Shown here: positions 1 through 64,000 of the stretch, piece by piece
Position numbering within the stretch: position 1 is the stretch's first letter
Layout: every line of letters begins with the position of its first letter
NCBI RefSeq assembly: GCF_963853765.1
Contig: NC_088857.1
Span: 19,902,001-19,966,000, forward strand
Source of the DNA: Magallana gigas
Taxonomy: Eukaryota
Reading direction: 5' to 3'
DNA length: 64,000 nt
Notes under the pieces: model-generated
The model's database searches: none
Seen by the model: only the letters and a program-made list of their open reading frames with translations
What the model was told of the DNA's origin: nothing
Position numbers and translations under genes: made by a program

Positions 1-2505
1 TTTCGAAGCATGGAAGCAGAACTTGCAGTATACTCTGTCTCTGGATTCTAACTTTGCAATATGATGCGCAAGACGTACCAGAAAATTCACGAAGAACAGC
101 CGCACAAAAAGTAGCACATCTGGAACTTATGCTTGGGCAAATTGCTAACTACTGTCCCATTACCTCCACTATGGTACTATTGTAAAGAACTCTACATCTA
201 TTGAATCTATTTGGCAAGCAATACGTACTCACTTTGGGTTCCAGTCAACTGGCGCACATTTCTTAGACTTGGATAACATCCACTTAGAACCGGGAGAACG
301 ACCAGAAGACTTATTTCAAAAACTGACCAGCTTCATTGAGAACAACCTACTCCAACGTGGAGGAGGTATAAGTCACATGGGTGCACTTCCGGAAGCAGAT
401 GAAAAGTTATCCCCCTCCCTCGAGAACCTCATCACATTAACAGGGCTCCGCCTACTGAACAAGGACTTAGCTGCCCTGGTGAAACAAAGGTATGGTCCTG
501 AGCTAAGATCCAAAACGCTAGCCAGCTTAAAACCCGAAATATCTCAAGCTCTAGACAGCCTACTTGATGAAAGTCGTATAAACAATGATGCCAAGGTCCT
601 TCGAACAGCGTTTAAAAACTAAACAAACCACCTACCACAACACAGAGGCATCAAAACTTTCGCACCTAAAACAACAAGATATGCCCATTGTGCAGACAAG
701 CTGGACGACCTCGTCATGATCACTTCCTGGGCACTTGCAAATTTTTACCACAAGAAGACAAAACATTTATGAGCCGAGCTAGACCTTGATGTTGACTTTC
801 TCGCAGGTATTCCATTTCTCTCTGCTAATGATATCAGTATCCGTCCAGCACTCCATGAAATAATGATTGGGGACTCCCATGTAATTTACTATTACACCCA
901 TGACAGACACCAACAGCACCACAATCGACGGGCTCATGCTTATGTTCAGAAGTCACCGTCCACTACAGTGTGGCCAGGATCACACCTTGAGCTAGATGTA
1001 CCGTAACACATCCCAGCGGAAGGCACTGCAGCTGTTGAACCTCGTACTGAATCCCGCTACGCACACAATATGTGGCCTAAACCTGAAATAATAGATGTAG
1101 TGGATGGAAAAACATGCATTGTGAACAATACAGAAGAACCTAAACAACTCAAGAAAAATGAACACTTCTGTCAAATTCTTCCTACTATACTTGCATCAAA
1201 AACATCACCGATGATTTACCAAAATCTGCGCTTTGTCACAACCAACAAAAACATTACAAGGGTGCAATTGCAAACACTGTCATTCCGACTCTGTTAAAAT
1301 CAATCAGGACCAAATTCTTAACCTCGATACTCAACAACAGTTCCAAAGAGCCCTTCTGACACACGACTCTCTATTCGACCCTCACTTCAGTGGTTATAAC
1401 GGTAAGGTGGGAACATTTAACATGAAGATTAACATGGGACCTACACAACCCCCTCAGAGAAGGGGTCGCCTCCCACAATATTTCAAAGACAAACTACATA
1501 TTCTGCAAGACAAGTGCAATGAATTAGAGGCCCTTGGAGTCCTGAGAAAACCAGAAGAAATAAACATTACTGTGGAATACCTAAATCCGTCCTTTCTGGT
1601 TTCTAAACCAAATGGTGGACATCGACTGGTTACTGCCTTCGAAGACGCTGGGCGCTATTCAAAACCCCAACCATTCCTAATGCCTGACTCTACCCTACGC
1701 ACCATTAGTCAGTGGAAATATCTTATAGTGACAGACTTAACAAGTGCATTCTATCAGATCCCATTGGCCAGAGAATCAATGCGTTATTGCGGCATTGTTA
1801 CCCCTTATAAAGGTGTACGTGTTTACACCCGGTGTGCAATTGGGATGCCAGGCTCAGAAACCGCCTTAGAAGAACTCGTGTGCAAGGTCTTAGGAGACCA
1901 TCTTCAGGCGGGATTTGTTTCGAAGTTAGCAGATGATTTAAACTGCGGAGGAAACACCCCAGAGGAACTTTTACAAAACTGGATCAGTGTAATGATAGCC
2001 CTCAATGATTGTGGACTTACGTTATCGGCAGGAAAAACAATCATTTGCCCACGCTCAACGACCATGTTAGGATGGATTTGGACACAGGGGCGTCTTTCTG
2101 CAAGCCTCACAAAGTCTCAGTCCTATCCACATGCAAACTTCCAGACACTGTCCATGGCTTGCGCTCATTTATTGGGGCCTACAAGATGTTATCCCGCGTC
2201 CTACCAAGCTGTGCACCTCTCGAAAGTGCCGTCAGTGGCCTTCAGTCAAGGGACAAAATCAAGTGGTCAGAAGAGCTGATTGAGAACTTTAACACAGCCC
2301 AATGACAACTTAAAGACTCCAAAGAAATCTACCTTCCAAGGAGAGTTGACCATTTGTGGATTATCACTGATGGGTCCGTCAGCAAATGGAGCGACTCTAT
2401 ACATAATGCGTGATGACAAAATCCGTCTCGCTGGATTCTTCAGTGTCAAATTACGAAAGCATCAAGTAACATGGCTCCCATGCGAAATTGAAGCATTGTG
2501 TATAT
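1..2505 (+). pseudogene. Decayed Ty3/Gypsy-type LTR retrotransposon gag-pol remnant (gag, linker, RT, start of RNase H), with frameshifts and stops
   Basis: ORF pieces 269-622 (gag-like), 1233-2279 (RT motifs [50 protein letters not shown] as degenerate YADD), 2009-2305 ([10 protein letters not shown] connection) and 2280-2505 ([24 protein letters not shown], RNase H) lie in different frames. The element begins before the window; no integrase or 3' LTR follows. Confidence 0.9.
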
Positions 2506-3591
2506 CTGGTGATTATATAGGAATCACCTTGTCCGTCCGTCTGTCTGTTCAATTCGTGTCCGGTCCATATCTTTCCTACAGAGAAACATTGGAAGTTCTC
2601 ACTTCACACAAAGATTGCTTATGACCTAAGGGTGTGTTATGACCTTGACCCAAGGTCAAGGTCACTGGCAGAAAAAGTGCAAAATTCGTGTCCGGTCCAT
2701 ATCTTTTTAATGGAAAAACATTGGAAGACCTTACTTCACACAAAGATTCCTTATGACCTAAGGGTGTGTCATGACCTTGACCAAGGTCTTTTGGTCAAGG
2801 TCACTGGAAGAAAAAGTGCAAAATTCGTGTCTGGTCCATATATTTTTAATGGAAAAACATTGAACGTTTTTACTTCACACAAAGATTCCTTATGACCTTA
2901 GGGTGTGTCATGACCTTTACCTAAGGTCATTTGGGCAAGGTCATGGTCACTGGCAGAAAAAAAAGCAAATTTCGTGTCCGGTCCATATCTTTTTAATGGA
3001 AAAACATTGGAAGTTCTTACTTCACACAAAGATTCCTTATGACCTAAGGGTGTGTCATGACCTTGACCAACGTCATTTGGGCAAGGTCAAGGTCACTGGC
3101 AGAAAGAGTGCTAAATTCGTGTCTGGTCCATATCTTTCTTATGGAGAAACCTTGGTAGTTCTTAATTCACATTAAGATTGCTTATAACCTGAGGGTGTGT
3201 CATGACCTTGACCCAAGGTCAATTGAGGAAGTTCAATGTCATTGTTTTAAAAAAATTGGGCTCAGTATACCAATAATCCAAAATGTTTATATATTAAATG
3301 GCTGCTTGACATGTGGAATTTTGTTTGATACGAGTCATGTCTGTTAACATAAGGATGCAAATGTCCTCGTGCATTAACAGACAACTTGAACTAAAATGCA
3401 ATTTAAAGAATAGATATTATTTGTGTACTCATATTAGCATTAACAGTTTCAAAAAAATAGAGCAGTTGTTATTTATAAAAAATGGACGGTGAAATAGATT
3501 CATCCAATATTTTCTATAATAGAAAAAATACGAGTTATGATTTTTTCTTAGCGGGGGGTATCAATTGTGAGCTTGCTCACAGTACCTCTAG
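2506..3591 (+). mobile_element. Non-autonomous Helentron/HINE-like element with central tandem repeat array
   Basis: 5' hairpin GGTGATT..AATCACC then GTCC/GTCT microsatellite; ~4.6 copies of a 132-146 bp unit (AATTCGTGTCCGGTCCATATC anchors at ~2551, 2683, 2822, 2968, 3114); 3' GCGGGGGGTAT, hairpin TGTGAGC-TT-GCTCACA and CTAG|TT end at 3588-3591. ORFs 2632-2895 and 2903-3175 are repeat artefacts. Confidence 0.8.
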
Positions 3592-4611
3592 TTAAACTTT
3601 TGATAATCGGTCGAAAACCATGCGTGTATAGTGTTATTGAACTGAAAGTAGATTAAAACACTAATTTTGTATGATTATCATTAATATGTCTTATTATAAA
3701 ATATACTTCTGTAAATGGAATATTCTACCTTATTTGTATAATCTTTTGAGTATTAATACATGAAATTAAGGCCGATATATACGCACTTATTTTTCCTGTA
3801 AGTTGTCCGCGTTGTAATCGCGGTCTTGCATTATCCCTTTTCGGCATGCATTATACGGACTTGGAAGTGTATCTGTGTGCGAAAGACGCATGAGTAGTAT
3901 GTCAATATATTATCATGCGTAGTAATCTATGAGAGTCCAAAAGTGGATTTTTTAACAATTTACACTTATGTCTTTTCTTTAAAAAATCATTAAAATTTTT
4001 GAAGATGCAAGCGTTGACAGGTATATTTCTATCACTAGCAAAGATGGTAAAAGGTTACCTTCACTGTACGGATCATACAAGTCATAGCAGAATTGTATGA
4101 AAAATCCTTGTTCGGAGCATTATTATCTTCTCTCCCCTTGGTCCAATCTGACTCATATTTCACTCAAAGACTGCCCATGGCCAAAGGGTTTGCAGTGATC
4201 TTGAATGAAATTTCAGGTCAAGGCTCAATGTCATATTGAATCACACAAAAACCCTCTTTAGGATCATAATACTCTTCACGGAGACAAATTTGGCTCATTC
4301 TTTACATAAACAGAGTTTATTGGTTAATGATATACATTGACTTTGATCCAAGTCAATGTAAAGGTCATAGCAGATCTCTTTATAATAGATGTTCGACTTC
4401 AGATAATTTCTAATTTGATTATTCTCTGTTCTGAAAGTCAAATCGTGTCCAAGTTTCTTAAATTGCGGAATGGGCACGGAACAATGACCTAACACGGAAC
4501 AAAACACATTTGATTTGCTTTCTATGAAATGTAGTCGAATGCTATGTAAGCGTCACAAGATTAAGGGTATTTTCTAAGGAATATTAAGATAAAATTCTTT
4601 TCAATTTATTT

Positions 4612-5170
4612 TTAACCGGGTTTTCCAACGGAAAAATCCGGTTATTGAAATGGTGAAAATAGCGGGTAGGCGGGCGGTTGGCTGCCAAAAGGGTAGCCTC
4701 AGTTTTCGGATAAGTCCCCCTACAGTTTTCAAGATAGGAACTTGTTCTTCTGCAGATTAATTGTACATATATATATTAGAGGTGTGCATATTGCTAGGAT
4801 TTTGATTTCTGATAATTTATAAAAAAAAAAAAAAAAAATACCAGCTTTTGAAATTACTCATTTTTCGGCAAAATATGCCATATAGTACACCCTCATTGTA
4901 CGGATAACTCCAATTACAGTTTTTAAGATAAGAAGTTGTTCTTTTGCAGATAAATTGTACATGTATCAGAGGTGTGCATATTGCTAGGATTTTTATTTCT
5001 GATAATTTATGAACAAAATACCATTTGAACTTTTTGGCAAAATATTACATATAGGGTACTCCATTTAACTGGATACGGTAGGTAGTGTTTATCAACTCAT
5101 AGTTGACATGGATTATGGATACAGTTCATATAAAACACCCCTGCGAATGTTATTGTCATTTAAATTCTAG
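4612..5170 (+). mobile_element. Second HINE-like repeat element with two ~170-bp internal repeats
   Basis: Starts TTTTTAACCGGGTTTTCC..GAAAAATCCGGTTA (hairpin) plus a GGCG microsatellite; the block TACAGTTTT..AGAGGTGTGCATATTGCTAGGATTTT..TTTCTGATAATTTAT occurs at ~4720-4820 and ~4915-5010. 3' boundary approximate. Confidence 0.55.
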
Positions 5171-5580
5171 ACCGCGTGGTTTTATTTGACCCTTTCAGTT
5201 TCGCAGTAAAATCGTGCCTCGTGTTTATAGTCTATTTTAGAGAATTTAGGTACTTGTAGTCGAATATAAATTCTAGATGTTTATTGATTTTAAACTTTAT
5301 CTTCATTAATTGATGGATAAAATGTGTTCTAGAAATAAATGTGACAATACAAAAAAAGTTTTGTTCAGCTGTTGCGAAAATTAACATGCGTAGTAGAGAT
5401 CCCCTCTAAGAATTAATTTTCGATCCGCGCCTGACCTAGTAATAACATCAATAGTGAAACAGACTATACTGTTTTATGCACAATGTTCCTTGAAAATGGC
5501 TCTATATACTAAGTTTCTATGCAAAACATTCATCTTTTTTTTTAAATGGTATTGCACACCACAAGCATCAAACATGGCTA

Positions 5581-5642
5581 TGATTTTATTAAAGCAACCC
5601 AATGTTTATTAATATAAACATTGGGTTGCTTTAATAAAATCA
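5581..5642. repeat. Perfect 29-bp inverted repeat with 4-nt loop
   Basis: TGATTTTATTAAAGCAACCCAATGTTTAT-TAAT-ATAAACATTGGGTTGCTTTAATAAAATCA. Confidence 0.95.
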
Positions 5643-7526
5643 ACTACTCTACACGTGGTTGAACACGAACGATAACTCTGTTCTGAATATCATCGTTTAA
5701 TTTATAAAAACCGCTAGATGGTGAAATAAGACATACATCTTAAAAGATGTTGATGTTTTAACATAATCAAAGTAGAATATAATATGAAAAACGACCAGTA
5801 CTTACGTATTTTGAGAATATTATCCAAACACTTATACTTCCGCTCGAAATTTCACATGAACTGAACAAATCTCGGTGAAGTCTCGTGAACTTTCATTCGA
5901 GCACCTCTAGATTTATTTCATACTTAGCAACGATAAAGAAAACATTCCGAACACATTCGCAGGGGTGTAAAAGTGTTGCTGTCAATGTCAATTGTTTAAA
6001 AAAGAAAATGTTACAAACTTATAATCATGTAATGCAATTATGCATACTTATATTTTATGAGTTAAATGTAAGGTGAATGTGACGTTAACATTAATTTATT
6101 TAAAAAAGACGTACAGTTCAATTAAATCAACGAGTTCTCGATTAAGCCTCCGATTAATCGACTTGTTTCTACGAGTTAAATTGACAGCCCTGTATTGAAA
6201 AGAATTTATTTGGATAGAGCTTTTAAATGGTATCTCAGTTATTAGCTTTACCAAACATGTTATTATGAGAATATCTATAGCTAGAGAATAACATCCCTTT
6301 TTTATTGCATTTGTTCGGGATAAAGGTATTAAGAAGCATGAAAATAATTCAGTTTTGGAATCCATAATGCTAATAATTAATTAAGCTATTGCTAGACACT
6401 ATTGTTAGACAATATAAATAGTTTGCAAATAATTAAATACATCTAGTTAGAAATATGCATGGGTCTTTGTTACACATTATCGCCCAGGTAAGCGATGTGG
6501 TTTAAGGACAAGCTCTCTTGCAAATTATAAAATCACGAACATAACCACAGTTAAAAGTTCATGCTCGAACTGTGTTTTAGTTTATGAACAAATAGATCAA
6601 AGCGTATTTATTTACTAGATATGTTTTCTAGTTTTTCTCTACGTAATTATAAATAATAATTTATGTAATATGACAAGTCTATCAAAAACACTTAAGCTCA
6701 GCTAGCATAACACTTCTCGTTAAATAATCTTGACATGTGTATGTTAATTTTTATGACGCACGATAGGAAGAAGTCACGGACTTTATCGCGAGGGTAATTA
6801 TATAAATTATTATATTAAAACAGTTCCGCTCTGCATTTGTGAATGATTGTACCCTGTCATATATCCAAATATGTTTTATCTCTGAGGCATACTGTATGCC
6901 ATTATTCTTAAAAGTCAGATTAATTATAAATCACTGGGATATATTTTTACGATAACTAGGAAATTTCGATAGTGTTGATTTAATTAGATTAAGAATGCAA
7001 TTTTCACATATTGGTCAATTCTCTAGTTAATATTAACAAATATAAAAAATATATACGATGTGCTTAAATCAGTATAGGAATACAGAAAGAAAGGGAATAA
7101 ATTTATAAATTTTCAAAATCATTTTATTTCACTTTATTGTTATGTGTACGAATGAAAATAAACTACTGAAAAAAAAATACAAAGGTTTGGAAACATTGGT
7201 CCATCTCTTGCCAGTTAAATAAATTTACATTTTTTATGAACAAAAAAATAGAACAAACAACTCAATGAAAGTACAAAAGTATTTGAATACAATAATGATG
7301 ACGATCGTTTGCATGTATAATTACTTACTTCCAAAACATAAGTCCATTTATATAATAATATTCGAATACATTTGGTCCCGTCGTAAGGCGATGTCACGTG
7401 ACCATAGAAATTAACAATTTAGTCTTGTTAGAGTTCCACTCACGTTTAATAATATACAGGTAACAGTGAGGCAGTGTACGGTTATTATAGGCAGGACACA
7501 CCACGGAGACGGGCGTACAACACAAC

Positions 7527-10500
7527 ATGAAGCGTCTGAGGATTTTAAAACTTTCGTTGGCTCTATGTCTTTTGATAGACAATTGCATTTTTGCCGTGAA
7601 CGGGGTAAATATTTCTATTTATTTTATTTTTATTTTTTATGGATATGGGTTATTACGAATAAAAAAGGAAATTTTTTAAGAGTTACGTTGATAAAATTTA
7701 CTTTATTCGGAAAGTTTGTAAAAGATGTAAAACTTTCGAATATTTAAGAGAATTGTTTTAGATTATTTTTTCGAAAGTCTCATTTTTTGCGGTTATATAT
7801 CTTTTTCACAATTACCGAGAAATAAAGTGAGTAAAAGATATAAACATTACTTATATGTTTATCCTAGTTATTTCAATTTCGTCCTACTTAGATTTTTTAA
7901 TATTAAGAATACAAAGTATCAATATTGATTTGAAAATTGATCAAGAAAATATGTAAGTGAAAAAAAACAATTTTTTGTTTCAAAATTTCAAGTACAATGG
8001 ATATTTCGTAGAGTATTATTAATTGATAAAAACATAAATTTAAAAAAACAAATAACTCATTCATGACAAAAGCGTGAACATGTAAATGGGCATTAACGCT
8101 GTTTTTCTTGTCATACACGGAAATACACGAAATTCGTACCGCAGGGTCGCCATGTCTTACAAGCGCCCCACAGATAACGATGCTATTATTGTAATCTAAG
8201 TAGTGGCTCCTTCATTAAGTTGGCCTTTCACACGAACAATAAATATCATTAACTTTTCGTATTGAACTGAATATTAATGGAATTCTTTTGCACCGGCAGG
8301 TGACTTTTAGATCAGCACTCCGCGGTTTTGAAGGTGTATCCTGATTAATAAATTTCCATAATTAAGCAAAAAGTAATAATGAGAAATTGCAGTGGGTAAA
8401 AGAACACGATTTTTGTCTTGGCAAAAGAGCCGTTATATTAATGTATTACATGTACGTATATCTCTTACGTATATCTCATATATCGTCAAAGTCAAATTAA
8501 TTAAATCTGTCATGGTTTGTGACGTTCAGTTATAAACAGTAACTTTCGGAATGTAGCACCAGAAACTCTTTGTTTGATTGATAATTAAGTATTAAGTATT
8601 AGCTACAGTAACTCTGTATTTCAGGTTAGTTACAACTTATGATAATGATGAAAAATGATGTTTGAATAAATACTGATAACTCTTCTTAAATCATTTCTCT
8701 CTTTATATCTTGCGTGATTTATTGAAAACAAAAATAAATGAAAATTTATTTATCTTCTTCAATAAATTGGTTTCTGGAAATATTTTCTTATGCAATTAAG
8801 AATGAACAATTTTTTAATATTTAAACAAAATAAAAAATGCTTAAAAAGTAGAATAGTATTAAAGTTTTTATGAGATTCAACTCATAATGGAAAACGAGCT
8901 AGGGAGAAACGATAAAAAAAAAACCCACACATTGCAATTTTGGTGAGTTGTGTTGTTTTGTTTTTAATTTTATTTTTTGAAGGAGAGGGCTCAATTCTAG
9001 TAGTTTTATCCGGTTTAACATGTAAGGTAAATAGACCTATTAGAAAGTTTGAGAAAGAAGAATATTTGGCTATGTAAATGAAGGGGAATACACTGCCCAC
9101 AGATGATGCGCAAAAATTAATTAAACAATTCAGTCATGATGGTATTTACCATAATCTGACAAGTCACACACGGTAAAGCCATCAGATTTGACATCGATTC
9201 AATTAGCTTAAATTTTCTTTCGACATAATATCTATCAAAATAGATATTAACTGTCAGATTAAATATATATTGTCTCTTTGGGGAAAATTGCTATTGCGAT
9301 CAGCTATATGCTTGTGGTTTATGCTTGGATACTATACATACGATTTAGTTGATTTCTGGTTTTACAAGACAAGGGTTTTTTTTTTACGTAGTGGTTTCTT
9401 TAACCATAACTTTTATTACATATATTGTAAGTTTTCAATAGGTCTTTATAACAGAACAACGGTACCTATAGCCTTTGTCTCAGACACAAATCTGCAATTC
9501 AAATCAAGTCTAGTAATGAAAGTTAGTGTGTAAATTTAAAAAGAAAAAAAATCAGAATTATCTTGAACTCATGTGCTTGGAAATTTAGACACACCTTTCT
9601 TTTGCAAAACGTATGTAAATTGTTAAATGGCATATTAATCAAAATGAAAGCTTCACTGTAGACAGTAAGAAAACTGTATATGAATTCGCTGTGACATCTT
9701 CGTGCGCGCATTGCACGAAGGTTATCTATTTTTACTCATTAACAAACTTTTTTCTCGGAGATCCAGCTATAAAAATAAATCTGTAATTTGTTTTTTTATC
9801 TAATTCATTTTTAAAGGGTGTTTCATGTTATATTACATATTAGATCTACACTGACATTTTGGATTTGATTTGTTAGCTATAACGTTTTATAAGGGAAAAG
9901 ATTCTTAATATTTAAGCTTTGAATTTTGAATGTATTTCTATATTTTCTATATTTTTTTTCCTTTTAAGATAGTTTTGAAAAAATTTCCCCTTTCATTTAA
10001 TTTACTACATGTATTATCAATTAAGCCAGTTTTAATAAAAATAAACAACCTTATTCTGTGGAAAAAACAGGTCTGATTATGTCTTATACTGTAGACTCAA
10101 ATAAATATTTGATTTATTTTAAAAGGATTTTCTTAATAGTCTCTAAATTCAGGAAGAAATACGCAGACTTAACAGGAGATAAATATTAACCAAATATACG
10201 CTTTTTAGGGTCATTCCCTTTGACAAGTCCTCAATAAATCGGTACAGATATTCTCTCAAGCATTACCTACCTAATATGAAGCAGAAGGACGTAGTCACTC
10301 AAAATACTTCTTCATGTCTTTCAGCAAACGTTTAAAACTGGCGGAACAAGGAAAACCTTTTCGTTCCGGACAAATGCTAATACCGGTGTGAGTTGGAAAC
10401 GACCAACAGGCACAGGCGGCACAATCCCAAACAGAGGACAAGTGCAAACGGTACAGCTGCCAAAGACAGTACAAAAACCAACGGTGAGCTTCCCACAGAC

Positions 10501-13500
10501 CGTTCAACAGCAGCCAAATCAAAATACACAGCAAAATGTAAGCTCTTTGTTCCTAAATGTCGCTTGTGTGTGTGTGTGTGTGTGGGATTAACAATTGATT
10601 GGTTGTAAACCTTAAACATCCTGTGTAACTTGTTGCAAAGGGGATACAGTAACACTTACTATGTGTATTCATGTGCTTGGGTTGCAAAGCAATTAAGCTA
10701 ACAAACTTTGTGGTCAACTTGAAGATTTGAAGACATCCTCAAGTTTCAACATTATTTTACTATGTAGATTTCTCGTGCTTTTTAATAATTTAAACCTTAT
10801 TATATTTCAACTTATCGGTAGAATTTACAATTTCTTGAAAGTTCTGATATTTCATATTATAAAGTACAATTGTTTTCGTTATTACTACCTGTATTTAATC
10901 CAAATTAATGTTCCAATTAATAAAATACTCAAATGAACAATCTCTTCATTCACTGCATAAACAATTAACGTTGTTCAAGGTAGAACCAAATTTCTAAGTA
11001 TTTTACTTTGAGAGAAGATCTAGGCTTGGTGGTGCTATAATTGCTTTATTAATATTTTGTTTTGAAAAGGATGACAAGTTTGATTACACTTGTTTTTTTG
11101 CTTTGGCAGAATCAAGGCGGTTTTGGATTTGGAGCAGACCCACAGCCCAAACAAGATCAATGGCAACAACAGCAATATCAAAACCCACAACAACCAAGTG
11201 TTCAATATCCACCGCAAGTAAGCACAGGTCAGCAACCAAACCAAGGATGGCAGCCACCACAACAAAATCAAATTCCTCAACAGCAACCTCTACAACCTGA
11301 GCCACAAAATACTCAAACACGTCAACAACAGTCTTGGCAACAGCAAGAGCCACAAGGAAATAGTCAACAGCAATGGCAACAACCGGAGCCACAACTTCAA
11401 CAGTCTCAGACCTTTCCGGCTAGAAACCAACAAGGAAATGGTCAACAATCTTGGCAACAACCCGAGCCACAGCAACCAGAACCACAGCAACAACCGTGGC
11501 AACAATCTCAGGGTAATCAGATATCTCCACAAGTCGTACAAACCAGGCCAGAACAAAATCAACCGCAATGGCCTCAAAATAATCAGCAAACACAGAATTT
11601 CCAACCACAACCCGCACAGCAAAGTTGGAATCAAGGGCCAAGTCAAAACCCAGAACCACAGTACCCACCACAGTTCCAACCTCCAGGTACACAACAAGAA
11701 CAGCCACAAAATCAGTGGTATCCTCCAACACAACAAAACTCTGAACCTCAAGTTAACACACAGGTTCGGAGACCTTCACCACAGGGTTGGGTTCAATCTC
11801 AGCCTCAAGAACCACAGGTTCAGCCTCCGCAACAACAACAATGGCAGCCTCAACCACCACAGCAACCACAACCACCACAGCAACAACAACCGCCACAACA
11901 GCAGACACACCAATGGAATCATCACCAAAACCAACAGCCCAATCCAACGCAACAATCTCAATGGCAACCTCCTGTGGAACAACCAGCGCCAAACCAGTGG
12001 CCGCAAACACAACAGCAACAAGGTATTATAGATAGATTTACATTTGAAACTAAACATCAAGAACTTGAATATAGGGTATTTTTAAAATTAAAAGTTTAAG
12101 TTTAAGACTGTGAACCTCAACTTTATGAACTGTTAAGTTCAAACCCTTTATATAGACTCGTTTTGGCACGGTTTGAATTATGTATGTTTACAAAAGATTA
12201 AACTTTTCAATTTGGTATTCAACGATGGTTTTGTGACTATAAATCACAAAACGAAAGGAGGAGTATCAGTTTTGGAAAGAATATGACATTTTAGGTTTTT
12301 TCTTTTTAACGCAAAAGTTTACATAATAAGGTTGCCATGAAATAACGATATTTTATCAAAAATATGTCATTGCTAAATCATAAAACAAACAATACCTTGC
12401 TTGACACATTAGGACCATATCCACAACAACCATCACCACCACTCAATAACCAAGTCCAAGGTGGTCTCCCTGAAAAGTTGCAAATTGGAACAACAACTCC
12501 GCCAGGTGCTTTGTTTGCAGACCTGATTCAGAACCAAAACCCCCAACAAAACCAAGCCTACCAGCCCCCGCAACAAACTGGTTTTCAATCCCACCAGCAA
12601 CCTCATCAGCAACGGCAACAACAGCAGTCCCCACCTTATCCTGGTGTACAAGTACAACCACCAGTGCAAGTGCACTCCAATCCATTTGCGGGCAGACCAG
12701 GTGCCGTTCCTCACTCTCCCCAGGTACCCCAACCCAGTGTACCTGTGGCCCCACCTAAGCCTATCTTCGCAGGCAGACCTGAGCCAATTACCCCTGCCCC
12801 ACCGCAAGCTTCCTGGACGACACCCGCTATCGTGTATCGGCCAACAACCCCTGCCTACGTGCCACCGACCCCAGGTTATACTTTGTGTAAAGCTGTCGTT
12901 TGCGACACCTAAAAAACCAAACACACCTGCTTTTCAAACTATGCACGATATAATCAGTACTCTCCTATCCATGTCCTGTTCGTTGCTGTGAAGTAATATC
13001 TACCTGCACATGTTCAGTAGCTCTATTGTTAACACTATTTAATTGCACAAGCTGATTAACACAGCAATTTACCAATTTTCCAGCTTTCAATAATATTATT
13101 GAATTTAAAACGGCTATGTGCAGATCAAAGTGTTCCATACATGTAAAGAACATTTGCTATGGTAATAAAATATGTATTTGGTGTATTTGTTTGCATTAAT
13201 ATGTTATTGTCATATATTTCACTTTCAGTGTCTTTCTAACTGCACCTTTAATGTTTTATATAACTATATTACGAGTACTTGTCAGATATCGAAATATTCC
13301 TAGTATGTCGATCATATTATTTTAAACAAAGTTAAGAAAAAAACTTTTTCAGATTGTTTTCCAAAATTATGTATTACCAACGGAAATTTATGGTTGTATA
13401 AACAATATTTTGACTATGGCTTAACCTTTGACCTGTCATCTTTCACCAGCTCCAGTTGTGACGACCCCAGCACCTCCAGTTTCCTCCACTGTTGCAGGAG

Positions 13501-14644
13501 AGGGTCTTAATTGCTATACCACCCAGGAGTGCGAGGTCGGTTGTTGTTACGGACCCGACGGACAGCTCCTGGATATGTCCACTTACGGACCAGGTGGCCC
13601 TAAGGAATACCAAGGTATGTGCAACCTTTTAAAAGTTAAACATCAACGATAAACTTATTTGGAAATTCATTATTCATACGATTTACAGAGATATCTAGGC
13701 TTCGTAAGTTGGTTTTTGCATTTTGTTGTGGCCAGCCTTTAAAATCACTACCTGATCAGTCATATCATGTATTTTAGTAAGTTTAGCATTGTGTATATTT
13801 TATTTTTTGTTTGGTTAATTTACGATTTTCCGGACACATGCAAACATAGTAACTAAACCCCACACATTCAACATGCTTAAAAAAAATTTCCAAAGAAAAC
13901 CTCCATTATGAATATTTATTGACAAATAGTCTATGTCTATGCCGATCGATTCACTGTTTGATTTTACACTTGAATTCAGTAACCGGCAAATGTTGGATCC
14001 GTACCCCAGGTCGCAAGGATCGATGTGATGACCTGTGCCCTTGCTCTACAGGTAAGTTTAAACTCTTTCTTAATTCAGGTCTCATTGTCTATTGACACTG
14101 TTTCATTCACTTTTAATTTTGAAGAACATCATTCCTCATTTTGAATTTGCAACCATTGATGACAAGCTTCGTTTATGATTCAACCATGTTTTTTAGAATT
14201 CAATCATAATTTTCAATTTCCATATATCATGTCTTGATTTGTTTTCTGGTCTTGCTGTTTAACCCAATATCAAAAACGATTGACTAGAATTGGGATTCTT
14301 CAACAGCTTTTTATGTAAATTGTATGTATGTTCTTGAAAACAGATAACGACACCTCAGTGCAAACAACAAAAATAGTCTTTCATGTTTAGCTTAGCTGCT
14401 TTGCAATAATTACTCGTATGGTCAAAGCTTGTGCACATTTATTTTCATAGGAAATACGTGTTACAAAAGGTACCTACCTGATTATAAACTTGCCGAGACA
14501 TTGGCCCAAAACAAATCCGTAAATATCTATGACGTCAAAATCCCGCCTCCTCCGGCGGAGTGTGTTCTTAATGAAATCGTGGAGGCAGAGAGAAATGCTT
14601 TTTGGCGGTGCTATTTTGACATTCATTGTTCCGCTCAAGTCTGA
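7527..14644 (+). CDS. Secreted Gln/Pro/Trp-rich protein with C-terminal prokineticin/colipase-like Cys domain, isoform A (698 aa)
   Basis: Phase-consistent exons: 7527-7604 (signal peptide MKRLRILKLSLALCLLIDNCIFAVNG), 10325-10537, 11110-12022, 12413-12874, 13450-13614 (C-x5-C-x3-CC), 13980-14051 (C..C-x3-CPC), 14451-14644. All GT-AG; total 2097 nt, open frame. Confidence 0.85.
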
Positions 14645-15840
14645 TTTAATACTTTGGACATTACATATCTGTCTCCAGTTTGATATTAATGAGATTATTT
14701 TCGTGATAACTTTTACAGTAGCATTAGAAATGCTCAGTGATGGTTCTTATTATATCTGTAAATTATGCACATATCACTAATTGCTCAAACACTCGTACGT
14801 AAATTTTGTTGTTTAATACCAAAACTAACACAACGTGCGACTTCTCCATGCTTTTATTTTTAAAAATTGTAATATATGTTCATTGTTCAACATACGATTT
14901 GTGCTTTGTGTAGTCAGTCAAATTGTGAATTGTGATATAAATTTTATTAACACTTGTTTAATAAACGTCGATGAAGCTTTTACTACATTCATTTTGTGGG
15001 TGTGGGAATGAAATAGTCACAGTTTATATCGCCTCGCTGTTTCGGCTTCCTTTAACCACTAATGATGCACTGCCTCTGTGAAATTCATCAGCACAGGTAA
15101 GAAGTCCATTTTTGGAAAATTAGCTAGTCTTGTAAAGTGTAAAACACGCTTTATTAATTATTTCACTGTTGCTTACGAATAGGCATTTCAAAATTTTAAA
15201 TGCTTAATATTACAATTTAATCTTTTTTGGTTTTTTGCAAAACATTTTGACAAGTAGGCAAGGTACGTTTTCTCTTCCATGTTTTTACTGATTAGAAAAA
15301 TGCATACATCATTCAAATAAATTTATAATGTTATATTGTGTATCAAAGCATGCTGCTAGTTTGCCAAAAATGGTGTTTAGTTGACCCATGCAAACAATTT
15401 TACATGTTAATGATTTTGTTATACCCACTTGGTGCCTAAAATTACCAAATAGATGTTCACTCAACAAAAACTGTTAATGAGTAATGAGTACACTAATAAA
15501 TAATTTATTTTTACCAATATTTTTACACTAAAAGCAGTACAAGTACAAAGACCATGCTGTAAAAAATAAACAAAAATTTTACGTAATTTTTTTTTTAATA
15601 TAAGGAACTTTGAATGATATTGTCGCAGTACTTACTACCCACAGAATCACGTAACAAACTAAACTGCTTTCATTTGTCGTTATGTTGAATGTTATCATCT
15701 TGTTAATATTATAGTGCTGTATCTGTGAATGAAACTTTACTAACGTATTGTAATGCTAGAACGGTCTTTATAGCAAACCCCTTTGTTTACATATCTCCTA
15801 ATATAGACAGTTGACTTATACGTGCATTTCCTTTCCTTAG

Positions 15841-16025
15841 GGTATACGTGTGACCAGGATTACAACCCGATCTATCCAGGAACTCCACAGTACGTCCCAG
15901 GAGGCAAGAAAATGTTCACCAAGCCTCCACGCAAATGCAAGGATAGCAAAATCGTTAAAATTAAACAAATTGTATTCTGGGAGTGTTACAAGGACCACTT
16001 CTGCTCCGGATTCCCCAATGTCTAG
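15841..16025 (+). CDS. Alternative terminal exon B of the Q/P-rich Cys-domain gene (isoform B, 695 aa)
   Basis: Strong acceptor CATTTCCTTTCCTTAG, phase 1 matching the exon 6 donor; encodes GYTCDQDYNPIYP..PPRKC-x15-CYKDHFCSGFPNV*, a paralog of exon A; AATAAA at 16562. Confidence 0.8.
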
Positions 16026-17337
16026 GAGACAACCTTTCTCATGCAGCGTGGCTCGTGCTATTCTGAGCCAAAGGAGTCTTATCTATTTTCTCTAAGTAGT
16101 ATATGCCTTATTTTGTAATTTAAGAAAAAAAATGGCTAAATTTGCGATGGCGGTGACAATTTAATGTGGCAAACACTGAACACGTTGCTCGTAATTGGTT
16201 CACCGGGTTTTAGTGATATGACCTGACTTCTTCGTTGTGATTGCTTCTGTGGATTATGTGTTTATGAACACTTACAGAGATCATCCCCCAAAGAGAGAAT
16301 TGTGTTAATTTATCAATCGTACCATTTAAATCTGATGACAGTCGCCCAACTTCTTTTACTTTATAAATATTTGAGGCATGACTGGAAACGTGTTCAAATG
16401 TTTCTACCTAAGGTGGGGGGATTTACAGAAATTATTGTAGTTTTCATATAAAGATTTTGTTGTTGTCCTATTTATGAACGTGAAGAACTATTTATACAAC
16501 TACAGTGGTTATCATTTTCTTATGTCACATAAACATTGTCATAGATGCGGTTTGGATGATAAATAAACCGTTTTTACATCCTGATGTGTGAATTTATTTG
16601 TCTTCACTCGAATAGAAATTCTAATTAAATTGGACAACTTTTCTTCGGTGTCTTCAGAGTTTTAATGAATGCTTGTGAAACATCACGTTTTTGCGCATAA
16701 ATTTAATTGATGGTAGGTATATGTTTGCCCAGAAAAAAAACACACGCAAGGTAAAAACTTTAAAACCAAAATAAGATACGATCTTTTTTTCTTTTTTTTT
16801 GCCTATATAGATATGAAAGTATACTGAGTTATGGACCAAAAAAATAAATATTTTAAATGATAGATGAACGAAATGTTGATCACGTTCTTTAATAAGAGTT
16901 ATTTTTAGCACAAGGCGTTTACAACAGGGCTATTTTAGATACAAAACACAGGTAATATACACGATTCCATTCGTGGTAATATTTCTCAAACGATGATGAC
17001 TATAATTATGCTCAGTGACAAAATAATTCCGTGATATTTGTGACATTTATCTTGAAATGACATTTTGTATAAATCTAATGCACCAGAGACATGTATGCAT
17101 AGCATTATCAAATTTTATTAATTAAAGTTAACATAATTATTTGATTAAAATGTTACTATGTATATAGTGCTGTAAAACTGTCCCTCCAAAGTATTCGCAC
17201 ATAGTCAACCTATTTTATGTTTCTGTGTTGTTTTATTTCCGGTGAAAAACAATGTATATTCGGTCTGCTCCCGCGTATTAATAGCGTTTCATAAATATAT
17301 TTAACTATATGCATTAACTAGGGTTTTGGTTTTGCAG

Positions 17338-17525
17338 AGGAACTTGTATGTTATCGGAAATACATTCCAGTGTATCCGAGAAATAAATCCAAAAGCGGAA
17401 AGGAAGTAGAAGTCGAAATGCCAGTTCCTCCCCGGAAGTGTGTTGGACACGAGATTGCTGATGCTGAAAGAAAGGCATTCTGGGATTGTTACAGAGATTC
17501 TAATTGTTCTGGGTCTCCTCCATAG
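17338..17525 (+). CDS. Alternative terminal exon C of the Q/P-rich Cys-domain gene (isoform C, 696 aa)
   Basis: Acceptor GTTTTGGTTTTGCAG, phase 1; encodes EELVCYRKYIPVYP..PPRKC-x15-CYRDSNCSGSPP*; missed by the ORF track; AATAAA at 17912. Confidence 0.8.
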
Positions 17526-20500
17526 CTACTTAGCCTCTTGGAAATCTGTTTCACTGTAAAACATTGTCTGTCTGTTGTGGTGTTCTCATTTTTAATATGA
17601 TCGCATGTGCCATATGACATTTGATGACGAAATAATATAAAAATTACGTTATATATGCATTCAGTCTCTCTTTACTATTTCATCATTTCAGTGACGAAAT
17701 GCTATTTTTTTGTCGAACGATAACACTTACTGGGTCAAATGAAGAAAATGATGTAAACAATCGCTATACTCTGAAATATCTGAAGAAAAATTCGAATTCA
17801 GACAGATATTAGACGTTTTCGAATCAATGAACAATAAGAGGACTGTTTTCATATGTTTGACTGGCACTGTAATTAGGGGATTTTCAGTGTGCAGCCCTAA
17901 GTTTCGAAGAGAATAAAACTGCAAAAAGTACGAAGATTTGGTTTAACGATACCACTGGAACATCGGTCATTAAAAAATAGAACGGGAAATTTTGTTCGAT
18001 ATCCTTTCTGTAATTTGTTTTGAATAATGATGTGTTTATACCCCACAAAGAATGTTATATGTTTTCTACACTTCTACACATCGAACGTTGCATGCAAATT
18101 TTTTTAGTATTTCACTAAAATATATTTTAAATTTGGAACGTAAAACCCGACATCAAAATCTTAAATCTTAAGATGTTGCTTATATGAAAACCAAAGGAAA
18201 GTAACTATATGTCTTTAGGAAACTATCTATATTAATCCATACCTAAGGGATGAGTCTCTTTGTAAAAGGGTATAGGAATCAATCCAGAGTACAACGTCAA
18301 TTATGGTAGAAACCAGCCATAACACTGAAGAAACTTTGGGGGAATGATTAGTCCATGCACTAATTTACAAAAAAAAATTCATTAATAACAATCGACATCA
18401 TGGCACAGTAAAACTCACTTTTATATACTACTAGTATATATAATATATTCTAGTTATATTTTACCCACATCATATATCATATCATATATATTCAAATCAA
18501 ATTTCATCAAACAACTGTACAATTGTCACCCCCACCCCTTGATAGGCTCTTTAAAATCTAAGCTTATAGCATTATATTAACCAGGAAGTTAATTTTTGCC
18601 TTAAAGGAGGAAACAAAAAAGCAATTGTGTTCCTTAAGGACGCTGTTCTTTCGCTGTTGTCACAAATGTATCAATGTGTGAGTCAGTGTATACCGTTTTA
18701 ACCTGTACAGCAATAAATATCAACCCGTGTAGTGGAATTATCAATTCTACTGTGAAATGTTTAAAGACAACTTGGTTATACCTGTATTCACTCGTGCCTA
18801 ACAAAGCAAAATTTGATTAATCTTTGTATACCTGTATCGGTAAGAAATAGAATACAGACAGTATATTACACTTAAAGGTACCCATTGTCATTAATTTATG
18901 ATTGATGTACAGAATTTGACAATAAAGCATTGTGCAACCCTGGTAATAAATGGAATATTTTATTACAAATATTTGTATTCACCAGAATGCACTGGGAACT
19001 TGTTAGGTTTGGTGTTAATCATGGTTCACTGTTCATTTCCTGAACTATACATATCCTTCATTTATCCCTGTGTTCTATTTAAACAGGGTCACTTTTGGCC
19101 ATAATCCCATTAATATCAGAAAAATAAACCTAAGGACAAAAATGAGCTCGTTTAACTTTTATGGCTACGGTAACTGATATGGCACGAGTAACTTTCAAAT
19201 TACAAGACGCATATTATATTACATGTAACTTCATAGGATCCTCTAAACAGTATAAAAATAATTGTCGTATTTTTTTATCTTTGAGAAAAGTACAATTCAT
19301 TAAGTTTTACATTATAATAAGTAAGTTTAATATCCAGTTTATTTTCAAAATGCGAAAAATGTCAAAACATGTATTTTCCCCAGAAAAATGTATTTAATTT
19401 ACAAAAACAAAGGCCTGATCATAAAGAGACATTTCTTTTGCTAAATTCGTATGCTAAATGGGTAGGAATATTTGCAAGCAAAAAAGTGCATATTGCTAAG
19501 TATTCAACTACGGTGTACTATAAATTGGTCTCATACATTGTTTGGAATATGCCATGTACTGTAAATTTCTGTTTATTCTACATGTTACTGTTGAACATCT
19601 AAGGGTACGGGTAGGTAACTCAAACTATAATACTAGGCAGATACAGCAAGGTTCAAAATAATACAACCTTCGTATACGGACAGATTTCAGCAAGTTTTGT
19701 GTCTTTAATTCACCCATATGGTACTTCAAAAGGACAGTAACACCATGTTATATCGTAAATATTTTAAGTTATGTCAAAGGAAATTTAGAGAATATGTTAC
19801 AATAACACTCAGATAATCAATACAGTAGATGTATGGAGATTGGAGCTGGGTTATTTATGCACGAGTCATTTATTCGGTTACCATTACAGTCGTAACAGTT
19901 ATCCCTTAGTAGAACATAAAGTAGAAAAGTAAACATATTTCACACCCACGCAATCTATTCTACATGGGGCTACATTGAGTATATACATAGAGAACATAAC
20001 ATACTGTTCTTGCAGTCCTTCTCATTGAACACATTGTACACGTGATTATCATGGTCCACAGCCTGTATTTCAGATCCACAGATAACACTGTATACATCGG
20101 TACATGTACCAGTGAAAGTTTGATACTAATCCTGTTCGGTTTTATTTTTATCAATCAAAAGTTATTTCGAATTCGCTTCAATGACCCCGCTATATTCCAT
20201 GTTTATTCATCGCGTCACCAAACGCGCTCACCCAACCGTACCAAAACCAGCAGATTTAACTGCACAAAGGGAGGGACAACGGTTGGAATTTTTGAGGCAC
20301 CTGAATTAAAGCACACCCGATCTAGTTTCCTTGTTTTATGGTGAAATCTCTATTGAAAAAAATATCATAGTCTGGGCGCGTGTGACGCAAGGACCAACAG
20401 AGTGATGCCGACAAATTGACTATCATTCGCCTGTTTGTCAACAGTTATTGCGACAGACATACGGTGGGATTAAAAAACGTGGCCATACTGAGTCGATTGA

Positions 20501-21613
20501 CAATATATCTTCTGATAAGAACTTGATTCAGGGTGAAGATTTATTGGATCTTGTCTGCATCGTGAGTTCTGTTTACAGTTTGCGTGGGGAATCGCCATAT
20601 GGAGTAATACAGATGTGAGCTACAGTGAGATATGGACATCTAAATGGTATGTCATAATCAAATTATAGTACTTTTGATTTAGTTTATATACATACTGCAG
20701 TTCTTTAAATATTAACCTCCAATATGAAACTTGTTTAGATACATATATGTATAGCTATTTTTGTTTTTGATTTTGGTATCTGATTGTTGAAGCCTAAAAT
20801 TTTGAATGGTGTTATTCAATGAACACTTCAATGCTGTTCATTGGGTGTATATAATGCAAAAGTTTGGACCACATAGATAAGATAGTAAGTTCAGTTTGTG
20901 AATAGCTTGGCCTAGAATGCCTGTTTATATATGGTCCCCGTCAGCTGATCCGAAAGGGGGGACGTGTTAGAGTGTTTGTATGCCTATTGTGTCCACATTC
21001 ATTAAAAAATACACCTTTGTTACCTGTCCGAAAAGAGGACTTAACAATTGAATGGCCGCTTTACCTATAGCTTTATGTAATACAGTCACGATTTAGTTTT
21101 GAACAGCCCGTAAACATTTTCTCCTTTTTTAAAAATTCTATACACATTTAAAGATTGCCAGGTAATAAGAGTGGAAGGAATTTTTCTTGCGACGTTTTAA
21201 ATTTCGCAACAGAACTATTTTAACAAAAACCTGTTTCCTATCTTACCGTTGTCGTGATTTCTTAATCGCGGTTAAATCGAAATCAAATGGTAAACAGGTT
21301 TTCTAAAATCTTGAATAAAATACAGCGATGTAAATAACCATTGACATATATTTAAACTTGGTAGTTGTGACGTATTGATATCTGTGTTCGTCTGCAAAAG
21401 AATTCAAAAAAGACAATTGATAACATCGTAATTTAAAAAGCAGTTTAATGATCCATTGAAAACACTAAGACTTAAAATATTTCTGTAACAGGAAGTCGAT
21501 AATTGATCTGATTGAATTTTACGATTGAAATGTCATTTATCTTTTAGATGACATCGTTTTGGATATCAGGACTGACGGCAGCTTTTTAGAGTACATTGTA
21601 AACGTAAAAAGTG

Positions 21614-23609
21614 ATGTCGACATTAGCAGTGCCCGTTTCTGTGAAGAGGAGTTCCTCCCAGAGGTCACCACCCCGGGCCAAGAGAGGGGCGGATGTCAGG
21701 AGGACAAACAGCTTCAACCTCCTAGCCCGGCCCAGCAAACCGGGGGATCGCCTGAACGTGGAGTTGCTTTACAGTCTTACTCCATATAAAGAAAATGTGG
21801 ATGAAGTCTCGGAATATGCTCGCTCAATACTGATTAACGCAATTAAAATGGAACCCCATGTGCATGACATTTTCTTTCCAAACGAGAATCCAGACCCAGT
21901 GTTAGATTATATAGATACCCGAGGGTTTCCAATGGACAAACTTGCAACGGCTTTGGTTGCTGAAAGCATATCTAAGATAAAAGACGAGTATAAGTTTCAT
22001 CAAATGATTGATAAAAGCTCGCTACAAGATGTGTTGAGAGATATTTATAATGGTCTGCAATGGAAAAAACTTGGTAGGTTGCGAAAGTACATTAATTTCA
22101 GAAGCTAGCTTGTCATGTCGAAATTGTTAAATGAGACAATGGTAATTTGGGATAACAATTTCCAATTTTACCCAAGATAATATGCAATATTTATCAATGC
22201 TGAATGCTAAAAGTGCAAACTATATTAAGAATTATGTCATATGGTTAAATCCACTGGCAAATTACATTCACATTGACTGGGTCATTGTTTCGAACACCAA
22301 CTAAAATAAAAAGATGGTGAACCGTAAGAGCAACAATTTTGCCCAATCAATATATTTATGGTATCATTGCACGAATTCTGATTAGTGCCCATGTTCAATT
22401 ATTCGGGACGGCTTGATTTTACCTTTCAAAAAGAAACTATGAAATGTTTTCACAAATCAGAATAAACTTTATTGTATACACAATATACATGTTAACATTC
22501 AACAAGCAATTTTGAATTGAAGGGAGCAATATTTAGGTGTAAAATGAATGATATCATAGGTAGAGAAAAAGTTTTATAAACTACTGTATAAATTAATTTT
22601 TAATGCAATAACAATAAAGCACATCATTGACATAACAATTGAATTAAAATTGCAGGTTTCTGTCTCTACTCGTTGACATATCCAGATGTGGTCAGAGACC
22701 AGAAAACGGGGGTCTGTCTACGAGATTTCATCGACGACAATGGGTAAAATATCCGAATTTGACCATATTCAACCTGCATGAATTAATTCAGTTGCATGTA
22801 AATCAATACATAACTACATGTACTTGTAACATGTAGCAATTGTTTCTTGCTGTGTTCATTAGGCACGTCTGGGCAGAGAAACTCCTGGCCCACATTATGG
22901 AGCCTCGCTGGACTCTAACGTGGATGTTCCGTATAGTGCGAGGACAGTGCACGGAGGCGGACTATAACAGAGAAATGAACGCTCTCTTTGTCAAAATCCA
23001 CCTTCTGGACCCGCAAGTGGTTATACCTGCCTTCCAGTTCCTGCTCAACCAGAAAGGTACGTCAACACTTTGCAACGCATTTAATGATTAGAATTACCTT
23101 GTGATGCCATATTTCATGGATACACTATATCCACTAATGATATTTCTAAACGAGTCAGCGCTTTATTTTTTAGAGTCCGCGAAATTTTGCCTAAACGAAA
23201 ATAAAATGTCTGTATAAAATAGGGGTTCAATAAATAAGTTTGGTGTACCAATTTTCAGTATATTATCTTATAATAAATTTAAATGTCATTTCAATGTACG
23301 GTACCTAACTTGAAACTTTGTACATTTTTTACAGCACTTCCGTCAGTAAATTTAGAGCTAGCAACAAGGAACTACCTTGGCGGGTCTTTAGACTCCTCCC
23401 TCTTAGACGAGGAAGTAATGGCGGCTGAACACAAAGACTCGGTACCTCTGAACGCCTCACGGATCAGCCTCTCCGACCTGGAGGTAACCCACGGGGTGGA
23501 GGTAGAGGAATTTATCACCAGTGAATGCAGAACTCTTGACATCTGGAACGAAAAACGGCCTGAAAACTCCAAACTCTCCAAAGCACGTGACCGATGTGTC
23601 GTCATGTAA
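21614..23609 (+). CDS. Uncharacterised 338-aa protein with C-terminal CaaX box (CVVM)
   Basis: Exons 21614-22073, 22656-22743, 22863-23056, 23335-23609 join in frame (phases 1,2,1); basic disordered N-terminus, helical-looking core, ends SKARDRCVVM*. Probable 5'UTR exon ends at donor 20646; acceptor at 21548. Confidence 0.8.
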
Positions 23610-24736
23610 TTGTGCGTTGTGTATTAGCCAAACCTACTTTTTCTTTTATGCTCTTTATTTCAGCAGCTAGAATGTTTTATATATGTCTCAGATCTACATC
23701 CTTGTAAATAGTTTTGATGCATTTGACAAGTATTAATACTCATTAAAATATTATTTTCATGTTAATTTCAAATGATATTTTTTCGGTCGAAGAATGCAAC
23801 ATATTTCTTGCAATATACAGGACTTTTCCCGTCATACTGCTTTTAAAAGCTGTGATTAGCGATAAATCTTGTGGATTCCCACGGTGGTTTCTGCTGGAAT
23901 ATAGTTGAAACATGTTAAATACATGTGTTTCACAATTGTAGCAAAGCAATCTGCACTTATTAACACGTTGCATTACATCTCCGATGTACATTACAGTGTA
24001 TTCAACACCATTTATCAGGGGTAATGATTATTGTGTCCTCAGGACAGACGAATTAACTTACACGGCAGTTAACTGACGGTCCAAATCACGACTCGTGTAC
24101 AATTAACAACTGTCGCTACAGATCTCCATTGAACTATGAGCAGTCTGGTGTCGGCCATTCAATTCCAATTATTTACTTAAATATAAAATGTCATTTTGTC
24201 AGCTTTGTCATGCAGCCACCAGCCGATTGCTATAATGACTTCTCTCCGAAGTGAAATATCGTTCTTGCGCAATTTTTATGAAACTTTAACTACGCCGCAA
24301 GTTGTGTTAATGTGTGCGTGTCAACATGGTCAACCTCGAAAGTTTGATGAATACAAGGGCATTTATTAGAAATGCTAATTTATACGTGCGGCTATACATT
24401 ATTTATCTGTTAACTTTTCAAAGAAATTTTATATCTGTAGGTAATGCGTTAACGTGTAGCTACACTGACTAGATGTACGTGTAACGCAAAAACGCATTTA
24501 ATGACTAGGCAAGGAGCAGACTCTTTATGCTTTCATCATAATCCTATATCGATATAGTTGCTCCCCTCTGTTACGGGAGGTAACTCTCACCTCTATAAAT
24601 GTACTTCCTATAAATGCTTATAGTTTCAAGTAAATTGGAGATTTATTTTAAAAAAAACCAGAAAAATTTATTCAATATCAATTTTTTTTTACATATAAAG
24701 GGTTGATAAATTCCATGTTGTCTGACCTTAACTTAA

Positions 24737-25191
24737 AGGGGCATGGTCACGTTTTTGGTCAAAAATTATTTTTCCGATTTTTTTATAGGCGACTTAAATT
24801 TGAGTGTCATTTGTTGAGTTATAAGCGAGCTATAGAGCTCGAAATTCTTCGCTATGTAAACAAAGCGTTGACGTAAAAATTTCAGTTTTGAACATAAAAC
24901 GAATGTTTTAGACGTTAGGAACTGTTTATCTATGCTTAAAATAAGTAAAAAGATCGACAAATAATCTAGTAAAAGATATTTTACTACATGTATTATATTG
25001 AACCTACGTAAACAAAAACAGGGCACGAGCCTTGTTTATTACATGACAAAGAACTGTGAGCCCTGTATGTTGCTTATAACTCTACGAATGACTCTCAAAT
25101 TTTATTTGATCATTAGAAATGCATTTCGAAAGCATCGTAAATAATAAAAAACATAAAAATAGAATTTGACCAAAATCGTGACCATGCCCCT
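24737..25191. mobile_element. Kolobok-like MITE with TTAA target duplication
   Basis: TTAA|AGGGGCATGGTCACG ... CGTGACCATGCCCCT|TTAA; 455 bp, no ORF. Confidence 0.85.
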
Positions 25192-26445
25192 TTAAAGATT
25201 TGAAATCCTTTTGGATTATGCAATATAACATTAAGAAATTCTGTGAGATTTTATTGCTTTTAATTGCACTCATATTGTTGAACAGATATCAACATGTAAT
25301 AGTATAAATACTTCAATATTTAAGCTAAGAATTTACAGCACATTGAGTCATCTTTATCGAGCATTAATCAGATATGCCTTTCTTTCCCTCTTTCAGCGTT
25401 AATAAAATATAGGAGACATTTGGCCAAAAATGACTATTACATGGTTTTTCATATAGCCTTTTCCTTGTTTAAGCGAGTAATAATTATAGCCCTGTGCCTA
25501 TAAATAAAGTAAAATATGAAACAATGAAACGGTATATTATGCACAACAGCTTTTACAATAATAGATTCACAAATAAATTTGAACATGATAATGGTAATGA
25601 AAAAGAACATCAAACAAACACAATGCCTCGCACAAGAAAGAAAACACATACCAAAAAAATTAAAAATAAAAAATAATTCAGGTTAAAGCTACAGTTCCAA
25701 CCATAGAAAAAATGTTTTATTGCGCACAAAAAGTTGCGCATGGTCTTGGATCATTAACCTAATTTAGGAATATATTCTCTAAAAATTTTAATACCAAAAT
25801 ATTCTTGAGACATATTACTTTAGAAGCAAGTCTCTTTGGTATGAATGGAACTCTAGCAACCCAAACTTCGCGCTGAGCTATAGTTCTGCAACGTGTCCTG
25901 TTTGTAATAAAAACGTGACTGAAATAATAGAGTTGAGCATTGAGAACTCCAATGATGTTGGATTGCTTGATAAATACATGTATCACATGACGTTTTTCAA
26001 TAGGTACCTATCACAGATCTAGATTTATCACATTTATAGCTGTCTACAGAAATAAAAAGGTTCGTAATCAATTACTTCACTAAGAAATTGAAATAAGAGC
26101 AAACTGACTATATGTACAATTCTTAGATACACATATAAAAATTTTAAGGTTAAAATGAAACTGAATATGGCACAAGATACAAGATTTATCATTTCGAATT
26201 CATACATATACCGAGTATTTAAACCCCTTTTTATAAATACATGCAGCTATCGACATCACAGTGTACCAAATTCGTTTCGCATCCTGACAGTCCGTTTCAT
26301 CTTTCATTTCATCCAATCACACCACACGATGTATATTTTACATCTTGACAGCTGTTTCATTCACATCCGGATACACAATTTCTATTTCGCATCTTGACAC
26401 TGATAAAGTCGTTTATTTCAATTACATCTAAGCACAGAAATAAAT

Positions 26446-29400
26446 CTATTTCGCACCCTGACAATGCGTACAGTCGTCCATTTCATCCACATATTCCTCC
26501 ACTTGAATGGTACTCTCAGAAATGTCGTATTTTAAACGAACCATAGCTGAACCAAGCCTTAGAGTTTTCAATGGATCTGTTGGCGAATCTTTTATAAAAG
26601 ACGTTTGAATTACTGTCTGAATTCATTAAATTTTTTAAAAGCCATCCTGACTTCATACATGTTATAGCTGAATTTTAAAGAAATTTATCATGATGTAATT
26701 TATGCTGACTTACCGACTGCTAAATGAACTGATAAGGCGATTTTATCCATTGATAACGACCACAGTCTGAGGTTGTGAACATCTTTAACTCCTGGAATTT
26801 TGAGGAAACTCCTCCTTACTGATGTAATATCGATGCCCCTCGGCGTCCCTATAAATAGGTCAACGTGACGAGAAATTTAAAGTTCACTTGATAATTTCAG
26901 AATAACAGTTTCAAAAATTAGTTTACCACAGGAACAGATAGTCAAAATAACAAAATAGATAACAAAACATAAAACTAGAAACTTTTGCATAGTTTGAAAC
27001 TAAATTTTTTTTAAAAAGAGTTTAAATTTCAAAAAAATTTTAAAGTAGAAATCAATGGGTAAAATTTATACATTTGTAGATCCCTAGTCAGTGCTAACTT
27101 TTTCCATCACCAGTGAAAAAAAATGGTGCATGTAAATATGCGCAACAGTATAGTTTCTCAAAAGGGAAAGAACTCTTTGAACAACATTATTAAATAATAG
27201 TATTTTTCACAATTATACAGGAGAATAAATATATACAAGACATTAATTGTGGCCCTTAATATCTTTCATACAGTTTTGATGGCATTACCTTCCATTAGCA
27301 CATTTACAATGTCCAAAAATATCTTGAATGTGGTAACCATCACAATTAAAGAGAACAAAAAGGTACAGATGGGGTCTGCCAGCTTCCATTCAGGCTAAAA
27401 GTACAGAAAACACAATCACAAACATAGTACATGTTATATGTCTGCACATTGATTTGTTGCTCAAGAAGTTCTCTAAGTGTTAAAACAAAAGGACATTTTT
27501 GTTAACATTATTCATAATTAACTGCCATATAAATTATTTGAAAAATTTCACGACATAAAACGATTTTTCATTGGCTGGTTTTCATTTACGAAACTTGGCA
27601 TCACAAGCATTGTCACACTCTTTCTAAGAGACTTTCACACATAGTTGAAAATAAATGTGCGATTCACATCGATTCCCTCTATTATTTGAGGGAGCTAGTG
27701 GTCTAAAAACTGTTGCTTTCAACCGTAACATACACATGAAATGTATTAAATTACCTTAAAATAGATAATGAAAGCTGCAATCAGGACACCAATACTTTGT
27801 ATAAGATCCCCCACCACGTGAATGAAGGCAGCCTTGACATTGATGTTTTCTCTCTCTTTATGAGTGTCCTTGACCTGTACTAAAGGCTCGGTGTCACTGT
27901 CGTTACTATTTATAGCTCCATAGGATTCGTGTCTCACAGCCTCTTGTACCGATAGTCCTGGATTACTATTTGATGCATCTGTCTGAAACACAAAAATAAG
28001 TACATGTATTTTTGAACTAAAAGATAGGTATTCAGATTACTGTGGAATCATTAAATTTCATGGGGGCCAATTTTCGTGGATGGCTTAAATTTTACAGGTT
28101 CATGGGGACATAATTTCGTGTATTCTTATGTATCTACAAAAGGAAATATGACTTTATTACCCTTAAAGGCTAATTAACAATTCGTGGAGGATGTTATTTT
28201 GTTAATGAAAGGTAACCACAAATTCCACGAAAATTGAGCCACCACAAAATCTAATGATTACACAGTATCTGTATTTTGAAAAAAAAAAAATACTATTAAG
28301 TACAGCTACATAATAAAAATAAGAATGGGTAGGAATGAAGATCAACAGGTGCATGTAAAAAGAACCTACCTTTGAGTTGCTGGGCTCCTTCTGATGAGAA
28401 TGGTTGTGTCCATGATGTCCTAATGATATACCCATTCTGGGAAGACAACAAAATCATTTTTATACATTTGTACTGTTAAGTTTAAGCTACCGGCAATAGA
28501 TAGATACACCTAGATGCATGTACAATCGCATATGGCATTATTTTTTTAAACAAAAATTCATAAGAAAATATGTGTATTAATCCATTATAAAATCTAGAAT
28601 AAGAGATGAATTTCAAGATGTTAAGTTAACAAATGTACAGCAGATATTTTTACCAATCAGTTTTGTAATATATGTACTTTATCAAATTAAACTGCATTTT
28701 TTGTGGTATTTAAAGCAATGATTGCTTACATGATATTAAATGCTACGCCACATGCTGCAGTGATCAGCATGATTGTAGCATTGATTGTATAGTTCTGATC
28801 AATCACTCTCCTCACCGCCATGTAGAACAACACTCCAGTTAGAATCCACAGGAACAAAATCGATAGCAACGCTCCAAGGATTTCTGCATATACATAACAT
28901 TATTTTTTCAGAAAGACACAAACATGCGATAGTACTACAAATTCTACAAATCTACTTACATTATGCAAACATTTATCTCTCTCAGTCACCTATACCAGAA
29001 TTACTTAAGCTTTGAATTCAAAATGAAAAAAAAATACAGATTTTAATGTGCAGATGAATAAGAATGCCTTTATTCTTCATACATTTACTGAGGTAAACGT
29101 AAATCATTCTCAAGCATTCCAAGGGAATGAAATAAAATACAGCAGTTGAACTTCAGTTTCTTGAACATACATGTAAATGATACTGATATCAATGTATCAT
29201 GGATATGCCAAAGTGAGTTGGAAGTTGGAAACATTTCAAACACATTTCCATGAAGTATTTTACCACCAATATCTCAAATTTTCAGATATCTTGGAATTTT
29301 TTTGGGGTCCCACCTAGTTCTAGATATTGAGATTTGACTATGTACATATGCCAGTATCTCTCTCACCTGCGCGATACCATCCAAAGCTAAACTTCTTGGA

Positions 29401-32115
29401 GGGTGACCTTGTTGCAAGCATCAGGGCTAGAAGACTGATCATAAAACTGGCAAAGTCAGTCAACAAATGAGCTGCATCTGATATAATGGCCAAACTTCCT
29501 GCTAATACCCCACCTGCAAACATTTCATTTCATATACTGTGTGAATAAAGAGAAAACAATTGTTCAGACGTTAGATTTTGAGGCAAAACAAACTGCCAGT
29601 TTAATCTGTAAATTTGATGTCAAGATAAGCATTTTCATCTATACATTGTAAGTACATGTAAGTGCAATACAGTACACAAGTACCTGGGTAGGTAAATAAA
29701 TAATCTAAGTATATGTACCTATGTATATCAAGGTATGTATATCTATTCCAACACCAACAGAAATACATACCAAGTATAAGTGACTCTAATTTTTCAACAA
29801 CAAAAAAATAAACAAAACCTCAACATGTTTGGAATTAGTTAGCTTTCTTTTTGTTTTGTCTGACATTTTATATGTCTATATACATGTATACAGTACAATG
29901 AATTGTCTGATATCACCTTTGACAAATGACTTTCTCAATTTTTCAGTTGAATCAATATTTCTTTTGGATTTAAAAAAAAATACTTTACCAATGATTTCTC
30001 CAATCATGAAAAGAACACACAGGGTACTGGCAATGATCAATTTTCTTCTAGCTCGCTTGTCAACTCCAATCTTCTCTTTCATTGCATGGCAATGTGATCC
30101 TTGAATATCAAATGAGACTCTAATTATAAGGAATGACTAAATACCAAATACAGTAGTTAAAATGGGACTTTTTATTACAAAAAATAAGCTTCCAAATTGT
30201 TTATTGAGAGAAAGCTTTTTATTTATATCATGTACAAGTTCAGAGAGCTAACAATTTTAAGGTGCCTTCTCTATCTGTCAATAAAATTTATACAAAAATA
30301 AATTACCATTGAGCAGCTTTTTCCTCAACAATCCATCTTTCAAAAAATAATTAAAGCAAACTTTTTTTCCTGTTTAAATCATTTGCTTTTTAGATTAGTC
30401 AGTCAATCAGTATTTAATCATGTCAGTTTACAAAGGATAAGGAAACAACTAAGACAATTTTATATCAAATTTATCCGTTTACAGTTTTAAATTTTTTTCT
30501 CTAGAGTCAGTAGAATTCATACTGCCGATTACAAGTACAAATAAGGAAGTGTAGATGTAAGAATTGTACTAAACCAATTCTACTTATGAGCTTTCATAAT
30601 CAGGAATAAGATAGACCAAAGCCAGGCCACCGTGAAAATTTTGTAAAAAAATGTATCAATTGCAACAAAAAATACACGAAGTACTGGAATTACAAATGTC
30701 ATCTTTTCAGTGATCTGTCAGGTAGCAAATATATTTTCGGCGCAATAACATCCTACTTATCTCTAATTGCATGATAAACTGTACTCAAGCACTTGATTAG
30801 GTTGACCTTAATCTTGTGATTTGATAATCTACACATGTAGTATAGGACAGTGACTGATTGATAGGACATTCACACTAAGAGTCCTTATTGCCTACAAATA
30901 GTACAACATTTAGCAAACATTAGTGGAACGTTAAAGTGAAAAAATAACATTAAATTTAGGATAAAATGCAGGGATTAGTGAAATTGTTTGTTATATATTA
31001 TTGTGTAAACTTTTAACCAGTAAAGTATTTTCTCTCTCTCTCCTCTCTCTCTCTTTCTCTCTCTCTTACTTTTCCACAATTTGGTGGGGACATATATTAT
31101 GGGTAATTTTGTGGATTTACTTGTGCAATTCATGAATTTGTACCTTTGTTTCATAATCTGTACAGGATGTACTGTAAACCCATCAGTGAGAAAAACCAAG
31201 GAAGTCTTTGAAAACTGAACCACCATAAATTCTATTGATTCCATAGCATTCATAATTTTTTACATGGAATTCTTAATTCAAATAATTGAACTTAATTGAA
31301 ACAGTTATTTCTAAATACATGTACATGTAAAGTAACATGCTAGTCAATACCTTTTCTTGATCCTTCTTCAGAACTCTGGAAGATTCTGCAATAGTAAGTT
31401 GAACCTCATCATTTGTGCTTGATACAGCTAATAATACAAATGTCATCATCATACCACTTGTATCAGAATGTCCAAGAATGTTTCTCTTACAGTTTAGTAG
31501 AGATCGAGGTAAACACATCATGATTTCTTTTGATATTAAGATAAGGATGAGCAAAGTCTTCGTCCATCCATTTACAATGTTCATTTAAGCAATTATGAGT
31601 TAAAAGGCATTATATGTCTGCATGACCTTGTCATAGGTTTACTAGATGCATAACATTGAGCATCTTTGCCAGGCAGGGCGTGTGAGGAGCGGTGCTGATA
31701 AGAAACCCTTGGCTATAGCGTAGATGAACATTGAAGTACGGTACACGCGGTAAGAAAGAGTTGGAGTACATGTCCTTACAATCAGGGATAAATAGAGATG
31801 TGAGCGGACACTTTTGTGGTTTAATGTTATTATAATGCTATTATAATCAAATACAGTCATATATGTATAAAATAATTAACAGCAGTGAAATCAAAACTAA
31901 CAAAGTCTTCATGAAGTGAGAAAAAAAACCAAGTTTAACGGCTATTTCTTAATTATTTTTTTTTACCTTTGAATCTCGGGGTCTAATTCTTTTTCGTGCA
32001 TATCCGCGCCTACATCTATAGAACATCTATGCCGAGAGTCAGGTCCCCGACTTATGTCTGGTGATGCGGCTAAAAGTGGCGAGCTCCTAGGGGGCGTTGA
32101 CAGAAGGTCAGCCAT
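26446..32115 (-). CDS. SLC30A2: Zinc transporter, SLC30/ZnT2-3-8 subfamily, paralog A (424 aa)
   Basis: Minus-strand exons 32115-31967, 31385-31351, 30099-29989, 29513-29367, 28883-28730, 28436-28370, 27982-27755, 27394-27289, 26848-26714, 26588-26446; total 1275 nt in frame. Motifs [28 protein letters not shown], His-rich loop, [25 protein letters not shown], terminal CxxC. Symbol is subfamily-level only. Confidence 0.93.
28038..28267. mobile_element. Tc1/mariner-like MITE (TA-flanked) in a ZnT-A intron
   Basis: TACTGTGGAATCATTAAATTT ... AAATCTAATGATTACACAGTA imperfect terminal inverted repeats. Confidence 0.7.
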
Positions 32116-34027
32116 TGTGTATTTACTTGTGATATTTACGATCTGAATTGCTGTAAGTCAAGTGTCACTTAAATTTTCCGCTTTTCCTTATTACAAACCA
32201 TCATGTAAACGTCAAGTCGTTTGTTATTGTGTTAACATAAAATGCACATCGAGCCCGACCCTCCCCCCTTCCGGGTAGAATCGAAACTAACGATGGGAGT
32301 TGTGGTTTAAATGTTATGTGTCATAGTCCCCGGGAAAGGATGTATGTAGCTACATGTATAGGCCGTAGAAGTACAAAATACATGCATAAAATCACGTATG
32401 ATAAAAAAGACAAACCTTTAAATTTTATAGTGAATTGAAAATTATGGCACAAAATGAATTACAGTTAAACTAGGTTTATCGACTGTAAACTATAGTTTAT
32501 GAATCGCTAACAATTTGTTAACAGTAGTTTTCAACTGGGAAACTATATTTTTGGAACGGTTTAAGGAAACGGTTGTAACTATAGTTTACGAATGCTAATC
32601 TAAGTTTATCAGTCTAACGTTAGCCTATAGATATAGATAAACGTTTGTACTTAAGATTTTGCTGATAATAAGACAAAGATTGACATCTGTAAACTATAAT
32701 TTACATCCATTGACTATTATAGTGAAGAGATGTTAATCATAGTTTCACAAATCGTGAAACTATATTTATTAAATAAACTATGTTTAGCAATATGACAATA
32801 TGATTCTTTTCAGTGTTAATTATAGTTTACACTTCTGAAACTTAGATGATCGGTTAACTATCATCATGATGATAATGACTTAAAGAAGGATGGGCAATAT
32901 AGATTAACGTCGTTAACTATGGTTTACTGTCCGTAAACTACAGTTTACTCGTTATTCATTCTTTATTTCTTTAAGCTTTGCAGCTCATCAGAGTTTACAA
33001 ATTAAACATAGTAAAGTATAAAAGTGGGTATTTTACAGGAGACCCTATTACATTGTACATACATAAATATGAAAAATTGACATAACTAAAGGCGAAAAGA
33101 ATCAAAAGAACAACATCTAACGTTAATTACATATATCGTTTCTTAATTTCATACTATAATAAATGTATTTGCCGAGGTTACACATATCTTTAAAATTTTC
33201 GTTATTAAACAATTTACAACCGATAAACCTACATTGTGTATTTTATGGATGGTGGATTTATGTTAGCTCATTTTTGTGAATTTGGCAAATTGGCGTGTCA
33301 AAGAAAACGTGCGGGGTTAGTTTGGACAAATGAAATTTCTTAGTTTCTTTCTCAAAAATCACCATGATCGGCAGAGTGTTCATCATCAATATTTGACAGC
33401 CTAGATTTTAAAAAGATAAGTCTCCGCCAAATAATATTTTTTTATTGCCCAGGACTCAATTCTGGCCGCCAGATTCAATTACTGTTGCCATTGTTTCATC
33501 ATTTGATGCATGTAAAACTTGATTGTGAATTCGTTTCAGACCTACATGATTGTATATATATATGTATGTCAATTGCATTTCTACTAGACAAATTTATCGA
33601 CACAATCAAACACTGAATTTGGAATTTTATCCAAATAAGAAAATACGCAAATATCCAGATAAACTGAGTCATTACACACAGCAGTTTCGGCGATGGCATT
33701 TATTATTGCATTTAATTTAATACATATACATGTATATATATATACAAAACTCTTACTATAAACCGTATGACTGATTCGTCATTGGACAAACATGAACACA
33801 TATATGATTATATTCACCTAAATTATTGTTATTTAAAACAAACAAAAACAAAACATGCAGTGCAGCGCAACGCTACCAATTAAGTCTTCGACACAATTTG
33901 TACATGCGACCAGCCAAACAATTTTTTTTTCACTTGCTAAATGTTGATTTATAATCTCATTTAAAACTTCGTTCTGAACTCCTTTCACCCATTATAATAC
34001 ATGTGTATAAATAGTGGACTAGCTTGT

Positions 34028-34300
34028 TTAGGCCTATAAAAAAAATGTGTGTTTAGGGTAACACTGAAGAAAAATTTAGGTTAGGTAGGTAGGGATTCTT
34101 TTTATTTCTTTTTATTTTATCATTTTTTTTTTCAGCATTGAATCCTAAGAATGTTTGTTTGTGTCATATTTAAAAACGGATTTTAATAGAAATAATATAA
34201 AATTCACGATCGGATAAAAACAGACATCTAAAAATGGTAGGATCGGGGCATTTTTGTAGGTTATGTTGGGTTACCCTAAACACACAACTTTTTTTTAAGC
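34028..34300. mobile_element. MITE immediately 3' of the ZnT-B stop codon
   Basis: AAAAAAAATGTGTGTTTAGGGTAAC ... GTTACCCTAAACACACAACTTTTTTTT inverted repeats. Confidence 0.65.
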
Positions 34301-34318
34301 TGTATTGATGTAACGTCA

Positions 34319-36700
34319 TTAGTCGGGCGGATCCTGGCATTCATTGCATTCAGACATAGTAGGATGATACTCCTCAATCTGAATCACGCTCTCCGATATA
34401 CCGAACTTCTTTCGGACTATGCGGGTACTTATCCTCAGCACATCCATTGGATCTCTGTCCTTCTCTGTATATATAAAGGAAAAAGATAACATTTGACGCC
34501 GAATTTAATGAGGAAATGTGCATGAATGACAAATAAAGGTAAGAAGCTCAACATTATCATGAGGACGGAAGAGAAATAGTGTTCAATGTTTGCAAAAATT
34601 GGTCATGCAAGAGGACATAAGTGGATGGAGGGAAAAAAAAGTAAAAAGATCGAGGACAATGTACAAACCGACTGCCAGATGCACGGCTATTGCGACTTTG
34701 TTCATTGACAGGGACCACATCCTGAGGTCATGCACCTCCTTGACCCCGTCAATCTCCAACAGGCTCTGGGATACGTCTGTAAAGTTCACCGTTCGGGGAG
34801 CACCTGCCAAAAAATAACAAAAATTAAATTTAATATACATGTAATTTCTATAGTGCAAAATTGTATTCCCTTGATTTGAGATCGTTGAAATTAATTCTCG
34901 TCGCAATAAAAATCGCGTCATCTAATGCATAATTCCAATATTCAAATATACATTTGCGTTTGAGATTACCTTCCATCAACACGTAAATGATGTCTTTGAC
35001 AATGTGCATTGTTGTGAATACGACCAGAATAGAGAAGAGGAACGTACATATTGGGTCTGCTATCTTCCACTCCGGCTAAAAAGCGATATTTATGCATGTA
35101 TACAGTACAAACAGGTTAATATTTATGAATTACGTATATGTAAGATCAATCTAGCTACAACTGTATCACTATACACGTAATTAAAAAATAGATTAACTCT
35201 GCATGCAATTTGTGCTTAGCTTTCATCATTTTTGGTCATACACCAACTTTTATGGATATCGTAGTCGAGTCAAGTATGAAAATCGTCATAAAATGTTATC
35301 GGTAGAAAAATTGCGCTGTATTTTTTAGGCAAAAATTGATGCAGAATTTGAAAGTTCTAATACCTTGAACCAGATGATAATGGCCGCAATCAGCACCCCG
35401 AGGCTCTGCACCAGGTCCCCGAGGACGTGGATAAAGGCTGCTCGGACATTGATATTCTTCTCCTTCTTGTGGGAATGACCATGGTCATTTTTCTCGACGT
35501 CGTGAACGTTTTGATTGGATATGGCTCCGTATTCCACCAGCTTCTGTTTGTCGTCTAGCAGGTGCTTGTCCGTTTCATGGGAGTTATCCTCGTTCTGACT
35601 TTGGTGGCCACTGTCCGTTGGAGTGTAGGTGGGGGAACCACCATGAGAGTGGTGGTGGTGGTGGCCTGGCTGGTGGAGCGTGGCACCCATGCTGAAAGAT
35701 TATTGAAACCAGCCTTTTTATTTTAATTATTTAAGCACGAAGGTAGAGTTCTTAAGCTCTGAAAAAGGTCATAGCAGAAAAACGCTGTCTTTATCGCAAC
35801 AATTAATATGGAAACATTAATATTTATATATAGGACATGTTTGCAAGAACTAAAACTTTCCACATTTGCAGAATCGTATAGTGTATACATGTACACTTTT
35901 TGGGCTAAAAATGTCCTTCACAAACATATAGTTACATGTATCTTTTTAAAAAAATGATATTCGAGGGGACCAGATAAGATGTAAATTCTTGCGCAAGGGA
36001 TACCAAAAAAAATTCAAAAATATTGAAATCATAATTTAATCTAAAAAACGGCATTACATGACGTTGATGACCACGCCGACGGACGCCGTGATCAGCATGA
36101 TGAGAGGGTCTATGGTGTAGTCTGGGTTGATGATCCTCTCCACGCCCAGGTAAACTAGCACGCCGGTCAGTATCCATAGAAACAAAATGGACACCAAGGC
36201 ACCGATGATTTCTGATATTAATGTAGAGCTTATACTTTAAGCAAGTTATAACATTTTCGTTATCAGTGTAATTTATGTATGCATTTTCAAAAAAAATTGT
36301 GCGAAATGTTACAATTCAATTGATGCCTCTTATGTATTAGACATCTCAATGTTATAAAGAATTATTTTAATTGGTCTAATTTTAATATAGAAAAGTATAT
36401 TAGCCAAGAGGCAAGCATCCGTTAACATTTCTGAATTTGTACATTTGCGTCGCCTTAAATGAAAAACGTTGTAAAATATGTACCTGCTCTGTACCATCCG
36501 AAGCTTAATTTTTTAGTTCTCCTTTTAACTGTTAAATGCATAGCTACCAAACTAATTCCAAAACTAGCGAAATCTGTCAGCAGGTGAGCGGCATCAGACA
36601 TAATGGCAAGACTTCCGGCCAACGCGCCCCCTGTAAAATATAAACCATACGTATATTGGTAGTGTATACAAAAATATTAAAATAATACATGTAACTTTCT

Positions 36701-36748
<48 letters not shown>

Positions 36749-39700
36749 TGTTCATACCGACAGCTTCTCCAACCATAAAGAGAGAGCAGAAGATACTAGC
36801 AATGATGAGCTGTCTCCGAGCTTTCTTGTCAAAAATGTCCTGATTTTTCTCTGTATGACAATGGTGACTCACTGTGAATTCAAAAAATAATGCATCAATT
36901 ATCGTTCTTGACACCGAATAGAATGGTTACAAATTCTGTTATTTTGTTTTCTATGATAATTTTTAAAGCGCTAAGCATAGCTCAGCGCTTTATTGTCGTT
37001 AGATTCTACTTCCGGTACATCGAATAACCGCCCCATATGAGCAGAAGTTTACATCATTTAAACTGGCTAGGGAACCAGTTTCGGGAGTTTGTGCCGTAAC
37101 TGCACGGGCTATTGTAAATGTACTGTACGGGCTTTTGTGAATTTAATGTACGGGGCTTACATACATGTACATCATTGCAGGGGCTGCCACGCAGTGATGA
37201 GGAAATATAGTGCGTATACAGAAGATGAAATGTTATATACATATGTCTGTTATACTAGTATACATACAGAAGCTGGGTTAGCGCTTTTCAGTACTATCAG
37301 TACTTTGATTTTATATTGTATTTCATTGTACATGTACATGTATTTGAAAGAGTGTTCCTTCTGCAATACTGAACGTATGTGCTATTTATAGTATCATCCC
37401 GTCATTTCTAATGAGAAATGGGATTCGAAAAATCGGCATTTGGGTCAGTTCCTTCAACCGCAAAGTGAAAGCATAATGATAGTAAATTCTTACATGATTA
37501 GTTTGGGAAAAGTATTCTTGAAACTCTTATTAAACTATGTAATCTCTGTGATGTATCCAACATAAAATTACGAAGACTAAGTCTTGAATACACATTCATA
37601 TTCAAATAGTTCAACCCTCTGACATTAAACATGATTTAACAAAATGAACATTACAAGTCATTATCCTATATCCGCCATCATTTAGATGATCATTTAGTGA
37701 ATTAAGAGTGTACGGTTTTCCAACAGTTGTTCATATAGACTCCTATGAGGTCGAATACACTGCCAGTAATAAGCTTGGTACATTACCAACAAAATTATAA
37801 ATTCGTTTTAATGTCCATGCATCATCAGGCATCTCATTTTTTTTTCATTTTCCTGGTACATAAATGCTTAAGTTCCCTGAAGGACTTAGTCTGTTTTATT
37901 CGAGAATATCTCTTTTCAATAATTATATGTGATATTAAGACACGACAGGATTGATACAATAACAATGACGATTTGCCTGCAGACGATCCCCTCATGTGCG
38001 GATCTGGAAGGGGGCGGGGGGTCAGGTGTCCAGGCCCCCACCCCTGGGGAATTATAGTTTATTCAATTTACATATTAAAATTATCGCAAATATGCCTCGG
38101 ACTCCTCCAACTCTGGCAAATACAACTATCCTTCAGACCCCCCCCCACCCCCCTTTCGGTAAAATTTTCTGGATCCGTGCGGTATAAAAACTTGATCACT
38201 GTTTGACAGTTCATGGCTCGAAATTAACTCGCCATAACCTACTACATTCTGAATTCTTACCAACCCACCATACGATGCAAGTGACAGACAAATAGAAATC
38301 TTTGAGTTATTTCCAGTGGCTTATTCATTAATAGTAAAAAGAAAAAACAAACTACTAACTAAGAAACACTAGTTGATAAACTAGTAAACAGTTGATTGTA
38401 TCTCCATGGGGCTGAGGTGACTCATGGTCATAACTACATTTGGCATTAATAGCATGATGAGAGAAAATTGAGAGAGAGAGAGAAAACGATAAAAGTATGC
38501 AAATTATAGTGATAAAGCTTCTGGGCATATTGGAAAATTAAATAAAAGACCTACTGCGGGGGTATGTCAAATAATCAAAGGTTGTTTAAGTTTTAATTTG
38601 TCTCACTATTAATTTGAAAATCACCAGAAATCTCTCACTACATTTGTTTTTACACCGCTTTACATGTAACAGCCGGGTTTTATTCATGGCCGTTACAATT
38701 CCAATGTGTTTCAAAACCCACCCTGAGGGTGCTACTGTTATGGGGTCCGGGGCCGATTTGTAATGTTCCTGCCTATTATACTAGAGACAGTTCTGAATGC
38801 TACACGACAAGAATGCAGCTGCATGCCCACAAACATACAAGTCTGCCCTTAATTACATGTACATAATCATAAACGCGCATCTGTGCCCTTAATTACATAA
38901 TCATACCACGCATCTGTGTATCTTAATTTTATAGTGTAGCCAGTTGGACATTTATTATTATAATATATAATAAATACAATTTTGCTTCTTCTGTCACATA
39001 TCATGACATGAAATCGAAGCATGAAAGAATTTTGATAAATCTCTATTAAAACCAAACAAAAAAACTAAACACGAGAGCCAAATATGATAAGAGTTTTCCT
39101 CTTTTTGCAAATATTCTGCTTCCATATATGTACATGTATTACCATATGTGTTGATTCCAAGATCCATCGATTATAGTACTGCATTTTGCAATCGCTTTAA
39201 TTTCACTGTGATACATGTAACTATACATGTGTATTTTCAATTCTGCCAAGTTAATGACAAAAAGTAGTTTTAAGGGAAAGATGATGTTAATTGTTATCAG
39301 ATTGTAATTTTAAGTCTACTCACCATAAAAATATTAATATTTCAAAATCACGAAAATAATTAAAATAGTCTTCTCAAGCATGGAAACTTTGTGGAGTAAA
39401 AATGAGCCCTCTCCCTCCCTGACATATTCATATACTCAGTACTATTAGAATGTGTTCAAGGATACACTGTACGTGAAAATCATCTCCCTTTATTAATCAC
39501 AAAAAATGGATGAAATTGTTAAAGTGTGTAAGATGTTTTAAATCCAAATACTCCAAGGAACACTTTAGATTTGTGAAACATAGCAAATATAATGCTGTCA
39601 GGCGAGGGGGAGGGGGAGTTCTCCTTTTAACAATCTACATGTAGTACATGTACACATGTATACATGTACATGTGTACATGTACTTAATAAATACTTACGA

Positions 39701-39759
39701 GGATCGTCATTGCTCTTTTCAGACCCCTCTTTAGAATCCCGGCGTAAATCCAAGGTCAT
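34319..39759 (-). CDS. SLC30A2: Zinc transporter, SLC30/ZnT2-3-8 subfamily, paralog B (396 aa)
   Basis: Minus-strand exons 39759-39699, 36871-36758, 36630-36484, 36211-36058, 35691-35364, 35075-34970, 34803-34669, 34464-34319; total 1191 nt in frame. Motifs [31 protein letters not shown] loop, [33 protein letters not shown]. Probable 5'UTR exon ends at 41053. Symbol is subfamily-level only. Confidence 0.93.
37993..38181. mobile_element. Short G/C-tract MITE in a ZnT-B intron
   Basis: CATGTGCGGATC ... GGATCCGTGCG ends with internal poly-G/poly-C tracts; related remnants at ~41788-42000, ~44578-44730 and ~58077-58270. Confidence 0.6.
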
Positions 39760-41244
39760 GCTGAAATAAAGAGTCACTGACAGTCAAAACGTGTAATATA
39801 TTTAATATATGAATTGTTTTTCTGATCTTTTTATCATTAATGAACGAACAAACTAATTACATGTAAAACAAATAACTTCGTTGTCTTCAAGCATCATGCA
39901 TGTGTTCATCATACTAGTCTTGTTAACCGATCTTTCTATATATAAATGATCTATTTGTGATTTTCCCCCCTCATTTTTATTCTATCGTGATCATACAAAA
40001 AGTAATGATCAAATTAAACAGTAATGCATTGTGTGATCACATGCTTTCTTGAATATCCGGCGGTTTTACTCGTATACAGCACATCACAGTAATACTAATA
40101 TATATCTATTTAACTAGTGTTTTTAAAAGACTAATGTCCTATAAGATATGATTACAAAGTATAAAAAAAAAATGACATTGCACGACGGTATATAGATTGT
40201 TTTACTGGTCCATATATTAATAGCATTTTTTCAGGGGCAGGGTTCAAGAGATAATTCTGTTTGCCAGGGGAGAGGATAAGAATCCCATTTTTAATCATTT
40301 TACTATGATAATTTGATTCAGTTTAAAATTTCTAGTTGGGGTGTGGGGTAGTCGCAGACCCTGATACATGTAATGTTATTTTTCAATGCATTTTTTCTCT
40401 ACGAAATGATAAATGATACTCAGATTCATTGCTGAAACTAGACTGAAAGTATCTATTTATAGATTATATTTTCACCGATTAAAATAATACCAATAGTAGT
40501 TCTTTACTAACCAAATATTTACATGTACTGTATCGGACCCACTACATCCCAAGATTAAAACGTATTAAGAGTAAAGATGGACCCCAGGTTAAAATGTACC
40601 AGGGGAATACACATAAAGCGAGTAAAATCACCTAGATTCGCAAAGCACACTGATTTTCTACTTATTTATATATTTACTCTGTGTGAACTAACGTGTACAA
40701 GCAATCATTTAAACAGGGATGAAATAACAATTATTTTTAGGTAAGAGTATGTACATCTGATCTTTATTCAAAACAGTTTGATGTCGCCATGATACAGTAC
40801 TTATATATAAAATTAGATAAAGAATCTCGAATTTCGAATCTCGTATTTTCGAATCTGAATTATCGAATTCAAAATCTTGGCTTTCGTGGGAAACTTGATT
40901 TTTATTACTAATAATACTTGACTTTCGACTGCTTCATTATTATTTTTTTAAATTATCACTTTTCACTAAATCACTAAGGCAAAAACAAAACATAAATTGT
41001 ACTTATAAATGCATTATTTAATGCATATTTTCATCAAAAGAGATTCACTCACCTGTCTGATGACGTCATCTTGATTGCCACAAAACTTTGTTTTAAAAAA
41101 AAAAGTGATAATTCCAAATGTAAGCTCAGTGGCGACTCAAGACATCTGGTTAGCTGTTTTTTAAGGTAGATAATTTTACCGATGTCGCTAGCGAGAGCTC
41201 ATGTCGGACTTAATAAGAGTCTGTCATTTGACCAGCCGATCGCT

Positions 41245-41300
41245 GTGTGCATATTTCCTATAGCTACTCCTCACGGATTCTCGAGTTAAATTTTGCACAC
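41245..41300. promoter_or_regulatory. Pair of metal-response elements (TGCRCNC) upstream of ZnT-B
   Basis: TGCACAC on the minus strand at 41245-41251 and TGCACACG on the plus strand from 41294, ~200 bp upstream of the 5'UTR exon donor at 41053; matches the MTF-1 core consensus. Confidence 0.55.
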
Positions 41301-42914
41301 GAACACGGTGGTGTGAAATGCGGAGAGGGGGGAGGGGACAGATGCGCTCTATGTTACTCAGCCTAAACCAGTCATTCACCACAGCTGTTGATAGGGCCTT
41401 CCTTTACGTATATATATATATACACATTAAACTCTATTATCCTAAATGGAATTTGATTTTCATGAAATTACTTCCATTATTAGTATAAAATAGAGTGTAT
41501 TAGGAGGCACTTAAAAATGATATACCAGTTTTACGAATTCTAAAAGTGTTCGGACTTAATTTCATTTTCAGTTAATACAAAAGAATTAATAAGTCATCGA
41601 CCCATTGCGGCCTTCGTTACAAGAAAGCTTAGGCGATCAAAAATATTTAGTATCTCCTTCTAGATTCCGGAGGTTACAACTAGTGCAGACAGGAAGTTTG
41701 AGTCTCAACAATTGCTTTTTTCATAGTATATTAAGGATCTTGATGCATAAACACCCCTCTCTCTCATCAAAATGAACGAACCGTTTGCATACGCAGATCC
41801 AGAATTTTTTTCCGGGCGGCGGGGGGGGGGGGATGTTCCAAGGTATACATATATATTTAGGTTTGCCGGGGGGAGGGGGGGGGGTTGGAGACATATTTTT
41901 GATAGTTTTTTTTTATGTAGATATATCATGAGAATTTCATTTTTCCAGAGGGGGTGTGGAACCCCACCCCCCCCCCCCCCACTATTGAAAACGCACATGT
42001 GTCGATTTTCGTTGCTTTCTTTTACTACGGTAAACCGATTTCTATTTCCACATCCTGTTTCAATTCAAATGGAGGCAACGTCCTTCAGCTGATATCACGC
42101 CTTCTTTTTCTATATTTTTTCCACAAACTGTCTGGAATAAATGATTTTTTTAAACTATAAATCCTTGTTTAAAAAAAAAAAACTCTAAATCTGTGTTTTG
42201 AATTGTAAAACGATGCTTTTATACATACAATCACATAATTTCTTTATGCATTCCGTGGGAATTTAAACAAGACAGAAAGGAGATACGCCAATTATATACA
42301 AATTTTTACCCCTTAGCTTAATGTACTCTAACAAAGTACGAAAGGAGTATATCGCTTATTTTGCTTTACGCATTTCGTGAACTTTTTAAAAAGACATCTT
42401 TATAAATTAAACTTTTTAAGTGATTACAATACTTACATGTATCATGTAATCAACTTCGACGTGTACATGATAAAAAAAATAAAATTTAGTCCATAAAATG
42501 ATAGGGGGTTAGCCTGAAAGCTGTTCTGATGCGATCTAATAAGCTTAGCCTAAAGAATAAACAAATAAACTAAACTTAAATTCTACCAAAGAAAATGTCA
42601 TACTATTGTAAAATCAGCTTTGTAGCAACCTCTAATGATACAACGTCCACTAATGATATAATGTTGCATTAGTGGGATGTTAACCACTAATGATATAATT
42701 TTATCATTAACGAACAACCTAACCGTCCGCTAATGATATAATTTCAGATTTATATTATTAGCAGTCAAAAACCGTAAACTCTAATGATATGGGGAAAAAT
42801 GAGAAATAAGTACTATCTTGAACACTAATGATATACATTTGCACACATCATCAATTGCATTAGTGGATGGATTTGCAACCTTTAATGATGTAATATGATA
42901 TAATTTAATATAAA

Positions 42915-42917
<3 letters not shown>

Positions 42918-42967
<50 letters not shown>
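42918..42967. repeat. (TA)n microsatellite
   Basis: About 25 TA units. Confidence 0.95.
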
Positions 42968-42972
<5 letters not shown>

Positions 42973-43278
42973 AATTTTAAATCGTACTTGAGTATACCTG
43001 CGCTATATACATACAAAGGCAAAGTATCAAGGAAAACTGACGATATTTACATTTGGAAAAAAAAAATACTTAAGTGACTTCATAGATGGAGAGGTCATGG
43101 ACAATGGTGACTAATGTTGAGTTTAAAATGTTAGACAACCTCTGTATAACGTTGGATAAAGATTTGATTTTCATACGATACTGCACAAGAATTTGTTAAA
43201 ATTTGGGGGGGGGGCAGTTATTTGATCATATGCATGTATATAGTCCTTTATTGTAAAATACACCATTCTGACATTGCC

Positions 43279-44046
43279 TATGGAATGCCATAGCTGCCTT
43301 AAGGTCAATTTCATATTATATGAATTGGTATTAATTTATTTGCAATAGAAATATCATTATATGCAGTGTTAGCATCATTATAATATACATTGCTAACATT
43401 ATCATATACTGTGATTACATTCATTCTATTCAGGGGTAAAGTCTTTATATGAAATGGAATAATAATTACATTATGTCGTCAAACCATTATGTGGAGTAGT
43501 TTATTCATTATATGCTATGAATAAATCTTTATATGATATGATAAACTCATTTCATAAAGAGATGAACTCATAATGTATTGTTGTTCAATCGTTATGTTTT
43601 GTGGAACACTCTTCATGGCAGTTGCAAAATCCTTTTATGCAGTGCAACTTCTTGACATTAGGTGATAAGATCATTATATGCAGTACTAACATCATGTTAT
43701 GGTTTATTAAAACCATTAGGTATGGTGGTTAAACCTTTATGTATTGTGGTGAAAGCTTTACATGCAATTGTAAATCCTTTATATAATGTGACAATTTTAT
43801 TATATTTATGCCGTTGTTGAGTCATTATATTATGAGGTCAGTTCTTTACATGATGTGACCATTTCATTATATGGAGTGGTAACTTCTTTATATGCAGTCG
43901 TAACTCTTTATGAGGAGGTTGTAAACTTGTTCTCGCTGAAAAGTTTTAATGGGGAAGAGGTCCAGTTTTATTTTGAAAAAGATGCTGCGTTCATTGTGAC
44001 GATGCACATTTCCTGGTCAACTTGTCGTTTGTTTTGAATTCACACA

Positions 44047-44101
<55 letters not shown>

Positions 44102-45666
44102 ATCTGTCCTTTAACATCGATATCATAATATCAATCATTGAACCCATTTTGTGTGAAAAATCGAATGTATTATTAGTAGAGTATGCTTTTAATTTAAGAG
44201 TAAAAGAAATTACAAAAAATTAAGCAAGCGTTTTAAAATCAAAGTCGAAAGACCTTTGTTTCAATGTACCAGGTAGGTGCTTCTCCTCGCTGATCAATTC
44301 CTCCAACACAAAAGGAATAGACAGATTTTCATTCATAGACATAAATAAAAATTCGTTTTCATTTTTTTAAAAATTAATTTGATTTTTAAGACATAATAAA
44401 GAAATTGGTTTGTCTTAACCTCTTTTATGGTTGTTTCATTTACTGTATAAAATTTAAGCTCACCGGGCATGTATTTTTGTATTTTAAATCCTACAAAGAA
44501 GGCGTTGCAATTCCTGTGCTATTTTCCATAAAGCTGTTGCAGATATCTTCATATCATTTTTATAAGACCATTTTATACACAGATCCAGGATTTTTTTTTT
44601 TGATTTTTTTTTTGGGGGGGGGGGGGGTCCGATGAATACTGAAGTTTGCCGAAGGGGTGAGGAAAGAGGGTCCGAGGCAATTTGTTGGAAATTTAAGAAA
44701 TTTGAATTTCTAGTTCTAGACCACGTTGCATTAAACAAATCGTAAAACACTGAAAAATGTGACTGGTTTCATGGCATATCCAATTTTTGTTTCAAAGAGG
44801 CATATTTTTAAAAATTAAACTTCGAAAAAAACCCTCCGAAGTAAAAAAAAAACCGGTGTTTTAAATCTTCGCAAACTTCATCGTGTCTAGTATAGCCGAG
44901 TGGTTACGCAGAATGGCTGAATCATCACCGAGACTAACTGCTTGGTATTTTTTATATTAATTTTTGATCGCACGAAAAGGTATTACCTTATTCTGATGGT
45001 TTTGAAAATAATTAATGTCAGGATAAATAAGTTTCGAAACGCTTGTCATTGTAATATTTTACATTTGTGCTGATTTTTTTCAACGTTACCGACTTTGTTC
45101 ACATTTTAATCATGAATTGTAAACATCTGCTGCTGAACGACGGATTTTTAAACAAAGTACATTGTAACGCATCAATTGATAAAGTTTATGTATTTTTTTG
45201 TAAAATATGTCGTTTTCAAAAATATATGTACATATTGTTCGACATCGTTAAAAGCAAGCCGTGCAAAAATGTATGAATCAGCGATGTACGGATAAGTTTG
45301 TTGCAAGCGCCACGGTTTATATGGATGCTATTAAAACGATTTTAAATAACAATCAAAGTAACTGCAAAGTAACTCAATTTAAACGTTTTTAAAGATACAG
45401 AATTAGATTTGTTAATTAAGCTCCGAAGAATTACATGCATATTTAAAAGACGCTAGCAAGTAGAAATCAAATTGTTCTATGTTAACATCAAGATACATAA
45501 AGTGATCTACCTAACTGTATGCGCGGTTCTAGAAACAGAGGAGGTAATAAATTTCTACAAAGTACAATCATTTTTTGAAATTTATTTAACTTTTAAAATT
45601 AAACGCGTACTCTACTAAAATTTCATTCGATTTCGATTAATCACACATCGATGTATCAAGAACAGA

Positions 45667-45740
<74 letters not shown>

Positions 45741-46430
45741 TTCAAAACATACGACATGTACACTTTCACAATGAACGCAGCATCTTTTTAAAAATAAAAC
45801 TGGACCTCTTCCCCATTAAAACTTTTCAGCGAGAACCATTTTACAGCTTATAAAGAAGTTACCACTCCATATAATGAGATGGTCACATCATGTAAAGAAC
45901 TGACCTCATAATATAATGACTCAACAACGGCATATAATAAAATTGTCACATCATATAAAGGATTTACAATTGCATGTAAAGCTTTCACCACAATACATAA
46001 AAATTTTACCACCATACAAATGTACATAATGATTTTAACACGCCATAACATGATGTTAGTACTGCATATAATGATCTTATCACTTAATGTCAAGAAGTTG
46101 CAACTGCACATGAAGAGTGTACCACATAACACAACGACTGAACAATAGTTCATTATGAGTTTAGCTCTGTATGAAATGAGTTTATTATATCATATAAAGA
46201 TTTATTCATAGCATATAATGAATAAACCACTGCACATAATGATCTTACGACATAACGTAATGATGTCACCACTTCATATAAAGATTTTATCCCTGGATAT
46301 AATGGGGAAATTACAGTATATAATGATGTTAGCACTGCATATAATGATGTTACAACTGCATATAATGTTATTACTATTGCATATAAAAGATAATATGAAA
46401 TTGACATTAAGGCAGCTATGGCGTTCCATA
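43279..46430. mobile_element. Foldback-like element with ~800-bp inverted arms, TAT..ATA ends and 6-bp TSD (ATTGCC); IS3EU-like signature
   Basis: ATTGCC|TATGGAATGCCATAGCTGCC ... GGCAGCTATGGCGTTCCATA|ATTGCC; arms 43279-44098 and 45671-46430 carry a degenerate ~21-bp tandem array and end internally in (AG)n / (CT)n. Confidence 0.8.
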
Positions 46431-47345
46431 ATTGCCCTGATATTTTGCCTTTTTACTTGAACTGAAATAGTCGTATACAGACAAAAATACATACAATTTA
46501 TGACTTCGTCAGTTTACTTGAAGATCCAAATTGATTATCATTAATCAAAAAGGAGTTGTGCTAAATATTTTTAGTTGAAGAAAGTTTGAAGAAAAGCATT
46601 TTTACCATATTAGAAAATTATTGTTAAACTTTTAGCGGGATTTTATTTACATAAAAAAGGTCCAATTCATAAGACTTATTCTGCCTGGTACAGGTAACCT
46701 TACACAACGCAAACAAAAGTCACACGGGTTTCATATTTTATTTTGTGTGGAAAAGTTGCCGTCGTGAATAATATTGGTAAAAAACTACAACAAATAGAAA
46801 TCACAAATTACTAAATAGGAAAATATAGAATCTTACTTTATACTTTTAAACTGTAAATTACTTTAAAGACCATAATGGCGTGCCATACTTTTAAGAATGT
46901 TTTATCTGTAAAATAAATTTCCATCTGTAACTATACTTCAAAAATACAATTTAATACTAACAAATTTAAGCAATTACTTCAAGTAAAAAGACTTACTTAG
47001 TTGTTTGAGGCACACATCTAACATGACAAAGTGAGACAGGACTGCATGACTGGTCAGTAAGGTTCACAGGAAGTGAGTGATTGACCAGATATAGTTAACT
47101 TGTACCAAAAATGATTACCGGGTATATTAAACTCAAAGTGGTTAGCTTTTACAAAAAATATTTCTGAAGAATTTTAAAATTAAACCATAGACAACACAAG
47201 ACTCTTTGTTATTGTGGTCTGTAGCACAATTGAATCATTTATTTGTTGTTAAGTTGAATATGTTGGTTTGTTAATTATACATTAGAACAACAAAGAATAT
47301 GAATTAATGTTGGTTGAATTTAAACTACTTCAACAATGGTGATTA

Positions 47346-48845
47346 TGTCGGTGTAACAAAAAATGTTAACATGGGTTGAAAATTGACACGGGTTTGATAA
47401 AATTATATCATTAGTGGTCAAAATTCTGTCCACTAATGCAACATTATATCGTTAGTGGACGGTGTATCATTAGAGGTTGCTACATGTACATACCACGTTT
47501 TCAGTTAAATGAAATATTAAATGATTGAAGTCAGAAAAATCAACCTTTGAAATGTCAAATTACCCAAGACGGCAAATATAGCGGATAAAAGAGTTAAAGT
47601 TTTGAAACCGAAACTTTTAAGTACACACATGTACAATTAAACTGTGAAGAGCAAGTTACACTTCTGTTCAAATACATCATAAGTCGGAGTTAATTTTCAA
47701 CAGGGTCAGTTTTCAACGTGTCGATGTCATTAGAAGTTTGAAAAATATTTTTCAAGCTGTTGAAAACTGACCCCAGGTATAATTTCACGACTTTTGGTAT
47801 CAATTTTTCAACGTTGAAAAATGATATCCGGGTCAAATTTCAACCCGGGTCAAGATTCCTCGTTACGCCGGCGATTGCGTCATAAATGTCCAATACTCCC
47901 TAAACACACCCACGAAAAAGTTTCTGTGTAGTGTTTGTATCTGTATTGAACACAATATTTTTTTTTCTGTCAAATCAAGATCAGTAGCTTATTATTCATC
48001 ATTTAATTTTGTTAATCTTGCAAGTTTAAGAAAAGTTATTGTTAAGTTGAATTAATTAAATAATCACTGATCGCGACTTGTCTGATAAAAATATGAAAAC
48101 TGCTCATTATTGTGCTGTCAGTTAATTATCATGACTTCTCAAAATAAATTAAAGTTGAAGCGATTTACCGGAAATATTACATAAACGGCCGGTATTGGTT
48201 TGACAATCTTAGCAAACCACGGTCAACATGAACGATCATGGTGGAGAGAGGTATATATAAACGGACTCCGGACCATGGCTTGAGACGATGTTGTTTGACA
48301 TATATTCCTTTTAGCTCTATCTACACAGTTTAACAACAAGAGACAGAGTTCTTAGTCTTAATAACAAACTGTTGCTATCGGAACCCCCCCCCCCCAAAAA
48401 AAAACAAAAAAAAAAAAAAAACAAAAATTCATATCGGCATGAATATCGGACAATAGTAAGAATTAATTTTATCAGATACATAATAATTGCGTAGAGCAAG
48501 TTCCATTTCAGAGACAATTCAAAAACCTGTAGTTGGTCAATTTTCAACGTGTGAGGTCATCAGAGATTAGAAAAAAACCTTTTTTAAGCTGTTGAAAACT
48601 GACGTTTTGTCGCAGTTTTAACGAAAGAAAAGCCCCCCCCCCCCACCCCCGCCCCCCAATATCCCAAATCAATAATCAACGTTGAAAAATGAAATCCGGG
48701 TATACATTTCACGACTTTTGGTCTCAGTTTTCAACGTTAAAAAAAGCCCCCCACCCCCACCCCCTCCCCGAATAAATAATCAATGTTGAAAAATGAAACG
48801 CAGGTCAATTTTTAACTCGGGCTAATATTCTCTGTTACAACGACA
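47346..48845. mobile_element. Third TGT..ACA inverted-repeat element with GTTGAAAA-rich subterminal repeats
   Basis: TGTCGGTGTAACAAAAAATGTTAAC.. pairs with ..TTCTCTGTTACAACGACA; flanks TGATTA / TGATCC (possible degenerate 6-bp TSD); an extra right-end copy at ~47695-47870. Confidence 0.55.
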
Positions 48846-48912
48846 TGATCCCTATTGTTTAAGTAGTTTTAATTCAACCAACTTAAATTGATATTCTTTG
48901 TTGTTCTAATCT

Positions 48913-49046
48913 NNNNNNNNNNNNNNNNNNNNNNNNNNNNNNNNNNNNNNNNNNNNNNNNNNNNNNNNNNNNNNNNNNNNNNNNNNNNNNNNNNNNNNNN
49001 NNNNNNNNNNNNNNNNNNNNNNNNNNNNNNNNNNNNNNNNNNNNNN
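48913..49046. other. Assembly gap (134 N)
   Basis: Run of N. Confidence 1.
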
Positions 49047-49859
49047 TTATATCATTAAAGGTTTCAAATCCATCCACTAATGCAATTGAAATTGTGTGCA
49101 AATGTGTATCATAAGTGGTCAAGGTAGTACTTATTTCTCATTTTTTTTTCATATCATTAGAGGTTACGGTTTTTGACCGCTAATCATATAAATCTGAAAT
49201 TATATCATTAGCGGACGGTTGTTTGTTAATGATAAAATTATATCATTAGTGGTCCTGACTACTAATGCAACACTATATCATTAGTGGACGTTGTATCATT
49301 AGAGGTTGCTACACAGCTTTGGTGTTGTTTGTGGCGAGGGAAAGTAAACTGTTATTATTTTAATCATTATCGTTAAATATTGAGGGAATTTCATAGAACA
49401 CGATGACCAGTTTGTGTCCATATTGTTACACTAATATTCATAATAATTCATGTATAATGATGGGTGCACGTAAGGATCGAATTTGCTGGGATACGCATTT
49501 AAAATTAAAATGCGCCTTATTAGAGCATAGTAACGATTTTGTCGAATTCCATTTTTCTATTTACATTGCATTTTTTGATTTCAACGCTTTATTTACATTA
49601 ATTGATAGTAAGTAGCATATACATGTATTTTTGTTTTGAAACATATGACTAAAATTGCAACTACATTGTAACATACGTGTGCGCCACATTTTCTACTTTT
49701 ACTGTATCAAACAAGATTGTTTGTATATATATAGTTGATATGTAACGTTAACCTTAAGTAGAAACTCAGTCTTGAAACTTTTAACTTTTTTAAACTTGAT
49801 TTTTTTTTTCAGCAAACCAAAAGATCCCGTCTTACCTTGGGGAACAAGATGATGTTGAA

Positions 49860-50167
49860 GATGGTATGGGACACTTTCATTTCATGACGTACTTTTTATC
49901 GAAATAGACAATGAAATAAAGTATAGTTTTATAAAAAAAAAATTCTTTCCCAAAACTCTAAAAACTGAGCGCAATTGGTTAGAGCGTTAACTATGAATCT
50001 GTAAGTCACAAGTTCGAATCCCACTGGAGATTTTTATAACTTTAACCTTTTCAAAAGATTTATTGGTCAAATATCGTAAAATTTAAAAATTCTAAAACAG
50101 TAAAAGTATTTTAATTAATATGATGAACTTTTATCCACATTAATATTGACAGGTGTCCCATGCCACC
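49860..50167. mobile_element. Kolobok-like MITE carrying a tRNA-like segment
   Basis: TGAA|GATGGTATGGGACAC ... GTGTCCCATGCCACC|TTAA; internal GCGCAATTGGTTAGAGCG (A-box-like) and GTTCGAATCCC (B box) at ~49968-50022. Confidence 0.65.
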
Positions 50168-50570
50168 TTAACAAGGCTCGTGGACTTGGATTTGAAGCAT
50201 TTTTTTGATATTGTGCATTTCATTTTAATATACCATGTAGTAATGGATAAAATCATTGTTTCGGACTTAGTCTCGAAAAACCATTGCAGAAGCGGTTTGA
50301 CATCTTTTAACAGAATACAAAGAGACTCAAGGAAAGGGACACAATAGGATCAACAATATAGAGGGATCTGTTGATCTTAACAAGAAATGCCCTACATTAC
50401 GTACCTATTTGCTATCAAATACAAATTATTGCAGATGGTAAACGTCTCCAGTTTACACACACATATATAGCGACCCAGGTATGTATGTCAACGCTCTTCG
50501 TATCTTTTCTAATCTATATCTACCCAAGTCATTTTGCAATGTAAAAAATGCTATGTTTCATGCAGTGACC

Positions 50571-53500
50571 ATGCTTTGTAAATGTTTAAAAGAGATTCTA
50601 GTTGTAGTAGTTTTATGGAATTGTATTTTAGTTGCTTCCTTACAAATGAATAGGTTATCAATTTCGGAATCAAGTGGTAGGTACTTGAACTTCATACTCG
50701 TATCGGCTTATCCTCAGTATTTATTTTTGAAGCAAATCCTAAGATAAAATACTTCAAATTTATTTACTAGTATAAATTTTATTTTCCTTAAGGTAAGTTA
50801 TTATGCTTCATTTTATTTTTATTTAACTGGAGGTGATTGTACATGAATATAATGTAATACGGTAGCGTCATAATTACTTTATCTATAGTATGAAATGGTT
50901 TTGTAGATGTAAGCAATTGTACCAATTGTTGGTGGGGATGCGACAGTTATTCTGGAAATTGCTCAGGGCAATGTGCCCATGGCTACTTTGGACCTCGTTG
51001 TGACCAAGACTGCTTCCAGTGTCTGGACTGTGATAAAAATAGCGGCGTTTGTGTGTCCTGTCATGACCGCCATTACGGTGACAGGTGCGAGTTCAAGTGC
51101 AATGAAAACTGTATGGTCGGATGCAAGATATCCGGAGACTGTTATAAATGTAACGAAGGATTCTACGGGAAAACATGCAACTTGACGTGTCCGTCCCCAA
51201 ATTGCCGTAATGGGTGTGAAAGGTTTACAGGAAACTGCACTGATTGGGGTTGCAATGCAGGCTTTTGGGGACCACTTTGCAACAAAACATGTCCGGAAAA
51301 CTGCGGGTTTACGTCCTGTCACCAAGTAGACGGAACCTGCCAGACGTGTAAGGATGGGTACAGTGGGAAAACGTGTAGTGAGAAGTGCAACTATGAACAC
51401 TGTAGTTTGTGTCAGTTTGACGTCAGCACATGTTTTAACTGCTACCATGGCTGGTGGGGGGATCATTGCGACAAGAGGTGCACGAACCACTGCAGTCAAC
51501 CGTACTGTTCCCAACATACAGGGAAGTGTGGTAAATGTAACGCTGGGTATTATGGTCCGTACTGCGATGGAACTTGTAAATCTGTCTGCGAAACGTGTTC
51601 GGATAATAGTACTTGTGATACATGTAAAACGGGGTTTTACGGTTTTGATTGCACACAAAAATGCCTTGGTCACTGCGAGACATGTGCGCGTGATGGAAAA
51701 TGCATAGAGTGTCGCGCGGGATACTTCGGTAATGGGTGTAAGTGTGAGCTATCACAATGTAATGATATTTCAAAAGGCGTTTGTTCAAATTGTAAAAACG
51801 AAAAAACGTGGTTTCCTTCTCAAAATGGATGTTGTCCATGTAGCAATAATTGTAATTTGAACAATGAAGGTCCAATCTGTAACAGTACAGGGTGTGTTGC
51901 AGGATGCAGAGAAGGTTTTATTGGCAAGGACTGCGATGTATCTTGCAGTGAGCATTGTGTAGAGAAAAACAACAGTACATGCAGCAATAAAACGGGGGAA
52001 TGCTTGTATGGTTGCAAACAAGGCTGGCACCTTCCACATTGTGATTTCAATTGCAGTTTGAACTTCCCCCACTGTAAATCATGTAAGGAATATACAGACA
52101 ACAAGAACAGACCTTATGTGGCCTGCGAAACTTGCAAACTAGGGTACTACAAAGAGTTATACTCTGGACACTGCAAGCCTTGTGAGAATTGTGATGGTAA
52201 CATGTGCGATGGAACTATCGGATCATGTAATTGGGGTTGTGAAAAAGGATGGTACGCAAAAGGTAGACGGTATTTATGTGAGTACCCTTGTCCTGATAAG
52301 TGTTTGAACGGAGATTGTGAAGGAATTGGAGGAAAGTGTAAACTTGGTTGTCAACAAGGGTTTTATGGTTCTCATTGCCTGGAACCTTGCCCTAGTCAGT
52401 GTTTGAATAGAACCTGTGAGTTAACAAGGGGGAACTGTTTACTAGGTTGTGTTTCAGGAGCACGTGGGACATACTGCAACGAAAGCTGTAGCTCTCGGTG
52501 TGGCGTCAAAGGCTGCAGACAGGATGATGGGCATTGTAAAGGTTTGTTGAGCTGTATTCAAAAGTTCAGAATCTGTATTATTAATTTTTTTTCATTTCAT
52601 AAAGTAATTCGGGTCATAAAAAGCCTAGAGTAAAGGTGTTTGTTCGCAGACTGTATCAGGGGCCATTATGGAACGATGTGCCTGGATCGATGTAGTCCTA
52701 ACTGTTTCGGTGACAAGTGTAACCAAACAGGGTTTTGTTTGGGAGGGTGTATCAAAGGATGGACTGGACACTTTTGTGAGGGTATGTCACTTAAAGCGGA
52801 ATATGTATTTGCTTTTGATTTCATTAACACATCAATTTTTTTTTCACGATTTAGAATAAATGTTCAAATTTTCAAAGTCATATAAATAAAAAAACGTATC
52901 TGTTGTTGCAGTACATGTATTTAGAAATAAACGCATGTACGTTTGCACATATTATAGTCTGTCACAAGATATTTATACAGTACCTTTGGACGATTTTTAA
53001 TGAAAATACACATACTGTACCTTTTAAAAAAGTGCAATTTTTCAACGTTACATTGTATCATCCGGGTACTTTAATTTCTGTTGCAATGCAAAATCCCCGT
53101 AGACTTTTTATTTTTAGCCGTCTATTGAAACCTGACAAGCTAGAGTGGGCGTTTTAAATGAGAAATCGTTTGATTTTTTACATTCTATTGACTAAATATC
53201 GTTTGAACCCCGATGTATTTATAAATATTGAAATGTTTAAGAAGATACACTGCATAAATATCTTGAGACAGATTACAGAATGCCACGTTTACTAAGTGCT
53301 GAAAGGCAAGGTAAACATTAACAGTATATTGTTCTAAATATCGTCTTAAGTACGCAGAACTTGGGAGATGTATAAGTGTTTAATGTGATTTAAGCCGATA
53401 TGCTTTTTGGAGTTTGTATTATAATTCAATTTAACGAATTACACTCAGGGCATAGTTTAGTAACCTTCATGCTTGAATGATGAATATGCAAGACTACCTT

Positions 53501-54627
53501 AGTTCAATTCAATTTTCTAGTTCTTTTAGTTCAAAAAACTTTTTCTTTTATCTTTTCTGTGGTTTTAACACTTCTTTCTGGGTTTTTTTTTGTCTAAACA
53601 GTTTTGCCGCCTGGCCAATCTTTACAACAGTCAAATCCAGTATCTATAGGTAAGTTTGCAATTTGTGCGCAATAAGTTAAACTTTATTGTCTAGAACATG
53701 TAATTCAATCCTTTATTATACATATAAACTAATCATTTAAATATACTATATAGAGAAATAGTAATAAAAGGTCCCCTATTTTAGTGTATTATACCTCAGT
53801 GCCATACAGAGCCCATGTACTTTTCTTCAGGTTTTGATTTTCTATTTAACTTCTCAGCCTAGTACTTTTTGTTTGATTCAGTGACTATTGTACTAGCCGT
53901 ATTTCTGGGGTTGACAGTTGTGCTGATGTTTATTATTTCCTTTATTCTCTGGAAGAGCAGGAGGCAAGTGTAATTTATTATGCTTTCATGTTAAATACTA
54001 AAATCTGACTGGTTAAGACGTAGTTGATAATCCGTTCTATTGCCCTCAGCGTTAGCAACACACTTGGCAACGGGTAACACAACGAATTGTTACATGCGCG
54101 TTTGGTTCGCCATAGAATTCACGTCATTCCTATATAAAAGCAGTAAAGTTTTCTTTTAAATTAAGACATTCAGTATAATAAAAGAAATAGTGTCTGTTTG
54201 GGAGGGTAGGATTTGAAATTGACACCCCGAGAAAACCATTGTCAACCGACGCAAACTAAATAGTATCCAAATAACAAACGTGAGAAAGACCCGCTCCCGA
54301 AATAAAAGCCAAGTATACTTATAAATACTTATTAACACAATATATTACTAAATATTTTCATTGACTTGTTATCAAGCATACTTATTAGCAAATCCGTAAC
54401 ATGCATTATTATAGATTCAACAATATCTTTATAAACATTCTATAAACTGTTTATAACTTTCTTTCAGTTTATCGACCAGTCATGCATTTTACATTAATTA
54501 AACATCCTTGGTGTGAACTCTAAGAAACTCTATGTATTAAAGAAATTAATATATTTCTTTTTTACAAGATGTATTTTTTTACAGGTCGGGGCGTGGCGAA
54601 CTTGGTGTCGAAATGACAGGACAATAA
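50571..54627 (+). CDS. Single-pass type I membrane protein with multiple EGF/laminin-EGF-like repeats (MEGF10/SCARF-like), ~694 aa
   Basis: Exons 50571-50676 (signal peptide MLCKCLKEILVVVVLWNCILVAS), 50907-52541, 52650-52781, 53272-53310, 53602-53649, 53882-53963 (TM VTIVLAVFLGLTVVLMFIISFILW, then KSRR; GC donor), 54585-54627; total 2085 nt in frame. Repeated C-x2-G(F/Y/W)-x-G-x2-C-x3-C motifs. The small stalk exons are less certain. Confidence 0.85.
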
Positions 54628-55091
54628 TCTCTGTGGCGTTTTATAATATAGAACAATTATACTTTAAATTATTCAATGTATATACATCGCAACCCTGCTT
54701 ACTATTGCATGCTATTGTATGAGAATATACAGTGTAGATATGTATGCAAGCTTCTTATTGTCAACAACTGAATTATTGAGAGATATTTTTCTTGAGGGGG
54801 AGGGGTTGTTGGTCTAAAATCCCTCTCATTTTTATTTCAAATAGTTATGTTTGATGAAACCTACAAAAAACAATTTTGATATCTCACGCAAATAAAATAA
54901 AAGAAATATCTCCTTTCTTGAATATAGCATGATAATTTATTAAAATATAAAAAATTTAAGTCTGATAACTAGAACTGCTGGAACATTTTAATCTTTACGA
55001 GACAATGTGTGCTGGAGACCTATCATCTCATTGATTAATCTTTCAAATTTACAAGCTTCATTAAGCACCAATTAAATGTATATAGAAAGTG

Positions 55092-55318
55092 CAAGGCCGT
55101 AACTAGACCTATATTTTTAGTGAGGCGAGGGGACTGGGGACCGCCTAGGTCCCCAGCGGGTCCAGGGTAGCGAACTAATGCTTGAAATAATTCATTAAAG
55201 TACAAATTTTTAAAAAAAATGAAACTTCAATGGCATTTTAACATAACAAAAAGAAATGAATCTCAAAATTTTCAGTGAGGCATTTGCCTCACTTGCCTTA
55301 ATGGTAGTTACGGCCTTG
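55092..55318. mobile_element. MITE with 14-bp perfect TIR and 5-bp TSD
   Basis: AAGTG|CAAGGCCGTAACTA ... TAGTTACGGCCTTG|AAGTG. Confidence 0.8.
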
Positions 55319-58300
55319 AAGTGTTTGTTTCAGAAGTTTGTGTGAATGAATCTTTGTTTTTGAATTAGTTTGCAGTCGGATTACGAGTACATGTAAGGCA
55401 ATTGAACAAAGAATTGACAAAGGTGCATAAAAAATCCAAGTACAAATAAAACATTCAGCTATTTTTTAGGCTGTTTTTCATATGTATATTTTATTTTGAC
55501 TATAATCGTCACGATCATGATTATGTCATAAATTATTTGGATTGTATAAGACGAGAGTTCACATATTAATTGTGTTTATAATGATAACACAATGTTTTAT
55601 AAAGGTGTCAAGATGTCTTTTAAATTCATAACAATATTTGCACTTTTCATCATTTTTACAAATTTTACAAATAAGACATGCATTTTAATAACTTTTCCTC
55701 ATAATTAATGTACATGTACATATTTCAGTTTTTCTCACCTAAAACTGCATAATGTATGTCAATTGGTATATGCAAATTCGTGGAATTTATTTAAGTAAAG
55801 TTTCGGGATCTTTGAACGAAATTTATTCGACTTTAACTGCGCAATACTGAAGCTACCAAGATATTTTAAATACCACCGATAGATTTATAAATAAAGCTTC
55901 AACATCCTTTGCATTTTTGCTATTTTTCTTCTTTCATTTTAAGTATGTTTTACCTTTGAGTACATACTAGACTCTACGTACAAATATATGTAAAACCAAA
56001 CTTAATGTAACTTTTTGACTAAAACTATAAGGATATAATTCAAGTTTATGATCATGTTTCGTTTTCTTTGCATTTCATTTCGTGGATATGAAATTTGTAC
56101 TCCTAAATAAAATTCGTGTTCCAGCCCATGCCTTTGGCAGAAGGTATTCTGCGTTGTTTGTCAAAAAAAAATTAAAAAGGTTTAATAAAAAAATATTCAA
56201 ACACTGATTTTTTCTATATTTTACAATTAATATATCTATACTAATTTCGTATTTTTCGTTTTTTGAGTCCTTAAAAGCCTTTGATTGATTTTGCTGGTAG
56301 TATGATCTTCATAAGAAGCCAATATGATTGAATAGTAAGGCGACAAAAAACACATGCATTTGACCTTTCCTAATGTCTTCCCTGATCAAATATTACTAGA
56401 ACATTGTATAAATATCTAATTGAAAAAAAAATAATATTCATTCTTAACACACTATTTATATTCCGATAAGAAATTCATCGCCGGGGGGGGGGGGGGGGGG
56501 TGGTGGTGTTGGAAAAAAAAAGATAGATTCGGAATCTGCATTACATTGACTAAATGAATTGTTTTTCACGTAAGAAATTTCTTTTACCTAAGAAGTCGAT
56601 ACGGTTCACGTAACAATAAGTAAAGGTAAAAAAAAAAGAAAGAAAGAAACTACACTATAAAAGTTGGCGTAGATAGGTTACTCGTTCTTGTTTTATTTTC
56701 TATTGAGAGCTTAATGAACAATAAGATGTCCAGATAAAAATGATGAGCGTTTAATTTGCCAGGACAACATATCGAGGAAACGTTTACATGTCAATATCGT
56801 CATCATCAATCAACTGTTTGTTTGCTAGGCTGGTCTTTAACATGTGTGAAATTGCCCTGTTTGGTCTTCAACGCTAAATAATTGAAGATTTGAAGACTTA
56901 CAAGGTTTCCAGTATAGGAAAAACTTTTTAGTATGTTCTGATGTCTGTGTAGATATAAGAAGTACATGTATATGACATTCAACATGCCTTTAACCAAATG
57001 ACAGTTTGACATTTAGAGGACCATGGAGAGAATCAAGGATTTTATTGTGATTTTAACACTTATTTACAATGTACGAGGTAGGTACCACTTTCTTGTTTTC
57101 AAAGTGTGTGTCTTCTATTCAATGTACGTAAATAAACTATTTAACATTCATAAACTTAGATCTCAGTTTAATTTTCAGGTTTCTTTAATTGGATGATCAA
57201 AATGTCAATTCTATTCATCAATAGTCAAATATCACCAATATTTTATCAAATATTTTGATTGTTACCTATTTTCCACAATTTTTTTTCTAAAGAATAATAA
57301 TTGTGTTGATATTTTAAAAAATCATCAAATGCAATATAATAACTTTTTTATCGATTGGCTAAAAATAAGATAATCACACGATAATCAAATTTGTAGCCAT
57401 GCTTTCATTTTCAGTATTTCAAAATACATGTAAAAGGAGAAGTATAAAAACACTCCTTTCTTTCATTTTTCCTATCAGTCACAACCTGCTATATTAAACC
57501 TACAATGTATGTAAGCTTACCATGCTAGTAATGTAATAAATACAATATTTTAAAATTAACATATGACTACGAAAGGAAAATGCGTTAAAATTCTCAAATA
57601 CAGTGTAAGTTATATTTCAATTTAAAATTTTGATGAAAAATTGACTTTAATTACCAACACTACTGTATAAAATAATAATCAAAACTGATAAGATGCATAT
57701 ATATGTATATGTAAATGAAAACTATGCAATGCGTATTATTGCTGTTGTTTAAACATACCATTAGGTTGTTTGATCTTATTTTCATATTATGTGGTCTTAA
57801 CTGGGCCGTTGGGTTCCTTTTTGACGCATGGATAGTGGATGTATCTATTATATATTAATTGAAACACGATAAGAATACAAAATATTTTTCCCTTATGACA
57901 AGTACTACATAAAAATGTTTCACCTAGCCAGATATCCATTGTGTAAAACAAACCCAATCGATTAAATAAGTCTATTAACTAATTTAATTATCACTATACA
58001 TGTAATAAGTAGATACATGTAGTATTTACATTCTTAAAAGGTTCTCAGCATAAATGCTATCTATATATAACTAGATCAGTGGCGTCGGAAGCAAATTGAA
58101 AGAATGTGCCGGCGGGGGGGGGGGGGGGGGGGGTGGGGGTGGAAGGGGGGGGGGGCGCTAGACTTATCAGAAATCTTGAAAAGCACTCCAGTCATGGTTA
58201 TGTCTAATTTTGCAAAACAAGTTGGGGGGATAAGCCCCCCCCCCCCCGGTTTCGAACGAAGCCTATGCGATAAAGGCAGATTCATAATTATACTAGGAAG

Positions 58301-59251
58301 AATTGCACGTCGTCAAGAATGTGCATGTATATGTACGTAATCAAGATAAAACTACATATAACCATCTTTATGACCTCTTGAATAAAAAATAAAACTATCT
58401 TGATCACTGACCTACGTGCTCTAATCTGTCAATAGAACAGCATTGCATTCACATACATCTCAATTGAAGAGAAAGTGTAGGATCCTAGTGATTCATTACA
58501 TTCTAGTAATTAAATTACAGGTGACGTTTATAGTTCTCGATCTCATGCCGTTTTTTAGTGTTAGTGTTCTGGTAGGAATTTAACCCTGAGGTATATAAAC
58601 AAACATAACAATAGGCGTACATGCAGAAACATTGTATTAAAATTATATTGATAAAGATTATTAGATATAATAATATTTTTTACTAAACCTATTTCTTATT
58701 TTGATCGATCGTATATCTGAAATGGTGTGTATGCATAAAATATAAATCCTTAATATTTCCCCCCTTTTTTTTGGTTTCTAAATACAAATAGTGGGAAAAC
58801 AAAAACGTTGCTTGTCTTAACCTTTAAAATGTTACTTATTATTTTAACATGAATTTAATTACTCGTCAATTCCAAGTTTTTTAATGAAGGAATGGAGAAA
58901 AAAGTTTCTAGAACCATTTTAACAAGGCCTTGGTCTTTCAGTTGGATGTAACTATCTATTACTCGCGTCAAAACAACGTTAAAATGACGCTGGTTTCAAG
59001 CGAAATATTATAATACACCGATTGCGTTGTCTTTACTAAATAGCCAGACAAATCTTGTTGATTACAAAGAGCAAAGACTGAATGGCCAGCAATAAAATAG
59101 ACAGGCCTACGTCACATTGCCGACTGACACAACTATCCAAAGTCCAAGCTCTTGTTAAAATGGTTCTAAAGTTGTTTCTTGTAAGTAGGGGAATCTTTGG
59201 CATAAAAAACCTCCATAAAACAAATGAAATTAGTACAAACCATTTTTCCAG

Positions 59252-62200
59252 ATACTACTGCACAGGGAAGGCCGCTACAGAGTATCATACGCTACAAAGG
59301 GATCAACGGGGTTGTTCACATTGAACCAAATTTCAGAGCCAACACATCGCTCGGCGTTGTTTCTTTTCCAAACATAAGGAGTACGTATTTGGTGGAGATC
59401 AGAGAGAACAGGGTGGTCAATGACGTCACAGTCAGGTGCCTAGACCAGGATCTGGGTAAAAGGTATTGTAACAAAATTTCAAAGTCATGTCCGTATTCGA
59501 ATCGCTACACTTCTAGTCAGTCATACGTCTACTGGCCTCGTAACAAAATATAAACTATTCTTGCTCTCATTTATGTACACAACAAAAAACAAAAAAAGAA
59601 ACAAAAATTAAAGAGCCAAATCGAAAAGACAAGAAACGAAATTTAAACGAATTTCAAAGTTACTGAACATGACTTAACAATGAATACTTGAAAAACCATT
59701 AAGTTAAATATATATGGATATGTTTACTTTTAACATCACTAATTTTGAAATTCTTTAAAATGCAATGAATGTTTGGTTCTACGCAAGCATATTCAAAACA
59801 AGCCTCTTTCAAACTGAACAAAAAGCAAGTTTCAAAATATGTTTAAAGTTTATGAAAACCGATTCGTATTTGTCATATCAAAGTTAAAGTAACATTAGAA
59901 TTTTATATCTGACAGATATAAAGATCATACAGGTTGCCATATTCAATTTCTAGCTAGTCGACATAAAATTTTGAAAAAATTCAGCATATAAATCATCTGA
60001 CAAGTGGAGGCAAAAACCGGTTCTTGCGTTTTCTAAGATTATAGGTACCAGTTTAATACATACTCGATTACCTTTTCATACTTTTATGATGGAAATTGAA
60101 CCAATTTTGGTAATGCTTGTGCATATTTATACATGAAATATATAAACCTAAAAAGATGTTAATAGTTATGTCGAGTTCGACATTTATATCAAATCACTGA
60201 ATTAATAATAATTATTCATAGTCACAATAGTTAATTTAAATGTTGACCGATAAAACACGAAACGTCAACTTCATTTTCTTAAGAACAAATCAGCTTGTTA
60301 TAAAAGCTTGTATCTTGTGCTTTAGTTTGTGTTTACATCATGGTCCTATTGACGTTTTTCTGTAACAGGTACTTGGGCACCACGTGGCAGCTTGTTCCAG
60401 GCAAAGAACATCAATATTTTGTCTTCACCTCCGAAGCTCGCTTACTGAACGGTTAGTTTTACAAACATTTACAAACAGCTCGACACATCGCACACAGAAA
60501 GAAACTTCATTCGACTTGTAGTACATATTTTAAAAACGTCAGAGAATCTTTTTCAATCATGATTTATTTAGATGGAGTGACATGGTGACGCACAATTTAC
60601 TTAAATATAAACAGCCTTTACAATTTTAACATGCACATGTATTTGTAAAAAAAAATACAATTATAACTCGGTTAACAAGTCAAACTAATTTGCCTAAAAA
60701 GAAAACATAATTTAATATTAAAGAGCTATAAAATTAGTACACACTAGACACATGCAAGACACACTACATTAGACTAAATATTGCTGCATGGTATCTAATA
60801 TGAGCGAACAATCGGAAATACGTCAATTTGTCTCACAACCAATATTGTTTATAAAATATCTCTTTGGAGGATGCAGTCTTAGACGTATTAATACAAATAT
60901 TACAGAACCCGAATAGCAGTCATTCATGTACCTTTGTATAAATGAGATGACATTGTTAAATTAAACTTCTGTAAAAGATCGATTTAATATACCATTTATT
61001 AAATGCAACGGTATCATAACTCAAGTTTCTTATAATTCATAAAAATTTCTGAAGCATTTTATTTCATGCTTTACAAAAAATCTCTTTAATCTAAGTCTAT
61101 CTTTTCCCCTAGGTAGGTCAATTCTTTTCACCAATACCGATACCGGGGAGAGACTCTGTGGTACATTGGAATCAAGGTGGTTACATAACACGGCTGAAGC
61201 GAAATTCCTGTCAAACATAGCAGGAAGTGTTGTGTTTAGACAACTAGAAAACGACAGTGATGCGGATACGTCCGTGAGAGTCAATCTTTTCAAAACACAA
61301 GAAGTTAACCCATTTGCAGAAAACGTCTACTGGTTCCTACTCTCAAATCCAAATAGTGATCAGCACAAGGTGACAATGACGTCAGAATGCCGACTTCCGC
61401 TTCCGTTCCCACCTTCTCTCACACAACTTTACATCCTTGCCCGCAAATTTGGTCGTCTGCGAGTTGGTCGGGTCAAGGACGACGCAACCTCAACGTTTGT
61501 CGAAACAGGCCTACCACTGTCCGGAGTCAGATCAATCATAGGAAATATTCTGGTGTTAGCCAGAGGTAGCGGTGAGATTGTCTCCTGTGCTTTTGTAGGT
61601 GACATTGAGCCCAGGCAAGCTGTTTCGTCTATATTTAATGACGGCGTAAAAGGTAAATTTGAATTCATCTTTCACAGTTTACAAAGTAAAAAAAAACGTA
61701 CTTCGCCTAGCGTTTCTGATCAATTAATTGAAAACGACAGGTCCTTTTTAAGGTAGGCGCTGGCAGAATGAAGTTTCATGGTCCTAAGCGTCAAAGATTG
61801 ATCTATATTTGGAGTCTTATACGGATATCAGCGGGGGCTGTTGCAATATGAGTCAAAGGCTCTTAACAAAATAGAATAGCACCCATACATATTATAGTTA
61901 ATCACTAGATGAATGTAGACAGAAAATCCAACTAACTGCTTCAACATTTAAATATATAAGATTTGATTAATTGTGCCTTAGAGTCTATAATGACTATTAC
62001 AATAATTTATCCCAATTAGCTTAGGGTCCAGATAAAAAAATAGCAAAAAAAACAACCAACAACACAGAATGAATTCTATGAAAATGTATGCAGCGACATA
62101 ATCCTTCATACCAGTCCATGGCTAGGTTATATAAGACTTAGTATATCAATATCGTTTTATCCTTTTTTATTTCATTGACATGATATAAGCAGTCACGTCT

Positions 62201-63781
62201 TGATGATTTTTAAATTTACAGGAACAATAAATTTCTATCAAAGGTCTCCATATGATACAACAATAGTACAAATCTCCCTGAGCAACCTCCGTGGTCTGGC
62301 TGGGGGTTACCACATTCACAAGTGGCCGGTTCCCATGAAACTGACAGCGTTAGATAATGTTTGCGATGCCCAAAGTATAAGTGGACATTTTGATTTTCCA
62401 AGAGATAAGCCTCGATCCCCTCCACCGGGGAGGGGCACTGCCGACCAGTACGAAATTGGAGATCTTAGCGGGAAATACGGACTCTTAACTGGGCAGGATA
62501 GCTTCAACGGTCAATTCCGGGATGACAATTTACCCCTGTATGGGAGGTACAGTGTCATCGGGCGCTCACTTACAATTCATAAGTCTTACAAGGACGAACG
62601 GTGGGTGTGTGCAACCATTGAACCCATCAGTCGAATCACTAAAGCGGTGGCCATATTTACCGGGCCCGTCATCGGGCGAATTGTGTTTACCCAGATTCGA
62701 AACAACTACTATGCTGATACACATGTTTACGTTGAGTTAAGCTACGCTAACGGGATACAAACTCCAACAGTTGATCATAACTGGCATGTTCACGAAAACC
62801 CGGTTTGCAGTTTCTTCAATGATAGACCTTGCTCTTGTTCAGCAGCAGGTGGACACTTTAATCCTTTTCGTGTTAACGTGACTGGAAGCTACCCAAATGC
62901 ATGTCGGCCTGACAACCCCTTACGATGTGAACTCGGTGATATTTCCGGAAAACAAGAACCTGTAAATGTTCGAACTAAAGATGGAATATGGTATAGAAAT
63001 TATTTTACTGATACAAATTTACCTCTTGAAGGACCACTCGGTATAATAGGTAAATCGATCGTGATACATGATCAAAACAAAGGGAAAGGCCGTCTGGCAT
63101 GCGCAAATATTTTTGAAGTTCCGGCAAGGGCTTTGTTTGTCGAAAACTGGTACGGTTCGGAACCATCATCCGTTTCCGGCCTTTTCGAATTTGTTGGCAG
63201 TGTTCCTCAGTATGAAGATGCGATAGCATGGACTTCTCTGCGTTTGACGGGATTAAATCGTCGGGCTGGAGAGTACCACATACACACTGAACCTGTTGAT
63301 CCATCATCACCTAACCCCTGCGCTGACAGTGTAGTCGGCGGTCATTTTAACCCTTTCTTCATTAATAAAACAAACAGTCCACCCCCTGGAACTGGGACTC
63401 ATGATTTCTACGAGGTTGGAGACCTTAGCGGCAAGTATGGATCAGTTCTGCAAGGCAGAGTAAGTAGTTTGAGAATCGTTTATTATTGTACAGCATGAAT
63501 TAATACATGTAGAAGGCTTTAAAGAATGACTTATTGCTTAGATTGAACTTAGTCTAACGAACCTGCCTTCACAGGAAACAGCTCTAGCTTCCGGTCCTGA
63601 CAACTTCTTGCCTGTATCCGGACCACTTAGTATCAGTGGTAGATCGTTAGTTATCCATACTGGGAACGGATCACGCTGGGTGTGTGGTAACATCGAGGAG
63701 AACATCGAGTTGTCCGGGGGAAGAGTTGTCCGAATGATTGCAAGGTTCACCAGAGGCATGTTAATTGGTGGAGTAATATTG
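59252..63781 (+). CDS. Copper-only SOD repeat protein (CSRP-like multi-domain Cu/Zn-SOD fold), 5' portion; continues beyond the window
   Basis: In-frame exons 59252-59462, 60369-60451, 61113-61652, 62222-63459, 63575-63781. Three SOD domains have YHIH/WHVH, GHF, GDLSGK/GDISGK, G(R/K)SxxIH and (V/A)C(A/G)xI; two N-terminal domains are degenerate; a further domain begins at the window end. First coding exon unresolved. Confidence 0.88.
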
Positions 63782-64000
63782 GTAAGACCGCAGTCATCAT
63801 TGAGTCTATTGCCTTTCTTGGTCTAGGACGATGTCAATATATGGAATTGAATTCAATCAAATACAATAAGTGGGAAGTACCATTCAAAGTAATTAAGCTC
63901 GCAATTATTATAATAAATAAAATATACACTGCACTTTCTGAAAATAGATCGTTTCAAAAGAGAAGCATTTGCTTCATTTTCCTCCATTGCGCTACGGCCG

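What the first reader, a model, noticed from the sequence alone, without database searches (positions are those of the whole stretch)
14451..17525. Three paralogous alternative last exons swap half of a disulfide-bonded prokineticin/colipase-like domain
Seen in sequence: after one shared donor (14051, phase 1) there are three homologous exons (14451-14644, 15841-16025, 17338-17525). Each has its own phase-1 acceptor, stop codon and downstream AATAAA (14960, 16562, 17912), and I found no duplicate of the upstream exons between them. All keep the scaffold C-x3-Y-x-P-x-Y...PP-x2-C-x15-C-x5-CS with FW-x-CY, but the first loop is hypervariable (33, 28, 29 aa) and the x15 segment changes charge (basic KDSKIVKIKQ in B, E/D-containing in A and C). 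Established: in prokineticin/Bv8-type folds C9 and C10 pair with C6 and C8. Inference: the variable exon would be disulfide-stitched to the constant exon, giving one gene three interchangeable binding faces on a shared polymer-like stalk, plus one extra Cys pair. I know of no description of this arrangement.
Basis: partly seen in the sequence, partly recalled or inferred. Interest (0 to 1): 0.87.

Follow-up and report, generated by a model that had tools for sequence, protein, structure and literature searches.

The report
Three alternative end-exons, one seen used
An oyster gene for a secreted glutamine/proline-rich protein carries three related, evolutionarily conserved final exons that each supply the last third of a cysteine-rich domain, but in the five RNA data sets examined only the middle one is spliced in.

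Summary
One + strand gene has a signal peptide, a 530-aa stalk (30% Q, 20% P) and a 12-Cys domain. It ends in three homologous exons, A (14451-14644), B (15841-16025) and C (17338-17525). Each has a phase-1 acceptor, a stop codon and an AATAAA. These are the only copies in the 564-Mb genome, and the upstream Cys exons are single-copy.

RNA evidence supports B only. Four runs from four studies, plus one spliced public contig, all join donor 14051 to 15841. A and C sit at intron-level depth.

A and C are not decaying:
- A against a distant oyster gives dN/dS 0.16 at dS about 1.
- C is 97.9% identical in a sister species, against about 89% in the flanks (p = 9e-6).

A is the ancestral type, the one in the annotated scallop and pearl-oyster proteins. 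The pearl oyster also has a second intact, unannotated terminal exon.

Membership of the colipase/Dickkopf/Draxin/prokineticin fold is suggested by Cys spacing and by consistently weak structural and sequence hits. It is not established.

Tandem alternative terminal exons (Drosophila pipe, PGRP-LC) and half-domain swaps (FGFR IIIb/IIIc) are known kinds. This is a plausible new variant, with use of A and C still unproven.

The parts
7527..7604 (+). Exon 1: start codon and signal peptide (MKRLRILKLSLALCLL...)
   Evidence: Sequence. Splicing it to the following exons gives an open frame with no stop.
10325..10537 (+). Exon 2: start of the low-complexity stalk
   Evidence: AG/GT boundaries are the only combination that gives an open frame. 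This junction was not covered by the reads I laid.
11110..12022 (+). Exon 3: Q/P/W-rich stalk
   Evidence: Sequence. The joint 12022>12413 is seen in all four runs.
12413..12874 (+). Exon 4: P/Q-rich stalk
   Evidence: Joints 12022>12413 and 12874>13450. It is present in spliced contig L019.
13450..13614 (+). Exon 5: constant exon carrying Cys 1-4 (C-x5-C-x3-CC)
   Evidence: Translation and RNA joints. It is single-copy in the genome.
13980..14051 (+). Exon 6: constant exon carrying Cys 5-8 (C-x10-C-x3-C-x-C). It ends in the shared phase-1 donor.
   Evidence: Translation. Joints 13614>13980 and 14051>15841.
14451..14980 (+). Terminal exon A: CDS 14451-14644, AATAAA at 14960. It is acidic and of the ancestral type. 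No spliced read was found.
   Evidence: dN/dS is 0.16 against the ortholog in L009, with acceptor, stop and AATAAA conserved. It is closest to the scallop and Pinctada terminal exons. Depth equals that of the flanking intron in 4 runs.
15841..16584 (+). Terminal exon B: CDS 15841-16025, AATAAA at 16562. It is basic (pI 9.1) and is the only one shown to be spliced.
   Evidence: The joint 14051>15841 appears in X2, X8, X1 and X20 and in L019. A contig ends at 16584, while longer 3' ends reach about 17102 and 17318 in X1 and X8. The CDS is 96.8% identical in the sister species, against about 89% in the flanks.
17338..17930 (+). Terminal exon C: CDS 17338-17525, AATAAA at 17912. No spliced read was found.
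   Evidence: The CDS is 97.9% identical and the 40 nt before the acceptor 95% identical in the sister species. Flanks are 82-90% identical with indels (Fisher p = 9e-6). Depth is 0-10 in the four runs.

Best explanation
This is one oyster gene, 695-698 codons long depending on the end chosen. It encodes a secreted protein with a signal peptide, a stalk of about 530 aa (30% Q, 20% P) and a C-terminal 12-Cys domain.

The first eight cysteines lie in two constant exons. The last four lie in a terminal exon that exists in three tandem paralogous copies, A, B and C. All three would be reached from the same phase-1 donor at 14051.

Shown:
- The anatomy as described.
- Splicing of 14051 to B, and B's poly(A) site.
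- Purifying selection on all three exons.
- A is the ancestral exon type.
- A second intact terminal exon in the pearl oyster.

Inferred:
- A and C are true alternative last exons. They would be chosen in tissues, stages or conditions not among the five RNA data sets examined. The choice would arise from competition between splicing to a distal acceptor and cleavage/polyadenylation at a proximal exon.
- The switch replaces the last third of a colipase/Dickkopf/Draxin-like domain. That third comprises a 28-33-residue variable loop, a charge-variable x15 segment predicted to be helical, and the last four Cys. The result would be different binding surfaces (acidic A, basic B, near-neutral C) on an otherwise identical protein.
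For: Anatomy and homology:
- Only three copies of the terminal exon and one copy of the constant exon exist in the 564-Mb genome.

RNA:
- Joints 12022>12413, 12874>13450, 13614>13980 and 14051>15841 appear in four runs of four studies. X20 is stranded, and its read orientation is consistent with transcription of the + strand.
- The independent spliced contig L019 has the same structure.
- In X1 and X8, contigs run up to about 730 nt past B's AATAAA (to about 17102 and 17318). They stop short of C.

Selection:
- A against the L009 ortholog gives dS 1.03, dN 0.167 and omega 0.16. Only the exon is alignable. Acceptor, stop and AATAAA are retained.
- C has 4/188 differences and B 6/185, against 11.4% in the flanks of the sister species (p = 9e-6 and 1.6e-4).

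Deep conservation:
- The annotated proteins of Pinctada, Argopecten, Pecten and Mizuhopecten end in an A-like exon joined to the same constant exons.
- Pinctada locus L006 has a second intact exon 5 kb downstream, with a phase-1 acceptor, a polypyrimidine tract and a stop.

Fold:
- The Draxin alignment C-x10-C-x3-C-x-C-x5-CY crosses the constant/variable junction.
- Colipase, Dkk, Draxin, MIT1 and Bv8 dominate the weak structural hits.
Against: No read or contig joins 14051 to 14451 or to 17338 in any data set examined.

Depth over A is 10.4 against 458 for B in X2, 41.9 against 997 in X1, 0 against 504 in X8, and 1.65 against 6-66 in X20. These are the values of the surrounding intron. C has depth 0-10.

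Only four runs could be laid and their tissues are unknown. They were also chosen for high overall coverage of the locus.

Contigs do not show rare variants. X20 has only 9 junction reads, so a minor isoform below about 25% would be missed there.

The fold assignment rests on non-significant scores: Foldseek best E 0.17, VIA Z at most 4.4, Draxin E 0.025-0.16, no Pfam hit, atlas score 0.77.

The tree does not resolve whether the Pinctada second exon is orthologous to B or C, or arose independently (55-70% support).
Confidence: 0.6

Rival explanations
1. Only B is ever used in this oyster. A and C are former terminal exons that are now unspliced, either silenced recently or kept for a reason other than coding.
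For: Every junction seen in five RNA data sets goes to B. A and C are at intron depth. No indexed poly(A)-labelled run holding the A region was listed.
Against: A has omega 0.16 over dS of about 1, with acceptor, stop and AATAAA conserved in a distant oyster. C, and the 40 nt before its acceptor, are conserved well above the flanks in a sister species. All 12 Cys positions and the FW-x-CY motif are intact. A is the exon type used in the annotated scallop and pearl-oyster proteins. Exons silenced long ago should have accumulated stops or indels.
Confidence: 0.2
2. A and/or C are coding exons of other transcripts, for example from an internal promoter in the intron or by skipping the Cys exons. 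They would then not be partners of the constant half-domain.
For: The donors of exons 3, 4, 5 and 6 are all phase 1 (by arithmetic on exon lengths). Other in-frame joins are therefore formally possible.
Against: No ATG or signal peptide lies upstream of A or C in frame; the frame closes with a stop a few codons before C's acceptor. No joints other than the canonical ones were seen. In four other bivalves the homologous exon is joined to the same two Cys exons. The Draxin-like Cys pattern runs across that junction.
Confidence: 0.05
3. The Cys domain is not a colipase/Dkk/prokineticin-type fold but an unrelated or new disulfide-rich fold. The predicted cross-exon disulfides (C6-C9, C8-C10) would then be wrong.
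For: There is no Pfam hit for any piece or for the whole domain. No Foldseek hit reaches E <= 0.001 and TM scores are below 0.5. VIA Z is at most 4.4. The AF2 model of the B form is unusable at pLDDT 42. The domain has two extra Cys and a 28-33-residue insert that is absent from the known members.
Against: Four weak but concordant lines point to the same superfamily. First, the Cys spacing is C-x5-C-x3-CC...C-x10-C-x3-C-x-C-x5-C. Second, Draxin is the only Cys-rich hit in two sequence searches. Third, 10 of the top 30 Foldseek rows are colipase-fold proteins. Fourth, the top three language-model neighbours are colipase, Dickkopf and prokineticin clusters.
Confidence: 0.25

Closest known systems
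Tandemly duplicated, mutually exclusive terminal exons (Drosophila pipe and PGRP-LC)
   Same: Homologous 3' exons or exon sets are arranged in tandem behind a common upstream part. Each supplies an alternative C-terminal protein module and its own 3' end. In PGRP-LC the alternatives change ligand specificity (PMC9013439; PGRP-LC function from my own knowledge).
   Different: In those genes each alternative encodes a whole domain, and every isoform is documented in RNA. Here each alternative encodes only the last third of one disulfide-rich domain, and only one of the three junctions has been seen.
FGFR1-3 IIIb/IIIc exons and Dscam exon 4/6 clusters
   Same: Tandem paralogous exons replace half of a disulfide-bonded domain. 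The other half is constant, so the domain's disulfide spans constant and variable parts and binding specificity changes (my own knowledge; not tested here).
   Different: Those are internal mutually exclusive exons of Ig domains. Here the exons are terminal, each with its own stop and poly(A) signal, and the domain is a small colipase-like Cys-rich fold.
Colipase-fold superfamily: colipase, Dickkopf CRD2, Draxin C-terminal domain, prokineticin/Bv8/MIT1, astakine
   Same: The Cys framework C-x5-C-x3/4-CC ... C-x-C-x5-C is shared. These are the best, though weak, structural and sequence neighbours. Like Draxin, the domain sits at the C-terminus of a secreted, largely disordered protein.
   Different: No Pfam model matches. 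There is no AVIT N-terminus. A 28-33-residue insert lies between C9 and C10. An extra C-terminal helix carries two further Cys. The domain follows a Q/P stalk of about 530 aa.

Membership tests
Tandemly duplicated alternative terminal exons | Two or more homologous exons in tandem, in the same orientation, within one gene | tested here: met
   A, B and C are homologous with E 3e-14 to 2e-5. They are the only three copies in the genome.
Tandemly duplicated alternative terminal exons | Each copy has its own 3' splice site in the same phase, its own stop codon and its own poly(A) signal | tested here: met
   Sequence. B's site is confirmed by a contig end at 16584 and by L019. The sites of A and C are known from sequence only.
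Tandemly duplicated alternative terminal exons | A single shared upstream donor, with no duplicated upstream exons | tested here: met
   The constant Cys exons are single-copy in the window and in the genome.
Tandemly duplicated alternative terminal exons | Each alternative junction is present in RNA | tested here: not met
   14051>15841 is seen in 4 laid runs plus L019. No 14051>14451 or 14051>17338 joint was found, and A and C are at intron depth. Only five data sets were examined, and their tissues are unknown.
Tandemly duplicated alternative terminal exons | Each copy is maintained by purifying selection | tested here: met
   A has omega 0.16 at dS 1.03. C has 4/188 and B 6/185 differences, against 11.4% in the flanks.
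Colipase fold (colipase / Dkk CRD2 / Draxin / prokineticin) | Ten-Cys framework with CC doublet and C-x-C, including C8-x5-C9 | tested here: met
   C-x5-C-x3-CC-x26-C-x10-C-x3-C-x-C-x5-C is invariant in five bivalve sequences. The same spacing aligns to Draxin. C9-C10 is 28-33 residues, far longer than I recall for prokineticin.
Colipase fold (colipase / Dkk CRD2 / Draxin / prokineticin) | A match to a curated family model (PF06607, PF01114/PF02740, PF21481/PF21479, PF15550) above its cut-off | tested here: not met
   There are no Pfam hits for the pieces or the whole domain. Draxin PF15550 gives E 0.025 at 14.9 bits, against a cut-off of 27.
Colipase fold (colipase / Dkk CRD2 / Draxin / prokineticin) | Structural similarity of a confident model | tested here: inconclusive
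   The Pinctada A-like model has pLDDT 69.5 and pTM 0.62. The best Foldseek E is 0.17, but colipase, Dkk1, Draxin, MIT1, Bv8 and U33-theraphotoxin dominate the list. VIA gives Draxin Z 3.4 with 64/66 residues aligned, and colipase Z 2.8. Atlas TM scores are below 0.4 for the same families. The B-form model is unusable.
Colipase fold (colipase / Dkk CRD2 / Draxin / prokineticin) | Disulfide connectivity C1-C4, C2-C5, C3-C7, C6-C9, C8-C10 | not testable with these tools
   Model coordinates are not returned. The connectivity is recalled from MIT1 and colipase structures (my own knowledge).
Prokineticin/AVIT family proper | An AVIT-type N-terminus directly after the signal peptide, on a small protein of about 80 aa | tested here: not met
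   The domain occupies roughly residues 575-695 of a 695-aa protein, behind a Q/P stalk of about 530 aa. It is preceded by ...VAGEGLNC.

The most novel reading that the evidence does not exclude
A, B and C are all used, in different tissues, stages or challenges. They would form a three-way switch of the C-terminal third of a Dickkopf/Draxin-like domain. The switch would have arisen before true oysters and pearl oysters diverged. The derived basic exon B would have become the default form, and the ancestral acidic exon A a specialised one. This would be the first case of alternative terminal exons re-tooling a colipase-fold binding surface across inter-exon disulfides.
Probability: 0.45. Interest if true: 0.65.

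Novelty: new variant of a known kind. Interest (0 to 1): 0.45.

Why it matters
If A and C are used, the locus is a compact natural example of diversifying a small disulfide-rich binding domain by swapping its last third. Selection evidence is already in hand, and comparison species are available (two exons in the pearl oyster, one in scallops). It would also show that the gene has two further protein-coding ends that no RNA set laid here detects. If they are never used, the strong conservation of two unspliced coding exons would itself need explaining. Either way the result is specific to one bivalve gene family of unknown function, so its reach is moderate.

Tried and rejected
- AF2 of the B-form domain (P0002:135-257, 5-sequence alignment) gave pLDDT 42. 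It was not used for any search.
- Pfam scans of each exon peptide and of the whole domain gave nothing above threshold.
- The search for homologous proteins was run three times. It found no A- or C-spliced ORFs and no further Pinctada ORFs. This is uninformative: records of the window's own species appear to be left out, and the length window excludes the 695-aa protein.
- The second look-up of sequencing runs used the intron containing A with a PolyA filter. The aim was to spot runs holding only the exon share of words. No indexed holder was listed.
- A metagenome-contig scan for the 3' end of exon 6 gave 0 matches.
- I searched for competing RNA structures (docking/selector-like inverted repeats) between the donor and the three acceptors. 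Only AT-rich pairs at 70-89% complementarity turned up, with none placed convincingly.
- The tree of terminal exons is too weakly supported (55-70%) to decide between one ancient duplication and independent duplications in Pinctada and oysters.
- I rejected the idea that B and C belong to separate downstream genes. B is directly joined to exon 6 in RNA, and the upstream exons are not duplicated.
- I rejected read-through of the stop in P0001 and P0004 (Q in place of the stop). The sister-species DNA has TAG there, so this is an artefact of ORF calling.
Full report
**What is there**

The window is from an oyster. The runs that hold it at 99% identity or more are labelled with one organism or as 'oyster metagenome'. 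The genome is 564 Mb in 29 contigs, and the window is G000:C5:19902001-19966000.

One gene lies on the + strand. Its exons are as follows:
- Exon 1, 7527-7604: ATG and signal peptide.
- Exon 2, 10325-10537.
- Exon 3, 11110-12022.
- Exon 4, 12413-12874.
- Exon 5, 13450-13614.
- Exon 6, 13980-14051.

Spliced together they give an open frame of 1903 nt with no stop, ending in phase 1. After the signal peptide comes about 530 aa of low-complexity stalk, 30% Q and 20% P. Exon 5 then carries C-x5-C-x3-CC, and exon 6 carries C-x10-C-x3-C-x-C.

**The observation**

Three further exons follow the donor at 14051: A (14451-14644), B (15841-16025) and C (17338-17525).
- Each begins after an AG preceded by a pyrimidine-rich tract.
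- Each is open in phase 1 and ends in a stop.
- Each is followed by AATAAA, at 14960, 16562 and 17912.

The peptides share 15 invariant columns, including four Cys, Y-x-P-x-Y, PP-x2-C and FW-x-CY-x-D-x2-CS.

The pairwise tblastn E-values are 3e-14 (A-C), 2e-10 (B-C) and 2e-5 (A-B).

A profile of the three exons finds only these three places in the whole genome. The exon-5 peptide finds only itself.

The full products would be 698, 695 and 696 aa. The terminal peptides differ in charge, with pI 5.7, 9.1 and 7.9.

**RNA evidence**

I laid three sets of Logan contigs and one set of raw poly(A) reads on 12000-17950. The four runs come from four studies.

All four runs show the same joints:
- 12022>12413.
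- 13614>13980.
- 14051>15841.
- 12874>13450, in three of the four.

No joint to 14451 or 17338 was reported.

Depth over A equals that of the surrounding intron, and one low-depth contig spans both:

| Run | Depth over A | Depth over B |
|---|---|---|
| X2 | 10.4 | 458 |
| X1 | 41.9 | 997 |
| X8 | 0 | 504 |
| X20 | 1.65 | 6-66 |

C is at depth 0-10.

X20 is stranded, and all its first mates lie on the - strand. This fits transcription of the + strand.

A fifth, independent data set is contig L019 from another run. It is a spliced transcript with the structure exon 4 - exon 5 - exon 6 - B.

B's poly(A) site is confirmed by a contig ending at 16584. In X1 and X8, abundant contigs run on to about 17102 and 17318. 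Cleavage at 16562 is therefore not obligatory.

The limits of this evidence:
- Their tissues are unknown.
- Contigs hide rare variants.
- X20 has only nine junction reads.

**Are A and C decaying? No**

*Exon A.* Contig L009, from a more distant oyster, aligns to the window only over exon A, at 77.6% nt identity; the flanks are unalignable. The codon comparison gives dS 1.03, dN 0.167 and omega 0.16. The acceptor (TTTTCCTCAG|G), the stop and a downstream AATAAA are retained.

*Exons B and C.* Genomic contigs L010-L018, from a sister species, are colinear with 14884-18527. The identities are:

| Region | Identity |
|---|---|
| C coding part | 97.9% |
| 40 nt before C's acceptor | 95% |
| B coding part | 96.8% |
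| Introns, UTRs and spacer | 82-90%, with many indels |

Fisher tests against pooled flanks give p = 9e-6 for C and 1.6e-4 for B. C is thus conserved at least as well as the exon that is demonstrably expressed.

**Which exon is ancestral**

A profile search of 1.8 billion protein representatives found only a handful of relatives, all bivalve:
- Pinctada imbricata KAK3088618.
- Argopecten irradians XP_069106547.
- Pecten maximus and Mizuhopecten yessoensis proteins.
- Several ORFs from unassembled reads.

All four annotated proteins have the same architecture: signal peptide or low-complexity stalk, the two constant Cys exons, and a terminal exon. All 12 Cys are invariant.

Their terminal exon is A-like (CYRRY-x-P-x-YK ... 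AER-x-AFW-x-CYFD-x2-CSGPL). In the tree, oyster A groups with these, while B and C sit on long branches.

The scallop loci, with 10 kb of downstream flank, hold one terminal exon. The Pinctada locus holds two. The annotated one is at L006:15017-15214. The second, unannotated one is at 19999-20171. It has a phase-1 acceptor, a pyrimidine tract, all four Cys and a stop.

Whether this second exon is orthologous to B or C is unresolved, with support of 55-70%.

**The fold**

Pfam finds nothing for the pieces or for the whole domain. The only weak row is Draxin, at E 0.025 and below its cut-off.

Sequence searches of the PDB also give Draxin, at E 0.05 and 0.16. The alignment C-x10-C-x3-C-x-C-x5-CY runs from exon 6 into the terminal exon.

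AF2 failed on the B form (pLDDT 42). It gave a moderate model of the Pinctada A-like domain, with pLDDT 69.5 and pTM 0.62. In that model:
- The constant part scores 79-89.
- The C9-C10 loop is disordered.
- The x15 segment forms a helix.

No structural match is significant. Even so, the lists are dominated by one superfamily:
- Foldseek lists colipase, Dkk1 CRD2, Draxin, MIT1, Bv8, Dkk2 and a prokineticin-like spider toxin.
- VIA gives Draxin Z 3.4 (64 of 66 residues aligned), colipase Z 2.8 and Dkk1 Z 2.7.
- The ESM Atlas gives colipase, Dickkopf and prokineticin clusters as the first three feature neighbours (0.77), and the same families by shape at TM below 0.4.

I read this as probable membership of the colipase-fold superfamily, at about 75%. 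It is an unusual member, with a 28-33-residue insert between C9 and C10 and an extra helix carrying two more Cys.

It is not a prokineticin proper, because it has no AVIT N-terminus and sits behind a 530-aa stalk.

The claim that C9 and C10 pair with C6 and C8 follows from that fold as I recall it. It could not be tested, because model coordinates are not returned.

**Most likely mechanism**

The gene makes a secreted stalk-plus-domain protein. In the samples seen, its domain is completed by exon B, the basic and most derived copy.

A and C are coding exons under selection that can only be read in frame from a phase-1 donor. In every relative, the homologous exon follows exon 6. So the most economical reading is that they are alternative last exons used in contexts not sampled.

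Choice would work as for other alternative last exons, a point I infer from general knowledge:
- Using A requires splicing to the first acceptor and cleavage near 14980.
- Using B or C requires skipping the earlier acceptor and poly(A) site.
- The contigs that run past B's AATAAA show that its site, at least, can be bypassed.

I found no convincing competing RNA structures.

I put 0.6 on this reading, 0.2 on 'only B is used now', and 0.05 on other transcripts using A or C.

**Comparison and novelty**

Tandem exon duplication with mutually exclusive use is a known class. Cases with duplicated terminal exons are described for Drosophila pip and PGRP-LC (PMC9013439).

Replacing half of a disulfide-bonded domain by alternative exons is known from FGFR IIIb/IIIc and Dscam (my own knowledge).

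What would be new is the combination: terminal exons that swap the last third of a colipase-type Cys-rich domain, conserved among oysters and perhaps back to pearl oysters. A further twist is that the ancestral exon is silent where the gene is highly expressed.

That makes this a new variant of a known kind, conditional on showing that A and C are used.

My reconstruction agrees, and gives 695-698 aa rather than about 550.

**Verdict**

Interest is moderate (0.45). The decisive test is simple and was blocked only by the read-laying cap: junction counts for 14051>14451 and 14051>17338 across many tissues and stages.

Noticed in passing
window 16585-17318: In runs X1 and X8, abundant contigs continue from exon B past its AATAAA (16562) to about 17102 and about 17318. 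In X2 the contig stops at 16584. B therefore has alternative long 3' UTRs that end just short of the acceptor of exon C.
   Followed up: partly
window 15882, 14553, 16124, 16297: Variants appear in the RNA runs. 15882 A>T (Thr>Ser in exon B) is fixed in X2. 14553 C>T (Pro>Leu in the PPPP motif of exon A) is in the X2 contig. An A-run length polymorphism lies at 16124, and a 5-nt deletion allele at 16297 in B's 3' UTR. Contig L019 carries the K>E, K>N and I>T changes in exon B that also separate the sister species.
   Followed up: partly
P0006, P0007 (protein database entries matching exons A and C): Two database ORFs are exon A and exon C with systematic P>L/F, A>V, S>F and H>Y changes. This is the signature of C>T converted (bisulfite) reads assembled and translated. 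They are artefacts, not variants.
   Followed up: no
P0001, P0004 and L010-L018: Database ORFs of exons B and C read Q at the stop and continue into the 3' UTR. The underlying sister-species DNA has TAG there, so the ORFs were called with a code that reads TAG as Gln.
   Followed up: yes
L006:19999-20171 (Pinctada imbricata VSWD01000011.1): An unannotated, intact second terminal exon lies 5 kb downstream of the annotated last exon of KAK3088618. It has a phase-1 acceptor and a stop.
   Followed up: partly
window 1233-2279 and 2653-3228: An ORF has a reverse-transcriptase domain (RVT_1, E 1e-9), so it is a retroelement fragment. Next to it is a 139-bp tandem repeat of 4 copies.
   Followed up: no
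window 62200-63498: A 432-aa open frame has two stretches matching Cu/Zn superoxide dismutase (Sod_Cu, E 2e-27).
   Followed up: no
window 51053-52633: A 526-aa open frame in a region of strong positive GC skew has no Pfam match.
   Followed up: no
window 10563-10585 and 48913-49046: A (GT)n microsatellite lies in intron 2 of the gene. A run of 134 N lies at 48913-49046 and was left untouched.
   Followed up: no
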